A stretch of DNA of 64,000 nucleotides. It comes from an uncultured Chloroflexia bacterium (GTDB lineage Bacteria > Chloroflexota > Anaerolineae > B4-G1 > SLSP01). This document shows, one piece after another, positions 1 through 64,000 of this stretch. The DNA lies in NCBI GenBank assembly GCA_963751345.1, contig CAVVUS010000030.1, positions 364,730-428,729 of the forward strand, written 5' to 3'. Position numbers and translations under genes: made by a program. Position 1 is the first letter of the stretch; each line of letters starts with the position of its first letter. The notes below the pieces were generated by a model that saw nothing but the letters and a program-made list of their open reading frames with translations, ran no database searches and was not told where the DNA came from.

Positions 1-267
1 ATCACCCTCAGGCATATCACGACCTCCATAAGCGAGCAGCACCGTGCCAATCGGATGTTCCGAGTGAGGCACCCCACCGGAAGCACCGGCAAGCGTCACA
101 CCAGGTGGTACGACGAGCGCGCCATCGATCCGGTACTTTCCCGGTGGAAGATAACAGATCGGCGGACCGCTCTCCGCAACAGCCAGGGCCTCCAGCAGAG
201 CCCCCGTGTCATCGGCCTTCCCATCCCCGATGGCGCCAAAGTCTGCGGCATTCACGAAATCCAACAC
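1..267 (-). CDS. Pectin-lyase-fold (pectate lyase 3 / GH28-like) protein, N-terminal part, runs off the window
   Basis: Manual translation from GTG267 after a GGGAGG RBS: MLDFVNAADFGAIGDGKADDTGAL...CYLPPGKYRIDG, the FGAxGDGxxDDT and PxGxY motifs; absent from the ORF track. Confidence 0.75.
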   Translation of the reverse strand, partial: MLDFVNAADFGAIGDGKADDTGALLEALAVAESGPPICYLPPGKYRIDGALVVPPGVTLAGASGGVPHSEHPIGTVLLAYGGRDMPEGD

Positions 268-296
268 GACGCTGCCTCCCGCCTACGGCTGATAAA

Positions 297-1361
297 CTAG
301 ATCTCAGGTACGCTGACCTCGATCTCGTGCCCCACGGCGGCCGAATCCACCAGTCCCTGCATGATGACGTTCGTCAACAGCAGTTCTTCTGCCGGGATCG
401 GTGAGGGCAGGCCCTCCCGGATAGCCTTGGCGAAGTCCAGGTTTTCGCGGCGGAATTGGTCGATGGGCTCGGTCGGCTGGTAGTTCACGGGCTGCGTGTC
501 GGTGAGCATCCCGAACTCCCACCGGTAGATCGTCAGCGGGTGAAGCTTCATCCCGGCCTGCGTGCCCAGCAGGAAGGGAGCGCCACCACCACTCAGGTGC
601 GAGATCCAGGCTGCCTTAAAGGTCACGACGGCGCCCGTGTCGAACCGAACCCAGGCGGCACCGAAGTCCTCGACGCTCAGTTTCTCGGGCGAGAAATCGC
701 CCCCATGGTGATGCGCGCCGAAGATCGGGGAGTAGCTCTTGCCGAGGTAGTTATTGGCCACACCTGACACCGCGACGGGCTTGGGGTGGTGCATCAGGCA
801 GAGTGTCGCATCGAGGCTATAGACGCCCCAGTCACCGACGACACCGATACCCGCGGTCTCCTTGGTGATGAAGCTGCCGCCGGGCAATCCCAGGCGACCG
901 AACCCACCACTCTCACCGTAGTAGATATCACCCAGCACGCCGGAGTCGGCAATCGTCTGCGCGACGATCCGGTCGTCCCCATAGCGCGCCTTGAGCCCGA
1001 CCATGAGCAACTTGTCGCTCTTCTTCGCGGCGCGGGTAATGGCCACCGCGTCGTCGAGCGTCGCCGCCATCGGCTTCTCGACGAGCACATTCTTGCCGGC
1101 CTCGAGCGCATAGATGGAAGGAGCAGCGTGCGCCTCATTCCAGGTGAGGACGGAGACGGACTCCACGTCCTCCTTGTCGATCATCTCTTTGTAATCCACG
1201 TAAGTGTGCGGGATACCAAACTCGGCCGCACGATTCTCAGCACGCTCGGGAACGATATCGGCAATGGCGACGACCTTGATTTCATCGACGGTCGAGAGCG
1301 CCTGCAGATGCGCGCCGGAGATCGCGCCCGCGCCGACGATGGCAATTCTCAGGGGATCCAT
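297..1361 (-). CDS. Gfo/Idh/MocA family oxidoreductase
   Basis: IAIVGAGAI Rossmann motif, VLVEKPMA motif; start MDPLR after GAGGAGG. Confidence 0.9.
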   Translation of the reverse strand: MDPLRIAIVGAGAISGAHLQALSTVDEIKVVAIADIVPERAENRAAEFGIPHTYVDYKEMIDKEDVESVSVLTWNEAHAAPSIYALEAGKNVLVEKPMAATLDDAVAITRAAKKSDKLLMVGLKARYGDDRIVAQTIADSGVLGDIYYGESGGFGRLGLPGGSFITKETAGIGVVGDWGVYSLDATLCLMHHPKPVAVSGVANNYLGKSYSPIFGAHHHGGDFSPEKLSVEDFGAAWVRFDTGAVVTFKAAWISHLSGGGAPFLLGTQAGMKLHPLTIYRWEFGMLTDTQPVNYQPTEPIDQFRRENLDFAKAIREGLPSPIPAEELLLTNVIMQGLVDSAAVGHEIEVSVPEI

Positions 1362-1509
1362 ATACAGCCTCCTCGATGTAAGCAGTGTTGGTATCTGCCA
1401 GGGCCGACGTTGGTTCAGCTGCGCCATAGGTCGGCCCTGACGATCTTTGCCAGATTCTGTTAGCACCCTGCGCCAGGTTTCGAAACCTGGCACAGGTTAG
1501 ACATGCTTC

Positions 1510-2505
1510 CTAGAAAGTGACCTGGCGTCCTTCGCGAGAGGCCTGATACGACCGCTCGAGCATCTCGGTCAGGTTGCGGCCATCCTCGACGGTGATCGTC
1601 ATTTCCGTACCGTGCAGGATCGCGCTGATCCACTGATCCATCGGCATCGGAAGCGACTCCGGCATCCTCGCCGGCGTGATGTAGCCCCGGATCCCGCCGG
1701 TGTCCAGATCGGTGGAGCTCAGGGTCAACCCACCGGAGTCACGCCCAACGTAGCCCTTGGTGCCGCGAATCTCCATCGGGTTGGGGCCGGAGCGCTGGAC
1801 CCACGACGTATCGAGGACGCCCAGGGCACCACTCTCGAACTCCACGACGATCACGGAGTTGTCGTCGATGGGATAGGCGCCGGAGAAGTTGTTGATCTTG
1901 GCGACCACGCTCTTGGGCTTTCCCATGAACCAGCGCATCACGTCCACGGTGTGGCAACCAAGATCGAAGAGCGCACCACCGCCCGCCAACTCTGCATCGG
2001 CGAACCAGGCGCTGCCATCGTGGAACCAGGCGTCGAGCGCAGCGTTGTGCGCGACGCGCGCGCGCATGAACGTGACGTCGCCAAGCCAACCCTTGTCCAG
2101 GACATCCTTCATGAAGAGCGTCTCGCCGCGGGTGCGGCTGGGCAGCGAGATCATGAACTTGATGCCGCTGTCGTTGACGGCCTTCACGATCTCGTCGGCG
2201 TCCGTGGTCTTGACGCACAGGGCCTTCTCGGTGAAGATGTGCTTACCATACTTCAGCGCGGTCTTCATGACCCAGGGGTGCTGGCTGGTGTAGGCGTTGA
2301 CGACGACGGCGTCTACATCATCGCGGCTGACAACCTTCTCCAGATCCATCTCGTAGGGAACGCCAAAGCGCTCGGTCGCGGCCTCACCTCGGCCCTTGTC
2401 ATCCTCCCAGAGCGCGACGATCTCGGCCTCCGGATGATCCACAACGTGCTGTGCATAGCCATTGGCATGCACGTGAGCCATACTGAGCATTGCAACGCGT
2501 AACAT
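1510..2505 (-). CDS. Gfo/Idh/MocA family oxidoreductase
   Basis: HIFTEKAL and GGGALFDLGCH motifs. Confidence 0.9.
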   Translation of the reverse strand: MLRVAMLSMAHVHANGYAQHVVDHPEAEIVALWEDDKGRGEAATERFGVPYEMDLEKVVSRDDVDAVVVNAYTSQHPWVMKTALKYGKHIFTEKALCVKTTDADEIVKAVNDSGIKFMISLPSRTRGETLFMKDVLDKGWLGDVTFMRARVAHNAALDAWFHDGSAWFADAELAGGGALFDLGCHTVDVMRWFMGKPKSVVAKINNFSGAYPIDDNSVIVVEFESGALGVLDTSWVQRSGPNPMEIRGTKGYVGRDSGGLTLSSTDLDTGGIRGYITPARMPESLPMPMDQWISAILHGTEMTITVEDGRNLTEMLERSYQASREGRQVTF

Positions 2506-2585
2506 TGTTAGTCTCCTTGTAGTGCCTTAGTGTGTGAACGTTTCTTCTTTGATCTCAGCGCACCGGCGGCATCGCCGGCAGCGCA

Positions 2586-4254
2586 TCAACCCAACCGAAT
2601 CGGACATAGGCAGAAAAGACACGGTCCACGAATGCCTAGTCCCCGAGACACGGGAGTCCCGAAGTTCTCCCGTAAAAGGACGACGAACTCTTCTGCAGTG
2701 ACGACCCGGGTATGGGGCGGCAGGAGGTCGATGGTGCGTTTGACGGCCTCCATGGGCCCGCCGATCTCCTCGAACGACCAGGCATGCACGTTGATCAGCG
2801 CGTAGCTGTCGGGATCGGTCTGCGGTGAAGCCGGTAAACCTGCGATGGCCTCAGCCACGCCCTCAGGGCTGTTCTTTGCCAGCGGCTCCCAAAGCAGATA
2901 GCGATAGGAGACGCAGGGCTTGCCCTCGTACCAGGTAGATGCGGCCCTCTTTGGCGTTGTAGGGCGAGTAGTCCTTGTAGATCACGCCCATGATCCCCGG
3001 CTGCGCGAGCAGCTCAGCGCTCTGTTCCATACCACCGCCTGAGTTCAGCATCGTGGCGATGGTCAGGTCGCCGGCCTGCATTGCAGCCGCCGTGCGCTCG
3101 GCAAAGGTCTCACGGTTGGGCAGGTAGCTATGATACGCGTACCCGATACCGCTGGGGCCTGTGACGAAGTCGTCGATGGTGCGGCCATGACTGGCCGTTT
3201 GGTAGAAGTGCGCCAGCGTGCGCGGGGCCACCTCCGCGAGCAGAGGCGCCATCTCCCACGTCATGTTGAAGGTGCCGCGATAGGGACTGGCCCAGAATCC
3301 CTCGGAGGTGACGAACTGCCCTCCCATCCACTGGATATTATCCCCATCGCTCATCACGAAGGCAATAATGCGCTCCCCTTCCTTAGCCGGACGAACGGAA
3401 GGGTGAGGCCGTTCGGGCAGCGTTGCAGGCAACCGCTGGAGCACGGAGAGATTGCGCGACCAGTCCGCAGGAATGCCTGCGCCACCTTCGCTGCTCACCT
3501 GTTGGATCCAGGCATGCTCGTCGCCCCCCCAGCCGAAGACCGTAAGGTCCGAGCCCAGGGCATGCGCGATTCGCATATGGTTGTCGGGGTCAACGCCATA
3601 GAGGGTGAAGGCGTCACGGGAAACGGCGAAGTCGCGCAAGTGAGCGTTCTTGGATTCAGCCTGCTCGACCATGACCGTGCCGAGAAGCCCGGCTTCGCCA
3701 GAAGAGGCAAACATCTCGCTATACGTATCAAAGGCCTCGACCTCATCCATGCCGCGTGCGTCGGCCAGCACCGCCAAACCCGCCGCCTTGGCCTGGTCCT
3801 GGAGCGAAGTGTCGATCGCGACGGCCCTCAGCGGGCCACAGAGCGACGTTGCGACATTGATGCTGTCAGTGCCCAGATCGTAGAGCACACTGCCTGCGAC
3901 AGCCTCTCGGAACTCGTCCAAGAGATCCCACACGGAACCCGCCTCGCGAATGTTGATACCTTCCTCTTTCAGATCCGCCAGGATGAGGGCATTCATCCCC
4001 ACATCCTTAATCCAGATTGCACTGGACCCATCCGCCACGAGTCCCTGCAAAGTGAGAACTAGCGTCTGCTCCGCCGAACTAAGTGCATCCGGGTCAACGA
4101 CCCAGAGCGTCTCGAGACCCGAAGGCGGAAAAGTCACAGGAATCGGGGTTGGGTTACACCCCGTCAAGAGCATCGTGCACAGCCCCAGACAGCTGAAAAC
4201 CCAACCCCAAGCTGACATCACGTCTGACATCACGTTCCCAACCGGTAAGCTCAT
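2586..4254 (-). CDS. GxGYxYP-domain putative glycoside hydrolase lipoprotein (frameshift near 2935)
   Basis: LLTGC lipobox, TLQGL, FVMSDGDNIQW, GPSGIGYAYH motifs; C-terminus (INVHAWS) continues in another frame. Confidence 0.75.
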
Positions 4255-5301
4255 ACCTCGGGAACGGACACCTCCACCTCACGACCCGCCGCCGCCGAGT
4301 CGATCAGACCCTGGATGATGACGTTGGTGATCAGCATCTCATCCGCCGGAATCGGCGAGGGCGTGCCATTCCAGATCGCCTCAGCGAAGGCCATATTCTT
4401 CGCCAGGAAGAGATCCTCATCCCGCCGCATGCCCGGCTGCGGGGTGATATCGACGAGGCGGCTGTAATTATGGGTGAAGAGGGTCAGGGGGTTCATCTTC
4501 ATCCCCGCCTTGGTCCCCAGAATCAGATTGCTGCCGAGCGAGTCCATATGCATGATCCACGAGGTCTTGAAGACCATCAGCGCGCCGTTCTCAAAGCGCA
4601 CCGACGCGACCCCAAAGTCCTCAACGCTCAGATCCTCGGGCACCCACTGCCAGCAGCCCTCAACAGGAGTGTGTGACTTACCGAGCAGGTTGTTGGCGAT
4701 GCCGGAGACGGCCACCGGCTTCGGATGCCCCATCAGGTGAAGCACCTCATCCAACGCATAGACACCGATATCGGCTACGGTCCCGATGCCGGCGGTTTCC
4801 GCGCGGATGAAGCTGCCTCCGGGAATGCCGCAGCGGCGGCATGCCACGGCTTCAGCATAATAGATGTCACCGAGCGTACCGGCGTCGACGATGCCCTTCG
4901 CGGTCTTGCGGGCAAAGCCGAAGCGCGGCTGGACGCCGACCATCAAGATCAGCCCGGTCTCGTGGGCGGCCTTCGTCATCTTGGTGGCATCGACAAGCGT
5001 GGCGGCCATCGGCTTCTCGACCAACACGTGCTTCCCTGCGTGAAGCGCGTCCACCGCGGGTGCGCAGTGCGCCTGGTTCCAGGTACAAATGCTCACGGCC
5101 TCAACTTCGTCCATCTCGAGGATCTTGTTATAGTCCGTGAAGACCAGGGGAACGCCGTAGGTGTCAGCGGTCCGCTGGGCCTTCTCCTCGACAAGATCGC
5201 AGACGGCAACGACCTCGAATTTCGTCCGTCTTCGCAAGCGCCTTCATATGCGTCTGCGCAATGCCACCAGTCCCAATCAATCCGATCTTTAGCGGTTTCA
5301 T
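4251..5301 (-). CDS. Gfo/Idh/MocA family oxidoreductase (frameshift near 5220), paralog of 297-1361
   Basis: True N-terminus MKPLKIGLIGTGGIA in another frame; VLVEKPMA; strong similarity to the first paralog. Confidence 0.85.
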
Positions 5302-5340
5302 CGAACTCCAGCCTCCATTTCATCTGCGCTATCGTTGTTG

Positions 5341-5389
5341 AAAAAAACAGCCTACAGGAACTGGGTTCACACCCGTTTCTGTAGGCTGT
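5341..5389 (-). terminator. Rho-independent terminator after the ABC genes
   Basis: ACAGCCTACAG...CTGTAGGCTGT inverted repeat followed by a T-tract on the minus strand. Confidence 0.7.
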
Positions 5390-5424
5390 CTGCTACCTAA
5401 TTGAAGCTCTTTCTCAGCAAGACG

Positions 5425-6488
5425 TTAGTCCTCGGCTCCCACAGCTTGCCGGCGTCTCGCCGCCTGAGTCTCGGCCACGGGCTCTCGCACGGGGCGATCC
5501 TGATGCAGGAAGCATGCCGCGTAGTGGCCTTCCTCTACCTCAAAGTCGGGCGGCCGCTTCTCGGAGCAGATCGGCATAGCATACGGGCACCGCTCAACGT
5601 AGACACACTTGTTGCCCTCGTGGGTCAGCGGTCGATCGGTGATCTTCACGTTCGCGCGACGTCTGCCAACGCTCCGTCGGATCGGGCGAGGGAATAGCTT
5701 TCAGCAACTGCTGGGTATAGGGATGCGAAGGCTTATCCAGCAGTTGGTCGATGATCCCTGACTCCACGACCCGGCCGAAGCACAGCACCAACATCGGGCC
5801 ACCCATATAGTAGGCGGTCGCCAGGTGGTGTGTGATGAACAGACAGGAGATGTCGTACTTATCCCGGAAGTCCAGCAGGATGTTCAGGAAGAGCGCGCGC
5901 ACGGCGACATCGATCATCGAGACCGGCTCGTCTGCGATAATGATCTTGGGGCGCAGCAACAAGGTGCGCGCCAACATCACGCGCTGGCACTGGCCGCCAC
6001 TGAGCTGGTGCGGGTATCGCCCGATGACGTCATCGGGCTGCAGATCGACACCACGCAGCGCCTCTGTCTTGAGAGCCAGCGACTCCTCCGCCGAAGAGGC
6101 CAGATCAAAGTTCTTGATCGTCATATCCAAGACCCGATCGATGCGATAGAAGGGGTTGTAGATGCTGAACGGATCCTGGAAGATGGGCTGCACGTTGCGG
6201 CGGAAGTCCCACCACTCACTCTTGGTCAACTCGGTGGTCAGCTTACCGCGGAAGAGCACCTGCCCGATGGTCGGGGGCGTCAACCCCAGCAGCATACGGG
6301 CCAGCGTCGTCTTTCCACTGCCACTCTCGCCGACCAACGACACGATCCGGGCAGGTTTCTCGTGCAGGGCAAGAGAGACCTGGTCCACAGCGGCGATGTA
6401 CTCTCGCTCGAACCCTGGGGTGGGGATACTGAAAATCTTCGAGACATTGCGAGCTTCGAGAACAGTTCTGATTGTCTAGCGTATTCAT
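5425..6488 (-). CDS. Oligopeptide/sugar ABC transporter ATP-binding subunit (OppF-like), two frameshifts
   Basis: GESGSGKT, LSGGQ, IIADEP, HPYT and C-terminal Cys motifs spread over three frames. Confidence 0.85.
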
Positions 6489-7612
6489 TTCTTACTAAAC
6501 TCCTCGGAAGCTGCGACCCATCCATCTTCTGAGAGACGCGTGTCCATATGCGTCGCCTGAGTCACGTCTTCAGACATCGGGTTGGGGTAGAGATGACAGG
6601 CAACCCGTCGCCCCGGGGCCACTTCCAACATTGGAGGTAGTTCGTGTCGACAGACCTCCATCACGTAAGGGCAACGCGGGTGGAAACGACAGCCCGGCGG
6701 CCAATCCAACGGGCTGGGCGCATGGCCGGGGATACCGACCATCCTCTCACGATCCCCCCCAATCATAGGAATGGAGGCGATCAAGCCCTGCGTGTAAGGA
6801 TGCAGCGGCTCCTTGAACGTCTCGATCACCGGTGCGACCTCAACTATCAGCCCCGAATACATAATGCCCATACGATCCGCAAGCTCGGCGTGTACCGCCA
6901 TATCGTGTGTCACGTAGATGAGCGTCAGCCCCAATTGGTTGGCGATTTCCTTCAACTCCTGCAGGATGACCTGCTGGACGTTGACGTCCAGCGCTGTGGT
7001 AGGCTCGTCAGCGATGATCAGACCGGGCTTCAGCGAGACCGCCGCTGCGATGGTCACGCGCTGCTTCATACCGCCACTGAGCTCGTGAGGGTACATGCGC
7101 GCAACGGCCGGCTCAAGCCCCACCATATCCAGGCACTCGAACATCCGGTCGCGAGCCTGCTCCTTCGACATATCGCTGTGTTCGTAGATGGCGTCCAGGA
7201 TCTGATGTTCCACACGATGGACCGGGCTCAGCACGTTCATCGCGCCCTGGGGAATGTAGGCGATATGCTTCCAAAGCATCTCGCGCATCCCCCGGGCCGA
7301 AAGCTTCAGCAGGTCGCGCCCGACGGACGTCGAGCCGGAGACGCGGCTATAGTAGATGACCTCGCCACTCTCGATGAAGCCGGGCAACTTGGTCATCCCC
7401 AGGAGGCCCCTGGCCAGCGTTGTCTTGCCACACCCCGACTCTCCGGCCAGGCCGAAGATCTCGTTGCGGTCAATGGTGACATCAACCCCATCGACAGCTT
7501 GGGCATTCCCGCGCGACGTCCGGTACCAGACACGCAGGTCTTTGATCTCCATCAGTACTTGCTCGTCGCCAGTCCGCTGGCGTGTTGTTGTTTCATTCAT
7601 CGTCATAGACAT
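6485..7612 (-). CDS. ABC transporter ATP-binding subunit (OppD-like)
   Basis: GESGCGKT, LSGGMKQR, ADEPTTALD, GCRFHPRC. Confidence 0.92.
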   Translation of the reverse strand: MSMTMNETTTRQRTGDEQVLMEIKDLRVWYRTSRGNAQAVDGVDVTIDRNEIFGLAGESGCGKTTLARGLLGMTKLPGFIESGEVIYYSRVSGSTSVGRDLLKLSARGMREMLWKHIAYIPQGAMNVLSPVHRVEHQILDAIYEHSDMSKEQARDRMFECLDMVGLEPAVARMYPHELSGGMKQRVTIAAAVSLKPGLIIADEPTTALDVNVQQVILQELKEIANQLGLTLIYVTHDMAVHAELADRMGIMYSGLIVEVAPVIETFKEPLHPYTQGLIASIPMIGGDRERMVGIPGHAPSPLDWPPGCRFHPRCPYVMEVCRHELPPMLEVAPGRRVACHLYPNPMSEDVTQATHMDTRLSEDGWVAASEEFSKK

Positions 7613-7628
7613 GATCGCTTCTCCGTGG

Positions 7629-8495
7629 TCACTTGGTCACTTTCTGCAGACGCGGGTTGAGATACTCCTCCATACCACGGTTGATCATGGTAATGGCCAT
7701 AAAGATGAGAACCAAGGCCCCGACGGGGATCAGCAGGATCTCCATCCGCCCCATACTGTACACCCCCCATCCTTGGGCGTAGTTGATCATCAACCCCAGC
7801 GTGATAATGTTCGACGGCCCCAGGCCGATCGCTTCAATGCCTACCTCGGAGACCATTGCGCCGACGACACTGAAGGCAAAGCCCATCAGCAGGTAAGGCA
7901 CCAGGTTGGGGAGAATCTCGGTGAAGATGATGGCGAAGTCGCCCTGCCCCGAGACCTTTGCCAACTCCACGTAGGGGCGCTCTTTCATCGTCATCACCTG
8001 CGCCCGGATCGTCCGGGCCGAGAACGGCCAACTGAAGAGAGCGAGAATGACGGCCATCGTTGCGACGATCAGCTCGGTCGTGACCATCGCGATAGCGACG
8101 AGGACCGGATAGGAGGGGATCACGATCAACATGTTGGTGAAGGTGAGCAGCACCGTGTCGATCAAGCCCCCCTCATAGGCCGAAAGGAACCCCACGGTAA
8201 TACCGACGGCTGACGCGACACAACCGGCCAGGAAACCGATCAGGAGGGTCTTCTGCAAGCCGGCGAGGAAATCCGCAAGCAGATCACGCCCGTGGCCATC
8301 GGTTCCCAGAGGATGACCCGGTCCCGCAGGCAGCCAGCGTCCGAACGCCCCAGGCCGCGCAGGGTTCACATTCCCGATGATGGGCCTGTAGATCAATGGG
8401 GCGACCAGGGCCAGCACCACGAAAAAGGCGAGGACCAGCACCCCGAACTTGAACTTCCCGCTCGTGCGCCAACAACTTCCTAGAAAACTCAGCAT
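7629..8495 (-). CDS. ABC transporter permease (OppC-like)
   Basis: HPLGTDGHGRD, EAA-loop region, multiple TM helices. Confidence 0.9.
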   Translation of the reverse strand: MLSFLGSCWRTSGKFKFGVLVLAFFVVLALVAPLIYRPIIGNVNPARPGAFGRWLPAGPGHPLGTDGHGRDLLADFLAGLQKTLLIGFLAGCVASAVGITVGFLSAYEGGLIDTVLLTFTNMLIVIPSYPVLVAIAMVTTELIVATMAVILALFSWPFSARTIRAQVMTMKERPYVELAKVSGQGDFAIIFTEILPNLVPYLLMGFAFSVVGAMVSEVGIEAIGLGPSNIITLGLMINYAQGWGVYSMGRMEILLIPVGALVLIFMAITMINRGMEEYLNPRLQKVTK

Positions 8496-8505
8496 CCCAC
8501 TCCTC

Positions 8506-9540
8506 CTACGCCTTGATGGCGGTCCGAACCCGCGGGTCAATTGCAGGCAACAGCAGGTCGACCAGCAGACTTGCCGTCATGACGCTGACGACCGATAGAA
8601 TGATGATGCCCATCATCGTGTTGTAGTCAAAGATGGCGACCGCACGCCCCATCACCTGCCCCAGTCCCGGGAAGACGAACATGTTCTCGATCAGCAGTTG
8701 CCCGCTCATCATCGAACCCATGGTCAGCGCCAGCCCTGTGGCCTGTGGCAGCATCGCGTTGCGCAGGGCATAACCGATCATGACTTTCCGCGGATTGATT
8801 CCCTTGGCCTCAGCGTAGAGCAGGTAGTCCTCGCCCATATTGCCGACCACCAGGGAGCGGGTGGACAGAATCCAACCGGAGAGCGACACGATGATGATCG
8901 ACAGGGCCGGCAGGAGGCTGTGTGAGACCACACTCTTGATGAAGTTCCAGTTCAACCCGATCTGGTACTGTGCATCAAACGCACCACGGGTAGGCAATAA
9001 CTTCCACTGATAGCCTATGAAGAGGACCAGGAAGAGCGCGATCAAGTACGAGGGAATCTGCGATAGACCGATGGAGATATTGGTGATCAGGCCGCTAGCC
9101 GACGTGTCGCGAAACCACGCCGCGATTGACCCGATCACCAGACCTAAGGTCCAGGAAATGATGATCGAGACACTCAACAGCCCGACCGTCCACGGAATGG
9201 CCGCCTTCATCAGGTCGATGACAGGCGTGGGGAAGTTGATAAAGGAAGGGCCCAGATCAAAGTGGACGAGGACTTGGTACATGTACTTGTAATACTGCTT
9301 CCATAGGGAGCCCGTCATACCGAACTTCTCCCTATAGGCCTGGACCATCGCCTCGCCACCCTGGATTTTCACCGAGTATGTCTTCTCCAACGACCTAATC
9401 CAGTTCTCGACCGGGTTGGCGGGGATCAGACGGAACATGAAGAACGTGATCGTCAACGCGCCGAAGATCGTGAGGAAATAGGCAAAGATCTTACTAGCAT
9501 AATACGACAGAATCGGATACTTCCGGAGTATCTTAAACAT
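8506..9540 (-). CDS. ABC transporter permease (OppB-like)
   Basis: DLGPS, EDYLLYAEAKG, ALRNAMLP, IENMFVFPGLG. Confidence 0.9.
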   Translation of the reverse strand: MFKILRKYPILSYYASKIFAYFLTIFGALTITFFMFRLIPANPVENWIRSLEKTYSVKIQGGEAMVQAYREKFGMTGSLWKQYYKYMYQVLVHFDLGPSFINFPTPVIDLMKAAIPWTVGLLSVSIIISWTLGLVIGSIAAWFRDTSASGLITNISIGLSQIPSYLIALFLVLFIGYQWKLLPTRGAFDAQYQIGLNWNFIKSVVSHSLLPALSIIIVSLSGWILSTRSLVVGNMGEDYLLYAEAKGINPRKVMIGYALRNAMLPQATGLALTMGSMMSGQLLIENMFVFPGLGQVMGRAVAIFDYNTMMGIIILSVVSVMTASLLVDLLLPAIDPRVRTAIKA

Positions 9541-9652
9541 AAGCACCTCTCATGATCAGAATCGTAGAGACGGAGCGCTGCCCCGTCCGATGGGGCCAAT
9601 GGTTCAACGGAGCCTCCCCCGTACAACGGGGATAGAAGCCCAGGGTCCGGTT

Positions 9653-9732
9653 TGCCACCCTGAGCGAAACGGAGGCCCCAGCCGAGACGCCCGGACAACG
9701 TCCGCAGGTTCTTCGCTTCGCTCAGAGTGACG
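9653..9732. repeat. Degenerate REP-like palindrome (TGTCATCCTGA...TCAGGATGACA family)
   Basis: TGCCACCCTGAGCGAA...TTCGCTCAGAGTGAC ends; related to 24727 and 28417. Confidence 0.55.
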
Positions 9733-9950
9733 GCAAACTTCGCATCAGAACACACACGTTCCACTCTGCACGTACGTATGCATACCGACGCATGTTTCTC
9801 CACCACTCGAACCACACTGATCCATCTTGCTGAAGTAGGTGAGAACACGCCTCACTCCGGGCGGTCAGGCCCCGCACCTGCTTCGGCACGGGACCTGACC
9901 TGACTCAGATTCAACGAACCTAACCAGTCACCTTAGAGACGGTGTCCTGA

Positions 9951-11813
9951 CTAGTTGCCCGAAGGCGTCACGTTGAAGTAGACTTGCTCGATCTGGCCCC
10001 ACCAGTTGAAGGGCACAGTGTAGAGATTGTCGTTCGACGGCATGTTGTCCCAGTAGTAGGTGTTGAAGCTGACGCTGTAGTAGGTCTCGATAAGCGGGAC
10101 ACCGGGCGGATCCTGCAGCCACAGATCGAACATCTTGTTGTACAGAGGCATCGCGTCGGCGGAGTCAGGATCGATGGCATTCAGCGCTAGCAGAGTCTGA
10201 TCGTACTCCTCATTGCAGTAGCGAACCTCGTTACCGTTGGTGGCCACATCGCCCAGCGGCACAACGCGGTCGCAGGTGTAGCCATTGTACAGCTCGGTCG
10301 GATCCACGGTCGCGCCGCAGAACCACCAGAAGCCGATCTGCACATCACCGATGTCGAGGTTGTCCCAGAAGGTCGACTGATACTCGAAGGTCGCATCGAT
10401 GCCGATGGACTTGAGCTCCTCGGTGAAGTCCTGGCCCATCAGGTACTCGTTGCCACCGACGCCCACCGGGGTCGTGACTGCGAGAGCGACCTGGTTGCCA
10501 TCAGAATCGACCAACTTGCCACCCTGCTGCGTATAACCGATGGTCGCCAGCAGATCCAGGGCTGCCTGGGGATCGTAGGTCAGCGTGCCCCACTTGGCCT
10601 TGGCATCCTCGTCGATGAACTTATCAAGGTTGCGGTAGTCGGCCCACAGACCCTGCGCGGGCTTGGAGGGCGGCGTCCAGATGTTCGCGCCCCACTTCTC
10701 GCGGTCCATCAACATCGACATCGCGCGGCGGAACTCAGGCTGATCAAGCGGGGGCTGCATGCTGTTGAACCACGCCGCACGCGGGCACGGATCGACGTAG
10801 GTCACCTCATTGATCTGGGGGATATCTGCCTTGTTCTGCTGGTAGATATCATAGCCCAGGCCAAAGATGTCCATATTGTTCGCCTTGACCTCGGCGAGCT
10901 GCTGGTCGGCGCCAGGGCCGGTGCGGTAGATCGCGTACTTGGGGGCGGGGAAGTAGCCGATCGACTTGCCCCAGTAGTTCTCATTCCGCTGCCACACGAA
11001 CACCTTATTCTGAGGATAGACTTTCATCAGCGTGTAGGGGCCGGTGTAGACGGGCGGATCATTCTTATAGGTGTGCGGGTCCACGATCGACCAGATGTGC
11101 TCAGGGTAGATGTTCAGACCGCCTACGATCCTGCACCAGAAAGCCAGGTGCTGGCGCGGGCGGGGCTCGGTCATGGTGATGACCACGGTGTAGTCATCAG
11201 GCGCGCTGACATCGGACCAGAACTCCGCGTCAGACTGCGGAAGGCCACCCAGATCGTCGAACTCCGGGTCCATGGCCATCTGCAGCGTGAAGACCACGTC
11301 GTGCGCCGTGAAGGGCTCGCCGTCGTTCCACGTCACACCCTTGCGGACGTAGAGGGTCAACTGGGTGTAGTCTGCATTGTACTCCCACCCCGTGCCCAAC
11401 CAGGGGATGATCTCACCGGTGGCATAGTTGACGTACCACATCCACTCACGAGAAAACTGGCCGAGGCCGTTCTGATAGTGTTCCCCGTTGGGGATGAAGG
11501 GGTTGAAGCTATCGAAGATCGAGAAGTCGACCTGGTCGTTGATGACCACTTCATTGCGACTGAACGGCATGGTCACACCGTTGACCTGGAACTCCTCGAC
11601 GGCCGTAGCCACGGTTGCCGTGGCCTCGGGCGCGACCGTGGGCTCAGCCGTGGGCGTCGGCCGCGGGGTCGACGTCGCTTGTTCACTTACCACCGGCGGG
11701 TTGACGATCTGCGGCGTATTGGTGGGGGCGGGGGGCTCGGTAGCTCCTCCGCAGCCCGCCACCATCGCCGCGATCAAGACCGCGACTGCAAGGTACATGA
11801 GCTTTCGCGACAT
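9951..11813 (-). CDS. ABC transporter substrate-binding lipoprotein, family 5 (probably oligosaccharide-binding)
   Basis: MVAGC lipobox, Pro/Thr linker, VRKGVTWNDGEPFTAHDVVFT, TGPYTL. Confidence 0.9.
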   Translation of the reverse strand: MSRKLMYLAVAVLIAAMVAGCGGATEPPAPTNTPQIVNPPVVSEQATSTPRPTPTAEPTVAPEATATVATAVEEFQVNGVTMPFSRNEVVINDQVDFSIFDSFNPFIPNGEHYQNGLGQFSREWMWYVNYATGEIIPWLGTGWEYNADYTQLTLYVRKGVTWNDGEPFTAHDVVFTLQMAMDPEFDDLGGLPQSDAEFWSDVSAPDDYTVVITMTEPRPRQHLAFWCRIVGGLNIYPEHIWSIVDPHTYKNDPPVYTGPYTLMKVYPQNKVFVWQRNENYWGKSIGYFPAPKYAIYRTGPGADQQLAEVKANNMDIFGLGYDIYQQNKADIPQINEVTYVDPCPRAAWFNSMQPPLDQPEFRRAMSMLMDREKWGANIWTPPSKPAQGLWADYRNLDKFIDEDAKAKWGTLTYDPQAALDLLATIGYTQQGGKLVDSDGNQVALAVTTPVGVGGNEYLMGQDFTEELKSIGIDATFEYQSTFWDNLDIGDVQIGFWWFCGATVDPTELYNGYTCDRVVPLGDVATNGNEVRYCNEEYDQTLLALNAIDPDSADAMPLYNKMFDLWLQDPPGVPLIETYYSVSFNTYYWDNMPSNDNLYTVPFNWWGQIEQVYFNVTPSGN

Positions 11814-11960
11814 GGATTCTATCCTCCTACAACGTGGTTGAAGTTAAGCTACAGACAACTGGGAAATACTTCGGCATCCAATGGATGGTTCGTTCCGCGA
11901 CTTATCACCCCCCTTCCCGAGCAGATCACAACATCTGACAGTATCGCACGAAGTCACACA

Positions 11961-13106
11961 TTACGCAAGCGGGACGATCTCCATAGGGATCACGATCCGC
12001 TGCGGGTTCAGGTCACTACCTGTGACCATACGCCTGATCAGAGCATTCATACCCTGCTCGCCTAAAGCCTCACCGGATTGCAGAGCGATGATAACCAGTG
12101 ACGCTTGATCACGCCCCAGAAGTCTGTGGCTGACCGCCGCAATGTCAACACCCGGACCCTCTACATCCCCACCTCGGCCCTCAATCACGGCCCGCATCAG
12201 TTCATTCCTGATCCGCATCAAATCGAAATTCATCTGCAAGGCTACGAACTGGTTAATCGCGATCATCGCCGTGATCCGATCGCGACGGAGATGGTCGAAT
12301 AGGCGCAAGTGACTCGATTCGCTCTCGTTTAGCGACACCGGAGAAAGCGCCTCGTATACATCCAAACAGACCAGATCCTCATCATAAATGAGTCCGGCCT
12401 CTTCAAGCGCCCGCTGATAACCTCGTATGCGTCCGCGCACGCTGCTGACCTTGACCTCGTGCCCCGGGAAAATACCAATACGACGATGCCCTCGCTCAAT
12501 CAGGGCCTTTGTGAGGGCATATCCTGCCCCCAAATCGTCGAAGACCACACGGTCCGTGTCAAGCTCCCGATAGTATCGGTCCAATAGAACCAGCGGGAAC
12601 CCTCGGCTCTGCATTTCACGAAAGAGCCCCATATCCGCGAAACGCGACCGGGGGAAGAGCAGTACCCCGCTGACGCCGCCGTCAACGGCATCCCGAATGC
12701 GAAGGCTCTCACGTTCCTCCGACTCCAGCCCGACGATCTCAAGCTGCACGCCCTCGTGCATTGCTACACGGGCCGCACCAATGAGGACCGAGGTCACGTA
12801 GCTATCCGCATACGTGGGCATACAGAAAGCGACCCTGCAGCTCGACTCTTCAGCACCGGGCTCCTCACAACTCGTGACGAAACTCCCACGCCCCTGCTGC
12901 CTATCAATCAGGCGGTCCCGCACCAGCAAATCCAACGCTTTGACAATTGTGATCCGGCTGACGCCGTAGTCCTTGACCAACTGCCGCTCAGATGGCAACG
13001 CATCTCCCGGCCGAAACTCGCCTATTCGTATTCGATCCTGAAGCGACGAATAGACCTGATAATAGCGCGGCAAGGGATCCCGGGGATCAATACTAAATTG
13101 GGCCAT
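11961..13106 (-). CDS. GntR-HTH plus LacI-type sugar-binding domain regulator (AraR-like)
   Basis: LPSERQL...VSRITI...QGRGSFV followed by a periplasmic-binding-protein-like effector domain. Confidence 0.88.
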   Translation of the reverse strand: MAQFSIDPRDPLPRYYQVYSSLQDRIRIGEFRPGDALPSERQLVKDYGVSRITIVKALDLLVRDRLIDRQQGRGSFVTSCEEPGAEESSCRVAFCMPTYADSYVTSVLIGAARVAMHEGVQLEIVGLESEERESLRIRDAVDGGVSGVLLFPRSRFADMGLFREMQSRGFPLVLLDRYYRELDTDRVVFDDLGAGYALTKALIERGHRRIGIFPGHEVKVSSVRGRIRGYQRALEEAGLIYDEDLVCLDVYEALSPVSLNESESSHLRLFDHLRRDRITAMIAINQFVALQMNFDLMRIRNELMRAVIEGRGGDVEGPGVDIAAVSHRLLGRDQASLVIIALQSGEALGEQGMNALIRRMVTGSDLNPQRIVIPMEIVPLA

Positions 13107-13133
13107 TAGGACTTTCTGCGTCGCGATTAGCCA

Positions 13134-13164
13134 TATGGATATATGGACATGTGGATATATCCAG
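13134..13164. promoter_or_regulatory. Candidate operator in the divergent promoter
   Basis: TGGATATAT repeated, including the palindrome TGGATATATCCA, just upstream of the regulator. Confidence 0.35.
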
Positions 13165-13481
13165 TATAGAACAAATCATAGCCCTGTCAAGGACGCCCAC
13201 TCGAGATTCCTACACAAACCACGTTTCGCCTTATGTCCAGATCCTACCACCTTCCCCCAAGTCGGATCGCAGTACTCGATCAGTGTATCTACACTAGGCC
13301 AATCAGACGAAAATCGCCAAACACGGATAATGATTGTTATTATAATAGGATCTTTGTGAGAGAAAAGAGGACAAATATCACATTTATCCGGGATTCCTCG
13401 CCTTGCCCCCCTGGACTAACCGGCCAATTATGGCTATGATGATCTTGGGTGAGCATATCACAAGTTTGTCAAGGAGGCCAC

Positions 13482-14264
13482 ATGCTACCGATCGTCGAAT
13501 TCTGCGGACTTAACGTGACACGCCTGATCCTGGGAGCCAATCCCTTTGGGGGCTATAGCCACCAGAATCCGGAGCGCGACAGGGAAATGCGCACCTACTA
13601 TACGGTAGAACGCATCCAAGAGACCTGGGGCCGGGCCGAAGCCGCAGGCATCACGACGATGATCACGAACAACGAGACCCCACACGTCCTGCAGGCTGTG
13701 CAAGAGTATCTCGGGGCGGGGGGCGCCCTCCAATGGATCGCGCAGGTCAATCTCCGCGAGAAGAACGATATGGTACAAGCCATCGACGAGGTCGTCGAGA
13801 TCGGATGTAAAGCTCTCTACTTCCACGGGGCGCTCGTCGACGATGCCTACCGCCGGCAGGATGCCGCGGTGATTCGCAACTGGTGCGAGTATGCACGCTC
13901 ACGCGGCGTGCCCGCAGGCGTCGCCGGCCATGCACCAGAGGCTCATCTTTGGGCCAACAGCCTGGGCGTCACAGACTTCCACGCTGTCTGTTTCTTCAAC
14001 TGCGGGAGTCTCCACACCGGCGGCGGCGAGAGATTCCGGCTTGCCGACATGATCCGCGCAGTGGATGCAATCCGCCAGATTCAGAAGCCCTGCATCGGCT
14101 ACAAGATCATGGGCGCGGGCCGAATCGACGCGCGCATGGCGTTCGAGTATGCCTTCGAGAACATCAAGCCCACCGATGTGGTCAACGTCGGGATGTATCG
14201 AGGTGACAAGGACGCCATCGTCGAGGAAAACGTCGCCCTGGCAACCGAGATCCTCGGTGCCTGA
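13482..14264 (+). CDS. Hypothetical aldo/keto-reductase-like TIM-barrel protein
   Basis: AAGGAGG RBS; VTRLILGANPF and KPCIGYKIMGAGR resemble AKR-like proteins. Confidence 0.6.
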   Translation: MLPIVEFCGLNVTRLILGANPFGGYSHQNPERDREMRTYYTVERIQETWGRAEAAGITTMITNNETPHVLQAVQEYLGAGGALQWIAQVNLREKNDMVQAIDEVVEIGCKALYFHGALVDDAYRRQDAAVIRNWCEYARSRGVPAGVAGHAPEAHLWANSLGVTDFHAVCFFNCGSLHTGGGERFRLADMIRAVDAIRQIQKPCIGYKIMGAGRIDARMAFEYAFENIKPTDVVNVGMYRGDKDAIVEENVALATEILGA

Positions 14265-14282
14265 GCGCTGCCGCACTGCCCG

Positions 14283-14877
14283 TCAAGCGGGAATGGCACG
14301 CCACGCAGCCTGAACCTGGGCCAGTGTCTCGGCCAAGGAGCCGCCGGTGTCAATGACGACGTCGGCACGGGAGAGCTTATCGGCCTGAGGAGGCTGCGCG
14401 CCGATCCGCTGCAGCGCATCGGCGCGGCTCAACTTGCGGAGACGGACCAGGCGCTCAAGCTGTGTGGCTTCGGAGCACGTGGTGACCCAGATGGCATCGT
14501 AGTCCTCGGCCATCCCGCTCTCCAGGAGCTTGATCGCCTCCACCACGATGACCCGGGCCTGGGATGAAGCGATGATCCGGTCCACGGTCCGGATCACAGC
14601 GGGATGGACCAGCGACTCCAGGCGCCCGAGCGCCAGCGGATCAGAGAAAACGATGGCCCCCAACGCCTTTCGGTCGATGGTGCCATCGGAGCTTCAGAAT
14701 CTCAGGGCCAAACGCCTCGAGAACAGGGCCATACGCGCTGCCGTCCGGAGACATGACGGCATGTGCAACTTCGTCGGCGTCGATCCGTTCTGCTCCCAGA
14801 TCCGCCAGCATTCGCCCGACCGTCGATTTGCCGGTGGCGATATTCCCCGTGAGCCCAATGCGGTAAGGAATCGCCAT
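14283..14877 (-). CDS. coaE: Dephospho-CoA kinase (frameshift near 14695)
   Basis: IGLTGNIATGKST, IDAD, LESLVHP, ADVVIDT. Confidence 0.9.
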
Positions 14878-16790
14878 CAGGTCGTTGCCAGAGGCGTGTC
14901 GGCGACCTGCGCCCACTCCTCGAGGAGCTGATTGACCCGCACCTCGGTCTGGCGATACTCGGCGCCCAGCTTCGCCACCCTAGAGACATCCTGGTCGCGT
15001 CCGGCTGCATCCAGCGCGTAGGTTAGCGTCTGCAGATGCCCCTCAAGGCGGTGGATCTCCTCCTCCAGCTCGACCAAATGCTCCTGCTGACGAGCCAGGA
15101 CCCGCTCGCGCTCACGACGGGCCCGCCGCTCGGCCTCTCGTTGCGCGCGGGCCTCCTCATCGACCTGTTTGGCCCTACGAGGGGCATCTCGCCACATTTG
15201 GTGCCAAGCCTGATAGGGCTCGTAGCCTTCCTCAAAAACGTGGAGGATACCATCCCCGATCGCCCACACTTTTGTGGCTATCTCGCGGATCAGATACCGA
15301 TCGTGGCTGACCATCAGGATCGTTCCGTCAAATCCGAGCAGCACTTGCTGAAGCACCTCCTGAGAGGTGATATCCAAGTGGTTCGTCGGCTCATCCAGGA
15401 GCAGGAAGTTCGCCTTGGCCAGCGAGAGAATGGCAATAGCTACCCGCGCGCGCTCGCCGCCGGAAAGAACGGCGACATCTTTGAAAACATCATCGCCGCG
15501 AAACCCGTAGCGGGCCAGAAAGCTGCGTGTCTCGGCAATCGATCCCATCCCCGCGTCGAGCAGCGTATCGAGAACCGACCGGCCTCCCACAAGATGGTCC
15601 TGAACCTGCGCGAAGTAGCCGACACGGACCGCGGCCCCCAGGCGGACGCGACCTTCCAGTGGGCGCAGCCGGCGCAAGATCGTCCGCAAGAGCGTCGTCT
15701 TGCCCGTACCATTGGGGCCTACGAGGGCCACGCGCTGCCCTCGCCGAATCTCCGCCTCGGCGACCTGCACCAACGATTTGCCCTGCTCGTACCCGACCTC
15801 CAGGTCATAGAGCCCAAGGACGAGGTCTCCGCTGCGCAGCGTGGTCTGGAGGTTCACGTGAATCCGCTGTTCCTCAACCGGACGCTCCAGGCGCTCCTCA
15901 CGTTCCAGACGTTTCAGCCGTCCCTTGGCCTCGGCGGAGCGCTGACCTGCCATATAGCGTCGTATATAGGCCTCGGTCTCCTGGGTATGACGTTGCTGCG
16001 CCTCATACTCCGCCTCCTGCCTCGCCCGGCGACCGGCTCGCTGCATCGTGTAGGCACTGTAGTTCCCCGTATAGGTCTCCAGCTTCCCCTGGGCCATCTC
16101 GACGACCCGCGTCGCAATCGCATCGAGAAAGGCTCGATCGTGCGCGACCACGATCATCCCACCGCGCCAGGCCTTCAGTTGATCCTCCAGCCACTCAATC
16201 CCCTCGAGATCAAGGTGATTGGTCGGCTCGTCGAGCAGCAGGATGTCCGGCTCCTCAAGCAGGAGTCGGCCCAGGAGAGCACGCGTCTTCTCACCGCCGC
16301 TGAGATAGGCCACCGGCTGGTGGAATTCCTGCTCCGTAAAGCCCAGCCCACCCAATACCTGGCCAATCCGCGCTTCGTAGGTGAAGCCCCCGGCTCGCTC
16401 AAACGCTTCGAGTTCCCTGCCGTATCGCTCGATCGCTCGCTCTCGCTCCTCCTCATCGGGCGAGGCCATCAAGGCCTCGAGATGTCTGAGCTGGGCTTGT
16501 CTGGCCTTCAGACCCACAAAGACAGCCTCCATCGCCTCCCACAGCGTTCCCTCCCCCGAGAAGTCGGGGTCCTGGGGGAGATATCCCAGCCGGCTATCGC
16601 GGGTTCGACTCACCTCACCGCCCTCGGGCTCCAGTTGCCCCGCGATCACGTTCAGGAGTGTGCTCTTCCCACACCCATTGGCGCCAACAAGTGCAAGGTG
16701 TTCGCCGGCGTGAAGATCGAGGGAGATATCGGCGAAGATGTCGTCGGCACCGAAGTATTTTGTCAAATGAGAAACTGAGAGTAATGCCAT
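14877..16790 (-). CDS. ABC-F family ATPase
   Basis: Two NBDs (GANGCGKS, GPNGTGKT), LSGGE twice, LLLDEPTNHLD twice, C-terminal coiled coil. Confidence 0.93.
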   Translation of the reverse strand: MALLSVSHLTKYFGADDIFADISLDLHAGEHLALVGANGCGKSTLLNVIAGQLEPEGGEVSRTRDSRLGYLPQDPDFSGEGTLWEAMEAVFVGLKARQAQLRHLEALMASPDEEERERAIERYGRELEAFERAGGFTYEARIGQVLGGLGFTEQEFHQPVAYLSGGEKTRALLGRLLLEEPDILLLDEPTNHLDLEGIEWLEDQLKAWRGGMIVVAHDRAFLDAIATRVVEMAQGKLETYTGNYSAYTMQRAGRRARQEAEYEAQQRHTQETEAYIRRYMAGQRSAEAKGRLKRLEREERLERPVEEQRIHVNLQTTLRSGDLVLGLYDLEVGYEQGKSLVQVAEAEIRRGQRVALVGPNGTGKTTLLRTILRRLRPLEGRVRLGAAVRVGYFAQVQDHLVGGRSVLDTLLDAGMGSIAETRSFLARYGFRGDDVFKDVAVLSGGERARVAIAILSLAKANFLLLDEPTNHLDITSQEVLQQVLLGFDGTILMVSHDRYLIREIATKVWAIGDGILHVFEEGYEPYQAWHQMWRDAPRRAKQVDEEARAQREAERRARRERERVLARQQEHLVELEEEIHRLEGHLQTLTYALDAAGRDQDVSRVAKLGAEYRQTEVRVNQLLEEWAQVADTPLATT

Positions 16791-16905
16791 AGTAGTGAGA
16801 TTATACCAGACTTCAGGCACCTCAATCTCGCAACAAACGTTGCGACCCGCGCAAGCCAACAATCGACTACAATGGGGAAGACCCGCAGCCCAAGATGAGG
16901 AGCCC

Positions 16906-17874
16906 ATGATGAACGTCGTTACCGTAACGATGAACCCAGCCCTGGACCAGACTGTGAGCGTCGACAATTTCCGACTCAGCACCATCAATCGCGGGCAGGC
17001 CATGCAGGTCGACCCCGGCGGAAAAGGGGTCAACGTGGCATCCTTTCTCGCCGATGCCGGCTATGCCGCGACCGTCACGGGCTTCTTGGGAGAGGACAAC
17101 CCCGAGCTTTTCGAGCGGCTGTGCGACCAGAAAGGGATGGTGGACGCCTTTGTGCGAATCCCGGGCCGCACACGTACGGGGATCAAGATCGTGGATCCGG
17201 CTCAACGGCAGACCACGGATATCAATATGCCCGGAACGCCGCCGCCGCAGGCGAAAATCGCCGCCCTTCGAGCTATCCTCGAAACCCTGGCATCGCACTG
17301 CGACTGGTTTGTCCTCTCCGGCAGCCTGCCGCCGGGGCTCCCAGCGGACATCTATGCGTCCCTCATCACAAGGCTGAACGCACTGGGGAAGCGCGTGGTC
17401 CTGGATACAAGCGGCCAGCCACTCCGCGAAGGCGTGCGCGCCGGGCCCACGATCGCCAAGCCCAATGTCGACGAACTGCAGCAGCTCGTCGAGCATCGCC
17501 TGGAGACGTATTCTGAGATTGAGCGGGCAGGTCGGCGCCTCCTCGATTACGGCATCCTGCTGGTCGTCGTCTCAATGGGTGCTCGGGGCGCCATTTTCAT
17601 CGACGCCCACCGGTCGCTTCTCGCGACGCCCCCGCGCGTTGCTGACGTGAGCAGCGTGGGTGCCGGCGATGCCATGGTTGCGGGACTTGTGGCAGGGCAA
17701 ATCCGCGGGCTGGAGCTGGCGGCGTGCGCGCGGCTGGCGACGGCCTACTCCGTAGGGGCCATCACGCGTATCGGGGCCCACCTCCCCCCGCCCGAGCAAG
17801 TCGAAGCCTATCGGACAGGGGTGACCCTTGAGCTCCTGCTCAGTGTTGACCCTGTTTCCACGGGTGATTCTTGA
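16906..17874 (+). CDS. pfkB: 1-phosphofructokinase family hexose kinase
   Basis: TVTMNPALD, PGGKGVNVA, KPNVDEL, VGAGDAMVAG. Confidence 0.88.
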   Translation: MMNVVTVTMNPALDQTVSVDNFRLSTINRGQAMQVDPGGKGVNVASFLADAGYAATVTGFLGEDNPELFERLCDQKGMVDAFVRIPGRTRTGIKIVDPAQRQTTDINMPGTPPPQAKIAALRAILETLASHCDWFVLSGSLPPGLPADIYASLITRLNALGKRVVLDTSGQPLREGVRAGPTIAKPNVDELQQLVEHRLETYSEIERAGRRLLDYGILLVVVSMGARGAIFIDAHRSLLATPPRVADVSSVGAGDAMVAGLVAGQIRGLELAACARLATAYSVGAITRIGAHLPPPEQVEAYRTGVTLELLLSVDPVSTGDS

Positions 17875-17948
17875 TGGGACCATGGTACCAGCTATAATGA
17901 ACGCAGATCCCCCCTCCTTATCAAGGGGGACGACCAAGTTGGAGAACT

Positions 17949-19979
17949 GTGAGTAGCGTCCGCTTTCTAATCGGCAAAACCCTAGGCAAATACGAGATCC
18001 TTGAGCACATCGGCCATGGCGGCATGTCGGAGGTGTACAAGGGCCAGCAGGCCCAACTCGACCGCATGGTGGCCATTAAAGTGCTGCACCCATTCCTGGC
18101 GGATGATCAAGGGTTTGTGGTTCGCTTCCAGCGTGAGGCCCGCATCGTGGCCACGATGCGCCATCCCAACATCGTCCAGGTCTACGACTTCGATTACAAC
18201 GAGCCGTTGGCCCTCTACTATATGGTCATGGAGTATATCGAGGGGCCAACGCTAAAGGACCGGCTGCAGGAAGGTCCGCTGAGCTGTGAGCAGGTCATTC
18301 ACATCGGTGCGGCGGTTGCGGGTGCCCTTGACTACGCTCACCAGCGGGCCATGGTTCATCGTGACATCAAGCCCGCGAATATCATGTTTCTCAGCGAGGC
18401 CGAACCCGTCCTCACCGACTTTGGCATCGCGAGGATGCTGACGCTTTCCGGCCTGACGGCAAGCGGCGCAATGGTGGGAACGCCGGCCTACATGGCGCCT
18501 GAGATCGGCAAGGGTAAGGCCGGAACCGCCTCCTCCGATATCTACTCCCTGAGTGTGGTGCTTTACGAAGCGATAACCGGGCAGCTTCCCTTCTCCGCAG
18601 AATCGCCGATGGGGATGGTGATGGAGCACATCAACACGCCTCCTCCTCGCCCACGCCTCCTCGCGCCCTCGATTCCGGCCGCACTCGAGGAGATCATCGT
18701 CCGGGGGCTCGAGAAAGAGCCGGAGGATCGATTCAGCAGCGCCGGGGAAATGGCCGACGCCCTTCGTCTCGCGCTGGATTTGGGTGAAGAGAGCCCCTTT
18801 GTCCGGCCGCTCAGCAGCGTCGTTGCCTCGGCGGGCCAGGGGCTCAGTCTCCCACAGGATGACGGTCTCAAGGACGGGACGCCACCACCCGAGCCCGGAG
18901 GCGCTGAGGAGGGGACGCCCGCTTCGACGGGGGTTGAAGGGAACGCCGGAGAGGAGCGGTTGGCCGAACTCCAGGAGATGTCGACCGCCAGCCAGACGGA
19001 TGCCGGGATGATCGCGCCCCCCCAGCCGGAGCGAAAGCTTCCGGCATCACGGTGGCGGATCGGGTGGCTGCGCTTGAGCTTGCTCGCGCTCCTGGCCTCT
19101 GTCATAGGCGGCGGCATCTGGCTTATGGCCGGTGATGGTTCCCCGATGGCCCTACAGGGTCTCCACTCTCCGGCCTCTGTCGACGCAGTGACGGCGAGTC
19201 CGTTACCTTCCGCCCCAATCTCCAGCCCAACGCGCACTCCGTCTCCGTCGGTAACACCGCGCGTGACGCCACTCGGCAATGTCGTGCCAACGCCGACCGC
19301 GACCCCGGTCTGCACATTGCGCGTCCACCAGGACCGCGTCCGGATAGAGCCCGATCCGATCGTCGCCCCCGGCACGCCGCTCATAGCCTACATCGCACTA
19401 GACAACAGCGGCAACTGTGCCTGGCCAAGCGGCGCGGGCTTGGTCTTCTCGGGGGGCCACTCCCTCGGTGCCCCCGAGGCCTTCAGCGTCACATCGCTGG
19501 CACCGGGCGCCACGGTGCAGATCCTCGTTCCGATGACGGCGCCGGAGGAAACCGGGGTCTACTCGTCGACCTGGGAGATGCACCAGGAAGATGGAAGCCC
19601 CTTTGGCAGCCGCATCGTGCTGCAGATCACGGTCGACGACATCGTAACCCTAACGCCCACCTCGACACCCGACATTGCTCCTGAGATTGCCACACCGGAG
19701 CCTTTGGCCCTGGCGGATGTAGAACTCCTGGAGTGGCAGGACGATCCGGACTCGGGTCAGTGGTCCGGCGTCGCACGGGTCCAGGCGACGGGAGGCACGG
19801 GGACCTACAGATACTATCGAGATGAGGTCAGCGAAACCACACAACTCCCGGCGGGAGAGCTGACGTTCGAGTGGCGACGATGCCAATCGGTCCCACTCAA
19901 GATCTGGGTGCTCTCAGGGGATGAGGTTCTCGACTGGCAGGGCGAGATCCCATACCCGGACCCGGACACCTGCAACTGA
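17949..19979 (+). CDS. Transmembrane Hanks-type Ser/Thr protein kinase with extracellular NBR1-Ig-like domain and a C-terminal Cys-containing domain
   Basis: GHGGMS, VAIK, HRDIKPAN, DFG, APE; TM helix; NSGNCAWP...YSSTWEM...FG Ig-like domain. Confidence 0.9.
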   Translation: MSSVRFLIGKTLGKYEILEHIGHGGMSEVYKGQQAQLDRMVAIKVLHPFLADDQGFVVRFQREARIVATMRHPNIVQVYDFDYNEPLALYYMVMEYIEGPTLKDRLQEGPLSCEQVIHIGAAVAGALDYAHQRAMVHRDIKPANIMFLSEAEPVLTDFGIARMLTLSGLTASGAMVGTPAYMAPEIGKGKAGTASSDIYSLSVVLYEAITGQLPFSAESPMGMVMEHINTPPPRPRLLAPSIPAALEEIIVRGLEKEPEDRFSSAGEMADALRLALDLGEESPFVRPLSSVVASAGQGLSLPQDDGLKDGTPPPEPGGAEEGTPASTGVEGNAGEERLAELQEMSTASQTDAGMIAPPQPERKLPASRWRIGWLRLSLLALLASVIGGGIWLMAGDGSPMALQGLHSPASVDAVTASPLPSAPISSPTRTPSPSVTPRVTPLGNVVPTPTATPVCTLRVHQDRVRIEPDPIVAPGTPLIAYIALDNSGNCAWPSGAGLVFSGGHSLGAPEAFSVTSLAPGATVQILVPMTAPEETGVYSSTWEMHQEDGSPFGSRIVLQITVDDIVTLTPTSTPDIAPEIATPEPLALADVELLEWQDDPDSGQWSGVARVQATGGTGTYRYYRDEVSETTQLPAGELTFEWRRCQSVPLKIWVLSGDEVLDWQGEIPYPDPDTCN

Positions 19980-20026
19980 GGTATGACTCGGCCCGCACAG
20001 TATTGAGAGACGCGGAGGAGGGCGGG

Positions 20027-20653
20027 ATGAACCGTGAGTCTATGGTGCAACTGATCAGGCGTCGAGGCGTGAAGGACGAGCGGGTCCTCCAGGCCATGGC
20101 GCGGGTGCCACGCGAAGTCTTCGTGGAGGGCACCACCGACAGAGCCTATGGCGATTTTGCCCTGCCCATCGGTTACGAACAGACTATCTCACAGCCCTAC
20201 ATCGTCGCGCTGATGAGCGAGGCCCTGGAGCTACAGCCCGGCGATCGTGTGTTGGAGATCGGCACAGGCTCAGGGTATCAGGCGGCCATCCTGGCGGAGA
20301 TGGGGATGGAGGTCTACACCGTCGAACGCATCCCGGAGCTGCAGGAAGTGGCCCGGAGACGGCTCGAGGCGCTGGGCTACGAGGTGCACACCAAGCAGGC
20401 CGACGGCTACGATGGCTGGAAGGCATTTGCGCCTTACGAGGGCATCATCGTCACGGCTGCCGCGCCTGAGATTCCGCAGCCATTGGTCGATCAACTGGCC
20501 GAAGGTGGGCGCATGGTTATCCCCGTCGGCCAGAGTGGCACCTACCAGGTCCTGTGGAAGGTCGTCGTGGAGAATGGCGAGATGCGCAAGATCAATTTGG
20601 GCGGTGTGGCCTTCGTCCCCTTTGTGTCGGAGGAGTTGGGGACATACCCCTAG
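20027..20653 (+). CDS. pcm: Protein-L-isoaspartate O-methyltransferase
   Basis: QTISQP, VLEIGTGSGYQ, APYEGIIVTAA, FVP. Confidence 0.95.
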   Translation: MNRESMVQLIRRRGVKDERVLQAMARVPREVFVEGTTDRAYGDFALPIGYEQTISQPYIVALMSEALELQPGDRVLEIGTGSGYQAAILAEMGMEVYTVERIPELQEVARRRLEALGYEVHTKQADGYDGWKAFAPYEGIIVTAAAPEIPQPLVDQLAEGGRMVIPVGQSGTYQVLWKVVVENGEMRKINLGGVAFVPFVSEELGTYP

Positions 20654-20718
20654 CCCAGGTCGATCAGGAAGATCGGGGGCGTCCCCGGGCTCAGCCGTCA
20701 GAACCGCTGAAGCGATTA

Positions 20719-21494
20719 CTACGAACCTTCCCTGAACAGGGTCAGCAGACGTTTGCCCGGGATTTGGCGGAATGTGGCGCCCTGGCTCACGGCCGTCAGG
20801 GCTTTTGCGGGATCGACGATCCGGGTGCCCGACACGGCGTCCACACCGACCGCGAACAAGGCGGAGGAGAGGGGCGTCGTCGCCCCCAACACGACCACAT
20901 AGGCGTCGGGACGACAAAGATCGATGAGCCCGTCGAACGTGCCATTGAGCAGCGAGGTCCCGGTCATGGCGACTACGTCCGATTCCGGCAGCACTTGCGA
21001 AGCCTCTTCAGCGGGCAGATCCCCGGTGCCCGGGTTCAGTTCGAGGACCCAGAGCGTGCCGGCGACCTCTCGCAGGCGCGGCACAAAGGGGAAATGGCCG
21101 ACAACCGCAACCTTCTTTCCTGCACCACGCTCGGCGATCACATCGGCCGCGTTGAGCTCAACACACGCCGTCTCATCGACATCAAGCAGAGCATTGATAG
21201 CTGCCAGTCCCACGCCGGCTTCGAGGACGCTGATCACTCTCCGCCATCTGCACGAGGTCAACGGCGGCAAGCTCGAGAAGACGCCCTGCCTGCTTCACGG
21301 GAGGGCCACCGCCATGATGGTGGTTGCTCCATCCGCCCGACAGCGTTGAGGCGATGCCGGCGCACAACGTGCTTTCCCCCTCCACCTGCATACCGACGAA
21401 GGTCCAGTGGGCCCCGACGCACACCTGTACCGGCCTCGCCCGGATCGCCCGCGACCGGACCTCGAGCTGCAGTTCCTTGATGATGATGGGTCAT
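20719..21494 (-). CDS. DUF364 / Rossmann-like domain protein (frameshifted)
   Basis: GLAAINAL, KVAVVGHFP, TGTSLLNGT, LGATTPL. Confidence 0.75.
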
Positions 21495-21652
21495 TCAGTG
21501 ACTCCCGTGGGGAACGTTGATGCGTTGACACGTTTGAACGTTGGCACGTTATAACGTTCAAACGCGCCATCGCTTGTCTTTTCGATGCCGACCATTATAA
21601 TCCCCCGATATGAAACGCCTAGCCATCTCTGCATCTCGGTGAGGGCGGCTTG

Positions 21653-22516
21653 ATGCAAAAGCCGTTCTCGCCCCTTGTAAAATGGCTGGGGATCGGGCTG
21701 GCCCTGGCAGGGATTGCTGCCTTCCTCATTGCTACGCCAGGTGGGTTCCTGCGTAAGACCGACTACATTGCGGCAGCCGTCTGCCATCGCCGGCCGAGCC
21801 ACTCTTTTTCCATCGCCGGGGAGCAGCTTCCCCTGTGCGAGCGGTGCACGGGAACATTTCCCGGCGCCCTGACGGGGCTCCTGGTGCAATGGGGTATCTG
21901 GCGGCGACGGCGCTCCCTCTCCTTCCCGCGATGGCCGTTCTTCATCCCGGTTTTCCTCTTTGCTGCCTTCTGGGCTCTGGATGGCGTCAACTCCACCACG
22001 AGCGACGGGCAGTTCTACGATATCGTCCAGCAGTTCAGCTCTCGCCCCGCCGGCGTCGGCATCCTGGGATACGCGCCGCAGCCGTGGTTAAGGCTGCTTT
22101 CGGGGGCGCTGATGGGTATGTCGATGAGCGTCGTCCTGGTGCCGGCTTTCAACCAATCGCTATGGCACGATGGTGAAGAGACCACGACCGTGCGCACCTG
22201 GCACGAGATGGGACTCCTGCTGGCGATCGAGTTGGCGATGGCAGGGCTGATCTATCTCCTGGAGCCCCTTCCCTCTCGCGTCGCCCTGTATGCGGTCTCG
22301 GCCTACAGCGCCCTGGGTGTCCTGGCGATGTTCACGCTCCTGGGTGCGATGATGTTTGTCCTGATCTCTCACCGGGACGCTACGGTCAGCGGCTGGCGGA
22401 ATGCGTGGGTGCCCCTGGTCTGGGGCGTCGTCTTCGCGCTTCTCATTGTCACGGTGATGGACTCGGCGCGGTTGTGGCTAACCGGCACCATTGATGGCAT
22501 ACCAGGGTTGGACTAG
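21653..22516 (+). CDS. DUF2085 family membrane protein
   Basis: VCHRRPSHS...QLPLCERCTG motif plus TM helices. Confidence 0.75.
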   Translation: MQKPFSPLVKWLGIGLALAGIAAFLIATPGGFLRKTDYIAAAVCHRRPSHSFSIAGEQLPLCERCTGTFPGALTGLLVQWGIWRRRRSLSFPRWPFFIPVFLFAAFWALDGVNSTTSDGQFYDIVQQFSSRPAGVGILGYAPQPWLRLLSGALMGMSMSVVLVPAFNQSLWHDGEETTTVRTWHEMGLLLAIELAMAGLIYLLEPLPSRVALYAVSAYSALGVLAMFTLLGAMMFVLISHRDATVSGWRNAWVPLVWGVVFALLIVTVMDSARLWLTGTIDGIPGLD

Positions 22517-22611
22517 TGGTATAGTAGGGTCTGTCGGATAGGAGGACTCAACGTCCTCTGTTCTCATTGGCCGAGCTTGCATTTATTCATTAGCCAGGGG
22601 GAGGAAAGAGA

Positions 22612-23694
22612 ATGTCCACGGTCAAGAAGCTGTTTATTCCCGGCCCGACACACGTGCGCGAGTCCATCCTGGAAGCACAAGCCGCACCGATGATCGGACA
22701 TCGGAGCACGGACTACTCAGATCTGCAGGGCGCGGTGACGCCCAAACTCCAGCAGCTTCTCTATACGGAGCAGCCGGTCTTCATCTACGCAGCCTCCGGC
22801 ACGGGCGTGATGGAGGGCTCCCTTCGGCAGACGGTGCTCAAGCGGGCGCTGATCACCGTGTGCGGAGCTTTCTCCGAGAGATGGTATGAGATTGCCGAGG
22901 CGAATGGCGTGCCCGCCGACCGGGTCGACGTTGCCTGGGGTGAGGGTTTCACCCCCGAGATGGTGGATGAGGCTTTGAGCAAGGGGGACTACGACGTCCT
23001 CACGGTGACGCTCAACGAGACGTCCACGGGCGTGATGAACCCCCTCAAAGAGATCGCCGCGATGGTTCGCGCAAAGTACCCGGACACCCTCATCCTGGTT
23101 GACGCGGTTTCAGCGATGGCCGGGGTGAAGATCGAGTTCGATGCCTGGGACCTCGACGTCGTGATCTCAAGTTCGCAGAAGTGCTTCGCGCTTCCTCCGG
23201 GGCTGGCGATCACGGGCGTGAGCGAGCGCGCCCTCCAGCGGACAGCGCAGGTACCCAACCGGGGCTACTACTTCGATTTCCTGACCATGCTCAAGTACTT
23301 CAAGCGAAATCAGACCCCGGCAACGCCCGCGGTCAGCCTCATCCAGGCCCTGAACCAGCAAATGGACGACATCCTGGCGGAGGGACTCGAGGCCCGTTGG
23401 GCCCGCCACATCGAAATGGCGAATGTCGTGCGCGATTGGGCCCGGAAAGACTGGGCACTCTTCTCGAACGAGCAGTTCCTCTCCAACACGGTCACGACGA
23501 TCCGGAACACGCGGGGTATCAGCGTCGCGGATCTCAACAAGGAGCTGGGAAAGCGCGGTGCGATGATCTCCAACGGCTATGGCAACACGCTGAAGGAGAA
23601 GACGTTCCGCATCGCGCATATGGGCGATCTGACGGTGGCGGATATCCATTGGGTGTTGGGGCTGATTGATGAGATACTGGGAGCTGGGGAGTAG
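22612..23694 (+). CDS. Class V PLP aminotransferase (serine-pyruvate / phosphoserine aminotransferase-like)
   Basis: FIPGPT, NETSTG, LVDAVS, SSQKCFALPPG, FRIAHMG. Confidence 0.9.
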   Translation: MSTVKKLFIPGPTHVRESILEAQAAPMIGHRSTDYSDLQGAVTPKLQQLLYTEQPVFIYAASGTGVMEGSLRQTVLKRALITVCGAFSERWYEIAEANGVPADRVDVAWGEGFTPEMVDEALSKGDYDVLTVTLNETSTGVMNPLKEIAAMVRAKYPDTLILVDAVSAMAGVKIEFDAWDLDVVISSSQKCFALPPGLAITGVSERALQRTAQVPNRGYYFDFLTMLKYFKRNQTPATPAVSLIQALNQQMDDILAEGLEARWARHIEMANVVRDWARKDWALFSNEQFLSNTVTTIRNTRGISVADLNKELGKRGAMISNGYGNTLKEKTFRIAHMGDLTVADIHWVLGLIDEILGAGE

Positions 23695-23798
23695 GGAGTA
23701 GGAAGTAGGGAGAAAAGGACTGAAGCAAGATCCGCTTTCGCCGGTTGTTGGCCTGGTCCCTGATTGACCAATCCCTAGCCACACGAGAGGAGCACACA

Positions 23799-24699
23799 AT
23801 GGGCAAACTACTGATATGCGATCCGGTTGACGCGAGCGCCATCGAAGAGATGCGGTCCGCCGGCATCGAGGTGGACGTACGCGATGATATCAGCCAGGAA
23901 GCTCTGGGGGATATCATCGGAGCGTATGAGGGAATCGTGGTCCGCAGCCGGACGCCGGTGCGGCAGGCGCTCCTGGAAAAGGCCTCCGCGCTGCGGGTGA
24001 TCATTCGCGGGGGGGTAGGGTTGGACAGCATCGATGTCGCCTATGCAAAGAGCAAGGGCATCGACGTCCGTAACACCCCGGAGGCCAACAGCAACGCCGT
24101 GGTCGAGCTGGTGCTGGGCATGATGCTGACGCTTGCACGCCACGTTTCGGCGGCCGATCAGGGGATGAAAGCCGGAAAGTGGGAGAAGAAGTCGCTCAAG
24201 GGGACCGAGATCACGGGCAAGACCCTGGGCATCGTGGGCTATGGCCGCATCGGCCAGCTTCTGGGTGAAAAAGCCAGGGCGCTTGGCATGACGGTCGTGG
24301 CTTACGACCCCTATGTGAAGCACCCGGATATCGTCTCCCTGGACGACCTGCTGGGCGCCTCTGACTACATCAGCGTGCACGTCCCCCTCACGCCCGGAAA
24401 CCGCGGACCTGCTCGACGCGTCCGCCCTGGCCAAGGTCAAGCGCGGTGCCTATCTGATCCAGGCTTCGCGCGGGGGAACGGTCAACGAAGAAGCACTCTA
24501 CACAGCCCTGGTCGACGGCACGTTGGCAGGCGCAGGGTTGGACGTCTACACGGCGGAGCCCCCCAAAGGGGAGCTGCTTCGGAAGCTCGTGGAGCTTCCC
24601 CAGGTCGTGGCAACGCCGCACATCGGCGCCGCGACCGAGGAGGCAACGGCCCGTGTCGGCGGTGAGGTGGTCAAACTGGCGAAGGAATACTTCGCTTAG
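23799..24699 (+). CDS. serA: D-3-phosphoglycerate dehydrogenase (frameshift near 24395)
   Basis: GVGLDSID, GIVGYGRIG, HVPLT, then SRGG, LDVYTAEP, TPHIGA in the second frame. Confidence 0.85.
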
Positions 24700-24726
24700 T
24701 GGTCAGGCAAGCTGGTTCTTGGAATC

Positions 24727-24818
24727 TGTCATCCTGAACGGGCGCCCACGCAGTGGGCGCGTGAAGGATCTACGTCGAGCAAGCGACTGAGATCCTTCGC
24801 CTGCGGCTCAGGATGACA
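24727..24818. repeat. REP-like palindromic element
   Basis: TGTCATCCTGA...GAAGGATCT...AGATCCTTC...TCAGGATGACA nested inverted repeats. Confidence 0.75.
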
Positions 24819-24866
24819 AGTTCGCACGAATAGGGTTAACTGACCACTCATCAGTCGGGAGGGTTT

Positions 24867-26186
24867 ATGGCAACCATTCGACCGTTTCGTGGGCTGCGGT
24901 ACAAGCCGGACAAGTTCTGTGAGCTGTCCGACGTCATTACGGCACCCTACGATCGAATTCACGAGGCGGAGCAAGAGCTCTACTACGAGCAATCCGCCTA
25001 CAATGTCGTCCGCATCATCCAGGGCATCCGCACGCCCGAGGACGACGACGAGAACAACGTCTACACGCGCGCGCTGGGATATCTGCGCAACTGGACCGCC
25101 GAAGGCGTCCTGGTGCGCGATCCGGAGCCCGCGCTCTACGTCCTGGAACAACGTTTCACCACCCCCGACGGCGAGGAACACGTCCGGCGCGGGCTGACGG
25201 CGGCGTTGAAGCTGACGGCTCTCGGCGAGGGCGAGGTCCTGCCCCACGAGCGCACGCTCAGCGGGCCCAAGGTCGACCGGCTCCGGCTGACCGAGGCCAC
25301 GCAGACGGCCTGGGGCCACATCTTTATGCTCTACCCGGATGCCCGGGAGACCATCAATGCCCTGCTGCAGCCCTTCCTGGACTCGCATATGCCCGCCATC
25401 GTCAACGATACGGTCGTCGAGCCCTCGGTCGAGCAGAACTTCTGGGTCGTCAACGATCCGGAGGTCGTCTCCGCGGTCGTGGACGCCATGGCCTCCTGCG
25501 GCCCGTTGATCATCGCCGACGGACACCACCGTTACGAGACGGCCTTGGCCTACCGGGATGAAATGCGGGTGAAGCACCCGGACGCACCGGAGGACGCGGC
25601 CTTCAACTACGTGCTGACGACGCTCGTGAGTATGGACGACCCCGGACTGGTGGTCCTGCCGACGCATCGCCTGATTCACTCCTACACGGCGATGAGCAGC
25701 CAGGAGCTGCTGCTCGCATTGGAATCCACGTTCGACATTCAACCTGTAGAGGATCTCGATGCGCTCTATGCGGCGCTGGGGGAAGCCACTGCCGAGCATC
25801 CGCGGTACGGCTTCTACGATGGCCAATTTGCGGTCCTCACCCTGAAGGACCTGGACGTGATGGACGAGTTGCTCCCGGATCGCGACCCCGTCTTCTGCGA
25901 CCTGGACGTGACCGTGCTTCACGAGCTGGTCATCGAGCGGACGATGGGACTGACCAAGGAAAGCGTCCAACGGTTGGAGAACATCACCTATCTGCGGGAC
26001 CCGATCCCGGGTCTGCAGGCCGTGGACAGCAACGAAGCCTCGTTCCTCTTCCTGCTGAACCCGACGCGGATGGATCAGATTCAGGCGTGTACTGCGGTGG
26101 ACGAGCGAATGCCGCAGAAGTCCACGGACTTCTACCCGAAGATCGTCAGTGGGCTGGTCGCGCTGCCGCTGGATGGTGACCTGTAG
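24867..26186 (+). CDS. DUF1015 family protein
   Basis: IRPFRGLRY, PYD, LPHERT, IADGHHRYET, MPQKSTDFYPK. Confidence 0.9.
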   Translation: MATIRPFRGLRYKPDKFCELSDVITAPYDRIHEAEQELYYEQSAYNVVRIIQGIRTPEDDDENNVYTRALGYLRNWTAEGVLVRDPEPALYVLEQRFTTPDGEEHVRRGLTAALKLTALGEGEVLPHERTLSGPKVDRLRLTEATQTAWGHIFMLYPDARETINALLQPFLDSHMPAIVNDTVVEPSVEQNFWVVNDPEVVSAVVDAMASCGPLIIADGHHRYETALAYRDEMRVKHPDAPEDAAFNYVLTTLVSMDDPGLVVLPTHRLIHSYTAMSSQELLLALESTFDIQPVEDLDALYAALGEATAEHPRYGFYDGQFAVLTLKDLDVMDELLPDRDPVFCDLDVTVLHELVIERTMGLTKESVQRLENITYLRDPIPGLQAVDSNEASFLFLLNPTRMDQIQACTAVDERMPQKSTDFYPKIVSGLVALPLDGDL

Positions 26187-26187
26187 G

Positions 26188-26841
26188 ATGGCCGAAGTCC
26201 GGTACCTGCTCTTCGATCTGGACAACACGCTCTATACCGATAGCTCGGGGCTCTTCCTGGAGGTAGGGCGGCGCATCGAGGAATGGACGGCAGACGCGCT
26301 GGGCATCGAGTTGGCCGAAGCAAAGGCCCTGAGGCGCGTCTACTACACCAAGTATGGGACGACGATGGCGGGACTCCTGAGCGAGCATCCGGAGATCGAC
26401 ATCGATGCCTATCTCGACTACGTGCACGATATCGACGTCTCGCGTTATCTGGCGCCCAACCCCGAATTGGCCGCAATGCTGGACGCGCTCCCGGCGCCCA
26501 AGATGGTCTTCACGAACAGCATCGCGAGCTGGGCGGAAAAGGTGACGCAGCAGCTGGGGATCCGGGATCGCTTCGAGGGGATCGTCGACGTGCGCGCCGT
26601 TGGGTACCGGTGCAAGCCGGACGCCTACGCTTTTGACTGGGTCCTCAAGACGCTCGACCTGCCCGGGCCGGCGTGCGTGATGCTGGACGATCAGGTCAGC
26701 TATCTGTCCGGGGCCGTCAAGGCCGGGATGCGCACCATTCTCGTTAGAGAGGGGGGCGCGGCGACCGACGGTATCGAGTTTGCCGTGGACGACATCCTGG
26801 CGGCGGAGCCGGTGCTGCAGGAGCTGTTGGCGAAGGGATAG
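26188..26841 (+). CDS. HAD-superfamily hydrolase (pyrimidine 5'-nucleotidase-like)
   Basis: FDLDNTLY, YGTT, FTN, CKP, MLDD. Confidence 0.85.
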   Translation: MAEVRYLLFDLDNTLYTDSSGLFLEVGRRIEEWTADALGIELAEAKALRRVYYTKYGTTMAGLLSEHPEIDIDAYLDYVHDIDVSRYLAPNPELAAMLDALPAPKMVFTNSIASWAEKVTQQLGIRDRFEGIVDVRAVGYRCKPDAYAFDWVLKTLDLPGPACVMLDDQVSYLSGAVKAGMRTILVREGGAATDGIEFAVDDILAAEPVLQELLAKG

Positions 26842-26915
26842 GGAAGAAGGAGTAGGGAGTAGGGAGAGGAGTACGGAGTAGGGGGAGCCCTGCGGGCGAG
26901 GGTGGCTCATCTCCA

Positions 26916-26964
26916 AGTGCCGGGGACTCCGCGCCGCAGACGGCGCGGGAAGCTCCCCGGCACT
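26916..26964. repeat. REP-like hairpin, AGTGCCGGGGAC...TCCCCGGCACT family (also 31221, 31308, 49669, 53512, 53596)
   Basis: Same terminal inverted repeat seen at about six intergenic sites. Confidence 0.75.
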
Positions 26965-27818
26965 GTTCGTGGTGGGTGTGCGGCGAAAATGGGTTCGTTT
27001 CGCAATGGGAGGGGCGGCAGGGATTAGGGTTCGTCATCGGGGGGCTCGATTGGCATGAGCGGGTGGGGATGGACGGGGGTCGCATAGCCGGCGCCGCGCA
27101 GGCGCTGGAGGTGTTCGAGGCGGGCGAGGGCGCGATCGAGCTGGTTCTGGAGGGAGGTCTCGTAGCGGGCGAGGGTGGCTGCGGTTCTGAGGTGCGGGAT
27201 GCTGTCGTCGGCTTGCTGCGATCGCGAGGCGGTGGTGGCGGTGGGCCGCGAGCTGCTCCTGCAAGCGCGTCGAACAGGTCGGCAGCGGCCCGGAGGAGTT
27301 GTTCGTCGCCGGTGTCACGGAGGGTGGGATCGTGAGCGAGCATACAGTTACGCAGCTCGGCAGGGCCGGCGTGGTATGCCGCCTGGAGGTTTCCGACCTC
27401 AGACGCAAGCCGTCTCTCGGCGGAGGTGACCGGCGGTCGGCCCCAGTTATTCTCGGACGAGCTGAGGATCTCGTCGGGGTCGGCGGCTTGCTGGCGCCAG
27501 GCGATCTCGGCCGGCCTCGGCGCGATAGAGGCGTGCGAGGCGCCAGTAGGCCACGGCGATCTGCTGGATGAGGAGCTCCTCGATGGCGTTGATGGGCTTG
27601 AAGATGTCGAGGAGTTCGGTGACGAGTTCGTCAAAGGCGTCCTGGGATTCGTAGAGTGCGAGGGCCTCAGGGATGAGGGCCTGGGCGAGGATGCCGTGTT
27701 TGAGGGCGTTGTGGCGCGAGATGGCTTTGCCCTCGGGGGTGCGCGGGCCGGTGGACTTTCGGGCGTTGGCGCGGTTGGCAGCGAGCTGCTTCTCGGTGAC
27801 TCGTTTGGGGCCGGTCAT
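26950..27818 (-). CDS. Conserved hypothetical protein (KQLAANRANARKSTGPRTPEGK...NALKHG type), frameshifted; 3' end approximate
   Basis: GGAGG RBS, characteristic N-terminal motif, C-terminal CETNP motif in another frame. Confidence 0.6.
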
Positions 27819-27838
27819 CGGTGTGTGCCTCCTGTGAT

Positions 27839-27881
27839 AGAACGTTTATTCTATTATAGAGCGGGATTGGGGGTCAATCAA
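27839..27881 (-). promoter_or_regulatory. Sigma70 promoter with adjacent LexA-box-like site
   Basis: Minus strand TTGATT-17bp-TATAAT; AGAACGTTTATTCT is one mismatch from GAAC-N4-GTTC. Confidence 0.5.
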
Positions 27882-28093
27882 GGCTGCACCGACAAAGTGG
27901 CGATGGGGCGATATTGCGCAAAGTAGAGTGAGCGAATGAGCGGGAAGACGGGGCGGCGCCCCGTCTCTACGAAGGTCGCGAGACGAGATGATGCGGGAAA
28001 ACGATGCGCACCCTCTGCCGCACCGTGCGTTGCGTCCGACCCGGCCCGGGGCTATACTCGTGGTGTAGGGGACCCAGAAAGGGAGGTGTCGCC

Positions 28094-28384
28094 ATGGTGA
28101 ATAAGGCCGCAGTCGCAGGACCCAACTCCAAGTTCAAGGAGCCCGAGGCCAAGCCGGCAGGCTTTTGGGCCGGTGTGTGGCACGGCGCGATTATGCCCAT
28201 CGCTTTCTTCGTCAGCCTCTTCAACGAGGGGGTCGGCATCTACGAGACCCACAACACGGGCCGGAGCTACAACTTCGGCTTTCTGCTCGGGGCGTCGATG
28301 GCGGTTGGGCGCCAGAAGGGCATGCACGTCGAGGTCGGTAAGGACAAGGCGTCCAGGGAGGCGGAGCGTCCGGGGAGGACGTAG
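28094..28384 (+). CDS. Small hypothetical membrane protein
   Basis: GGAGG RBS; AGFWAGVWHG...IYETHNTG.SYNFGFLLG. Confidence 0.7.
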   Translation: MVNKAAVAGPNSKFKEPEAKPAGFWAGVWHGAIMPIAFFVSLFNEGVGIYETHNTGRSYNFGFLLGASMAVGRQKGMHVEVGKDKASREAERPGRT

Positions 28385-28416
28385 CGTCCAAGTGATCAGT
28401 TAACCGATTCTGGAGC

Positions 28417-28499
28417 TGTCATCCTGACGCGCCCAGCAGTGGGCGCGTGAAGGACTGTCGTTACACGACTGAGATCCTTCGCATGCGGCTCAGGAGGAC
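28417..28499. repeat. REP-like palindromic element, degenerate copy of 24727-24818
   Basis: Shares TGTCATCCTGA, GTGGGCGCGTGAAGGA and GACTGAGATCCTTCGC. Confidence 0.7.
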
Positions 28500-28794
28500 G
28501 TAGCGTCCAGTTAAGCTGAAGCATAGTCTCATTCATCGGTTCTGTAGCCGCTCAGGCCGGAACGACGCCTGAGGGACTACAGGCCAAGTCGTTACTACGA
28601 ACCCCAATGATCAAGTTTGCAGGGCATTGGGGCGAAGCGTCCAAGGATGGAGCCGTGGCCGGCCGGCGGCGCGTAGGCGCCGTCCTCGGCCTCGACGTTG
28701 TCGGGGTGCACCTGGGTGATGAACTTGCGGCTGCGCCCACAGGGTGGGTCGTGGTCCCGTCCCAGTCCACGGCAATCAGACGCAGGAGGCTGCT

Positions 28795-29531
28795 ATGACC
28801 GATCGCGCGACGTTCAACTGGGCGCGGCGCGTGTCTCGCCTCGATATCCAGCGGCTGTATGAGAGCGATGCGCAGGGGATCCCGGACCAAGAGCTGCTCG
28901 ACAAGGTGCACTACGGAATCTACGCGCGGGTGTGCGATATGTTCGAGGTGCGTCAGGCACAGCAGACGGGACGAGTGACCTGCCGGCGGTGCGGCGCGCC
29001 GATCTCGCAGCCCTACCGCATGGGCTCGCAGCACAAGGGGGACGTGCTGACGTGCGAGGCGTGCGGGTGGCATGTGACGTGCGGGGAATTCTACGACAGT
29101 TATACCGGGAAGAACCTGCTGCCGGGCTCGGTGACGGACCTCTTCGAGGCCTACCTCGAACGGTTCCCGGCGGCGAAGACGGCGCAGGAGAAGATGGTGC
29201 TCATCGACTGGCTGATCCACCAGTTCCACGTGAACCAGGGGGTGGCCAACAAGCCGGTGGGCAAGAACGTGATCCAGGGGACGGCCAAGCAGGTGGCCGA
29301 GCTGATCGAGACGCTGGCCTACGGGTCGGGGAGCACGAAGGGGTTGATCTCGCAGGAGGCGTGGCGAGAGATCACTACGACCCGGTGCGGCAGTTCAAGC
29401 AGGCCCACTCGCACGCGGAGACCCAGCGGATCGCGGCGGAGCTGGGCATCGAGGGGCGGAGCGGGATGACGGAGGACGCGCTGATCCCGGAGATATTGCG
29501 GCGGAGGGGGAAGGGAGCGGAGAAGCGATAG
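28795..29531 (+). CDS. Hypothetical Zn-ribbon protein with C-terminal Rho-N-like helical domain (frameshift near 29370)
   Basis: AGGAGG RBS; CRRC...CEAC; IAAELGIEGRSGMTEDALI tail. Confidence 0.6.
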
Positions 29532-29559
29532 AGAGAAAGGGCGAGAAGGTGCGGCGTGC

Positions 29560-30075
29560 TTACGGCATTTCACCGGCCAGCGTCAGGACACTATCGTAGA
29601 GCGAGGCACTAAGGCGAAAGCCCTGATCAACGAGGGCATCCAGATGAGGTCGTACTTCCGCAATCAATCCGGCTCGATAGGCACGAAGCAAAATCCCCAA
29701 CGTACCCATCACACGCAAGCCCAAGGATTCGGCCAGTTCACGGGCCTGCCGGTCATCGAGTCCCGCGAGCGTGGCCGGCTGCATACGGGCGAACGCAATC
29801 ACCGCCCGTTCGCCGTTTCCCAGGCGGCTAGGGGGAAGCGCCTCGATGACCTCGACGGGGATCGTGATCACCCTGACCCATGAGAGCACCCGAACGTCAA
29901 GCGTATCGCTCCGCAGAAGACGTCCCATGTCCAACTCCAGGGCGACTTCTTCAGGGACATAGATCGCTGCAAACAGCGCCGGGAGCAGGTTTGCCTGGGC
30001 AATACGCCCCAGGTAGAGCAGGACCGAGGTATCGCAGACCAGGCCAAGCGAGGATTTCGGGACGGAATCAGCCAT
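29560..30075 (-). CDS. DUF3368 PIN-domain toxin
   Basis: VCDTSVL, LGNGERAVI, LDDRQAR, GTLGIL, GFRLS. Confidence 0.85.
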   Translation of the reverse strand: MADSVPKSSLGLVCDTSVLLYLGRIAQANLLPALFAAIYVPEEVALELDMGRLLRSDTLDVRVLSWVRVITIPVEVIEALPPSRLGNGERAVIAFARMQPATLAGLDDRQARELAESLGLRVMGTLGILLRAYRAGLIAEVRPHLDALVDQGFRLSASLYDSVLTLAGEMP

Positions 30076-30322
30076 CCGCCAGTTCCCGGCGCAGGTCGTC
30101 AGCCGTGATCTGGGAGATAGGAATGTTGTTCTCGGTGCACAGATCGAAGAAGAGCACGCGGGGTATGCCCGCCAGTTCGGCAGCAGCGCCAGAGGACAAC
30201 TTACCCGACCGGAAGAGCATCAATGCAGCGTACAGCCGGAAATCCCGCGCCAACTCGTCCGGTGTACGGTTGAGCATCTCCCGTACATCAGCGGGGACCT
30301 GAATGGTGATGACTTCATCCAT
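30068..30322 (-). CDS. UPF0175 family antitoxin
   Basis: LFRSGKLSSGAAAELAGI; overlaps the PIN gene. Confidence 0.85.
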   Translation of the reverse strand: MDEVITIQVPADVREMLNRTPDELARDFRLYAALMLFRSGKLSSGAAAELAGIPRVLFFDLCTENNIPISQITADDLRRELADG

Positions 30323-30549
30323 CGCTATCGTTCTCCGACTTGTATCATCGAGTCAGCATCTTCATTATAGCAGAATCACCCGCGAGCGGGGCGGAGGGTC
30401 AGGCTAGCGCATTTGGACGTCGAGGGAACCTTCCGGGAAGCTGCATCGTGCCCTCCAGTGGCCATCCTTCCCGGGTCGAAGGCGGTCCTACATCGCAACG
30501 CGCTTCTCAGCTTCCCGGAAGGTAAAGCGCGCATTACCCAAATGGGTAT

Positions 30550-30586
30550 TTGACAAAACGACAACAATCTGTTAACATGCTGTTAA
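30550..30586 (+). promoter_or_regulatory. Sigma70 promoter with an overlapping inverted repeat
   Basis: TTGACA(30550)-17bp-TAACAT with TG extension; TTAACA-TGC-TGTTAA palindrome at 30572-30586. Confidence 0.65.
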
Positions 30587-30658
30587 TGATCGTGGTGTAG
30601 ACTACGATCAGGTTGAGGGAACAGAGAAACCCTCGAAGTACTTGAACATATAGAGCAG

Positions 30659-30792
30659 CTTGCCGCCTAATGCGACAGCAACGGGGGACCCACTCGTGGG
30701 GCGAACCGGATCGGGGCGCACAGTCGTGTGCCCGTTTCCGCAGGGTTACTTCTTTGACCCGAGCCCGACAGCTAACCTCGTAGGCGTGGAGG
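30659..30792 (+). ncRNA. Cyclic di-AMP (ydaO/yuaA) riboswitch
   Basis: ACGGGGGACCC...GGGGCGAA...GCAGGG...CCCGAGCCCGACAGCTAACCTCGTAGGCG matches the ydaO consensus as recalled; CGCCT/AGGCG closing helix. Confidence 0.85.
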
Positions 30793-30825
30793 AAGGACGC
30801 CCAGCACTCTGGAGTGTCCTTTTTT
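30793..30825 (+). terminator. Riboswitch expression-platform terminator
   Basis: AAGGACGCCCAG...CTGGAGTGTCCTTTTTT hairpin plus U-tract immediately after the aptamer. Confidence 0.75.
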
Positions 30826-30944
30826 GTTGCCGAGCGGCGCAGGGCCGAAGCGGCGCAGGGCCGAAGCGGCCCTGGCCGAGGCGCGAAGGACGAGCCCCAG
30901 AACTCGGGCGTACTTCTCTAGCATTAAGGTAAGGAGAAAGTACG

Positions 30945-31100
30945 ATGAACGAACTATTTATGGCAGATGTGGAAGCGCAGGTGTATCAGGACTGGGAACG
31001 CCGTTTCAACAAGCGCGTGATCCGCCGACCAGAGAAGACCGGCATTGAACTGCCCCAATTTGTACGGGACTTGGTGGACAATCTGAAGAAGGCCTTCTAG
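30945..31100 (+). CDS. 51-aa small protein of unknown function
   Basis: AAGGAG RBS; MNELFMADVEAQVYQDWERRFNKRVIRRPEKTGIELPQFVRDLVDNLKKAF; lies between the riboswitch and a terminator; below the ORF-track length cutoff. Confidence 0.75.
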   Translation: MNELFMADVEAQVYQDWERRFNKRVIRRPEKTGIELPQFVRDLVDNLKKAF

Positions 31101-31123
31101 TTACCGGCCCAGGCAGGACAATC

Positions 31124-31154
31124 GCGGGGAGCCCAATGGGCTCCCCGCTTTTTT
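31124..31154 (+). terminator. Rho-independent terminator
   Basis: GCGGGGAGCCC-AAT-GGGCTCCCCGC followed by TTTTTT. Confidence 0.85.
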
Positions 31155-31524
31155 GTGTCTGAATCACGGATGGGTGGCCGGGCGGGCTGCCCATGCGCAT
31201 CAAGCTGAGGAGATGGGACCAGTGCCGGGGACTTTCCGAACGCCGTCTGCGGCGCGTCCCCGGCGCTTGAGGACAGAGCCCCCGCGGCTGTGGGTGTCCT
31301 CGTTCTAGGTGCCAGGCACTCGCGCCTCGGAAGGCGTCGAAAGTGCCAGGCACCGGAGACGCGCCGCATCCGGTGGGCGCGATGGCGGATGGGCGGGATT
31401 GGGTGTACAGTGTTTGGGACAACGATCTGCGTTCACGGGCGACATTCCTCCCACCTCGGTCTTCGGACATCTGAGAGCGAAGCACTGTTATGGCCGGACG
31501 ATACAGTGATGAGGAGGAGGGGAG

Positions 31525-33156
31525 ATGTGCGAGTTCACGATCGTACGCGCGGAACGGCGGCCGGACTCGATCTTCATCGAGGGAACATCCGACTGCGACA
31601 CGGTGTCGGTCAGGATCAACCTGCCCGACACGACGGCATTGACCTCTCCGGTCGACGCCGAAGGCCACTGGGAGGTCGAGTTCACGGAGAACGAGGTGCC
31701 CGACCTCGACAGGGTCACGTGCCCCGACCGGATCAAGATGGACATTCACTGCGTGGACGACCTGTCCTGCAAGGGCCCCGATTTCGTGGATCTGGAATGC
31801 GCGGGCGCCACGTGCCCGCAGATCGGCCTGGCACTGACGGAGATGTCGGCCTGCGACGCCAACGATCAGCAGACGGCGACGTTTGAGGTCACGGTGACCG
31901 GCGCGCCCAACCCGACGATCCTGAGCATCGACTTCGGCGACGGGGCAGACGAGACCCTCCTCAACAGCGAATCCAGGCGAGCGGCGGCGGCCCGATCTCG
32001 AGGCAGCATTCCTACGACCCGGGCAGCTACACCGTGGTGGTCAGCGCGCTGTTCCCGGAGGGCTGTGCGGACTCGAACCCGGTGACCCTCGCCGTGCGGT
32101 GCGAGATCGCGTGTCCCGAAGACATCGCCTTCGAGATCGAGGCGGCAGACGGCAAGCGCTACCGGACGGTCTCGGGCACCACCGGGCCCTATGAGGAGAT
32201 CACGGACGGCGGCGGTGGCGAGGTCCGCGATTGCCTGCCGGGCGGCGACGCCACGGTGGTGCTGGCCGCGCCCGACGCTGCAGGCCTGGGGATCACGTGG
32301 CGGCAGGACGACGACCCACCGCAGGTGACGGACCAGGCCACGTTCGTCGTGACGCTGGGGAGCGGCGCCGAGGTGACCGTCAACGCGACCTTGACGAAGG
32401 ACGGGTGCCCGCCGCTGTCCGAGCCGGTCGTGCTGCAGGGCTGCGGCTGCGAGCCGACGGCGTGGTCGGAGTGGAGCGAGTGCGACGCCTGCGAGCAGCG
32501 CCGGACGCGGACGCTGGCCGATTGCACCACCGAGACGGAGACGCGGGCCTGTACGCAGGATCCCGGCCCCTGGACGCCGTGGCGGCGGTCCTGGTTCTGC
32601 GGGGCCAGTCGCAGCCGCGAGGGTGCGGACTGCACGACGGAGACGCAGAGCCGCGTGAACTGGTGCTGCGTCTGGATGTGGATCACGTTGGGGCTGATCG
32701 CAGCGACGGGGGTCCTGATCTTCATCACCCTCTGCATGCTGCCCGCGACCTTCTGGTCGGCGCTGGCGGCGGTGGGGTCGGGCGGCGGTCTGGCCCCGGT
32801 CTGGGCGGCGCTGACCGCGACCAACATCGGGATGCTGATTGCTTCAGGCGCGGGCCTGCTCCTCTCGATCGCGAGCCTGGTACTGTGGCTCATCTTCTGC
32901 GTCTTCGGCAACTCGCGGGACGCGGCCTGCTTCCTGTTGGGGATCTTCATCCAGGTGATGGCGTGGCTGACGTCGATCAGCACGCTGGTCGCCGCCGTGC
33001 TCTGGGTGATCGCGCTGCTCTGCGGGCTGAACGTCGTCTGTCTCTTCCAGGCGGTAGGCTGCGCGGTAGGCGCGACGATCGACGTCGGCGTGGTTCGGCG
33101 TGATCCTGTCCGTCGCGGTGATCATCCAGTCGTTCCTCTGCGGCGGGGAGGACTGA
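31525..33156 (+). CDS. Cys-rich membrane protein with PKD/Ig-like domains, two thrombospondin-type-1-like repeats and a C-terminal multi-TM region (frameshifts near 32000 and 33085)
   Basis: Strong RBS; IDFGDG and (Y)TVVV PKD-like motifs; WSEWSECDACEQRRTR and WTPWRRSWFCGASRSR; hydrophobic Cys-rich tail. Confidence 0.65.
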
Positions 33157-33181
33157 TAAGACGGACTAAGGGAGGTGCACT

Positions 33182-33776
33182 ATGGCACGAAAGCTCTATG
33201 AATTGGCGCGAATGGTTCCCGGCTGGATCGTTGCGAACCTGCTGGGCTTTGCCGCGATCAGTACGTTACCCCTCGTCCTCACGTTCCTGAAAGCAGCGCC
33301 CGGCATCGTGGTGTCGTCCCTGCTCGTCGGGATCCCGATCGGTTGTTGCCCAATGGATCGTGCTGCGACGTGCCGTCCCGATCTCGGTTTTGTGGGTCGC
33401 CACGATTCCAGCCGGGCTGCTCCTGGGATTGGTGGTGCTCAACAGCCCCATCCTCTCGCCGCTTTGGGCGTCTTTTGACGATGAGTCCGTGCTTGCACTG
33501 ACCGCAGGCTACGTGGTCGTCGCCGCTTTGGTTGGGTTGGCCCAATGGTCCCTCCTGCGGGGTCACTTCACCACGTCATGGGCCTGGCTGTTGAGCAGTG
33601 TGGTCGGCCTCGGGCTAGGCACCGGGCTTGTGTTGGGTTCGGACCTGATCCATCAGGCTTGGCTCGTCTCTGTGTTCGTGGTCGCGCTGGTGTATGCGGT
33701 GGTGACCGGACTGGTCATCGCATGGTTGCGCGCGGCGCACGGGAAGGCGGAAGGGAACGTGGTGGGCGCGGCGTAG
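33182..33776 (+). CDS. Hypothetical membrane protein (frameshift near 33345)
   Basis: GGAGG RBS; repeated G.AQW..LR motif and TM helices. Confidence 0.65.
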
Positions 33777-33929
33777 CGAGGGAGCGAGAAGGCGAGGCGG
33801 GCCTGCGGCAGGGCGTAGGGGTCGTGCGCCGATAGGAATCGGCGTGGGCGCTTCAGACGGTGGGAGTGTGCCGATTGGAGTCGCCGTGAGCGCCTCGGAA
33901 GGCCGCCGGAAGACATGGAGAAGACAGAC

Positions 33930-34826
33930 TCAGCGGGCGCCCGAGGCTTGTATGGCAGTCACGAGCTGCTGGTAAAGGGATCTCTCTCGACCGTAGGGAT
34001 CGAGCGCGAGTTGGGCTTCCTCTGGGGTCAGGTCTTCCAGAAAATCGTAGGCCCGCTGGACATCGCGGACGAGGTCAGACGGGGCCACGAGGCGATCCGG
34101 ACGCACCAGTCTCCCCAGGTCGGACCAATCGTAGCGGTCCTCAGCCAGGCCGGACAGGAAGTTGGCAGGGTCAAAGGCGAAGCTGGTCTCCCAGCATTTC
34201 ACAACGGCGATGCGGCGTACCAGGTCGCGGTCGTAGGGCTGACGCGCCAGCTGGTAGAGGTCATAGAGGTCGCGCACGCGGCTGCGCTGGGCAGCGGCAC
34301 GCAGCTTCTCGCCGATGAGTTCGTGTAGATCGAGGGCCGGCACTGTAGGCGGGTCGACGCCAAGCCAGTCGAAGTAACGCTCGGGGCGCAGAGGTATCCG
34401 CTGAATAGGCAGCAGAGGCTGAGCCCGGAAGCTGATCTGGAGCCCAAAGCGTCCAGCCGTCACCCAGTCGTGATGGTAGGTGACCTCAGCGCCGCAGGAG
34501 TCAGACGTAGCATAATAGCTGGGGCTGGGGATCGTGAACGTGAGCCCGTAGAAGGTCTGCTCGTGCAGGGCGCCCACGAGGTCCAGGATCAGGGCATCGG
34601 GAGACGTTTCGCCCACCGCCGTGAAATCGAGGTCGAGGCTGAAGCGCCCGGTTGAGCTGAGGTGGAGCTTGCGCAGTGCGGTGCCGCCCTTGAAGGCCAG
34701 CCTGTCAAGCAGGCCCTGGTCCGAGAGGATGCGGAGGACATAGGTCAGGGCGATCTCGCGCTCGGCGATGTCAAGATCGACGCCGGCATCAGCGGCATAC
34801 CATTGGACGAGGCGCCTCTCGATCAT
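33930..34826 (-). CDS. abiEii: AbiEii-type nucleotidyltransferase toxin (type IV TA)
   Basis: AFKGGTAL, RFSLDLDF, EKLRAA, RVRDLYDL. Confidence 0.9.
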   Translation of the reverse strand: MIERRLVQWYAADAGVDLDIAEREIALTYVLRILSDQGLLDRLAFKGGTALRKLHLSSTGRFSLDLDFTAVGETSPDALILDLVGALHEQTFYGLTFTIPSPSYYATSDSCGAEVTYHHDWVTAGRFGLQISFRAQPLLPIQRIPLRPERYFDWLGVDPPTVPALDLHELIGEKLRAAAQRSRVRDLYDLYQLARQPYDRDLVRRIAVVKCWETSFAFDPANFLSGLAEDRYDWSDLGRLVRPDRLVAPSDLVRDVQRAYDFLEDLTPEEAQLALDPYGRERSLYQQLVTAIQASGAR

Positions 34827-35650
34827 CAGCGTACCTCGATCTCGGCGAGCAACTCGCGATGGGGCACGTTGTCAACGACGTGCCAGGTTGAATCATAGTC
34901 ACCCCCTGTAGACCACCGGGCGGGCCGGCCGAGATAGGGGGTGCTCGTACTCACAGCAGCCAGGAGACGATCGCGGACGGGCGCTGCGGGCGACAGGTCG
35001 AGCGCATCGAGAAGGTAGCCCAGGCGCTGGATCAGGGCCTGGGACTTGAATCGAAGTGCATCATCGGTCAGCTTGTCCCAGTCGAAGCGACCGGCTCCGC
35101 GGCGGAGCATCCCGGCAATCTCCGGAATATCGCCGGCGTACTCGGGGCGGTCGAGCGCATCGACGACGGTCTTTTCCGGCCCGGCCATACGCACGGGACT
35201 TCCATAGGCGTCAACCTCAACGTCGCCGAAAAACTTGTGCGGAGGCTGGTGGACGAGGCGATAATCCTTACCGCGCAGGTGAATCAGGCGCCGGCGCGGC
35301 AGGGCCGAGGTGGCGAGATAGACGGTGGCCGCAGCCTGGGTGGAGAGACCGTGGAAGTAAGCTGCAGTGGCGAAGGAGAAGTAGTAGGGCTCGACCAGGG
35401 CACTGCCGATGAAGAGGGGGTTGGTGTCAGGGAAAGCGTGCTCGCCACGCTCGGCGGGAATGAGCTCATAGACACCAGGCGTGAGGGGAGCCAGCCAATG
35501 GCGACGGGCGAGGCGGCTGAGCACCTGGCGGGCGTGGTCATAGGAGCAGTCGAGAATGGCCATGGTCTCGTCAATAGAGACGGTCAGCTGTTTTTCCCAC
35601 TCGAGATGCAGGATCAGCCTGGCTTCCAGATCGGACAGTGAACGGGACAT
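34826..35650 (-). CDS. abiEi: AbiEi-type antitoxin / transcriptional regulator
   Basis: N-terminal wHTH, YFSFATAAYFHGL, EKTVVDALDRP; translationally coupled to the toxin. Confidence 0.88.
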   Translation of the reverse strand: MSRSLSDLEARLILHLEWEKQLTVSIDETMAILDCSYDHARQVLSRLARRHWLAPLTPGVYELIPAERGEHAFPDTNPLFIGSALVEPYYFSFATAAYFHGLSTQAAATVYLATSALPRRRLIHLRGKDYRLVHQPPHKFFGDVEVDAYGSPVRMAGPEKTVVDALDRPEYAGDIPEIAGMLRRGAGRFDWDKLTDDALRFKSQALIQRLGYLLDALDLSPAAPVRDRLLAAVSTSTPYLGRPARWSTGGDYDSTWHVVDNVPHRELLAEIEVR

Positions 35651-35671
35651 CGCGTGCGTTCCCTCCGGGCT

Positions 35672-35728
35672 TCTTACGTTGATCGCGTTTTGTGACAGAT
35701 TTAGTCACAAATCGCGACTTCCGTAAGA
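35672..35728. promoter_or_regulatory. Long imperfect palindrome upstream of abiEi, candidate autoregulatory operator
   Basis: TCTTACG..TCGCG.TTTGTGAC-N7-GTCACAAA.CGCGA..CGTAAGA. Confidence 0.55.
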
Positions 35729-35896
35729 GAGTATAGCGGAAGACAGGGAGAAGGGAAGGTATCGCGGCGTGACGCTCGGCTTCGAGATTGTCACCCGGCG
35801 TCCGACGATGTCTATGGGTCGCCGGGCGACACATTCCCAAGTCAGGCGTCTGGTTGTGATGGGATGCAGGATGGCGGAGTCAACGGAGAGCAAGAG

Positions 35897-36829
35897 CTAG
35901 GGCTCGTAGACGTGATCGTTGTGCCACTCGATGTACGCGGATGACGGCCAATCGGCGGGCGAGCCGGGCAGCACACGAAGCTCCTGACCGTGCATCCGAT
36001 AGTAGTCACGCCCGTTCTCGAACTCCTCCTTGATCCGCTGACTAACCTCGATGTGATAGTCGGGTGTCACCGTGATGTAGCCTCGATCGTAGAGGATGTG
36101 TAGATCGGCACGCAGCAGGAGCCCGTTGTCCACGCGATGCGGCCCGGAGTCTGCGAACGGCCTGATGTGAGACGCCTGCAGGACCGGGAGTGTACGCTCC
36201 CCGGTCATCGCACAACGGCGATGGTAGGCCTCGGTGACCAGGGAGCGGAAGCCGCCCTGCCCGAGCCTGGCGCGGGTTAGGTACTCCTCCCCGTACCGAG
36301 GGGCGTCGAGCACGGCCCTGTCCGGCACGTCAGCATCGAGGCGGCGCAACTGCGTATACTGAACCGCATCCTGGAATCGCTGCCACAGCTCCGCGCCGAC
36401 CGCGGCTTCAGTGCGGTATGTCTTCCCGGACATGATGTTGGTGTGCCAGTCGGACGGCGGGTCGATCCAGTCATCTTCGTCCAGGAAGACCGGCTGTGTG
36501 AGGACGATACAACCGATCTCGGGATCCGGGTGCCGCGGCGCACCCATATAGCGGAAGATCGCCCGGCGGAAGGTGCCGAGGTCGGGTGCTCCATTCCTGC
36601 GCTCGAACACCTCCCACGCCAACGAAAGCGGCAGGCGCGTGTAATGGACGAAGAAGCCCCCACCTGCGATCTTGTTGACGGGGCTCTTCAGCTTGAAGAG
36701 GAAGGGATCCCACCGGCTCAGGGCCGCAAGGCGGACCGAACTGGGGCGCCAGAAGTTCACCTCGTCGGGCTGGTGCTCGGCGAGGTAGCGGAACCAGTCG
36801 ATATCCGTGACACCGACGAAGAGCTTCAT
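35897..36829 (-). CDS. HNH endonuclease, putative restriction protein (COG3440-like)
   Basis: RLGQGGFR, RCAMTG, ASHIRP, NGLLLRADLH; separate N-terminal domain. Confidence 0.85.
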   Translation of the reverse strand: MKLFVGVTDIDWFRYLAEHQPDEVNFWRPSSVRLAALSRWDPFLFKLKSPVNKIAGGGFFVHYTRLPLSLAWEVFERRNGAPDLGTFRRAIFRYMGAPRHPDPEIGCIVLTQPVFLDEDDWIDPPSDWHTNIMSGKTYRTEAAVGAELWQRFQDAVQYTQLRRLDADVPDRAVLDAPRYGEEYLTRARLGQGGFRSLVTEAYHRRCAMTGERTLPVLQASHIRPFADSGPHRVDNGLLLRADLHILYDRGYITVTPDYHIEVSQRIKEEFENGRDYYRMHGQELRVLPGSPADWPSSAYIEWHNDHVYEP

Positions 36830-37165
36830 TCCGGCCTTCCCGTCCCGGTAGGATATGGTTCCTCCGACTGTACTGCGCTCCCTTGGCTGCGCAAGCACCT
36901 AACCGCAACGACTCGAATTGGAGTTTGGGCCCTATACGCGGCTGGTACAGTGTCCCTCGCCTTGACGCCCCTCGTCCTCTTGCTACAATCATACCTGTGG
37001 CCAACGACCTATACGTGCACAAGCTAAAGATGCAAACAAACCAACGAGGAGGGCCCCTGCCACCTTCGCCATCGCTTTTACGATGGACGATGTTTTCAGG
37101 GCCGTCCGTTGTCGCTCGTCTGTCACCGCCGTAAGGAAACAGGCCTCCTCGGCGAGCGACCTGTA

Positions 37166-37345
37166 TCATCGCAACAACCACGTCTTACCCATCCCTGCCT
37201 GGCCGTGGACGTTGAACAGCAGATACTCATGATCATCCGGCGTGCCCAGGTTCCGCTCAAAGACCTCGAGCTCGGCATCCTGCCCCACGAACAAGTCACG
37301 TTCGCGCTCTTCCCTTACATCACCCCAAGTCCGCTTCGTTGGCAT
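37166..37345 (-). pseudogene. Truncated STAND/AAA_16-like ATPase remnant
   Basis: GGAGG RBS; MPTK...LFVGQDAELEVF...VHGQAGMGKTWLLR then a stop straight after Walker A. Confidence 0.6.
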
Positions 37346-37704
37346 GCCTACCTCCGTGCAAGCGCCTCTTACAGCGCGCTCACTCTCGAAGAGTCAGGAT
37401 TTCCCCATATAGTCTATGATCTCTTCTCCGACTCTGCAACGTCGCCCAACTTATCCTCCCACGTTTCCCCACCCACCGAAAAGGCCTCCACGATGGTGGA
37501 GGCCTTGCTCGCCTACCATGCCGCCACCACTGGCGCCACTCCCGTCACCCTCAACGACAAACTCGATCAGCCCCTCACCCTCACTACCACACCAGGCCCG
37601 CCTGCCGACCATGATCTCCGGCCAACGCCCCACTCACCGCGCCCCACTCCCACTGACCGATCTAGACGCGCTCGGCCTGTAGTCAAATGGTCGACCAACT
37701 GTCC

Positions 37705-38515
37705 TCACCCAAAGGGCGACTCTTGGAGCTTATTGTCCCTTAGTTCTTCCTCAAGGTCATCAAGAAAGCGCACCAGGCCTGCAATGTGGCTCAGAATCAA
37801 CACGCTCTCACGGTAGTTGAGAACAGGATTGGGATGAGCCAGACTCTGGTTGTTTCTAACGCTATTGAATGAATCCAACACGCTGATCGATGACTTCAGT
37901 ATCCGCTCCGTCATTCCCGAATCTACAGCGCATTCATTCGCTAGGGCTTTTACGTATCCCCCGAAGATGCTCTGAAGAGGATGCTTACGGTCATATGCAA
38001 CGCCGTGCTCGTCACACAGTCGTCGGACGTACTTCATCATGTACGTGTGTAGTCTATCCAGTGCCGCTTCCGGCTCGCCTTGTTCAATGCTTCGTCTAAT
38101 CGAGGCTACCAACAGATTGAAGTCTTTATCATCAGGGTCTGACTGCAACGCATCCAGATTCTCGAGCCCCGTGTTGCCCAGTAGCCTATCAACAATCCGA
38201 CTACACTCCTCCTCCAATTCATGCAGCTCTTGCTCATCCGACACCGAGTAATATGAATGCCCCGCAGCCCGCCGATACTTCAACAGATCCCTAAGGAGGC
38301 ATCCCACAGACGGTCTCCTCGGCTTCCCAGAATCCTCTCAGTAGATTGGCCTTTGACCCGCTACCTACCGTGTATTTCGCATCATAGATGTCCACTGCGA
38401 CAGATCCAGCCACAAATCGCTGGAAAGAAGCATTGGAGAAGTTCAGCACATAACCACTCTCCATACCGAACAACTTCTCGAACTTCATCTTCTCCATTAT
38501 GTTGAGGCTAGACAT
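37705..38515 (-). CDS. Abortive infection family protein (Abi_C C-terminal domain), frameshift near 38300
   Basis: FEKLFGMESGYVLNFS...SKANLLRGFW; C-terminal VRNNQSLAHPN (RxxxxxxH). Confidence 0.75.
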
Positions 38516-38913
38516 ACTACCTCCAAGAGCACCCGACATCGCATATCGCCAAGCTTCCACAGATGTGAATCCCGATTCACCATCTTACGCGTTAGCCCTT
38601 GGCTCATCAAGATTATCAATACTGCCGCTCCCATCCTCTCTTCGGACATTGACCTACCGACGATCAGCCCGGCAATGTCCTAGCCAATCTCATCGATTGT
38701 GTGTGGCTGTACTCCGTGCCAATTGTACCGGATGGCTATGCTACCTCCTCGAAAGCCGGCTAAGCGTCCCTACGCTTCACTCGAGAAACAACACCTCGAC
38801 ACATCGGTCCCCTCACTCTCATGCACGGACTCACAATCCCCATCGCTATTCGAGTTCGCCCACCCGATACAGACACTTTTCCCGTAGTCTCCCGGCAAAC
38901 CTGCCTCAGCTCC

Positions 38914-39762
38914 TCATATACTCCCAAACCATGCTCGATCCACTGTCACCTTCTGCGTCTCAATCACCTCGGTCTCCACGCCCAACCCGAGATCCCTCAG
39001 CTTCTCAATCAACAAATCCCCATCAATCAGATCGATGGCTAGCGCACCGTCCCGAACCGCCTCCCGCATCGCATCTCGCGTGAAGTTGCCTGTGGTGATG
39101 AGCAACCCCTTGTCCGCGCGCCCGACCATAGCACCCCGAAAGTCCCGCACTTGCCCTACCGAGACTGAACCCTTGTACCGCTTGCATTGGAAGATCACGT
39201 GGAAACTCAGCAACCCCCCAAGCCTCATAACGCCCTTGCCGTCGATCCCGCCATCGCCGCTCCTGCCGGTGACCTCCACCTGGATAAACCCCGACTCCCT
39301 GAGTAGCCGCTGTACCAGACGCTCAAACGCGGACGGATCCATCTCCAACAGCGTCTCGAGGAGCTCGTCCCGCCAGTTCTCTGCCTCCTCCGACTCCACC
39401 TCATCCGGCTCTGCTTCCCGCTCCTTTCGCCGCTCCTGCATCCAGCGCTTTACCAACCCCGGATTGACCCGCTCTATCTCCCTACCCTTCGGGGTCAGGG
39501 CCCACACGCCTCTAGCGGAGTTGTCCAGCACTCCGTAGTTCTTCAGATAGGTCCTTGTCCATGCCAACCGGTACTCGACCTCGCTCTGACCTCCCCCGGT
39601 TTCAGGCTTATGCAACACCTCGGTCTGCTCGTCGGTGAGATCAGCGATCTCGATCACTCTGTTGCTGATCTCCTCGATCGTCCCGGACCCGCCCAACTCC
39701 TTGAGAGCCCGGATCACGGGATTCATCAACGAATCGTAGCTCGGAATCTCCGCTTCACTCAT
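38914..39762 (-). CDS. mrr: Mrr family (type IV) restriction endonuclease
   Basis: Mrr_N wHTH (RLAWTRTYL...RGVW), FERLV, GDGGIDG, QCKRY, LIDG. Confidence 0.92.
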   Translation of the reverse strand: MSEAEIPSYDSLMNPVIRALKELGGSGTIEEISNRVIEIADLTDEQTEVLHKPETGGGQSEVEYRLAWTRTYLKNYGVLDNSARGVWALTPKGREIERVNPGLVKRWMQERRKEREAEPDEVESEEAENWRDELLETLLEMDPSAFERLVQRLLRESGFIQVEVTGRSGDGGIDGKGVMRLGGLLSFHVIFQCKRYKGSVSVGQVRDFRGAMVGRADKGLLITTGNFTRDAMREAVRDGALAIDLIDGDLLIEKLRDLGLGVETEVIETQKVTVDRAWFGSI

Positions 39763-39998
39763 GCGATCTCCTTAGCCGCTCCGGATCATGCCTACACCGC
39801 CGGGTATCGTGTGCACAGGGGTCACAATATAGTGTAGACCCTATCCCTCGAGCCCGCAATATCCTCTTGCCTGCGACGCCTCATCACGCATCTGATCACC
39901 CATATCTCTAGCCCATCCGTTCTATTCCTCCTTGACAACCCTTCCCTTCCTGGTACCTTACGTGTAGGCGAGCGGTGAGGCGAAGGGAGAGGCCGGCC

Positions 39999-41111
39999 AT
40001 GTCTGATGATGCAGTCAAACTCATAGACCTGTTCTCCGGAGCAGGAGGGCTGACTCTGGGTTTCCAAGAGCATTTCGGAGATCGTCTCGAGGTCGTCTGG
40101 GCTAATGATTTCGATAAAGCCGCCGCTGCCACCTACAACGCCAACTTCGGGCATCGCTGCGACTCCCGCGACATCGTCGACCTACTCGCGGACCCGGACT
40201 TCGAAGTGCCCGAAGCCGATATCGTGGTCGGGGGTCCTCCCTGTCAGGGATTCAGCCTTCTCAACAAGAACCGGGAAGCCGATCCCCGTAAGCAGCTCTG
40301 GAGACCCTACCTGGAGGTCGTCGAGCGTTCCGGTGCGACCACCTTCCTCATTGAGAACGTCCGCCAGCTCATCTCCTCCCCCGAGTACGACGACATCGTG
40401 GATGTGGCCCGGGATCTGGGCTTCGACATCTGGTCGGCGGTGCTCCGCGCTGCCGACTACGGCGTGCCGCAGATGCGCTATCGCGCCTTCATCGTCGGGA
40501 GCAGGGAGACCGACCCCGCAACCCACTTCCCTCCGAAACGCACCCACTACAATCCCGAAGAGCCGATCCCCCTAAGCAACCTCTTCTATGTTGAAGACCC
40601 GCAACCTTACCGAACCGTGCGCGACGCTATCGCCGATCTGCCCGCCCCTGTCGGTACCTCAATTCGCGATGAAGACCCGCCGCTGGATCTGCATTTCGGT
40701 CGCAATCCAACGGAACTCAGCCGGCAGCGTTATCGTGTCGTCTCCGAAGAAGGGATGAATCGATTCGACCTCCAACGTTTGGCGCCGGAACTCACCCCGC
40801 AATGCTGGATAAACAAGAAGAGCGGCGGCACCGATCTCTTTGGGCGCATGTGGTGGGATCGCCCCTCGGTCACTATCCGCACCGAGTTCTACAAACCCGA
40901 GAAGGGCCGCTACCTGCATCCCGAGCAACATCGCCCGATCACCCATCGTGAAGGTGCGCGCCTCCAGTCTATCCCCGATTCGTTCGTCTTCCGCGGAAGC
41001 AAGATCCGGATTGCACGCCAGATCGGGAATGCCGTTCCCCCTCTTCTCGCAAGGCGCCTCGCCGAGAGCATCGACGAGCTCATAAGGATCTCCGTCCCCG
41101 AGCATGCCTGA
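39999..41111 (+). CDS. dcm: DNA (cytosine-5)-methyltransferase
   Basis: DLFSGAGG, GGPPCQGFS, ENV, YGVPQ.RYR, QIGNAVP. Confidence 0.95.
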   Translation: MSDDAVKLIDLFSGAGGLTLGFQEHFGDRLEVVWANDFDKAAAATYNANFGHRCDSRDIVDLLADPDFEVPEADIVVGGPPCQGFSLLNKNREADPRKQLWRPYLEVVERSGATTFLIENVRQLISSPEYDDIVDVARDLGFDIWSAVLRAADYGVPQMRYRAFIVGSRETDPATHFPPKRTHYNPEEPIPLSNLFYVEDPQPYRTVRDAIADLPAPVGTSIRDEDPPLDLHFGRNPTELSRQRYRVVSEEGMNRFDLQRLAPELTPQCWINKKSGGTDLFGRMWWDRPSVTIRTEFYKPEKGRYLHPEQHRPITHREGARLQSIPDSFVFRGSKIRIARQIGNAVPPLLARRLAESIDELIRISVPEHA

Positions 41112-41511
41112 CCGTATTACCCCTCAGCAGCGCAGCCGCAATATGGCTCGTGTGAGGAACAAGAACACCGCTCCCGAGGTCACGGTCAGGAAAATCCTCC
41201 ATCGCTTAGGCTATCGCTTTCGCCTCCACAGGCGCGATCTGCCCGGAACCCCGGATATCGTCTTGTCGCGCCACAAGAAGATCATATTTGTCCACGGCTG
41301 TTTCTGGCACAGTCACGATTGTCCCCGAGGCAAGCGTCCGGCCACACGTACCGAGTTCTGGAATGCCAAGCTTGACGCGAATGTCGCGCGAGACCGCCGT
41401 GATCAGCAACAGCTGGCGGACATGGGGTGGAGCGTGCTCGTCGTTTGGGGATGCTGGCTAAAGGATGTAGAATCCCTGGAGCAGAAGCTCGTCGCCTTCA
41501 TGGAATCCTGA
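41104..41511 (+). CDS. vsr: Very short patch repair endonuclease
   Basis: RSRNMARV, GYRFRL, PGTPDI, FVHGCFWH. Confidence 0.95.
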   Translation: MPDRITPQQRSRNMARVRNKNTAPEVTVRKILHRLGYRFRLHRRDLPGTPDIVLSRHKKIIFVHGCFWHSHDCPRGKRPATRTEFWNAKLDANVARDRRDQQQLADMGWSVLVVWGCWLKDVESLEQKLVAFMES

Positions 41512-41532
41512 CGCCGCAAGGAGTGGTTTCCT

Positions 41533-42507
41533 ATGTCTCAAGTATCCGCATCCGATGCCGGTGCCTACCTCCGCGATCTCCTGACGCTTCTCCGGGAGTT
41601 CGAGAAGACCTCTCCCGATCTGGATCTGCGGGCCAGGGTTAAAGCCCTCATTCCTGCCTACGAAACGCTCAAGAACCTCGGTAAATCACTCATTCCGCAC
41701 GGACTGGCGATGGCCGCCCGAGACCGTATCCTCCACTACTTCCTCGCCTACCCCTGTACCGTCATACCCCGCGAGGAACTTGAGATTGTCGCGGGCATTA
41801 CCGAATGGGCCCGTCGCGTCCGCGAGCTGCGCGTCGAGCACGGTTGGCATATCGTCAGTGGTAAGGCTGCACAGCAGATGCAGTCGGAGGGCGAGTTCAC
41901 GCTTGAGGACGTTGACGTCGGCGCGATGCGACCTGATGACTACATACTCACGAGCACCGTCCAGGACAAGAAAGCCGCCTACCGATGGAACGTAGCCAAC
42001 GACATCCGCAGAAGCGATCTCAGTGTCCGTGATCGGCTGCTGGAATACCTGCGCCGCAACGTAGGAGAGCCGGTATCCGGTGAGGAACTCCGCTACGTCG
42101 CTCGCCAAGCTACCGAGTGGGCTCGCCGCGTCCGTGAACTCAGAACCGAACACGGCTGGCCGATAGCCACTCGGTTCTCAGGCAGGCCCGACCTCTCTGT
42201 CGGCGAATACGTCCTGGAGGAGGACCGCCAAAGCCCCGAGCACGACCGACGCATCAGTGACGACACTCGAGGTCAAGTCCTCAGACGCGATCAATACATC
42301 TGCAGACGGTGCGGTTGGGATCATAGTCAGTGGAATCGCTCGGATCCGCGGCACCTCGAACTCCACCACATTATCCACCACGAAGCCGGCGGCAGCAATG
42401 AAGCTGACAACCTGATCACGCTGTGCACTGTCTGTCACGATACCTGGCACGGCCATGACGCAGATAACCCGCCCCCCGACTTCTACGTGTGGCTGGATAC
42501 CGCCTAG
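41533..42507 (+). CDS. HNH endonuclease with two tandem winged-helix repeats, probable cognate restriction enzyme
   Basis: EWARRVRELR.EHGW twice; CRRC...LELHHI...N..DNLITLCTVCH. Confidence 0.8.
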   Translation: MSQVSASDAGAYLRDLLTLLREFEKTSPDLDLRARVKALIPAYETLKNLGKSLIPHGLAMAARDRILHYFLAYPCTVIPREELEIVAGITEWARRVRELRVEHGWHIVSGKAAQQMQSEGEFTLEDVDVGAMRPDDYILTSTVQDKKAAYRWNVANDIRRSDLSVRDRLLEYLRRNVGEPVSGEELRYVARQATEWARRVRELRTEHGWPIATRFSGRPDLSVGEYVLEEDRQSPEHDRRISDDTRGQVLRRDQYICRRCGWDHSQWNRSDPRHLELHHIIHHEAGGSNEADNLITLCTVCHDTWHGHDADNPPPDFYVWLDTA

Positions 42508-42581
42508 CTTCGCATCTGAGCCCGGTGGCCCAGCTGCAATCTCAATCGGTCGTCGGTGAGAAGCACCTGCACAGCAGGCAC

Positions 42582-44384
42582 TCACCGCACCACCAACGGC
42601 AGGTAGACGTGCTCGTTGAGGACCAGCGGGAACCCGCACGACGCGCCATCGCAGCTCAGGCTAAGATTGTACGCGCCGATCTTGTCGGCGCCGTGGGTGC
42701 CGGCCAGCAGCGTGTAGGTGCCGCTGAAGGGCAGGGTGCACCCAGCGAACTCTGCCTTGCCGCTCATATAGCTGCTGCTGGACCCATATGCCTCACACAG
42801 TTTGACGCCGTCCGTCCCGTAGAGCCGGATGTGCGGATCGATCACGTTGACGGCACAGGTCATTCGAGCCGTCACCACGTCGCCTGAAGCTGCCCGGAAC
42901 GTGTAGGCATCCCATTCGCCTGCCGGGCTGATCGTCGCCTGGATGGGCACTCCGAACTGCAGCGGCACTCCGCTCGGCGCAGGATCGACCCGTTGGAGAT
43001 GCAGATCATAGGTGCCATAGGTCATACGAGAGGAACTGGGATAGGTGCCGACGAACGCCACGTAGGTCTGGTCGGACGGTAGGATGCAGTGGACGTAAGG
43101 CGCGTCGGTAAGGTACTGCGTATAGGCATAGTCCTGACAGATCAACGTCCCGGTCCCACTGTAGACACGCAGCTCCGGATCAAAGCTGTGATCCGGCACC
43201 CCCACCTGGCCAACGAGGACCTCGCCTGTCTTGCCTTCGAACGTGTAGGCGTCAAGCTGGGCCGCGTGACTCGTCGCCTTCACTTTGGTCTCGCCATAGG
43301 CCAAGGGAGACGCGCCAACGGGATTCGTCGGCCGCACCAGGTAGAGGTCGTAGTTCCCCACGTCGCTCCCACCATAGTCGCTGACTAATAGCGTCTGCGT
43401 GCCTTGCGTCACCAACGTACAGCCCGGAATGTCCGCGATAATATCGTAGCTGTAGTCGGTGCAGATCTGTGTGCCGTTAGGGCCATAGACGCGGAGTTGA
43501 GGATCTAGTCCACCGGCTGAGGTGGGGGCAGCGCGAATCACCAGCACGTCTCCCGCGTTGCCGGTGAACGTGTAGGCATCCAACTCGGCTGCAGCTGCCA
43601 CCGTCTCCGATCGTGTCTGAGCGTCGGGCAACGCATCTCCGCCCAGGGGGTTGTTCAGCCGCTGCACGTGCAGGTTGTAGACGCCCACGTGGGTGCCGAG
43701 GTTATCGCCTACCAACAGCGTGTGAGGGCCATCTGTCAACAGGGTGCAGGTGTCGATGAAGACCGGGGAGTACGTGCTGCTGTTCTGGCAGAGAAGCGTG
43801 CCCGTGGGGTCGTAGACACGGATCTTGGGAGAGACCGTCCCGCTGGTCGTGGTTGCCTGGACAACCAGGTGATCGCCGGTGTTCCCGCCAATAGTCAAGG
43901 TGTTCAGCAACGCGGCTGAGGTCAGGGAGCCCGACTGCGTGCGGCCATACGCAAACGACGTGGTATTGCCGGGCGCGTTCAGCCGCTGGATGTAGAGGCC
44001 GTAGGTCCCCGTGTTGACCAGGTTGTGGTCCGTCGCTCGCACGGAGTATGCGCCGGTCGAGGGCATCGTGCACGCGGCGATCTCGGCCGTGTTATAGTAA
44101 TCGTAATCGGCACAGAGCTCTATCCCGCCTTCGTCCACGATGCCCACGTGGGGCTTCAGTGTGCCGGAGATCTTGCTCATGCGCACGAGGATGATGTCGC
44201 CGGCATCGGCAGCAAAGGTGTAACTATCTTCCTCTGCGACGGTGCCGATGGCATCCCGGATGACGGCGCCAAAGGTCAGGTCGGATGCTGAGGAAGCTCG
44301 TGCCCGGGCTCGCAGCGTGATGAGCATGCCTAGGAGGATAACGAATACGATACCAAGACGGCGAACACGAAGGCGAACTGACAC
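42582..44384 (-). CDS. Secreted protein with five PPC-like beta-sandwich repeats and a Chloroflexi C-terminal LPLV motif
   Basis: Signal peptide; repeated D.YTF...GD...DP.LRVY...C...C.L...G.Y; ends HVYLPLVVR. Confidence 0.8.
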   Translation of the reverse strand: MSVRLRVRRLGIVFVILLGMLITLRARARASSASDLTFGAVIRDAIGTVAEEDSYTFAADAGDIILVRMSKISGTLKPHVGIVDEGGIELCADYDYYNTAEIAACTMPSTGAYSVRATDHNLVNTGTYGLYIQRLNAPGNTTSFAYGRTQSGSLTSAALLNTLTIGGNTGDHLVVQATTTSGTVSPKIRVYDPTGTLLCQNSSTYSPVFIDTCTLLTDGPHTLLVGDNLGTHVGVYNLHVQRLNNPLGGDALPDAQTRSETVAAAAELDAYTFTGNAGDVLVIRAAPTSAGGLDPQLRVYGPNGTQICTDYSYDIIADIPGCTLVTQGTQTLLVSDYGGSDVGNYDLYLVRPTNPVGASPLAYGETKVKATSHAAQLDAYTFEGKTGEVLVGQVGVPDHSFDPELRVYSGTGTLICQDYAYTQYLTDAPYVHCILPSDQTYVAFVGTYPSSSRMTYGTYDLHLQRVDPAPSGVPLQFGVPIQATISPAGEWDAYTFRAASGDVVTARMTCAVNVIDPHIRLYGTDGVKLCEAYGSSSSYMSGKAEFAGCTLPFSGTYTLLAGTHGADKIGAYNLSLSCDGASCGFPLVLNEHVYLPLVVR

Positions 44385-44832
44385 GGGAACGGTCTCCTGA
44401 TCAGATGATAGGTGCCCAGGGGCTTTAAGGTATTCCCCGCCCTCAGAAGAGGCACGGGCCTCACGCTAACCTAGTTTAGACCGAGTCTCGGAACGTGCAA
44501 AAGCCAGAAACACAAACCCGGAGAACCGGTCGCAATCGTGCCGAACGTCTGCCACGGTACATCTTGGCATGGGGTCAGGTCAACCGAATACGCCGTGCTG
44601 TGACAGACTGTCATGGCGCTCGCACTGAGCCGGAATGGCTGCGAGCGCCTCAGACGGGGCGCCTCAGACGGCGAAGACGCAGGATATTTCCCTTTCGGCG
44701 TAGTAGCTCCGGAAATGCCGGGCCGGCCCAGACGAAGATCGGGCCACATCCGGAGGCGGGGAGGTGAGGCGCACCAACGCCAGGTGCATCCCACCGGGCC
44801 ACGTGCGCTGGCTAGGACAGGTTGGTTCGCGC

Positions 44833-44861
44833 CAGCGGCCCAGGAGTAGTTCATGTCGGCC
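44833..44861 (-). repeat. Short copy of the nifJ 3' end
   Basis: 27/29 nt identical to 49806-49834; encodes ADMNYSWAA versus ADMDYTWAA. Confidence 0.75.
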
Positions 44862-44994
44862 GTTTGGCGGCGACTCGACGACGGGGAACTGTAGCAGCAG
44901 AGTCAGGCAGGCGCGAACTCGCGGACATGGAGAATCTCGGTGCGGCCGATGGGACGGACGTCGTCGGGGAAAGCGCCTGTTGTGCTGCGCCCGA

Positions 44995-45330
44995 CTATGC
45001 CTGCCGCGGGCTTGCTTCTGACTTCGTATAGATCACGGTCGCGGTGCTGAGCACCTCGCGGCGGAGCAGCCAGTTGCGGCTTTGCTCGACGCCGCGGCGG
45101 GTGACGAGGTCGACGTCGCGGTGGAGGAGTGTGCGGAGCTCCTGCTCCATGGTGACGTGGTCGAGGAGGCTCCAGGCCGCGTCGTCCTCGAAGGTGGCAA
45201 GCAGGTCGATGTCGCTCTCGGCGTCGAAGTCGGGACGCAGCACGGAGCCGAAGACCGCGTGCTGACGCAAGCGTCAGCATCGGCAGAAGCCGGCGATCTC
45301 GACCATCGGGAGCGTCTCCACCGGGCTCAT
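44995..45330 (-). pseudogene. MNT (minimal nucleotidyltransferase) antitoxin with an in-frame TGA at codon 19
   Basis: VFGSVLRPDFDAESDIDLL, DVDLVTR; no HEPN partner seen. Confidence 0.75.
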
Positions 45331-45504
45331 CCTCGTGTGCCTCGCGTGCCAAATGGGTCTGCGTTCGTTCTATACCACCGTCGTCAGTGTACTATGGATT
45401 GGCGAATCGCCCCAAGCGGAGTGACCGGGGGGCCCATGTCAACGTGGTTGCTATGGTCTGCATCGTACGCACTGTGGCTTCGGACGGAGCGTCCAGCAGA
45501 CTGG

Positions 45505-45572
45505 GCGGTGCGCCTCAGACGGCGGTGCGCCTCAGACGGCGGTGCGCCTCAGACGGCGGTGCGCCTCGGACG
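45505..45572 (+). repeat. Tandem repeat, 4 x 17 bp GCGGTGCGCCTCAGACG
   Basis: Direct reading; two related units near 44645. Confidence 0.85.
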
Positions 45573-45839
45573 GCGACCCGACAACCGGCGCCGTAGCGGC
45601 AGGGTCAGGCGGGCGCGAGCTCGCGGACGTGGGCTGCCTCCTGCCATCGCAGCCCAGGAAGCCTCAGGCATCGCGCCACACATAGAAAGAATGGGGAAGA
45701 ATGGAGAATGGGAGAGGAGAAGCACGGGCCGGGGAGGCATCGACAAGTGGTCATCATACTTTCTCCTTGGCTCCGGCTTCATCGGTCTTACAATGAAGCG
45801 CAGTAGAGACACCAGCGATCTGACTGGGGAGGCGGACTA

Positions 45840-46090
45840 TCTGAGCGCACGCTGTCCAGCCTGTTGACGCAGTTGCGCGCGCTCCTGCCCGGGCTGCAAG
45901 CACGCTATGGGGTGCAGTCGCTGGGGGTCTTTGGGTCGTATGTCCGCGGCGACCAGGGCCCCGGCAGCGATCTCGATCTCCTGGTCGCGTTCGACGATCG
46001 CCCTTTGTCCCTGTTCGAGTTTCGTGCGGCTGGAGAACGAGTTGTCCGATGCGCTCGGCGTCAAGGTGGACCTCGTGGAGCGGCGCGCCC
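45840..46090 (+). pseudogene. Decayed duplicate of the MNT gene at 47542
   Basis: Near-identical DNA but the start codon is lost, a frameshift occurs near 46020 and the 3' end is truncated. Confidence 0.75.
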
Positions 46091-46324
46091 GGGGACACGT
46101 CGATCCCGAGGCAACGTCGTTTGACACGTGGCTGGATGCCGTCCACGAGGATCTGGAAGTGCCGGCGGATGAGGTCGAACTGGGGCCGGCTATGGTGCAG
46201 GGGCGGCTGCTGTAAGGTAGAGGCGATTGTAACCCGCACCTTGCCAGTGTCGGCTATAATCGGTTTATCGTTCAGCGCGTTGTAACGCGGCAAACGCATG
46301 TCATATGGAAAGGTAGCAAGCGCT

Positions 46325-46558
46325 ATGAGTATCCTACTCGACCGAATCGAGATCGACCCGGAGATCTGCCATGGAAAGCCCGTCATCCGTGGCTTACGCT
46401 ATCCCGTTGAGAGTATCCTGGAACTGATGAGCGCGGGGATGACGATCGACGAGATCCTCGCTGACTACGAGGATCTTGACCGCGAGGACCTGCTGGCTGT
46501 CTTGGCTTTCGCCGCGCGGTTAAGTCAGGTCAAGCGTATGGAACCCGTCGTCGCGTGA
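46325..46558 (+). CDS. DUF433 family antitoxin
   Basis: RIEIDPEICHGKPVIRGLR...EILADY..L..ED. Confidence 0.9.
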   Translation: MSILLDRIEIDPEICHGKPVIRGLRYPVESILELMSAGMTIDEILADYEDLDREDLLAVLAFAARLSQVKRMEPVVA

Positions 46559-46878
46559 GTTTCCTGATCGACGCTCAACTACCGCGCCGGCTGGCACACC
46601 GTTTGCGTGACGCCGGTCACGACACACTGCATACGCTCGATCTGCCCAAAGGGAACCGTTCCACCGATGCCGAGATATGCGAGATCTCCGCACGCGACCA
46701 GCGCATTGTCATCACGAAGGATGCCGATTTCGTCAACTCGTTCCTCCTGGGTCGCGGACCGTACAAGCTTCTGCTGATCTCAGTGGGCAATATCAGAAAC
46801 GCAGATCTTGAGACGCTCTTCGTGCCACAGATCCCGGCGATCGCCGCCGCCTTTGTTCACATGACTTCGTTGAGCTGA
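46555..46878 (+). CDS. DUF5615 PIN-like toxin (C-terminus may extend to 46908 through a frameshift)
   Basis: FLIDAQLP, TD.EI, VITKDADF, GNIRN. Confidence 0.85.
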   Translation: MSFLIDAQLPRRLAHRLRDAGHDTLHTLDLPKGNRSTDAEICEISARDQRIVITKDADFVNSFLLGRGPYKLLLISVGNIRNADLETLFVPQIPAIAAAFVHMTSLS

Positions 46879-46973
46879 CCCGTACCGCACTTGTCATCCA
46901 CGTGTAGGTGGCAATACGCGGTCCATGCAGTATGAGCTGGGCGGCGGAGTCCGCCGGCGATATCTAGTGTTCA

Positions 46974-47159
46974 ATGCCACGCCTAACCGACCACAGCTTC
47001 TGTCTCTCGTATGGCCCCGGCGACGATCGCCTGCAGGCCTTCTACATCCCTGCACTGGCCAGCAGTGTACGCTACGCCCGGTTGACGGGAATTTTCATCT
47101 TTACAATCGCATCGAGGAGTACATCAGCCAGTAAGAGCTTGACTGCGATACAGTGCTGA
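46974..47159 (+). pseudogene. N-terminal remnant resembling PLD-domain/SF2 helicase proteins
   Basis: SYGPGDDRLQAFYIPAL..SVRYARLTG resembles the FYxPxL...YDRxxGYF start of such helicases. Confidence 0.45.
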
Positions 47160-47187
47160 TGGCTCGAGGCGTCGCTGCCTTGGCACA

Positions 47188-47407
47188 GCAGCGCGCCCGC
47201 CGAAGGGTCTCGGCGGGCGCGCATGGTTCGTGTGCGAAGGTTTGTCTGCGAACGCTTAGTCCGCGGCAGCGGCCCAGCTGTAGTCCATGTCGTATATCTG
47301 CTTGTACTGGTTCCAACGGGCCTTGGCGTCCGCGCGCACGGGGTTCAGCAGGACCGCAGCCCGCTCGGGCTGGGACTGCAGGAGCGTGCGGAAGCGGATC
47401 TCGTTGT
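47188..47407 (-). repeat. Duplicate of the nifJ 3' end plus its downstream hairpin
   Basis: 47244-47407 matches 49783-49946 with 8 mismatches in 164 nt by manual alignment; CGCGCCCGCCG hairpin also shared. Confidence 0.92.
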
Positions 47408-47541
47408 TATGGAGAAGAGAAGAATGGAGAATAGGAGAGGCGGTACGAACAGGCGACCATCCTACCGCCTCCTTGTCTCCGGCTTCATCGGTCCCACAAT
47501 GAGGAGCAGTCGAGGCACCAGTGCCTCACTGAGGAGGGGAT

Positions 47542-47844
47542 ATGTCTGAGAGCACGCTGTCCAGCCTGTTGACGCAGTTGCGCGCGCTCCTGCCCGGGCT
47601 TGAAGCACGCTATGGGGTTCAGTCGCTGGGGGTCTTTGGTTCTTACGTCCGCGGGGACCAAAGCCCCGGCAGCGATCTCGATCTCCTGGTCGCGTTCGAC
47701 GATCGCCCTCTGTCGCTGTTCGATTTCGTGCAGCTGGAGAACGAGTTGTCCGATGCACTCGGCATCAAGGTGGACCTCGTGGAGCGGCGCGCCCTCAAGC
47801 CTCATATCCGCCAGCGAATCCTGGATGAGGTGATTGCGGTATGA
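47542..47844 (+). CDS. MNT family nucleotidyltransferase antitoxin
   Basis: GVFGSYVRGDQ...SDLDLLV, KVDLV. Confidence 0.9.
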   Translation: MSESTLSSLLTQLRALLPGLEARYGVQSLGVFGSYVRGDQSPGSDLDLLVAFDDRPLSLFDFVQLENELSDALGIKVDLVERRALKPHIRQRILDEVIAV

Positions 47845-47978
47845 CGTCTCAGCCCACGTGCACCTGCATCGACTACCTGCGCGACATCCTCGATGCGGCA
47901 GAAAGCGCACAGAAGTTCGTGTGTGGATGTGAATTGCTGGACAACAGGCTGTCGGTCAACACCGTCTCAGCGGAATAG
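47841..47978 (+). pseudogene. Truncated HEPN/DUF86 toxin
   Basis: ATGA overlap with MNT; DYLRDILDAAESAQKFV N-terminus only, no RxxxxH. Confidence 0.6.
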
Positions 47979-48245
47979 ATCCGCATGTGAACCTGTACGT
48001 TCGAAGATGACAACTTCGTCATCCTCTCCTTCGAGCTTATAGATCAAGAGCCAGTCGGGCTCCAGATGACAATCTCGCCGGCCCACATAGAGGCCAAACA
48101 ATGGATGGTCCCGATACGCTGGATCCAAGGATTCACCCTCAATCAGGGCGTCCATCACGGTCCACAGCTTGTCTATGTCCTTGTGACGCCTCTTCATCAG
48201 CTTGATGTCGCGTTTGAATTGGGTGGTGGTTACCGGCTCGCGCAT
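47967..48245 (-). CDS. yafQ: YafQ/RelE family mRNA interferase toxin
   Basis: QFKRD, DHPL.G, RDCHLEPDWLLIY, RTGSHADLF. Confidence 0.92.
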   Translation of the reverse strand: MREPVTTTQFKRDIKLMKRRHKDIDKLWTVMDALIEGESLDPAYRDHPLFGLYVGRRDCHLEPDWLLIYKLEGEDDEVVIFERTGSHADLFR

Positions 48246-48262
48246 CGCCTACCTTTTCTGAC

Positions 48263-48526
48263 TTATCGACCCAGATCCCGGTACATCTCCTCGACAGTCT
48301 CGTAGTGGTGCAGATTGCGTCCGGCATCCGTATCCTTGAACGTCTGCTCCGTAACCTCGTTCGGGATCTTGACCTCGAAGGGCAGTCCCTTATGCAGAAG
48401 TACCTGCTTGTAGAACAGCGTCACGGCCGTGGTTGTCGATAGGCCCAGCTCGTCGAAGATTTCATCCACCTCTTTCTTGAGCTCAGGCTCTAGCCGTGCC
48501 CTTAGCATCGCATCCTTAGCCATCAT
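48263..48526 (-). CDS. dinJ: RelB/DinJ family antitoxin
   Basis: RARLEPELK...LGLSTTTAV.LF...GLPF...PN. Confidence 0.88.
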   Translation of the reverse strand: MMAKDAMLRARLEPELKKEVDEIFDELGLSTTTAVTLFYKQVLLHKGLPFEVKIPNEVTEQTFKDTDAGRNLHHYETVEEMYRDLGR

Positions 48527-48785
48527 CTACCTCCCCACACACCTCAGTGTGTTTGTGTGCCTGTCCGCACACTGCCACCGCCAAGCTGTCGTGCTAACAC
48601 TCATATTGTACACCGTTTGGGACACAATGCAAGGATACGTAAGGGTGGCGAATCGCCCCGGGGGTAGTGACTGGCCGACGCACGTCAACCCGGTTGCCAT
48701 GATACTCATTCGGGAGTTGCCCGTATACTACATGGCAAGTGGATCTTCCGAGCATGATCTCGCCATCTTTCGAGGAGCTTATTTC

Positions 48786-49658
48786 ATGAAAGCAGATAAC
48801 ACCAAGCGTGAGTTGGGATTTTCGAGCCGCCGTGCGGCCGTGTGGCTGTGGCTGTCGATTGGCGCCGCGCTGTTGGCGGTGGCGGGCAGCGTTATCGCGT
48901 TGTCGGTCAAGGGGATCTACGCCGGGTTGACGCCGGCCTTTTTGCCGCAGGCGCTGGCCCAGGACATCGCGAATCTGGCGATCGTCGCGCCGCTGTGGCT
49001 GGTGCTCGCGGTGCTGGCGCTGCGCGGTTCGTTGCGGGCGTATCTCCTGTGGTTGGGTGTGCTGACGTTCACGATCTACAACTATGTGATCTATACGTTT
49101 TCGATCCCTTTCGGACCGCTGTTTCTACTGTGGGTTGCGGTCTTCGGGATGTCGATCTATTCGCTGATCGGCGGGGTCACGGCGGTGAATCACAAGGTTG
49201 TGGCGGCGTCTTTCTCAAGCCGGCGTGCGGTTCAGGTTGTGGCCTGGTTTCTGATCATCACGGCGGTGCTCTTCGGTTTTCTCTGGCTGTCCGAGGATGT
49301 GCCGGCGCTCTTATCGGGCACGAGACCTCAGAGTGTCGTGGATATGAGCCTGCCGACAAATCCCGTGCATATCTTGGACCTGGGGTTCTTTTTGCCGGCG
49401 GTGATCGCCACCGGCGTGATGCTCATCAGGGGAAGGGCGCTGGGGTACACGCTGGCCCCCGCTTTTATCGTCTTCCTGATCTTGACGGGGATCCCGATCT
49501 TGATCACGCCCGTGGTGCAATCGGTACGCGGCGAGGCTGCGGCGTGGGGCGTGGTGGGGCCGATCGGGACGCTGACGGTGGTGCTGTTGGGGTTGTTGGT
49601 TTGGGTGGTGGGGACGATACGGCCCAGGGGGAAGGCGGCTGACAAAAGGCGGGGGTGA
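48786..49658 (+). CDS. Hypothetical multi-pass membrane protein
   Basis: GAGGAG RBS; about 8 TM helices, AQD, NPVHILDLGF. Confidence 0.75.
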   Translation: MKADNTKRELGFSSRRAAVWLWLSIGAALLAVAGSVIALSVKGIYAGLTPAFLPQALAQDIANLAIVAPLWLVLAVLALRGSLRAYLLWLGVLTFTIYNYVIYTFSIPFGPLFLLWVAVFGMSIYSLIGGVTAVNHKVVAASFSSRRAVQVVAWFLIITAVLFGFLWLSEDVPALLSGTRPQSVVDMSLPTNPVHILDLGFFLPAVIATGVMLIRGRALGYTLAPAFIVFLILTGIPILITPVVQSVRGEAAAWGVVGPIGTLTVVLLGLLVWVVGTIRPRGKAADKRRG

Positions 49659-49727
49659 TCGCCCACCAAGTGCCGGGGACCTCGCGCCGATCGGAATCGG
49701 CGCCAAGGCTCCCCGGCACTGTAGATA

Positions 49728-49763
49728 GCAACGCGCCCGCCGGGATCCCGGCGGGCGCGTTTG
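49728..49763 (-). terminator. GC-rich hairpin downstream of nifJ
   Basis: AACGCGCCCGCCGGG-AT-CCCGGCGGGCGCGTT. Confidence 0.6.
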
Positions 49764-49794
49764 TGTTCTGTAGGAAACGTTCGTCTGCGAACGC

Positions 49795-52700
49795 CTAGTC
49801 CGCGGCAGCGGCCCAGGTGTAGTCCATGTCGGCCATCTGCTTGTACTGGTTCCAACGGGCCTTGGCGTCCGCGCGCGCGAGGTTCAGCAGGACCTCAGCC
49901 CGCTCGGGCTGGGACTGCAGGAGCGTGCGGAAGCGGATCTCGTTGTACATGTAGTCCTTGACGTCCGCCTTGGGCTCGCGGGAGTCCAACTGGAGCGGGT
50001 TCTTGCCCTGGGCGATCAGGCGCGGGTCGTAGCGGTAGAGCATCCACGCACCGGAGTCGACCGCCAGTTTCTGCTGGGAGAATCCCTGCTTCATCTGCGG
50101 GATGCCCCAGGAGATGCAGTGGCTGTAGGCGATGACGAGGCTCGGGCCGTCGTAGGACTCGGCCTCAGAGATCGCGCGCAGTGCCTGCGCATCGTTGGCA
50201 CCCATCGCGATCTGCGCGACGAAGATGTTGCCGTAGGTCATGGCGATCATGCCCAGGTCCTTCTTGGGCAAGCCACGACCGGCGTAGGCGAACTTCGCGA
50301 CGGCACCCCGCGGGGTCGCCTTGGACATCTGGCCGCCGGTGTTGGAGTAGACCTGCGTGTCCAACACGAGGACGTTGACGTTGCGACCCTGGGCCAGGAC
50401 GTGGTCGAGGCCACCATAGCCGATGTCGTAGGCCCAACCGTCTCCACCGAAGATCCAGACGGAGCGGCGCACGAGCACGTCGGAGAGGCTCAGGAGGTCC
50501 TTGGCCTTGGGGCTGTTGTCTCCTTCGAGGCGGGTGCGCAGCAGGGCAACGCGTTCGCGCTGTGCGGCGTAGTCGGCCTCGGTGAGCTGCTCGGCACTCA
50601 GGATCGCGTCGACCAGGTCTTCACCCACGGTGCCGGCAAACCCCTGCAGCAGTTCGCGGGCATATTCTTCCTGCTTGTCCAGCGTCAGGCGGAAGCCATA
50701 GCCGAACTCGGCGTTGTCCTCGAAGAGGCTGTTGTTCCAGGCAGGGCCCTGACCCGCGGCGTTGGTGGTGTAGGGGGTGGTGGGCAGGTAGCCGCCGTAG
50801 ATGGACGAGCACCCGGTGGCGTTGGCGATCACGGCGCGATCGCCGAAGAGCTGGCTGACCAGGCGGACGTAGGGCGTCTCGCCGCAGCCCGCGCACGCGC
50901 CGGAGAACTCGAAGAGCGGACGGAGGAGCTGTGAGCCCTTGACCGTCTTGAGGTTGAGCTCGGTGCGGTCGTAGTCAGGGATTTGGTTGAAGAAGAAGTC
51001 CCAGTAGCCGCTCTCCCGCTCGCGAATGTCGAAGACGGGGGTCATGTTGATGGCCTTGCGGCCGGGGTCATCGCGATCCTTGGCCGGGCAGACCTCAACA
51101 CAGAGCCCACATCCCGTGCAGTCCTCGATGCTTTCCTGGACGGTGAACATCTTGCCGGAGAACTCGCGACCGCGGGCCTCCGCAGAGCGGAATCCCGCCG
51201 GCGCATCGGCGAGCAGGCCGGCATCGTAGGCCTTGATGCGAATCACGGCGTGGGGGCAGGCCATCGCGCACTTGCCGCACTGGATGCAGATATCGGGATC
51301 CCAGATGGGGGTCTCGAGGGCAATGAAGCGCTTCTCATACTGGGTTGTGCCCACGGGGAAGGTACCGTCCGCCGGGATGGCGGAGACGGGCAGGCTGTCG
51401 CCCTCACGCTGGATCATCTTCGCCGTCACGTTGGCGACGAAGTCGGGCACGTCACCCTTGACCGGCGGCTGCATAGCGCGGTCCCCGGTGGGCTCGGCGG
51501 GCACGTCAATCTTGTGCATGTTTTCGAGCGACTGATCGACGGCGGCGAAGTTCATGTCGACGACCCTCTGACCGCGCTTGCCGTAGGACTTCTTGATGGC
51601 GTCCTTGATCTTGGCGATGGCCTCATCCTTGGGCAGGACGCCGGAGAGCGCGAAGAAGCAGGTCTGCATGATGGTGTTGATGCGGCCACCCAGGCCGACC
51701 TCGCCGGCGACGTTGTAGGCGTCGATGACGTAGAAGTCGAGACCCTTGTCGATGATCCGCTGCTGCGCCATCCGCGGGAGGTGATCCCAGGTCTCGCTTG
51801 CGGGGTAGGGGCTGTTCAGAAGGAACGTGCCGCCCTTGACCGCGCTGCTGAGGATGTCGTACTGCTCGATGAGCGAGAACTGGTGGCAACCGATGAAGCT
51901 GGCCGCGCTCACGAGACAGGTCTGGCGGATCGGGCGCGGGCCGAAGCGCAGGTGAGAGACCGTGATGCCGCCGGACTTCTTGGCGTCATACTCGAAGTAG
52001 CCCTGGGCGTAGAGGTCGGTCTCGTCGCCGATGATCTTGATGCTGTTCTTGTTGGCGCCCACCGTGCCGTCGGAGCCGAGGCCGTAGAAGAGGCCGCGGA
52101 CCACGTCGTCGCCCTCGATGTCGAACGCGGGGTCGTAGTCGAGGCTGGTGTTGGTCACGTCGTCGACGATGCCGATGGTGAAGTGGTTCTTGGGAGTCGC
52201 CTTCTTCATCTCATCGAAGACGCCCTTGGCCATTGCCGGGGTGAATTCCTTGCTGGAGAGACCGTAGCGCCCACCGATCACGCTGAGCGCGCGGCCGCCC
52301 TCGGCCAGTGCCGTGATGCAGTCCTGGTAGAGGGGCTCGCCGGCGCTGCCGGGCTCCTTGGTGCGATCCAAAACGGCCAGGATCTTGACGGTGTCGGGAA
52401 GCACGGCGAGAAAGTGCTCGACGCTGAAGGGGCGGAAGAGGTGCACCTTGAGCACGCCCACCTTCTCACCCTGACCGACGAGGTATTCGACCGTCTCCTC
52501 GGTAACCTCGGCGCCGGAGCCCATCAACACGATCACGCGCTCCGCATCGGGTGCGCCGACGTAGTCAAAGAGCTTGTACTGCCGACCGGTCAGCGATGCG
52601 AATTGATCCATCGCCGCCTGGACGATGCCGGGGGTCGCGACATAGTAGGGATTGACGGTCTCGCGGCCCTGGAAGTAGACATCGGGGCCCTGCGAGGTCC

Positions 52701-53352
52701 CGCGCACGACAGGGCGGTTGGGGTTCAGGCCGCGGGCTCGATGGGCCTGAACCAGGTCGTCATTGATCATTGCCCGGAGGACATCGTCCGAGAGCGGGTC
52801 GATCTTGTTGACCTCAGAGCTGGTCCGGAATCCGTCAAAGAAATGGACGAAGGGAACCCGCGACTCAAGTGTCGCGGCCTGCGCAATCAAGGTGAAGTCC
52901 TGAGCTTCCTGTACGGAGTTGCTCGCGAGCAGCGCGAAGCCCGTCGCGCGCGTCGCCGTGATATCGGTATGATCCCCGAAGATCGAGAGGGCCTGCGCGG
53001 ACAGACTGCGTGCGGAGACGTGGAAGACCGTTGAGGTCAGCTCGCCCGCGATCTTGTACATGCTGGGGATCATCAGCAGGAGGCCCTGGGACGCCGTGAA
53101 GGTGGTCGTCAACGCCCCCGTCTGGAGAGCCCCATGAACTGCACCTGCCGCACCACCTTCAGCCTGCATCTCGGCAACCAAGGGGATGGAGCCCCAAATG
53201 TTGGTCACGCCCTTGGCCGAGAGCTCATCTGCCAGCTCACCCATAGAGCTGGAAGGGGTAATCGGGTAAATGGCAATGACCTCATTGATCTTGTGCGCCA
53301 CGGTGGCGCACGCGGTATTGCCATCTACCGTAATCATCTTGCGTTCTGCCAT
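49795..53352 (-). CDS. nifJ: Pyruvate:ferredoxin (flavodoxin) oxidoreductase
   Basis: YPITPS, GLGSDGTVGANK, two CxxCxxCxxxCP clusters, FSGACAGCGE, GGDGWAYDIG. Confidence 0.97.
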   Translation of the reverse strand: MAERKMITVDGNTACATVAHKINEVIAIYPITPSSSMGELADELSAKGVTNIWGSIPLVAEMQAEGGAAGAVHGALQTGALTTTFTASQGLLLMIPSMYKIAGELTSTVFHVSARSLSAQALSIFGDHTDITATRATGFALLASNSVQEAQDFTLIAQAATLESRVPFVHFFDGFRTSSEVNKIDPLSDDVLRAMINDDLVQAHRARGLNPNRPVVRGTSQGPDVYFQGRETVNPYYVATPGIVQAAMDQFASLTGRQYKLFDYVGAPDAERVIVLMGSGAEVTEETVEYLVGQGEKVGVLKVHLFRPFSVEHFLAVLPDTVKILAVLDRTKEPGSAGEPLYQDCITALAEGGRALSVIGGRYGLSSKEFTPAMAKGVFDEMKKATPKNHFTIGIVDDVTNTSLDYDPAFDIEGDDVVRGLFYGLGSDGTVGANKNSIKIIGDETDLYAQGYFEYDAKKSGGITVSHLRFGPRPIRQTCLVSAASFIGCHQFSLIEQYDILSSAVKGGTFLLNSPYPASETWDHLPRMAQQRIIDKGLDFYVIDAYNVAGEVGLGGRINTIMQTCFFALSGVLPKDEAIAKIKDAIKKSYGKRGQRVVDMNFAAVDQSLENMHKIDVPAEPTGDRAMQPPVKGDVPDFVANVTAKMIQREGDSLPVSAIPADGTFPVGTTQYEKRFIALETPIWDPDICIQCGKCAMACPHAVIRIKAYDAGLLADAPAGFRSAEARGREFSGKMFTVQESIEDCTGCGLCVEVCPAKDRDDPGRKAINMTPVFDIRERESGYWDFFFNQIPDYDRTELNLKTVKGSQLLRPLFEFSGACAGCGETPYVRLVSQLFGDRAVIANATGCSSIYGGYLPTTPYTTNAAGQGPAWNNSLFEDNAEFGYGFRLTLDKQEEYARELLQGFAGTVGEDLVDAILSAEQLTEADYAAQRERVALLRTRLEGDNSPKAKDLLSLSDVLVRRSVWIFGGDGWAYDIGYGGLDHVLAQGRNVNVLVLDTQVYSNTGGQMSKATPRGAVAKFAYAGRGLPKKDLGMIAMTYGNIFVAQIAMGANDAQALRAISEAESYDGPSLVIAYSHCISWGIPQMKQGFSQQKLAVDSGAWMLYRYDPRLIAQGKNPLQLDSREPKADVKDYMYNEIRFRTLLQSQPERAEVLLNLARADAKARWNQYKQMADMDYTWAAAAD

Positions 53353-53493
53353 AAAAGCCTCCTAGGGATTTAGGATAAATCTATCTTCGATATTGCGATC
53401 GAAGCCGTGTGTGTATCCAACTTTTGATTATAGCATAGGCAGGGGGACGGTCAAAAGGAAGGCTGACCCAACCTGGGGAGACAAACGTAAGAA

Positions 53494-53627
53494 CGCGGGT
53501 TCTACGTGTCAAGTGCCGGGGACGCGCCTCGGACGGCGTCAAGGTTCCCCGGCACCTGGAGGGATAGTACTCAGGACCGCGGGTTCTACGTGTCAAGTGC
53601 CGGGGACTGCGGAAAGTCCCCGGCACT
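53494..53627. repeat. Two REP-like hairpins, each starting with a 30-bp direct repeat
   Basis: CGCGGGTTCTACGTGTCAAGTGCCGGGGAC at 53494 and 53578. Confidence 0.8.
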
Positions 53628-53638
53628 GTTGTAGATGC

Positions 53639-56600
53639 TTAGCTGGTCTCGCCCTTGAGATAGGCGATCATCGGGTCTGTGACGAGCGGCACGAGGTCGT
53701 CGATCATGTGGGGCATGAGGTTGTCCATCACGCGGGGCATCAGCGTCCGGCATCTGCTCTACCATGTAGTCGGGCATGGGGATGCGCTCGGCGACGCGCG
53801 CCAGCATCGTGTCCATGACCTTGGGCATCATCATCGGGAGCAACTTGGGGAAGAGGACCGGGAACATCGGTTTCATCATCCCCAACGCGCCGGGCACCTT
53901 GCCCATCGCGCGCATCATCCCGCCCATGCCGTAGGGCATCGCGTCGATCAGCTCGGGCCACATGGTGCCCATCAGATCGGCAAAGCCCTGGGGCGTCATC
54001 AGGGCGATGAAGGCCTCAAAGACACGCCCACTGGGACTGCACCTCAGGGTGTGGGTCGGGGAACTCGTAGCCCAGTGTGCTCGCCGCGAAGTGCGCCAGG
54101 TCCTGGACCTCGATGTCGACGTTGCGCTTATCGCGCGAGACCCGGAGCTGCACCTCACAGCAGGGGCAGGCGGCCAGCACCTTCTGCGCCCCCACCTCTA
54201 TCGCCTCGTTGAGACGGGTCTCGCCGATATCCGGCGGCGATCGGCGGATCCTTGATCAGCGTCAGCACGCTGCCGCAGCAGTGCGCTTCATCCCGGTTGT
54301 AGGGCATGTCGACGTAGGTTCACGTTGGGGATCGCCTTGATCAGGTCGCGGGGCTCCTCGTAGATATGGGAGACCCGGCCCATATGGCAGGAATCGTGCC
54401 AGGTGACGGTCACCGGCTCCATATCGTTCTCGGGGAAGGCAAAGGCGCCCGTTTCGAGCTGCTCCGCCACGACCTCGCTGTAGTGCTTGGCCTGGATGTC
54501 GTAGTCGATGCCCAGCTTCTCGGCCCACTCGGGGTAGACGTGGCGCCACATCATATTGCAGGCCGGACACGACGTGATCACGGTGTCTGCCCCGGCAGCC
54601 TTCACCGCGGCGACGTTCTTGCGCATCGTCTCGCCGAAGAGTTCCCACTTGCCGGCCACCAGCATCGGCGTGCCGCAGCAGTTCTCCTTGGGTCCCAAGT
54701 AGCTGAAGTCAACGTTGGCCTCGTCCAGCAGGCGCACCGTCGCCATGCCGATGTCGTGCTCGACGTAGCTTGCCGTGCATCCGGCGAAGTAGATTGCCTT
54801 CGCCGATTTGCCGGTGTGCTTCTCCTTGAGGTCCTCAGGGAACCAGTCGGCCCGGTCTTTCCGGTAACCGGCCCAGATATTGCCCTGATCCTCCAGCGCG
54901 GCGGCCATCATCTCAAAGGGCGGGAAGGTCATCTGTTTGTCCTCTTCGATGAGCTTGCCGCGCAGCTTCATCCACGAGGGCTCGATGGGAAGGACCGCCG
55001 AGCAGCGAAGGTTACACAGCTCGCAGGTGGTGCACGCCAGGAAGGTGTCGACCATGAACTGATCCCACTCCTCACGGCCCTCCATAAACTCGCGGAGCCA
55101 GTACCACTTGCCGCGAGGGCTTTGGCTCTCCCAGCCACGGCCGTAGTATTGGTCGCATTCGGCTACGCAATAGCCACACTGGGAGCACGCGTAGGCATAC
55201 CAGGCCACGTCACCGGGGATACCCCGAACCGACTCCTCCGAGGGATGCTCGCCGATCCGCTCGGTCACGGCGTTACCGAACGGGCGGATCATGGGTTCCA
55301 TCGCGTTGGCCGCGACCAGGGCATTGCTGATCACCGAGTTGCCGATCACTTTGCCCGGATTGAGGATGCCGTTGGGATCCGATTTCGCCTTGAAGGCCTT
55401 GAGCACTTCGACGCGCTCCGCACCCAATACCTCCGGGGCCATCTTGGAGTAGTAGAGACCCGTGGCGTAGGGCCGCCCCCCGTACTTCTCGGCAATCTTG
55501 GAGATGGAAAGGGACAGGGGAAAGACGAAATTGTAGGTGAACTTCCGCTGATCCGCCGGGATGAAGCCCAGAATCACAACCTCGGGCTCGCCCTGGGGAT
55601 TGCGCCCGCGACGCACCAGGACGCCCTCTTTGACGACCGGCTTCTCGACCTTGTGTTCGACGTCGCTCAGCATGCCCCCCAGCCCGGAGAGCGGCACCAC
55701 CACTTCTGCAGGCACGAGGCTGGGTCCAAGGCGCTTGACCGTCATGATCCTGAAGCGATGCTCCCATTCGTGATGCGCGATCTCGTCGCTGAGCATCTGG
55801 GCCTGGCACTGCTCCGATGACATCCCGGCCTCGAGCCCCTCGCGGACCCGGGCCGCATCCTGCTTGCGGAAGGCCACCGTGACGATATAGGCAGACGGCA
55901 AGAGGACGCGTTTCTCCACGGGATGGCCCTGATGAGTCAGCAGGGGCGCCCGATTCTTCAGTTCCGCCATCTGCGGGTTGATGAAGTGCATCGACCAAAT
56001 CGGCAGATCCGCCGCCATAATGCTTTCAAGAAGATACTGTACGCTGTGGGGTTCAGGGCAGCCCAGCGATATAACGTCCAGGGGCTCATCGGGTTGGATC
56101 TTGATGGTCAGCTCGGTGATGATCCCCGTGATGCCCTCGGCCTCATAAATGACGTCGAGGCCGTCTCCCTCGAAAATGCCGGTCGTGCCATCGCCCAACA
56201 CGACGCGGGCGCTCACGACGTTGTCATAGAACCAGCCGGCCTCATAGGAGCCGAAGCCGGCGCCCCCCTTGTGCCAGCCAGCCGCCCGCGGTCGCGGAAG
56301 GGTAGCTGCTCGGGTAGGTGCGGAGGGTCAGCCCCTGCTTCTTCAGTTCACGGTCGGCCTGCTCCCACACGATGCCCGGCTGCAGCGTGGCGGTCAGGGC
56401 CTCCGCATCGACGTGGAGCACCTTCGAAAACCGGAAGAAGTCGACGACCACGCCGCCCTTCACGGGCAGCACGCCGCCATATCCGGAGGTCGCTTTACCT
56501 CTGGGGACAAGGGGGATTCGCTCTTGGTTTGCCCACTTCACAAGTGCCACGATCTCATCTTCCGAGACCGGCTGCACCACGGCGTCGGCAAAAGGCGTCC

Positions 56601-56736
56601 CGATCAATGGTTTGATCAGGCTTGGCATGTCACCGACGTCGTGACTGTAGAGCTTCCGCTCAACCCGCCGGGTGGTCACCCGGTCGCCGAAGGTGGCCTC
56701 CAGCCACGCAGTCTGTGCCGCTGCTAACTCGCTCAT
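53639..56736 (-). CDS. FAD-binding plus (Fe-S)/CCG-domain oxidoreductase (GlcD/GlcF-like fusion, possible D-lactate/glycolate dehydrogenase), several frameshifts
   Basis: PRGKATSGYGG FAD-binding region, DPNGILNPGK, CxxCxxC clusters, CCG domains, Met-rich tail. Confidence 0.8.
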
Positions 56737-56771
56737 AAAAACCTCCTGATTGAAGGGATTGGGGAGCCCGA

Positions 56772-57116
56772 CTAATGGTTAACTACGTTTGCCCGATCTT
56801 TCAGCAAATCCGCCACAAAGCCCCGCATAATCTCGATCGCCTCAAGGATGCGAGGGTCACCCAGCGAGTAGTAAATCGACGTTCCATCGCGCTCCGCGAC
56901 CACGAGCCCGCGGTCGCGGAGGATACGCAGATGGTGGGATACCGTAGGCTGAGAGACGTCGAGTGCCTCGGTCAATTCCGTAACGTTACAGGATCGCTGG
57001 GACACGAGATACAGCAACATCAAGCGCTTGGGGTCACCGATACCTTCACACACGTAGCGGTGGATAAGCGCGATTTCTTCTTCTGTGATAGAAGTGACAG
57101 GCGGAATAGGATTCAT
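56772..57116 (-). CDS. ArsR/SmtB family transcriptional regulator
   Basis: GDPKRL, VTEL, SQPTVSHHLRIL, RDG..IYYSL. Confidence 0.92.
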   Translation of the reverse strand: MNPIPPVTSITEEEIALIHRYVCEGIGDPKRLMLLYLVSQRSCNVTELTEALDVSQPTVSHHLRILRDRGLVVAERDGTSIYYSLGDPRILEAIEIMRGFVADLLKDRANVVNH

Positions 57117-57304
57117 AGGGGCGCCTCGATGATGGAAATATCGAAATATATCAATATGTACATTATACGTGGGAAGTGGAAAAAGGGGAAGGGGAGAGAA
57201 GAAAGAATGGAGAATAGAGAATGAAGAAGGGAGTAAGAGGGAGTAGGAAGTAAGAACCGGAGATGGGGGCGCATACAAACGTGCAGGAGGCGAGCGCGAG
57301 GGAT

Positions 57305-57341
57305 AAAAAACAAACGGTGTGGCTGGAAAACCACACCGTTT
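57305..57341 (-). terminator. Terminator downstream of the tRNA
   Basis: AAACGGTGTGG...CCACACCGTTT plus T-tract on the minus strand. Confidence 0.75.
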
Positions 57342-57350
57342 ACGCTATAA

Positions 57351-57433
57351 TGCCGAAGGTGGGAGTCGAACCCACATGAGCTAAGCCCGAGCGAGTTTGA
57401 GTCGCTTGCGTCTGCCTATTCCGCCACTTCGGC
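57351..57433 (-). tRNA. tRNA-Leu(CAA), CCA not encoded
   Basis: GCCGAAG acceptor stem, TGGCGGAATAGGCAGACG D-arm, AGCGA-CTCAAAC-TCGCT anticodon arm, long variable arm, GGTTCGACTCC. Confidence 0.93.
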
Positions 57434-57521
57434 GCGCAAATGAGTATAACCAGATTCCGAGGCACGTCAAGCAACGGGTGTCCCTAAGTTGGAACGCCCC
57501 AAGCCAACAGGCTAACGAACA

Positions 57522-58127
57522 GTGACGACTACAGACGACACGTGGGATGAGGAATCATTGGTCCTTGCCGCTCAACGCGGCAATATGGACGCGTTCAATG
57601 AGCTCATCCTCCACTATCAGAGCCGGGTGTACAACCTGGCCTATCATATTATGCACGATCCGGCCGCCGCGGATGATGCGACCCAGGAGGCCTTTATCTC
57701 GGCCTATCGGGCAATCAAGCGATTCCGCGGGGGATCTTTCCGCGCGTGGTTGTTGCGGATTGTGACCAACGCCTGCTATGACGAGCTGCGTCGCCACAAG
57801 CGTCGTCCGAAAGTCTCGTGGGAAGACTTCGGCGATATGGAGGAGGAAGCCAACCCGCATCTGGTGGACAGTGGGCTCAAACCTGAGGAGTCTCTACAGC
57901 AGCAAGAGCTGAGACTGGTTCTGGAGAGGGCCATTGCGCAGTTGCCGGATCACCAGAGAACCACGCTCGTGCTGATCGACCGCTTGGGGCTCTCCTACGA
58001 AGAAGCCGCGGAGACGATGGGCGTCGCATTGGGAACCGTCAAGTCTCGTCTGGCCAGAGCGCGCAGCGAGATACAGGCGTTGCTCCAGCAGGATCGGGAA
58101 CTTTTACCCACGCGTTACCGTCTATAG
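57522..58127 (+). CDS. ECF RNA polymerase sigma factor
   Basis: ADDATQEAF, FRAWLLRIVTN, SYEEAA...GTVKSRLARAR. Confidence 0.93.
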   Translation: MTTTDDTWDEESLVLAAQRGNMDAFNELILHYQSRVYNLAYHIMHDPAAADDATQEAFISAYRAIKRFRGGSFRAWLLRIVTNACYDELRRHKRRPKVSWEDFGDMEEEANPHLVDSGLKPEESLQQQELRLVLERAIAQLPDHQRTTLVLIDRLGLSYEEAAETMGVALGTVKSRLARARSEIQALLQQDRELLPTRYRL

Positions 58128-58158
58128 CATAGTCGGTAATGTGGGAGGCGAATTGTTG

Positions 58159-59159
58159 ATGACTCGCAGGACATGGAGTACGACTGAGATCTCAGCCTAC
58201 CTGGATGGGAAGCTGGCAAGCCAGGACCGGGTAGTGTTCGAGGCTCAGATAGCGCAGGACCCAGCATTGCAGCAGCGTGTCGAGAAGATGCGAGACGTGG
58301 TTGCGATGGTGCAGTCCCTACCTTTGCGCCAACCTCCGCGCAATTACCTGCTCACCCCTTCGATGGTGGCCGATAGCAAGCCGTCGCCGAAGCAACGTCG
58401 TCTGCCTCTGCTGATGATGCGGATGGCGACGTCGCTGGTGGCGCTTGCGTTTGTGGTCACTTTCAGCCTGACCCTGCTCCAGCGGGGTATGACCCCTTCG
58501 ATGGCCGGCAAACGATCCGGTGGAGCGCAGGAAGTCGCGACGATGCAGCGCGAGGATCGCGCCCCAACCCCAGCTTGCTCCCAGCGCAACGGAAACTCCT
58601 GAAGAGCCGCCGATGGCGCTGAGGGCACCGGCAACCAGTAAGAGCCCCCGATGGCCTCGGGAGCAGCGCTACCGGCGGCGCTGCCGACGCCGGCACCGGA
58701 GGGGACTCGGCGCAGGCCGACGGAGAGCGCGATCGCCGCTGCGCTGCCACAGGCCGACGCTGGGGCTACGGACGGTACAGGGGAGAATGCCGAGACCGGT
58801 CCTGCTGCAGCGGGTATAGGCGGAGGAGCGAGGCAGAGGCCCCTCAGGCGACAGGAAGTTCCCGCCGCCGGCACCCCCGAACCCGCCGAGGAGGTCCGAG
58901 CATTCGCGGCGGCAACGATCGAGAAGATCCGAGCCGACGTCCAATACTCTGCAGGCTCCCGAGGATCAGACAGTGAGTGGAGCTCGCGGCACCGGTCAGC
59001 GCGACACAAGCGCCAACTCTGTCAGCGCCAGCACCATCCCAAGAGGTGGCGGGGGTGAGGCAGCCCTCGACCCTGCCCTGGGTAACGGTCGGTCTGGGAG
59101 TTGCGACCGTCGCACTTGTAGCGATCACCCTTTGGCTGTCGCGACGCAACGTGAGCTAG
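58159..59159 (+). CDS. Transmembrane anti-sigma factor (frameshifted)
   Basis: ISAYLDGKL, PRNYLL, TM helix, low-complexity linker, C-terminal TM. Confidence 0.75.
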
Positions 59160-59193
59160 CGTGAACCGACGATTGTAACGTGGGATCGAGTAG

Positions 59194-59838
59194 ATGACAG
59201 GCGATCAAAGGCGGGGGGAACACGCGCACCTGGGTACGCACGTGGGGGCGCAGGCCTCTACAGATGCCTCCGCGGCCTTGGGGCCGCACGCACACGTGGG
59301 GTCGTCCGTGCATGGCCCGGCACTGGCCTACTGCCCAACGTGTGGGACGGCGCTTGAAGACCGACAGGCCTTCGGGCGGATGCGGCGCTATTGCCCGAGG
59401 TGCGAGCGGATCGTGTTCCGCGAGCACAAGGTCGCGGCGGGACTCCTGATCACAGATGAGGCGGACCGGATCCTACTGGTGCGCAGGGCATGGGAGCCCC
59501 AGCAGGGGCTGTGGAGCTTGCCGGCGGGCTTTGTCGACGCCGACGAGTCCCCTGCCGAGGCCGCCGTGCGGGAATGCCACGAGGAAACGGGCTTCGACGC
59601 TGAGATCCTCGGACTGGTGGACGTTATCTCCGGGCGGGAACACGCTCGCGGTGCTGATATTGTCATCGTCTACCGGGGCCATATCGTGGGAGGATCGCTC
59701 GGGGCTGCAGATGATGCTGCCGAAGCCGGCTTCTTTGCGGCCGGTGACCTGCCGCCTCTGGCCTTTGAGGCGACCCGGCGGGCGGTGAGCTACTGGCAGC
59801 ATAGGAATGAGACACGAAAGGCAAAGACTTGCCCGTGA
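59194..59838 (+). CDS. NUDIX hydrolase with N-terminal zinc ribbon (start uncertain)
   Basis: YCPTCG...CPRC; PAGFVDADESPAEAAVRECHEETG Nudix box. Confidence 0.9.
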   Translation: MTGDQRRGEHAHLGTHVGAQASTDASAALGPHAHVGSSVHGPALAYCPTCGTALEDRQAFGRMRRYCPRCERIVFREHKVAAGLLITDEADRILLVRRAWEPQQGLWSLPAGFVDADESPAEAAVRECHEETGFDAEILGLVDVISGREHARGADIVIVYRGHIVGGSLGAADDAAEAGFFAAGDLPPLAFEATRRAVSYWQHRNETRKAKTCP

Positions 59839-60896
59839 GACGGCTTCTGCGCCTGTCGCTGCTCATCCTCTGTATTCTCCTGGCCGCCTGCGGACAAGGG
59901 ACGCTGCAAGGCGGAGATATCGCGGTCGAAGGCACTCGCGATCTTCCAGGCCGTCAGGCTATGGAGGCCCCCTCAGGTTCTACGGTTCGGCCCACCGATA
60001 CGGCACTCCCGCCGACACCGTTGGTTGAGCCTACGCTGACAGAGACGCCACAGCCCACGGATACAGTATCGCCACCGCCTACATCCACGGCGGCTCCCTC
60101 TGAGACGCCGCCTCCCACGGAGACGCCGCCTCCCACGGAGACACCCGCGCCGGACGCGACGCCTGCTCCCTCGCCGACCGTCACGGCGACATATCCGCCG
60201 CCGCCCCAGGCCCTCAACGTACCCATCTTGATGTACCACTATATCTCGGAGCTGCCGCCGGATGCGGATATTTACCGGACCGATCTGACGGTGACCCCCG
60301 AGCAGTTCCAGGCCGAGCTGCAATATCTGCAGGAACAGGGATATGAGACGGTCAGGTTGAGCGATATCTACACAACGCTCACCACGGGGAAGCCTTTGCC
60401 GGCACGCCCTATCGTCCTTACCTTTGACGACGGCTACAAAGATGCCTATACCAACGCCATGCCGCTGTTGCAGGCCTACGGCTATGCCGGCGAGTTCTTT
60501 GTTCTGGCGACACCCGCCCACTACGAAGCGCCGGGCTATCTCACCTGGAACGACATGCTCGCGATGTCCGACGCCGGCATGTCGATGCAGGCACACGGGC
60601 GCGATCACTACGATCTCACCAACCGCGATTTTGACTTCCTCGTCTACCAGATCCTGGGAGCGAAGGAGGCCGTGGAGGCCCACACCAATCAGCCGGTCAC
60701 GTTCTTCTGCTACCCGTCGGGCCGCTACGATGCGGATACTCAGGCTGTCGTCGAGTCCGCAGGCTACGAAGGGGCGGTCACCACAGCCTGGGGGACCGAA
60801 CTGCGGCTCGACAACCGCTATGCGTGGCCCCGTATCCGCATCAGGGGGGAGTGGGGGCTGACGGAATTCGCCAATGTGCTCTCATCTCCGGACTAG
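59835..60896 (+). CDS. Polysaccharide deacetylase (CE4) lipoprotein
   Basis: LAAC lipobox, Pro/Thr linker, PILMYH, LTFDDGY, FCYPSG. Confidence 0.9.
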   Translation: MRRLLRLSLLILCILLAACGQGTLQGGDIAVEGTRDLPGRQAMEAPSGSTVRPTDTALPPTPLVEPTLTETPQPTDTVSPPPTSTAAPSETPPPTETPPPTETPAPDATPAPSPTVTATYPPPPQALNVPILMYHYISELPPDADIYRTDLTVTPEQFQAELQYLQEQGYETVRLSDIYTTLTTGKPLPARPIVLTFDDGYKDAYTNAMPLLQAYGYAGEFFVLATPAHYEAPGYLTWNDMLAMSDAGMSMQAHGRDHYDLTNRDFDFLVYQILGAKEAVEAHTNQPVTFFCYPSGRYDADTQAVVESAGYEGAVTTAWGTELRLDNRYAWPRIRIRGEWGLTEFANVLSSPD

Positions 60897-60927
60897 CTGA
60901 GTGCGAACCGATTACGGAGGGAGATCG

Positions 60928-61512
60928 ATGCGTAAATGGTCGATTGTGCTGTTGGTGTCGCTGGCACTCGCATGCAATTTCCCGGGACTACCGGCGAACT
61001 GGCCGCTTGCGGCAAGAGAAACGCCAACGTCGGAATCATCCAGTCCGGGCGCCACGGATACCCCGACGTCCATGCCTGGAGACGTACAGAATACCCCAGC
61101 GCCCTTCGACACCCCAACGGACGAGCAAGGGCAGCCCAGCCTCACGCCGACGCCGACCGCGACGGCCACGATGCAGGCAACGCCGAGTTCGACACCCCAG
61201 CCCACGAATACCCCGGCGCCGGCCCAGCCCGCAGCGCCGCTGGCCTTCCAGGATCCCGCCTGGGAGTTGGTCTCCTGGAACAAGATTCCCGATACGAATG
61301 ACTGGCAGGGCACGATCCGCATCTACGTGACCGGGGGGACGGCTCCCTATCGCTCCCAGTTGGAGGACAACGAGATCGTCAACGGCCTCGACGTCCCGGC
61401 CCGATGGCGGCTGTGCGCCGCGATGCCTGCCACGATCAGGGTCTGGTCCGATGATGGTCAGAAAATCCAGACCAGTATTTGGGTGTCGGAGGTGGGCTGC
61501 CCCAGCAACTGA
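60928..61512 (+). CDS. Hypothetical lipoprotein with a C-terminal Cys-containing beta domain
   Basis: GGAGG RBS, ALAC lipobox, Pro/Thr linker. Confidence 0.75.
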   Translation: MRKWSIVLLVSLALACNFPGLPANWPLAARETPTSESSSPGATDTPTSMPGDVQNTPAPFDTPTDEQGQPSLTPTPTATATMQATPSSTPQPTNTPAPAQPAAPLAFQDPAWELVSWNKIPDTNDWQGTIRIYVTGGTAPYRSQLEDNEIVNGLDVPARWRLCAAMPATIRVWSDDGQKIQTSIWVSEVGCPSN

Positions 61513-61630
61513 ACCCCAGCATGGGCCCGCGAACCCGAACGTCTGTTCTTATCCGTTGACGACGGCAGGCTTCCCACTATACTGAAGCCCCGAGAACGTC
61601 GGAAATCATGGGGGGTGTCAAAGGATGGGG

Positions 61631-63268
61631 ATGACAGACGAGTTCGAAGAAGCGTTCCCAAGGCCGGAGGTACGTGAGGTCGGAGTCCTGGGCACCGTCG
61701 TAAGCGGCAGCTTGGGCAAGGGCATTGAGGCAAGGCTGGCACCCGACCGGCTGATCGAAGGGCTGGCAGTCGGCCGCTACGTCGTCATCCGCGGTCAGAC
61801 GGGGCGGCGTTTCTTCGGGATGATCACCGATGTCGCGCTGGAAAGCGGCCACCCGGAAATCGAGCAGTCGCCGCCCGACGAGCCCGACGGCTTCATCGCT
61901 CGGGTATATCGCGGCACGCTGACCTACGGCCGGCTCCACATCACCCCGATGCTTGTGATTGACCAAGAAGGCGGGGACGTCCGGCCCGCCAAGACCGTCC
62001 CCGCACACTTCACGCACGTTTATGAAGCCACGTCGGAAGAGGTGGCGGACGTTTTTGGCGACCCCGATGAGGCCGGACGCTTCTACATCGGCGATCCCCT
62101 GGAAATGCAGGGCACCCGAATCGCGCTGGATTTGGCACGATTCGTCGAGCGTTCCAGCGGCATCTTCGGCAAGAGCGGCACCGGCAAGACGTTTCTCACA
62201 CGGATGGTGCTGGCGGGCATCATCGAGAACAAGGCGGCGGTGAACCTGGTCTTCGATATGCACAATGAGTATGGTTGGAAGAGCGAGGACGAAGCGAAGC
62301 AGGACGTGAAGGGCTTACGCCAGCTCTTCTATGACGGACGCGTAAGCGTCTTTACGCTGGACCCCGAATCGTCGCGCCGCCGGGGGAGCAAGGTGGACTT
62401 CGCCGTGAGGATCGGATACGACCAGCTCGATCCCGAGGACTTGGAGATGCTGGCCCCGCTGTTCGGTTTCACCGAAGTCCAGACCAACGCACTCTATATG
62501 CTGCGCCGGCGACTGGGGATAGACTGGGTTCGGCGGCTGCTTGACGAGGACATGGGTGAGGAGCTACGGGAGATCCTGGAGCAGAATCGCCTCCACGAGG
62601 GGACCCTGGGCGCGATCCAGCGAAAGCTGGAACAGCTCCGCCGGTTCGGGTTCCTGGTCGATCACGCCACGGACGATCCTATCCGCCGCATCCTCGACTA
62701 TCTGACCAGCGGCAAGAACGTTATCCTGGAGTTTGGGCGTTACGGCAACGCCCTGGAAGCCTATATCCTCGTCGCCAACTACATCACCCGGCGCATTCAC
62801 CAGGAATACGTGGATCGGAAGGAGCGGTACGTGGGGGGCCAGGGAGCGGAGCCTCGACCGCTGGTCATCACGATCGAGGAGGCACACAAGTTCCTCGATC
62901 CGGCTATCGCTCGACACACCATCTTCGGCACGATCGCAAGGGAGATGCGGAAGTACAACGTCACGCTGTTGATCGTGGACCAGCGACCGAGCGGCATCGA
63001 TGCGGAGGTGATGAGCCAGGTCGGGACACGGGTGACGGCGCTGCTGGATGAAGAGGGCGACATCCGCGCGGTCTTCTCGGGGGTTGCGGGCACGGCAGCA
63101 TTGCGGGAGGTGCTGGCGCGATTGGAAACCAAGCAGCAAGCGCTCATCCTGGGACACGCCGTCCCCATGCCGATCGTGATCCATATCAGGGATTACCGGG
63201 AGATGACCCAGGAGATTGCGGGGAACGCGATCGACATCAAGGACGCAGGTGCGGCGCTCTTCGGCTAG
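61631..63268 (+). CDS. HerA-like ATPase (DUF87)
   Basis: N-terminal HAS-barrel-like region, GKSGTGKT, FDMHNEY, IEEAHKF, REMRKY, DQRPS. Confidence 0.88.
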   Translation: MTDEFEEAFPRPEVREVGVLGTVVSGSLGKGIEARLAPDRLIEGLAVGRYVVIRGQTGRRFFGMITDVALESGHPEIEQSPPDEPDGFIARVYRGTLTYGRLHITPMLVIDQEGGDVRPAKTVPAHFTHVYEATSEEVADVFGDPDEAGRFYIGDPLEMQGTRIALDLARFVERSSGIFGKSGTGKTFLTRMVLAGIIENKAAVNLVFDMHNEYGWKSEDEAKQDVKGLRQLFYDGRVSVFTLDPESSRRRGSKVDFAVRIGYDQLDPEDLEMLAPLFGFTEVQTNALYMLRRRLGIDWVRRLLDEDMGEELREILEQNRLHEGTLGAIQRKLEQLRRFGFLVDHATDDPIRRILDYLTSGKNVILEFGRYGNALEAYILVANYITRRIHQEYVDRKERYVGGQGAEPRPLVITIEEAHKFLDPAIARHTIFGTIAREMRKYNVTLLIVDQRPSGIDAEVMSQVGTRVTALLDEEGDIRAVFSGVAGTAALREVLARLETKQQALILGHAVPMPIVIHIRDYREMTQEIAGNAIDIKDAGAALFG

Positions 63269-63325
63269 ACATGATGATGAGAGAGTAGGAGTTTTCTTGG
63301 AAAGCACTGTCTTCAGTAGACACGA

Positions 63326-64000
63326 ATGGCTCAAGGGGTTCCCCCCGGCCCAGCTCGTCTATATCGTCTACCGGCGACTTCGCGAGCACGGGCTGAGAAC
63401 CACATGGTTGTGGATCAACGACAAGATCGTGCGCCGGACGCGCGGGTTCTCCGTGCCATCCGTGAGCTGTGTGGCACCCCAGCTCTATGTCGGGGGTCAA
63501 CATACACGGCGAGGCCTGGCGGGGATGCGTGGACTGGGCATCACGGCGGTGATCAACATGCGCGAGGAAGCGGATGACGATATGCGCGGCGTGAAGCTCG
63601 ATGAGTATCTATGGCTCCCGACTCGGGACGATGCAGCACCTTCGGCGAAGGATCTGGCACGCGGCGTCGCCTTTATCGAGGAGCACTTGGGCGAACGACA
63701 GGGCGTCTATATCCACTGTGCCTCAGGTGTCGGACGGGCCCCCACGATGGCGGCTGCCTATTTCGTCCACCGGGGAGCCACGCCGGAAGAGGCCTGGGAG
63801 CTCGTCCGCAGGGGACGCCCGTTTGTTCGACCGACACCGCCGCAGATTGCGGCCATTCTCGCGTTTGCGAAGCACGTGCCCGCACACCCAACAGATGTCA
63901 CCGACGACGCCGGGTCAACTCTCGGCTCGCCCGGAACCATGTCCCAGGGCGACCCGTCCGGTCCGTCCGATCCCCCCGCCTCCATTGGGGAGCGCGAGGT
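63326..64000 (+). CDS. Dual-specificity protein phosphatase family protein (frameshift near the C-run at 63341, runs off the window)
   Basis: Manual translation: LYVGGQ, GITAVINMR, VYIHCASGVGRAPT (CX5R). Confidence 0.8.

Follow-up and report, generated by a model that had tools for sequence, protein, structure and literature searches.

The window analysed here is a 64,000-nt stretch of DNA from an uncultured Chloroflexia bacterium (genome G000). Its minus strand carries nifJ (49795-53352), an intact open reading frame for a pyruvate:ferredoxin/flavodoxin oxidoreductase of 1185 amino acids, in which all the domains of such enzymes are present (Pfam POR_N, POR, EKR, PFOR_II, Fer4 and TPP_enzyme_C) and whose orthologues were found in 23 relatives. 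The last 152 nt of the gene and the terminator hairpin that follows (49730-49761; folding energy -33.4 kcal/mol, z -6.95) form the working 3' end, copy A (49727-49946, minus strand), which served as the reference for the repeats described below. A REP-like hairpin of about 50 nt lies close to it (49666-49722), with related copies at 26913-26966, at 31217-31269 and on contigs C1, C8, C18, C24 and C33; it belongs to a dispersed genome repeat and is no att site. At the other side, a HAD hydrolase gene recognized by Pfam (26149-26841, plus strand), together with a REP-like hairpin at its 3' side (26149-26966 in all), forms a conserved flank. The 22.9 kb between these convergent genes are occupied by a toxin-antitoxin and defence island, and two displaced copies of the nifJ end, B and C, are found at its nifJ-proximal end.

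The distal part of the island is rich in defence genes. From 33930 to 39762, on the minus strand, Pfam, PADLOC and NCBIfam identify AbiEii and AbiEi (33930-35650), an HNH_2 nuclease (35897-36898), an Abi_C protein (37705-38307) and an Mrr type IV nuclease (38914-39762). The region from 39975 to 44384 encodes, according to Pfam and PADLOC, a Dcm methylase (39975-41111), Vsr (41104-41511), an HNH nuclease (41533-42507) and, on the minus strand, a PPC-domain protein (42582-44384).

The nifJ-proximal cargo is as follows. An MNT (minimal nucleotidyltransferase) gene of a different type from those that follow, MNT gene a (44995-45270, minus strand; Pfam Polbeta and NTP_transf_2, both about 4e-10), precedes a tandem repeat with a 17-nt unit (45487-45588, repeat family D3); modules related to MNT gene a occur three times in the closest relative, G002. 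MNT module b (45699-46215, plus strand), recognized by sequence similarity, is a relic paralogue of MNT module c (47428-47921, plus strand), which comprises an AG-rich heptad tract, the nucleotidyltransferase gene itself (47542-47844; Pfam NTP_transf_2 3.4e-17, MntA-like, PADLOC PDC-S09) and, downstream, a 42-codon stub of an open reading frame. The two modules are 89% identical over 339 nt (45752-46090 against 47458-47794); in their alignment, the coding part is interrupted by an indel and the left boundary at the AG tract is identical. The copy of module c in G002 is 91% identical and has the same left boundary. Between modules b and c, on the plus strand, lie genes for a DUF433 protein (46298-46558; 2e-25) and a PIN-like DUF5615 protein (46555-46878; 5.2e-22), followed by a 69-amino acid open reading frame without a family match (46925-47134). 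Beyond module c are the genes of a YafQ toxin (47967-48245; Pfam YafQ_toxin 1.8e-30) and a RelB antitoxin (48263-48526; 8.8e-14), both on the minus strand, in a block (47922-48784) that is missing from G002. The last gene before nifJ (48786-49658, plus strand) is convergent with it and encodes a polytopic membrane protein with 7-8 hydrophobic segments, which has no Pfam, NCBIfam or PADLOC match and is 82% identical to its G002 orthologue (294 aa). Its start codon is uncertain since the reading frame is open from 48429. These assignments by Pfam, PADLOC and NCBIfam bear out the cargo annotation of a preliminary description of this DNA, and the cargo carried between the gene-end copies is indeed unrelated. 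Rfam, at its gathering threshold, recognizes a riboswitch and a tRNA and nothing else.

Copy B (47187-47407, minus strand), detected by sequence match and profile search, begins 152 nt before the nifJ end, reads KQIYDMDYSWAAAD followed by the stop, and is accompanied by a terminator hairpin of its own (-34.5 kcal/mol). It matches the working end without gaps at 94% of positions over 47237-47407 (against 49776-49946) and, with the hairpin included (47187-47407 against 49727-49946), at 90.1% over 223 columns (blastn E 1e-67); the profile search finds it with E 4.4e-36. The duplicate that had been noticed at 47.2 kb, hairpin included, is thus real. Among nifJ ends, copy B is nearest to that of its own genome (94.7%), then to that of G002 (91.4%), and the ends of 17 other relatives reach at most 76.5%. 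Against copy A it shows 17 mismatches and 4 gap openings, distributed as in a pseudogene, and its six private changes are mostly non-synonymous, as expected for a displaced pseudo-end. Copy B is seen in the G000 assembly only, which is a MAG with an estimated contamination of 5.6%, and positions 46961-47551 are uncovered in four low-depth soil or sediment runs, so that a chimera assembled from two strain variants has to be considered. Such an artefact is very improbable: repeats produced by assembly are normally identical, which these two are not, the junction at 47407/47408 has no common sequence that could mislead an assembler, and an independently assembled genome reproduces the sister scar, copy C.

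Copy C (44825-44866, minus strand) is an older displaced end that has lost its stop codon and reads ADMNYSWAAGAN. It has no hairpin, and folding finds no stable structure downstream of it. The match to the nifJ end is 36/42 nt, with 27/29 in the core, and it is recovered by blastn (E 5e-7 in the window, 1.8e-6 in the whole genome), by nhmmer (9.7 bits, against a top score of 8.2 across 20 shuffled windows) and by six-frame hmmsearch (E 0.004). Its counterpart sits at the orthologous position of the independent G002 assembly, which corroborates the copy that had been proposed at 44833-44861. The homology of copy C sets in about 45 nt before the nifJ end; 6 of the 42 positions common to the copies differ, and the onsets (152 against about 45 nt) are to be compared with the reservation that copy C may be truncated. 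Copy C, the farther of the two from nifJ, is also the more decayed, in agreement with the decay with distance that had been claimed.

The preliminary description had seen in these copies the upper part of a four-copy ladder. Copies B and C stand, and so do the core spacings of 2539 and 2434 nt that they define, but the two more distant sites find no support. The site at 42523-42551 (minus strand), counted as about 20/29, matches at 19/29 and behaves as a chance match. It is absent from the blastn list at E <= 100; nhmmer gives it 1.8 bits (E 7.3), a score attained one to six times per shuffle in all 20 shuffles. Of about 128,000 positions, 6 reach a core match of at least 19/29, among them the three copies A, B and C. 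The third spacing depends on this site and is therefore unsupported. At 37662-37701 (minus strand), described as the weakest copy, the ungapped match is 4/29, the best nearby offset gives 14/29, and neither blastn nor nhmmer (both at E <= 100) nor a protein profile finds a match. The 18 kb of the island farthest from nifJ (26.9-44.8 kb) contain no gene-end remnant, so that this part was not built by insertion at the nifJ end.

Comparison with relatives shows the region downstream of nifJ to be a lineage-specific insertion site. The empty site is represented by 13 of the 18 related loci, where 87-158 nt separate nifJ from the HAD hydrolase gene; the remaining five consist of one with a 2-kb MFS transporter gene in between, the island of G002, one with different synteny and two that are short or different. 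G002 is the sole relative to share the island. Gene-end duplicates were not found in any of the 18 loci scanned, from 17 relatives. This includes the G002 locus (L031), whose copy C sits on another contig. Both blocks recur in G002 with their order preserved, as does copy C. All the observed differences between the two islands are internal indels or replacements: 33.8-37.1 kb is missing from G002, 37.3-39.9 kb differs, and further differences affect 45.6-46.1 kb, the PIN gene, the YafQ/RelB block and 46960-47427, a segment of 468 nt replaced in G002 by at least 13.8 kb that span a contig gap. None of them is an addition at nifJ. The island is a mosaic with respect to G002, and variable, defence-rich cargo lies between conserved flanking genes and differs between close relatives. 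A tract of 5.1 kb (39889-45020) is 97.6% identical between G000 and G002, against 86-89% for the core of the two genomes, which points to recent homologous exchange at the island locus and counts against a simple age gradient.

Both blocks have the same layout: a gene end, unrelated cargo, and then an MNT module with the same AG-tract boundary. The module lies 41 nt from copy B, which it abuts, and about 830 nt from copy C; in the first block, the hairpin also adjoins the gene end. The same orientation of B and C, the restored gene and the unrelated cargo are the footprint of at least two insertions. One might instead imagine an old local tandem duplication of a unit of about 1.7 kb (nifJ end, cargo and MNT module) with later replacement of one cargo, copy C stemming from an earlier duplication. 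The comparable divergence of copies A and B (5-10%) and of the two MNT modules (11%) fits such a history, as do the near-equal lengths of the units once the YafQ/RelB indel is left out (about 1655 nt for the first block and 1708 nt for the second). However, no similarity is left between the cargo regions 48785-49726 and 46216-47186, the repeat offsets are unequal (2539 against 1705 nt), and two insertions account for the locus more parsimoniously than a full replacement whose sharp borders coincide exactly with the terminator and the MNT module. We consider this duplication improbable.

The order of events and the mode of recombination are, we infer, as follows. In this Chloroflexota lineage, the spacer between the convergent nifJ and HAD hydrolase genes would have grown into the 22.9-kb island, in part through two single-anchor (Campbell-type) insertions, one after the other, at the nifJ end, a reading that we regard as probable, with a recombinase-independent route somewhat favoured. 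With each block a further nifJ 3' end would have come in, and each would have closed with an MNT module; the second block would also have carried the bidirectional terminator. At each insertion nifJ would be rebuilt and the earlier end shifted downstream, to decay there as a pseudo-end, copy C having been displaced first and copy B second. Most likely, both insertions predate the split of G000 and G002, although the dating of copy B relative to the split relies on one informative site (copy B has Ser AGC like most relatives, against Thr ACC in the working ends of G000 and G002), whose signal could be obscured by gene conversion between the two copies. Elsewhere in the island, both the original construction and the remodelling that still goes on would be due to internal indels and homologous exchange rather than to additions at nifJ.

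As had been remarked earlier, the window holds no integrase; Pfam finds no tyrosine or serine recombinase there. G000 has three PF00589 (tyrosine recombinase) genes, all outside the window and far from the island, and no match to PF00239 (serine recombinase); G002 has three PF00589 genes, none near the island. Since the two MAGs are 93% and 96% complete, a recombinase may have escaped assembly, and one may also have acted from a transient element. Among the low-depth contigs of the four runs, none spans the repeats, and neither a circular nor an empty form came to light in them. This bears on strict site-specific tandem accretion, in which an integrase since lost or acting in trans would recognize an att core within the 3' end of nifJ, with small non-autonomous (cis-mobilizable) elements stacked newest-first as the preliminary description proposed, though in two rungs instead of four. 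The footprint is that of described arrays, with an intact end, direct repeats and decayed elements devoid of an integrase (PMC5704250 and PMC3146451), and an MNT module by the repeat is common to both blocks, as in related elements. Nevertheless, the window lacks a recombinase, neither genome has one close to the island, the upstream boundaries of B and C are unequal, and no event at nifJ follows the split. The incoming end is near-identical to that of the host lineage over 152 nt plus the hairpin, unlike a diverged, element-borne mimic. Nothing similar turned up in plasmid, phage and viral collections, and pattern scans of metagenome and viral collections gave no matches. Strict site-specific accretion thus seems to us unlikely, if still worth keeping in mind. 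Since copy B is nearest to the nifJ of its own lineage, recombination with the DNA of close relatives and the action of an integrase at an att site are about equally likely; the different onsets of B and C, the few and distant recombinases and the 97.6% tract tip the choice slightly towards the recombinase-independent route. Single-anchor insertion may have been a RecA-mediated crossover involving a circular molecule that bore the gene end, or homology-facilitated illegitimate recombination anchored in nifJ.

The scars are a familiar footprint, that of tandem accretion, and not a new integron-like recording system. Serial integration that leaves displaced ends is established as tandem accretion and in cis-mobilizable elements (CIMEs): the newcomer uses the site of which the gene end is part, and older blocks come to lie farther away (PMC5704250). 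The intact nifJ end and the same-orientation direct repeats that delimit blocks without integration genes resemble the CIME accretion described there. Unlike in CIME accretion, no cognate integrase was found in the two (incomplete) genomes, the repeats are long (220 nt) and lineage-identical rather than a short core, their starts are unequal, and the blocks measure only about 2.4-2.5 kb. Our search of the literature found no report of nifJ as a target of tandem accretion. The ICESt1/ICESt3 family, at the 3' end of the protein-coding gene fda of Streptococcus thermophilus, is reportedly an example of tandem accretion, described by Pavlovic et al. in 2004.

Within the Chloroflexota, the ssrA islands of Dehalococcoides lie in tandem downstream of one gene, between direct repeats of its 3' end; 16 have a serine-recombinase module, whereas for the 15 without an integration module a CIME nature is discussed as a possibility (PMC3146451). 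The variable fixed region, free of repeats, that follows the last repeat there has its likeness in the nifJ island. The ssrA islands have a tmRNA target, a uniform 20 bp repeat and a defined insertion point (PMC3146451); the nifJ target is protein-coding, with two repeats of unequal boundaries and no recombinase module.

The preliminary description had gone further and proposed that nifJ is a polarised attachment site, an ongoing chronological record like an integron or a CRISPR array. This is not supported, given that the differences between G000 and G002 are internal, the distal 18 kb is free of remnants and two of the rungs are chance matches; nor is the novelty, displaced-end serial integration being already established (PMC5704250 and PMC3146451). 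The likeness to integrons and CRISPR arrays is limited to ordered addition at one end. Unlike those systems, the locus has two rungs only, and its changes since the split are internal, not terminal. Neither intI, attI or attC nor a leader or repeat-spacer unit was found, and the blocks are bordered by gene-end copies and MNT modules instead of attC-like repeats.

As a single case, in a lineage of uncultured soil Chloroflexota, the nifJ locus is ordinary. It nevertheless exemplifies how a toxin-antitoxin and defence island can take root behind an essential-pathway gene and leave that gene unharmed; the empty site and a sister genome are at hand for comparison, and the two scars differ in age. 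If integrase-less displaced ends of this kind arise by ordinary homologous or homology-facilitated recombination, this would make a modest but general point on island formation. More speculatively, and doubtfully for now, the gene-end copies, the bidirectional terminator and the conserved MNT module might together serve as portable homology arms by which small toxin-antitoxin or defence blocks without an integrase are captured and swapped by host recombination at the 3' end of a housekeeping gene; if true, defence islands would have a general way of being seeded without a recombinase.

Defence islands, or hotspots, are lineage-specific mosaics of restriction, abortive-infection and toxin-antitoxin cargo between conserved housekeeping genes. 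The nifJ island resembles them in that its content differs between the closest genomes and bears signs of homologous exchange. Unlike the usual hotspots, it has kept gene-end scars that record the insertion route for a part of the island.

The nifJ gene (49795-53352, minus strand) encodes a protein of 1185 amino acids with all PFOR domains present, and repeat search, BLAST and profile searches concur that two more copies of its 3' end lie downstream, oriented as in the gene. The nearer recurrence, copy B (47187-47407), aligns with the working gene end, copy A (49727-49946), at 90.1% identity over 223 columns (E 1e-67); across the last 152 coding nucleotides of nifJ identity is 94-95%. Both ends are followed by a hairpin (-34.5 kcal/mol for copy B versus -33.4 kcal/mol for the working gene), and for each none of 200 shuffles folds as well. 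The farther recurrence, copy C (44825-44866), matches the nifJ end at 36 of 42 nucleotides. It is detected by blastn, with E 5e-7 within the window and 1.8e-6 when the entire 5.4 Mb genome is searched, and by nhmmer with 9.7 bits, where the best of 20 shuffled windows reaches 8.2. Its translation reads ADMNYSWAAGAN, the stop codon being lost, and folding of the DNA downstream of it yields no hairpin. The ladder of four displaced copies drawn in the preliminary description is thus real as far as B and C go, while its other two rungs find no support. At 42523, 19 of 29 nucleotides match, a value reached at six of some 128,000 positions, three of them being A, B and C; each of 20 shuffled windows equals its nhmmer score (1.8 bits, E 7.3) one to six times. 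At 37662, neither blastn nor counting over the 29-nt core nor profile searches detect a copy.

Copy B is nearest to the nifJ end of its own genome, G000 (94.7%), followed by that of the closest relative, G002 (91.4%); 17 other relatives reach at most 76.5%. It carries the Ser codon AGC found in most relatives, at a position where the functional ends in G000 and G002 have Thr ACC, and six private changes, mostly non-synonymous; its stop codon is TAA. To judge from these substitutions, copy B would be a displaced, unselected former gene end, a pattern that involves few sites and that gene conversion may distort. In read data, four soil or sediment metagenome runs contain 5-29% of the sampled words, as short low-depth contigs that leave 46961-47551 uncovered and show no joints bearing on the repeats.

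The region downstream of nifJ was compared in 18 related loci. In 13 of these a convergent HAD gene lies 87-158 nt after nifJ, and beyond it come DUF1015, 2-hydroxyacid dehydrogenase, aminotransferase and DUF2085 genes, as in the window to the left of 26.8 kb. Of the others, one carries an MFS transporter gene in a 2 kb insert, one shows different synteny and two are short or different; the last is that of G002 (nifJ 91% identical), which has a related island. Since nifJ and HAD are adjacent in 13 loci and G002 is alone in having an island, the 22.9 kb that separate the two genes here represent an insertion confined to the G000/G002 lineage. A duplicated nifJ end is absent from all other relatives examined among these loci.

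The contents of the island had been annotated correctly from the sequence. Outward from nifJ come a membrane protein gene, RelB, YafQ, an MNT gene (module c) and copy B, then a 69-aa ORF, a PIN-like DUF5615 gene, DUF433 and a relic MNT gene (module b). These are followed by a 17-nt tandem repeat, MNT gene a, copy C and a PPC-domain protein, after which lie HNH, Vsr and Dcm, then Mrr, Abi_C, an HNH_2 nuclease and AbiEi with AbiEii. Farther left are genes that match no family, a UPF0175/DUF3368 pair and a c-di-AMP riboswitch; the HAD hydrolase gene (26149-26841) forms the left boundary. When genome contigs were scanned with the MNT protein, its sole close relative was in G002, the other 79 loci showing at most 67% identity and coming from unrelated phyla. 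The stub after the MNT gene (47841-47966), examined as a HEPN partner, has no Pfam match at E <= 10.

From copy A to module c and from copy B to module b, the DNA forms two blocks of common layout: gene end, unrelated cargo, MNT module. The first block has, in addition, a bidirectional hairpin adjoining its gene end. The MNT modules of the two blocks are 89% identical, and the left border of the module is one AG-rich tract met in three contexts; in the first block, 20 nt separate this tract from the copy B border. A single tandem duplication would account for two such blocks if the cargo of one had later been replaced completely. Because the blocks share their layout, their closely similar MNT modules and the same border, two insertions of related blocks would fit these alignments better.

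The island of G002 is divided between the ends of two contigs, C2 and C17. From the core up to 33.8 kb this genome is collinear with the window at 86-95% identity; it is devoid of 33.8-37.1 kb (AbiE, HNH_2) and carries different DNA where the window has 37.3-39.9 kb. The tract 39889-45020, which holds Dcm, Vsr, HNH and the PPC protein along with copy C and part of an MNT gene, is 97.6% identical over 5.1 kb to contig C17 of G002, whereas the flanking core stands at 86-89%. This difference points to a recent homologous exchange between lineages at the island, and the comparison suggests that a restriction-modification block was transferred recently by homologous recombination. The PIN gene and most of MNT module b are lost in G002, and instead of the 468 nt that bear copy B (46960-47427) there are at least 13.8 kb holding type I restriction gene fragments, a DUF3037 gene and extra MNT modules. 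Past this point both genomes share MNT module c, the membrane protein gene and the end of nifJ, but the YafQ/RelB block is absent from G002. Since the blocks flanking copy B are present and equally ordered in G000 and G002, which also share copy C, both insertions at nifJ most likely predate the split. All differences that arose after it are inside the island, with no addition at the nifJ end. The insertions before the split, the purely internal later changes and the homologous exchange together argue against an ongoing, polarised array that records its additions newest-first. What stands of the serial-integration reading is serial insertion at the nifJ end; a polarised chronological array and a new kind of system do not.

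That elements stack at the end of a gene, with displaced copies of that end, is established, as is the decay of resident elements to integrase-less, att-flanked remnants, according to passages of two reports (PMC5704250, PMC3146451). In Dehalococcoides, one of them describes multiple tandem islands downstream of ssrA, bounded by a 20 bp direct repeat, 16 with a serine-recombinase module and 15 without (PMC3146451). The nifJ locus resembles such arrays in its repeats, its empty site and its integrase-less blocks, but differs in that no recombinase such as they require was found and in having a core that appears not to be uniform. Classical site-specific accretion by a dedicated integrase is placed somewhat below a recombinase-independent route. 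As had been noticed, the window has no integrase, be it a tyrosine or a serine recombinase. The whole G000 genome (93% complete) gives three PF00589 matches, all outside the window, and none to PF00239; neither G000 nor G002 has a dedicated integrase near the island, both possessing the same few tyrosine recombinases, three in each, at other places. Moreover, homology begins at unequal gene positions, 152 nt before the nifJ end in copy B and about 45 nt in copy C. The incoming end, 152 nt plus hairpin, is nearly identical to that of the host lineage, which suggests that it came from the chromosome of a close relative. Plasmid, phage and viral collections yielded nothing similar. The stretch 47150-47950 has no match among plasmids and phages, a 23-nt degenerate core pattern has none in metagenome or viral contigs, and a 24-nt conserved stretch has none in metagenome contigs.

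The footprint has the shape that a single-anchor (Campbell-type) insertion restoring nifJ would leave. This might come about by a RecA crossover with a circle carrying a nifJ gene end or, alternatively, by homology-facilitated illegitimate recombination with its anchor in nifJ. A patch of high identity at 49600-50300 is a candidate for the homologous anchor. The preference for a recombinase-independent route is loosely held because G000 and G002 are both incomplete MAGs. The locus is not an integron, as intI, attI and attC are absent, and the proposed likeness to CRISPR extends to nothing beyond the idea of ordered addition. It is a further case of known gene-end stacking; nifJ was not found reported as a target, a literature search specific to nifJ not having been made.

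Two repeats were considered as insertion signals and rejected. A REP-like hairpin of about 50 nt (GTGCCGGGGA...TCCCCGGCAC) happens to lie at both island borders (26913-26966 and 49666-49722). It also occurs at 31217-31269 and on G000 contigs C1, C8, C18, C24 and C33, and a family spread over at least six contigs is no true att site. Purine-rich degenerate heptad runs (GGAGAAT / GGAGTAG type) are intergenic and found across the genome, at 45699-45725, 47408-47440, 57171-57260, 26842-26886 and on many other contigs. The 10-mer GAATGGAGAA has 21 genome matches versus about 10 expected, many within these runs. The AG-rich heptad tract that borders the MNT modules was discarded as a cassette signal, since similar GGAGAAT-type tracts are genome-wide. 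At the 17-nt tandem repeat GGCGGTGCGCCTCAGAC (45487-45588, about 5 units), contigs from four metagenome runs stack and show loose ends and small insertions; in those communities, therefore, the unit is likely to be common or variable. Another species of the genus (locus L048, G005 contig C36) has tandem repeats of ~85-91 nt that run from the nifJ terminator to the contig end (about 280-867 nt).

The membrane protein near nifJ is ruled out as a hidden recombinase by its 7-8 hydrophobic segments and by the absence of a match to any known family. Inside its gene, ARAGORN calls a 95-nt tRNA-His (48958-49052, plus strand), probably a false positive since Rfam does not confirm it. The c-di-AMP riboswitch (Rfam RF00379, 86 bits; 30654-30800, plus strand) lies within the lineage-specific island, upstream of ORFs without family match (31.0-33.8 kb), so that what was inserted between HAD and nifJ also includes a regulated operon, probably without a role in defence. 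Outside the island, a glycolate-oxidase-like gene (54288-56736, minus strand) is seemingly in two ORFs, with FAD_binding_4 at 56242-56736 and FAD-oxidase_C, Fer4 and CCG at 54288-56216; either a frameshift or a true two-gene organisation may account for this.
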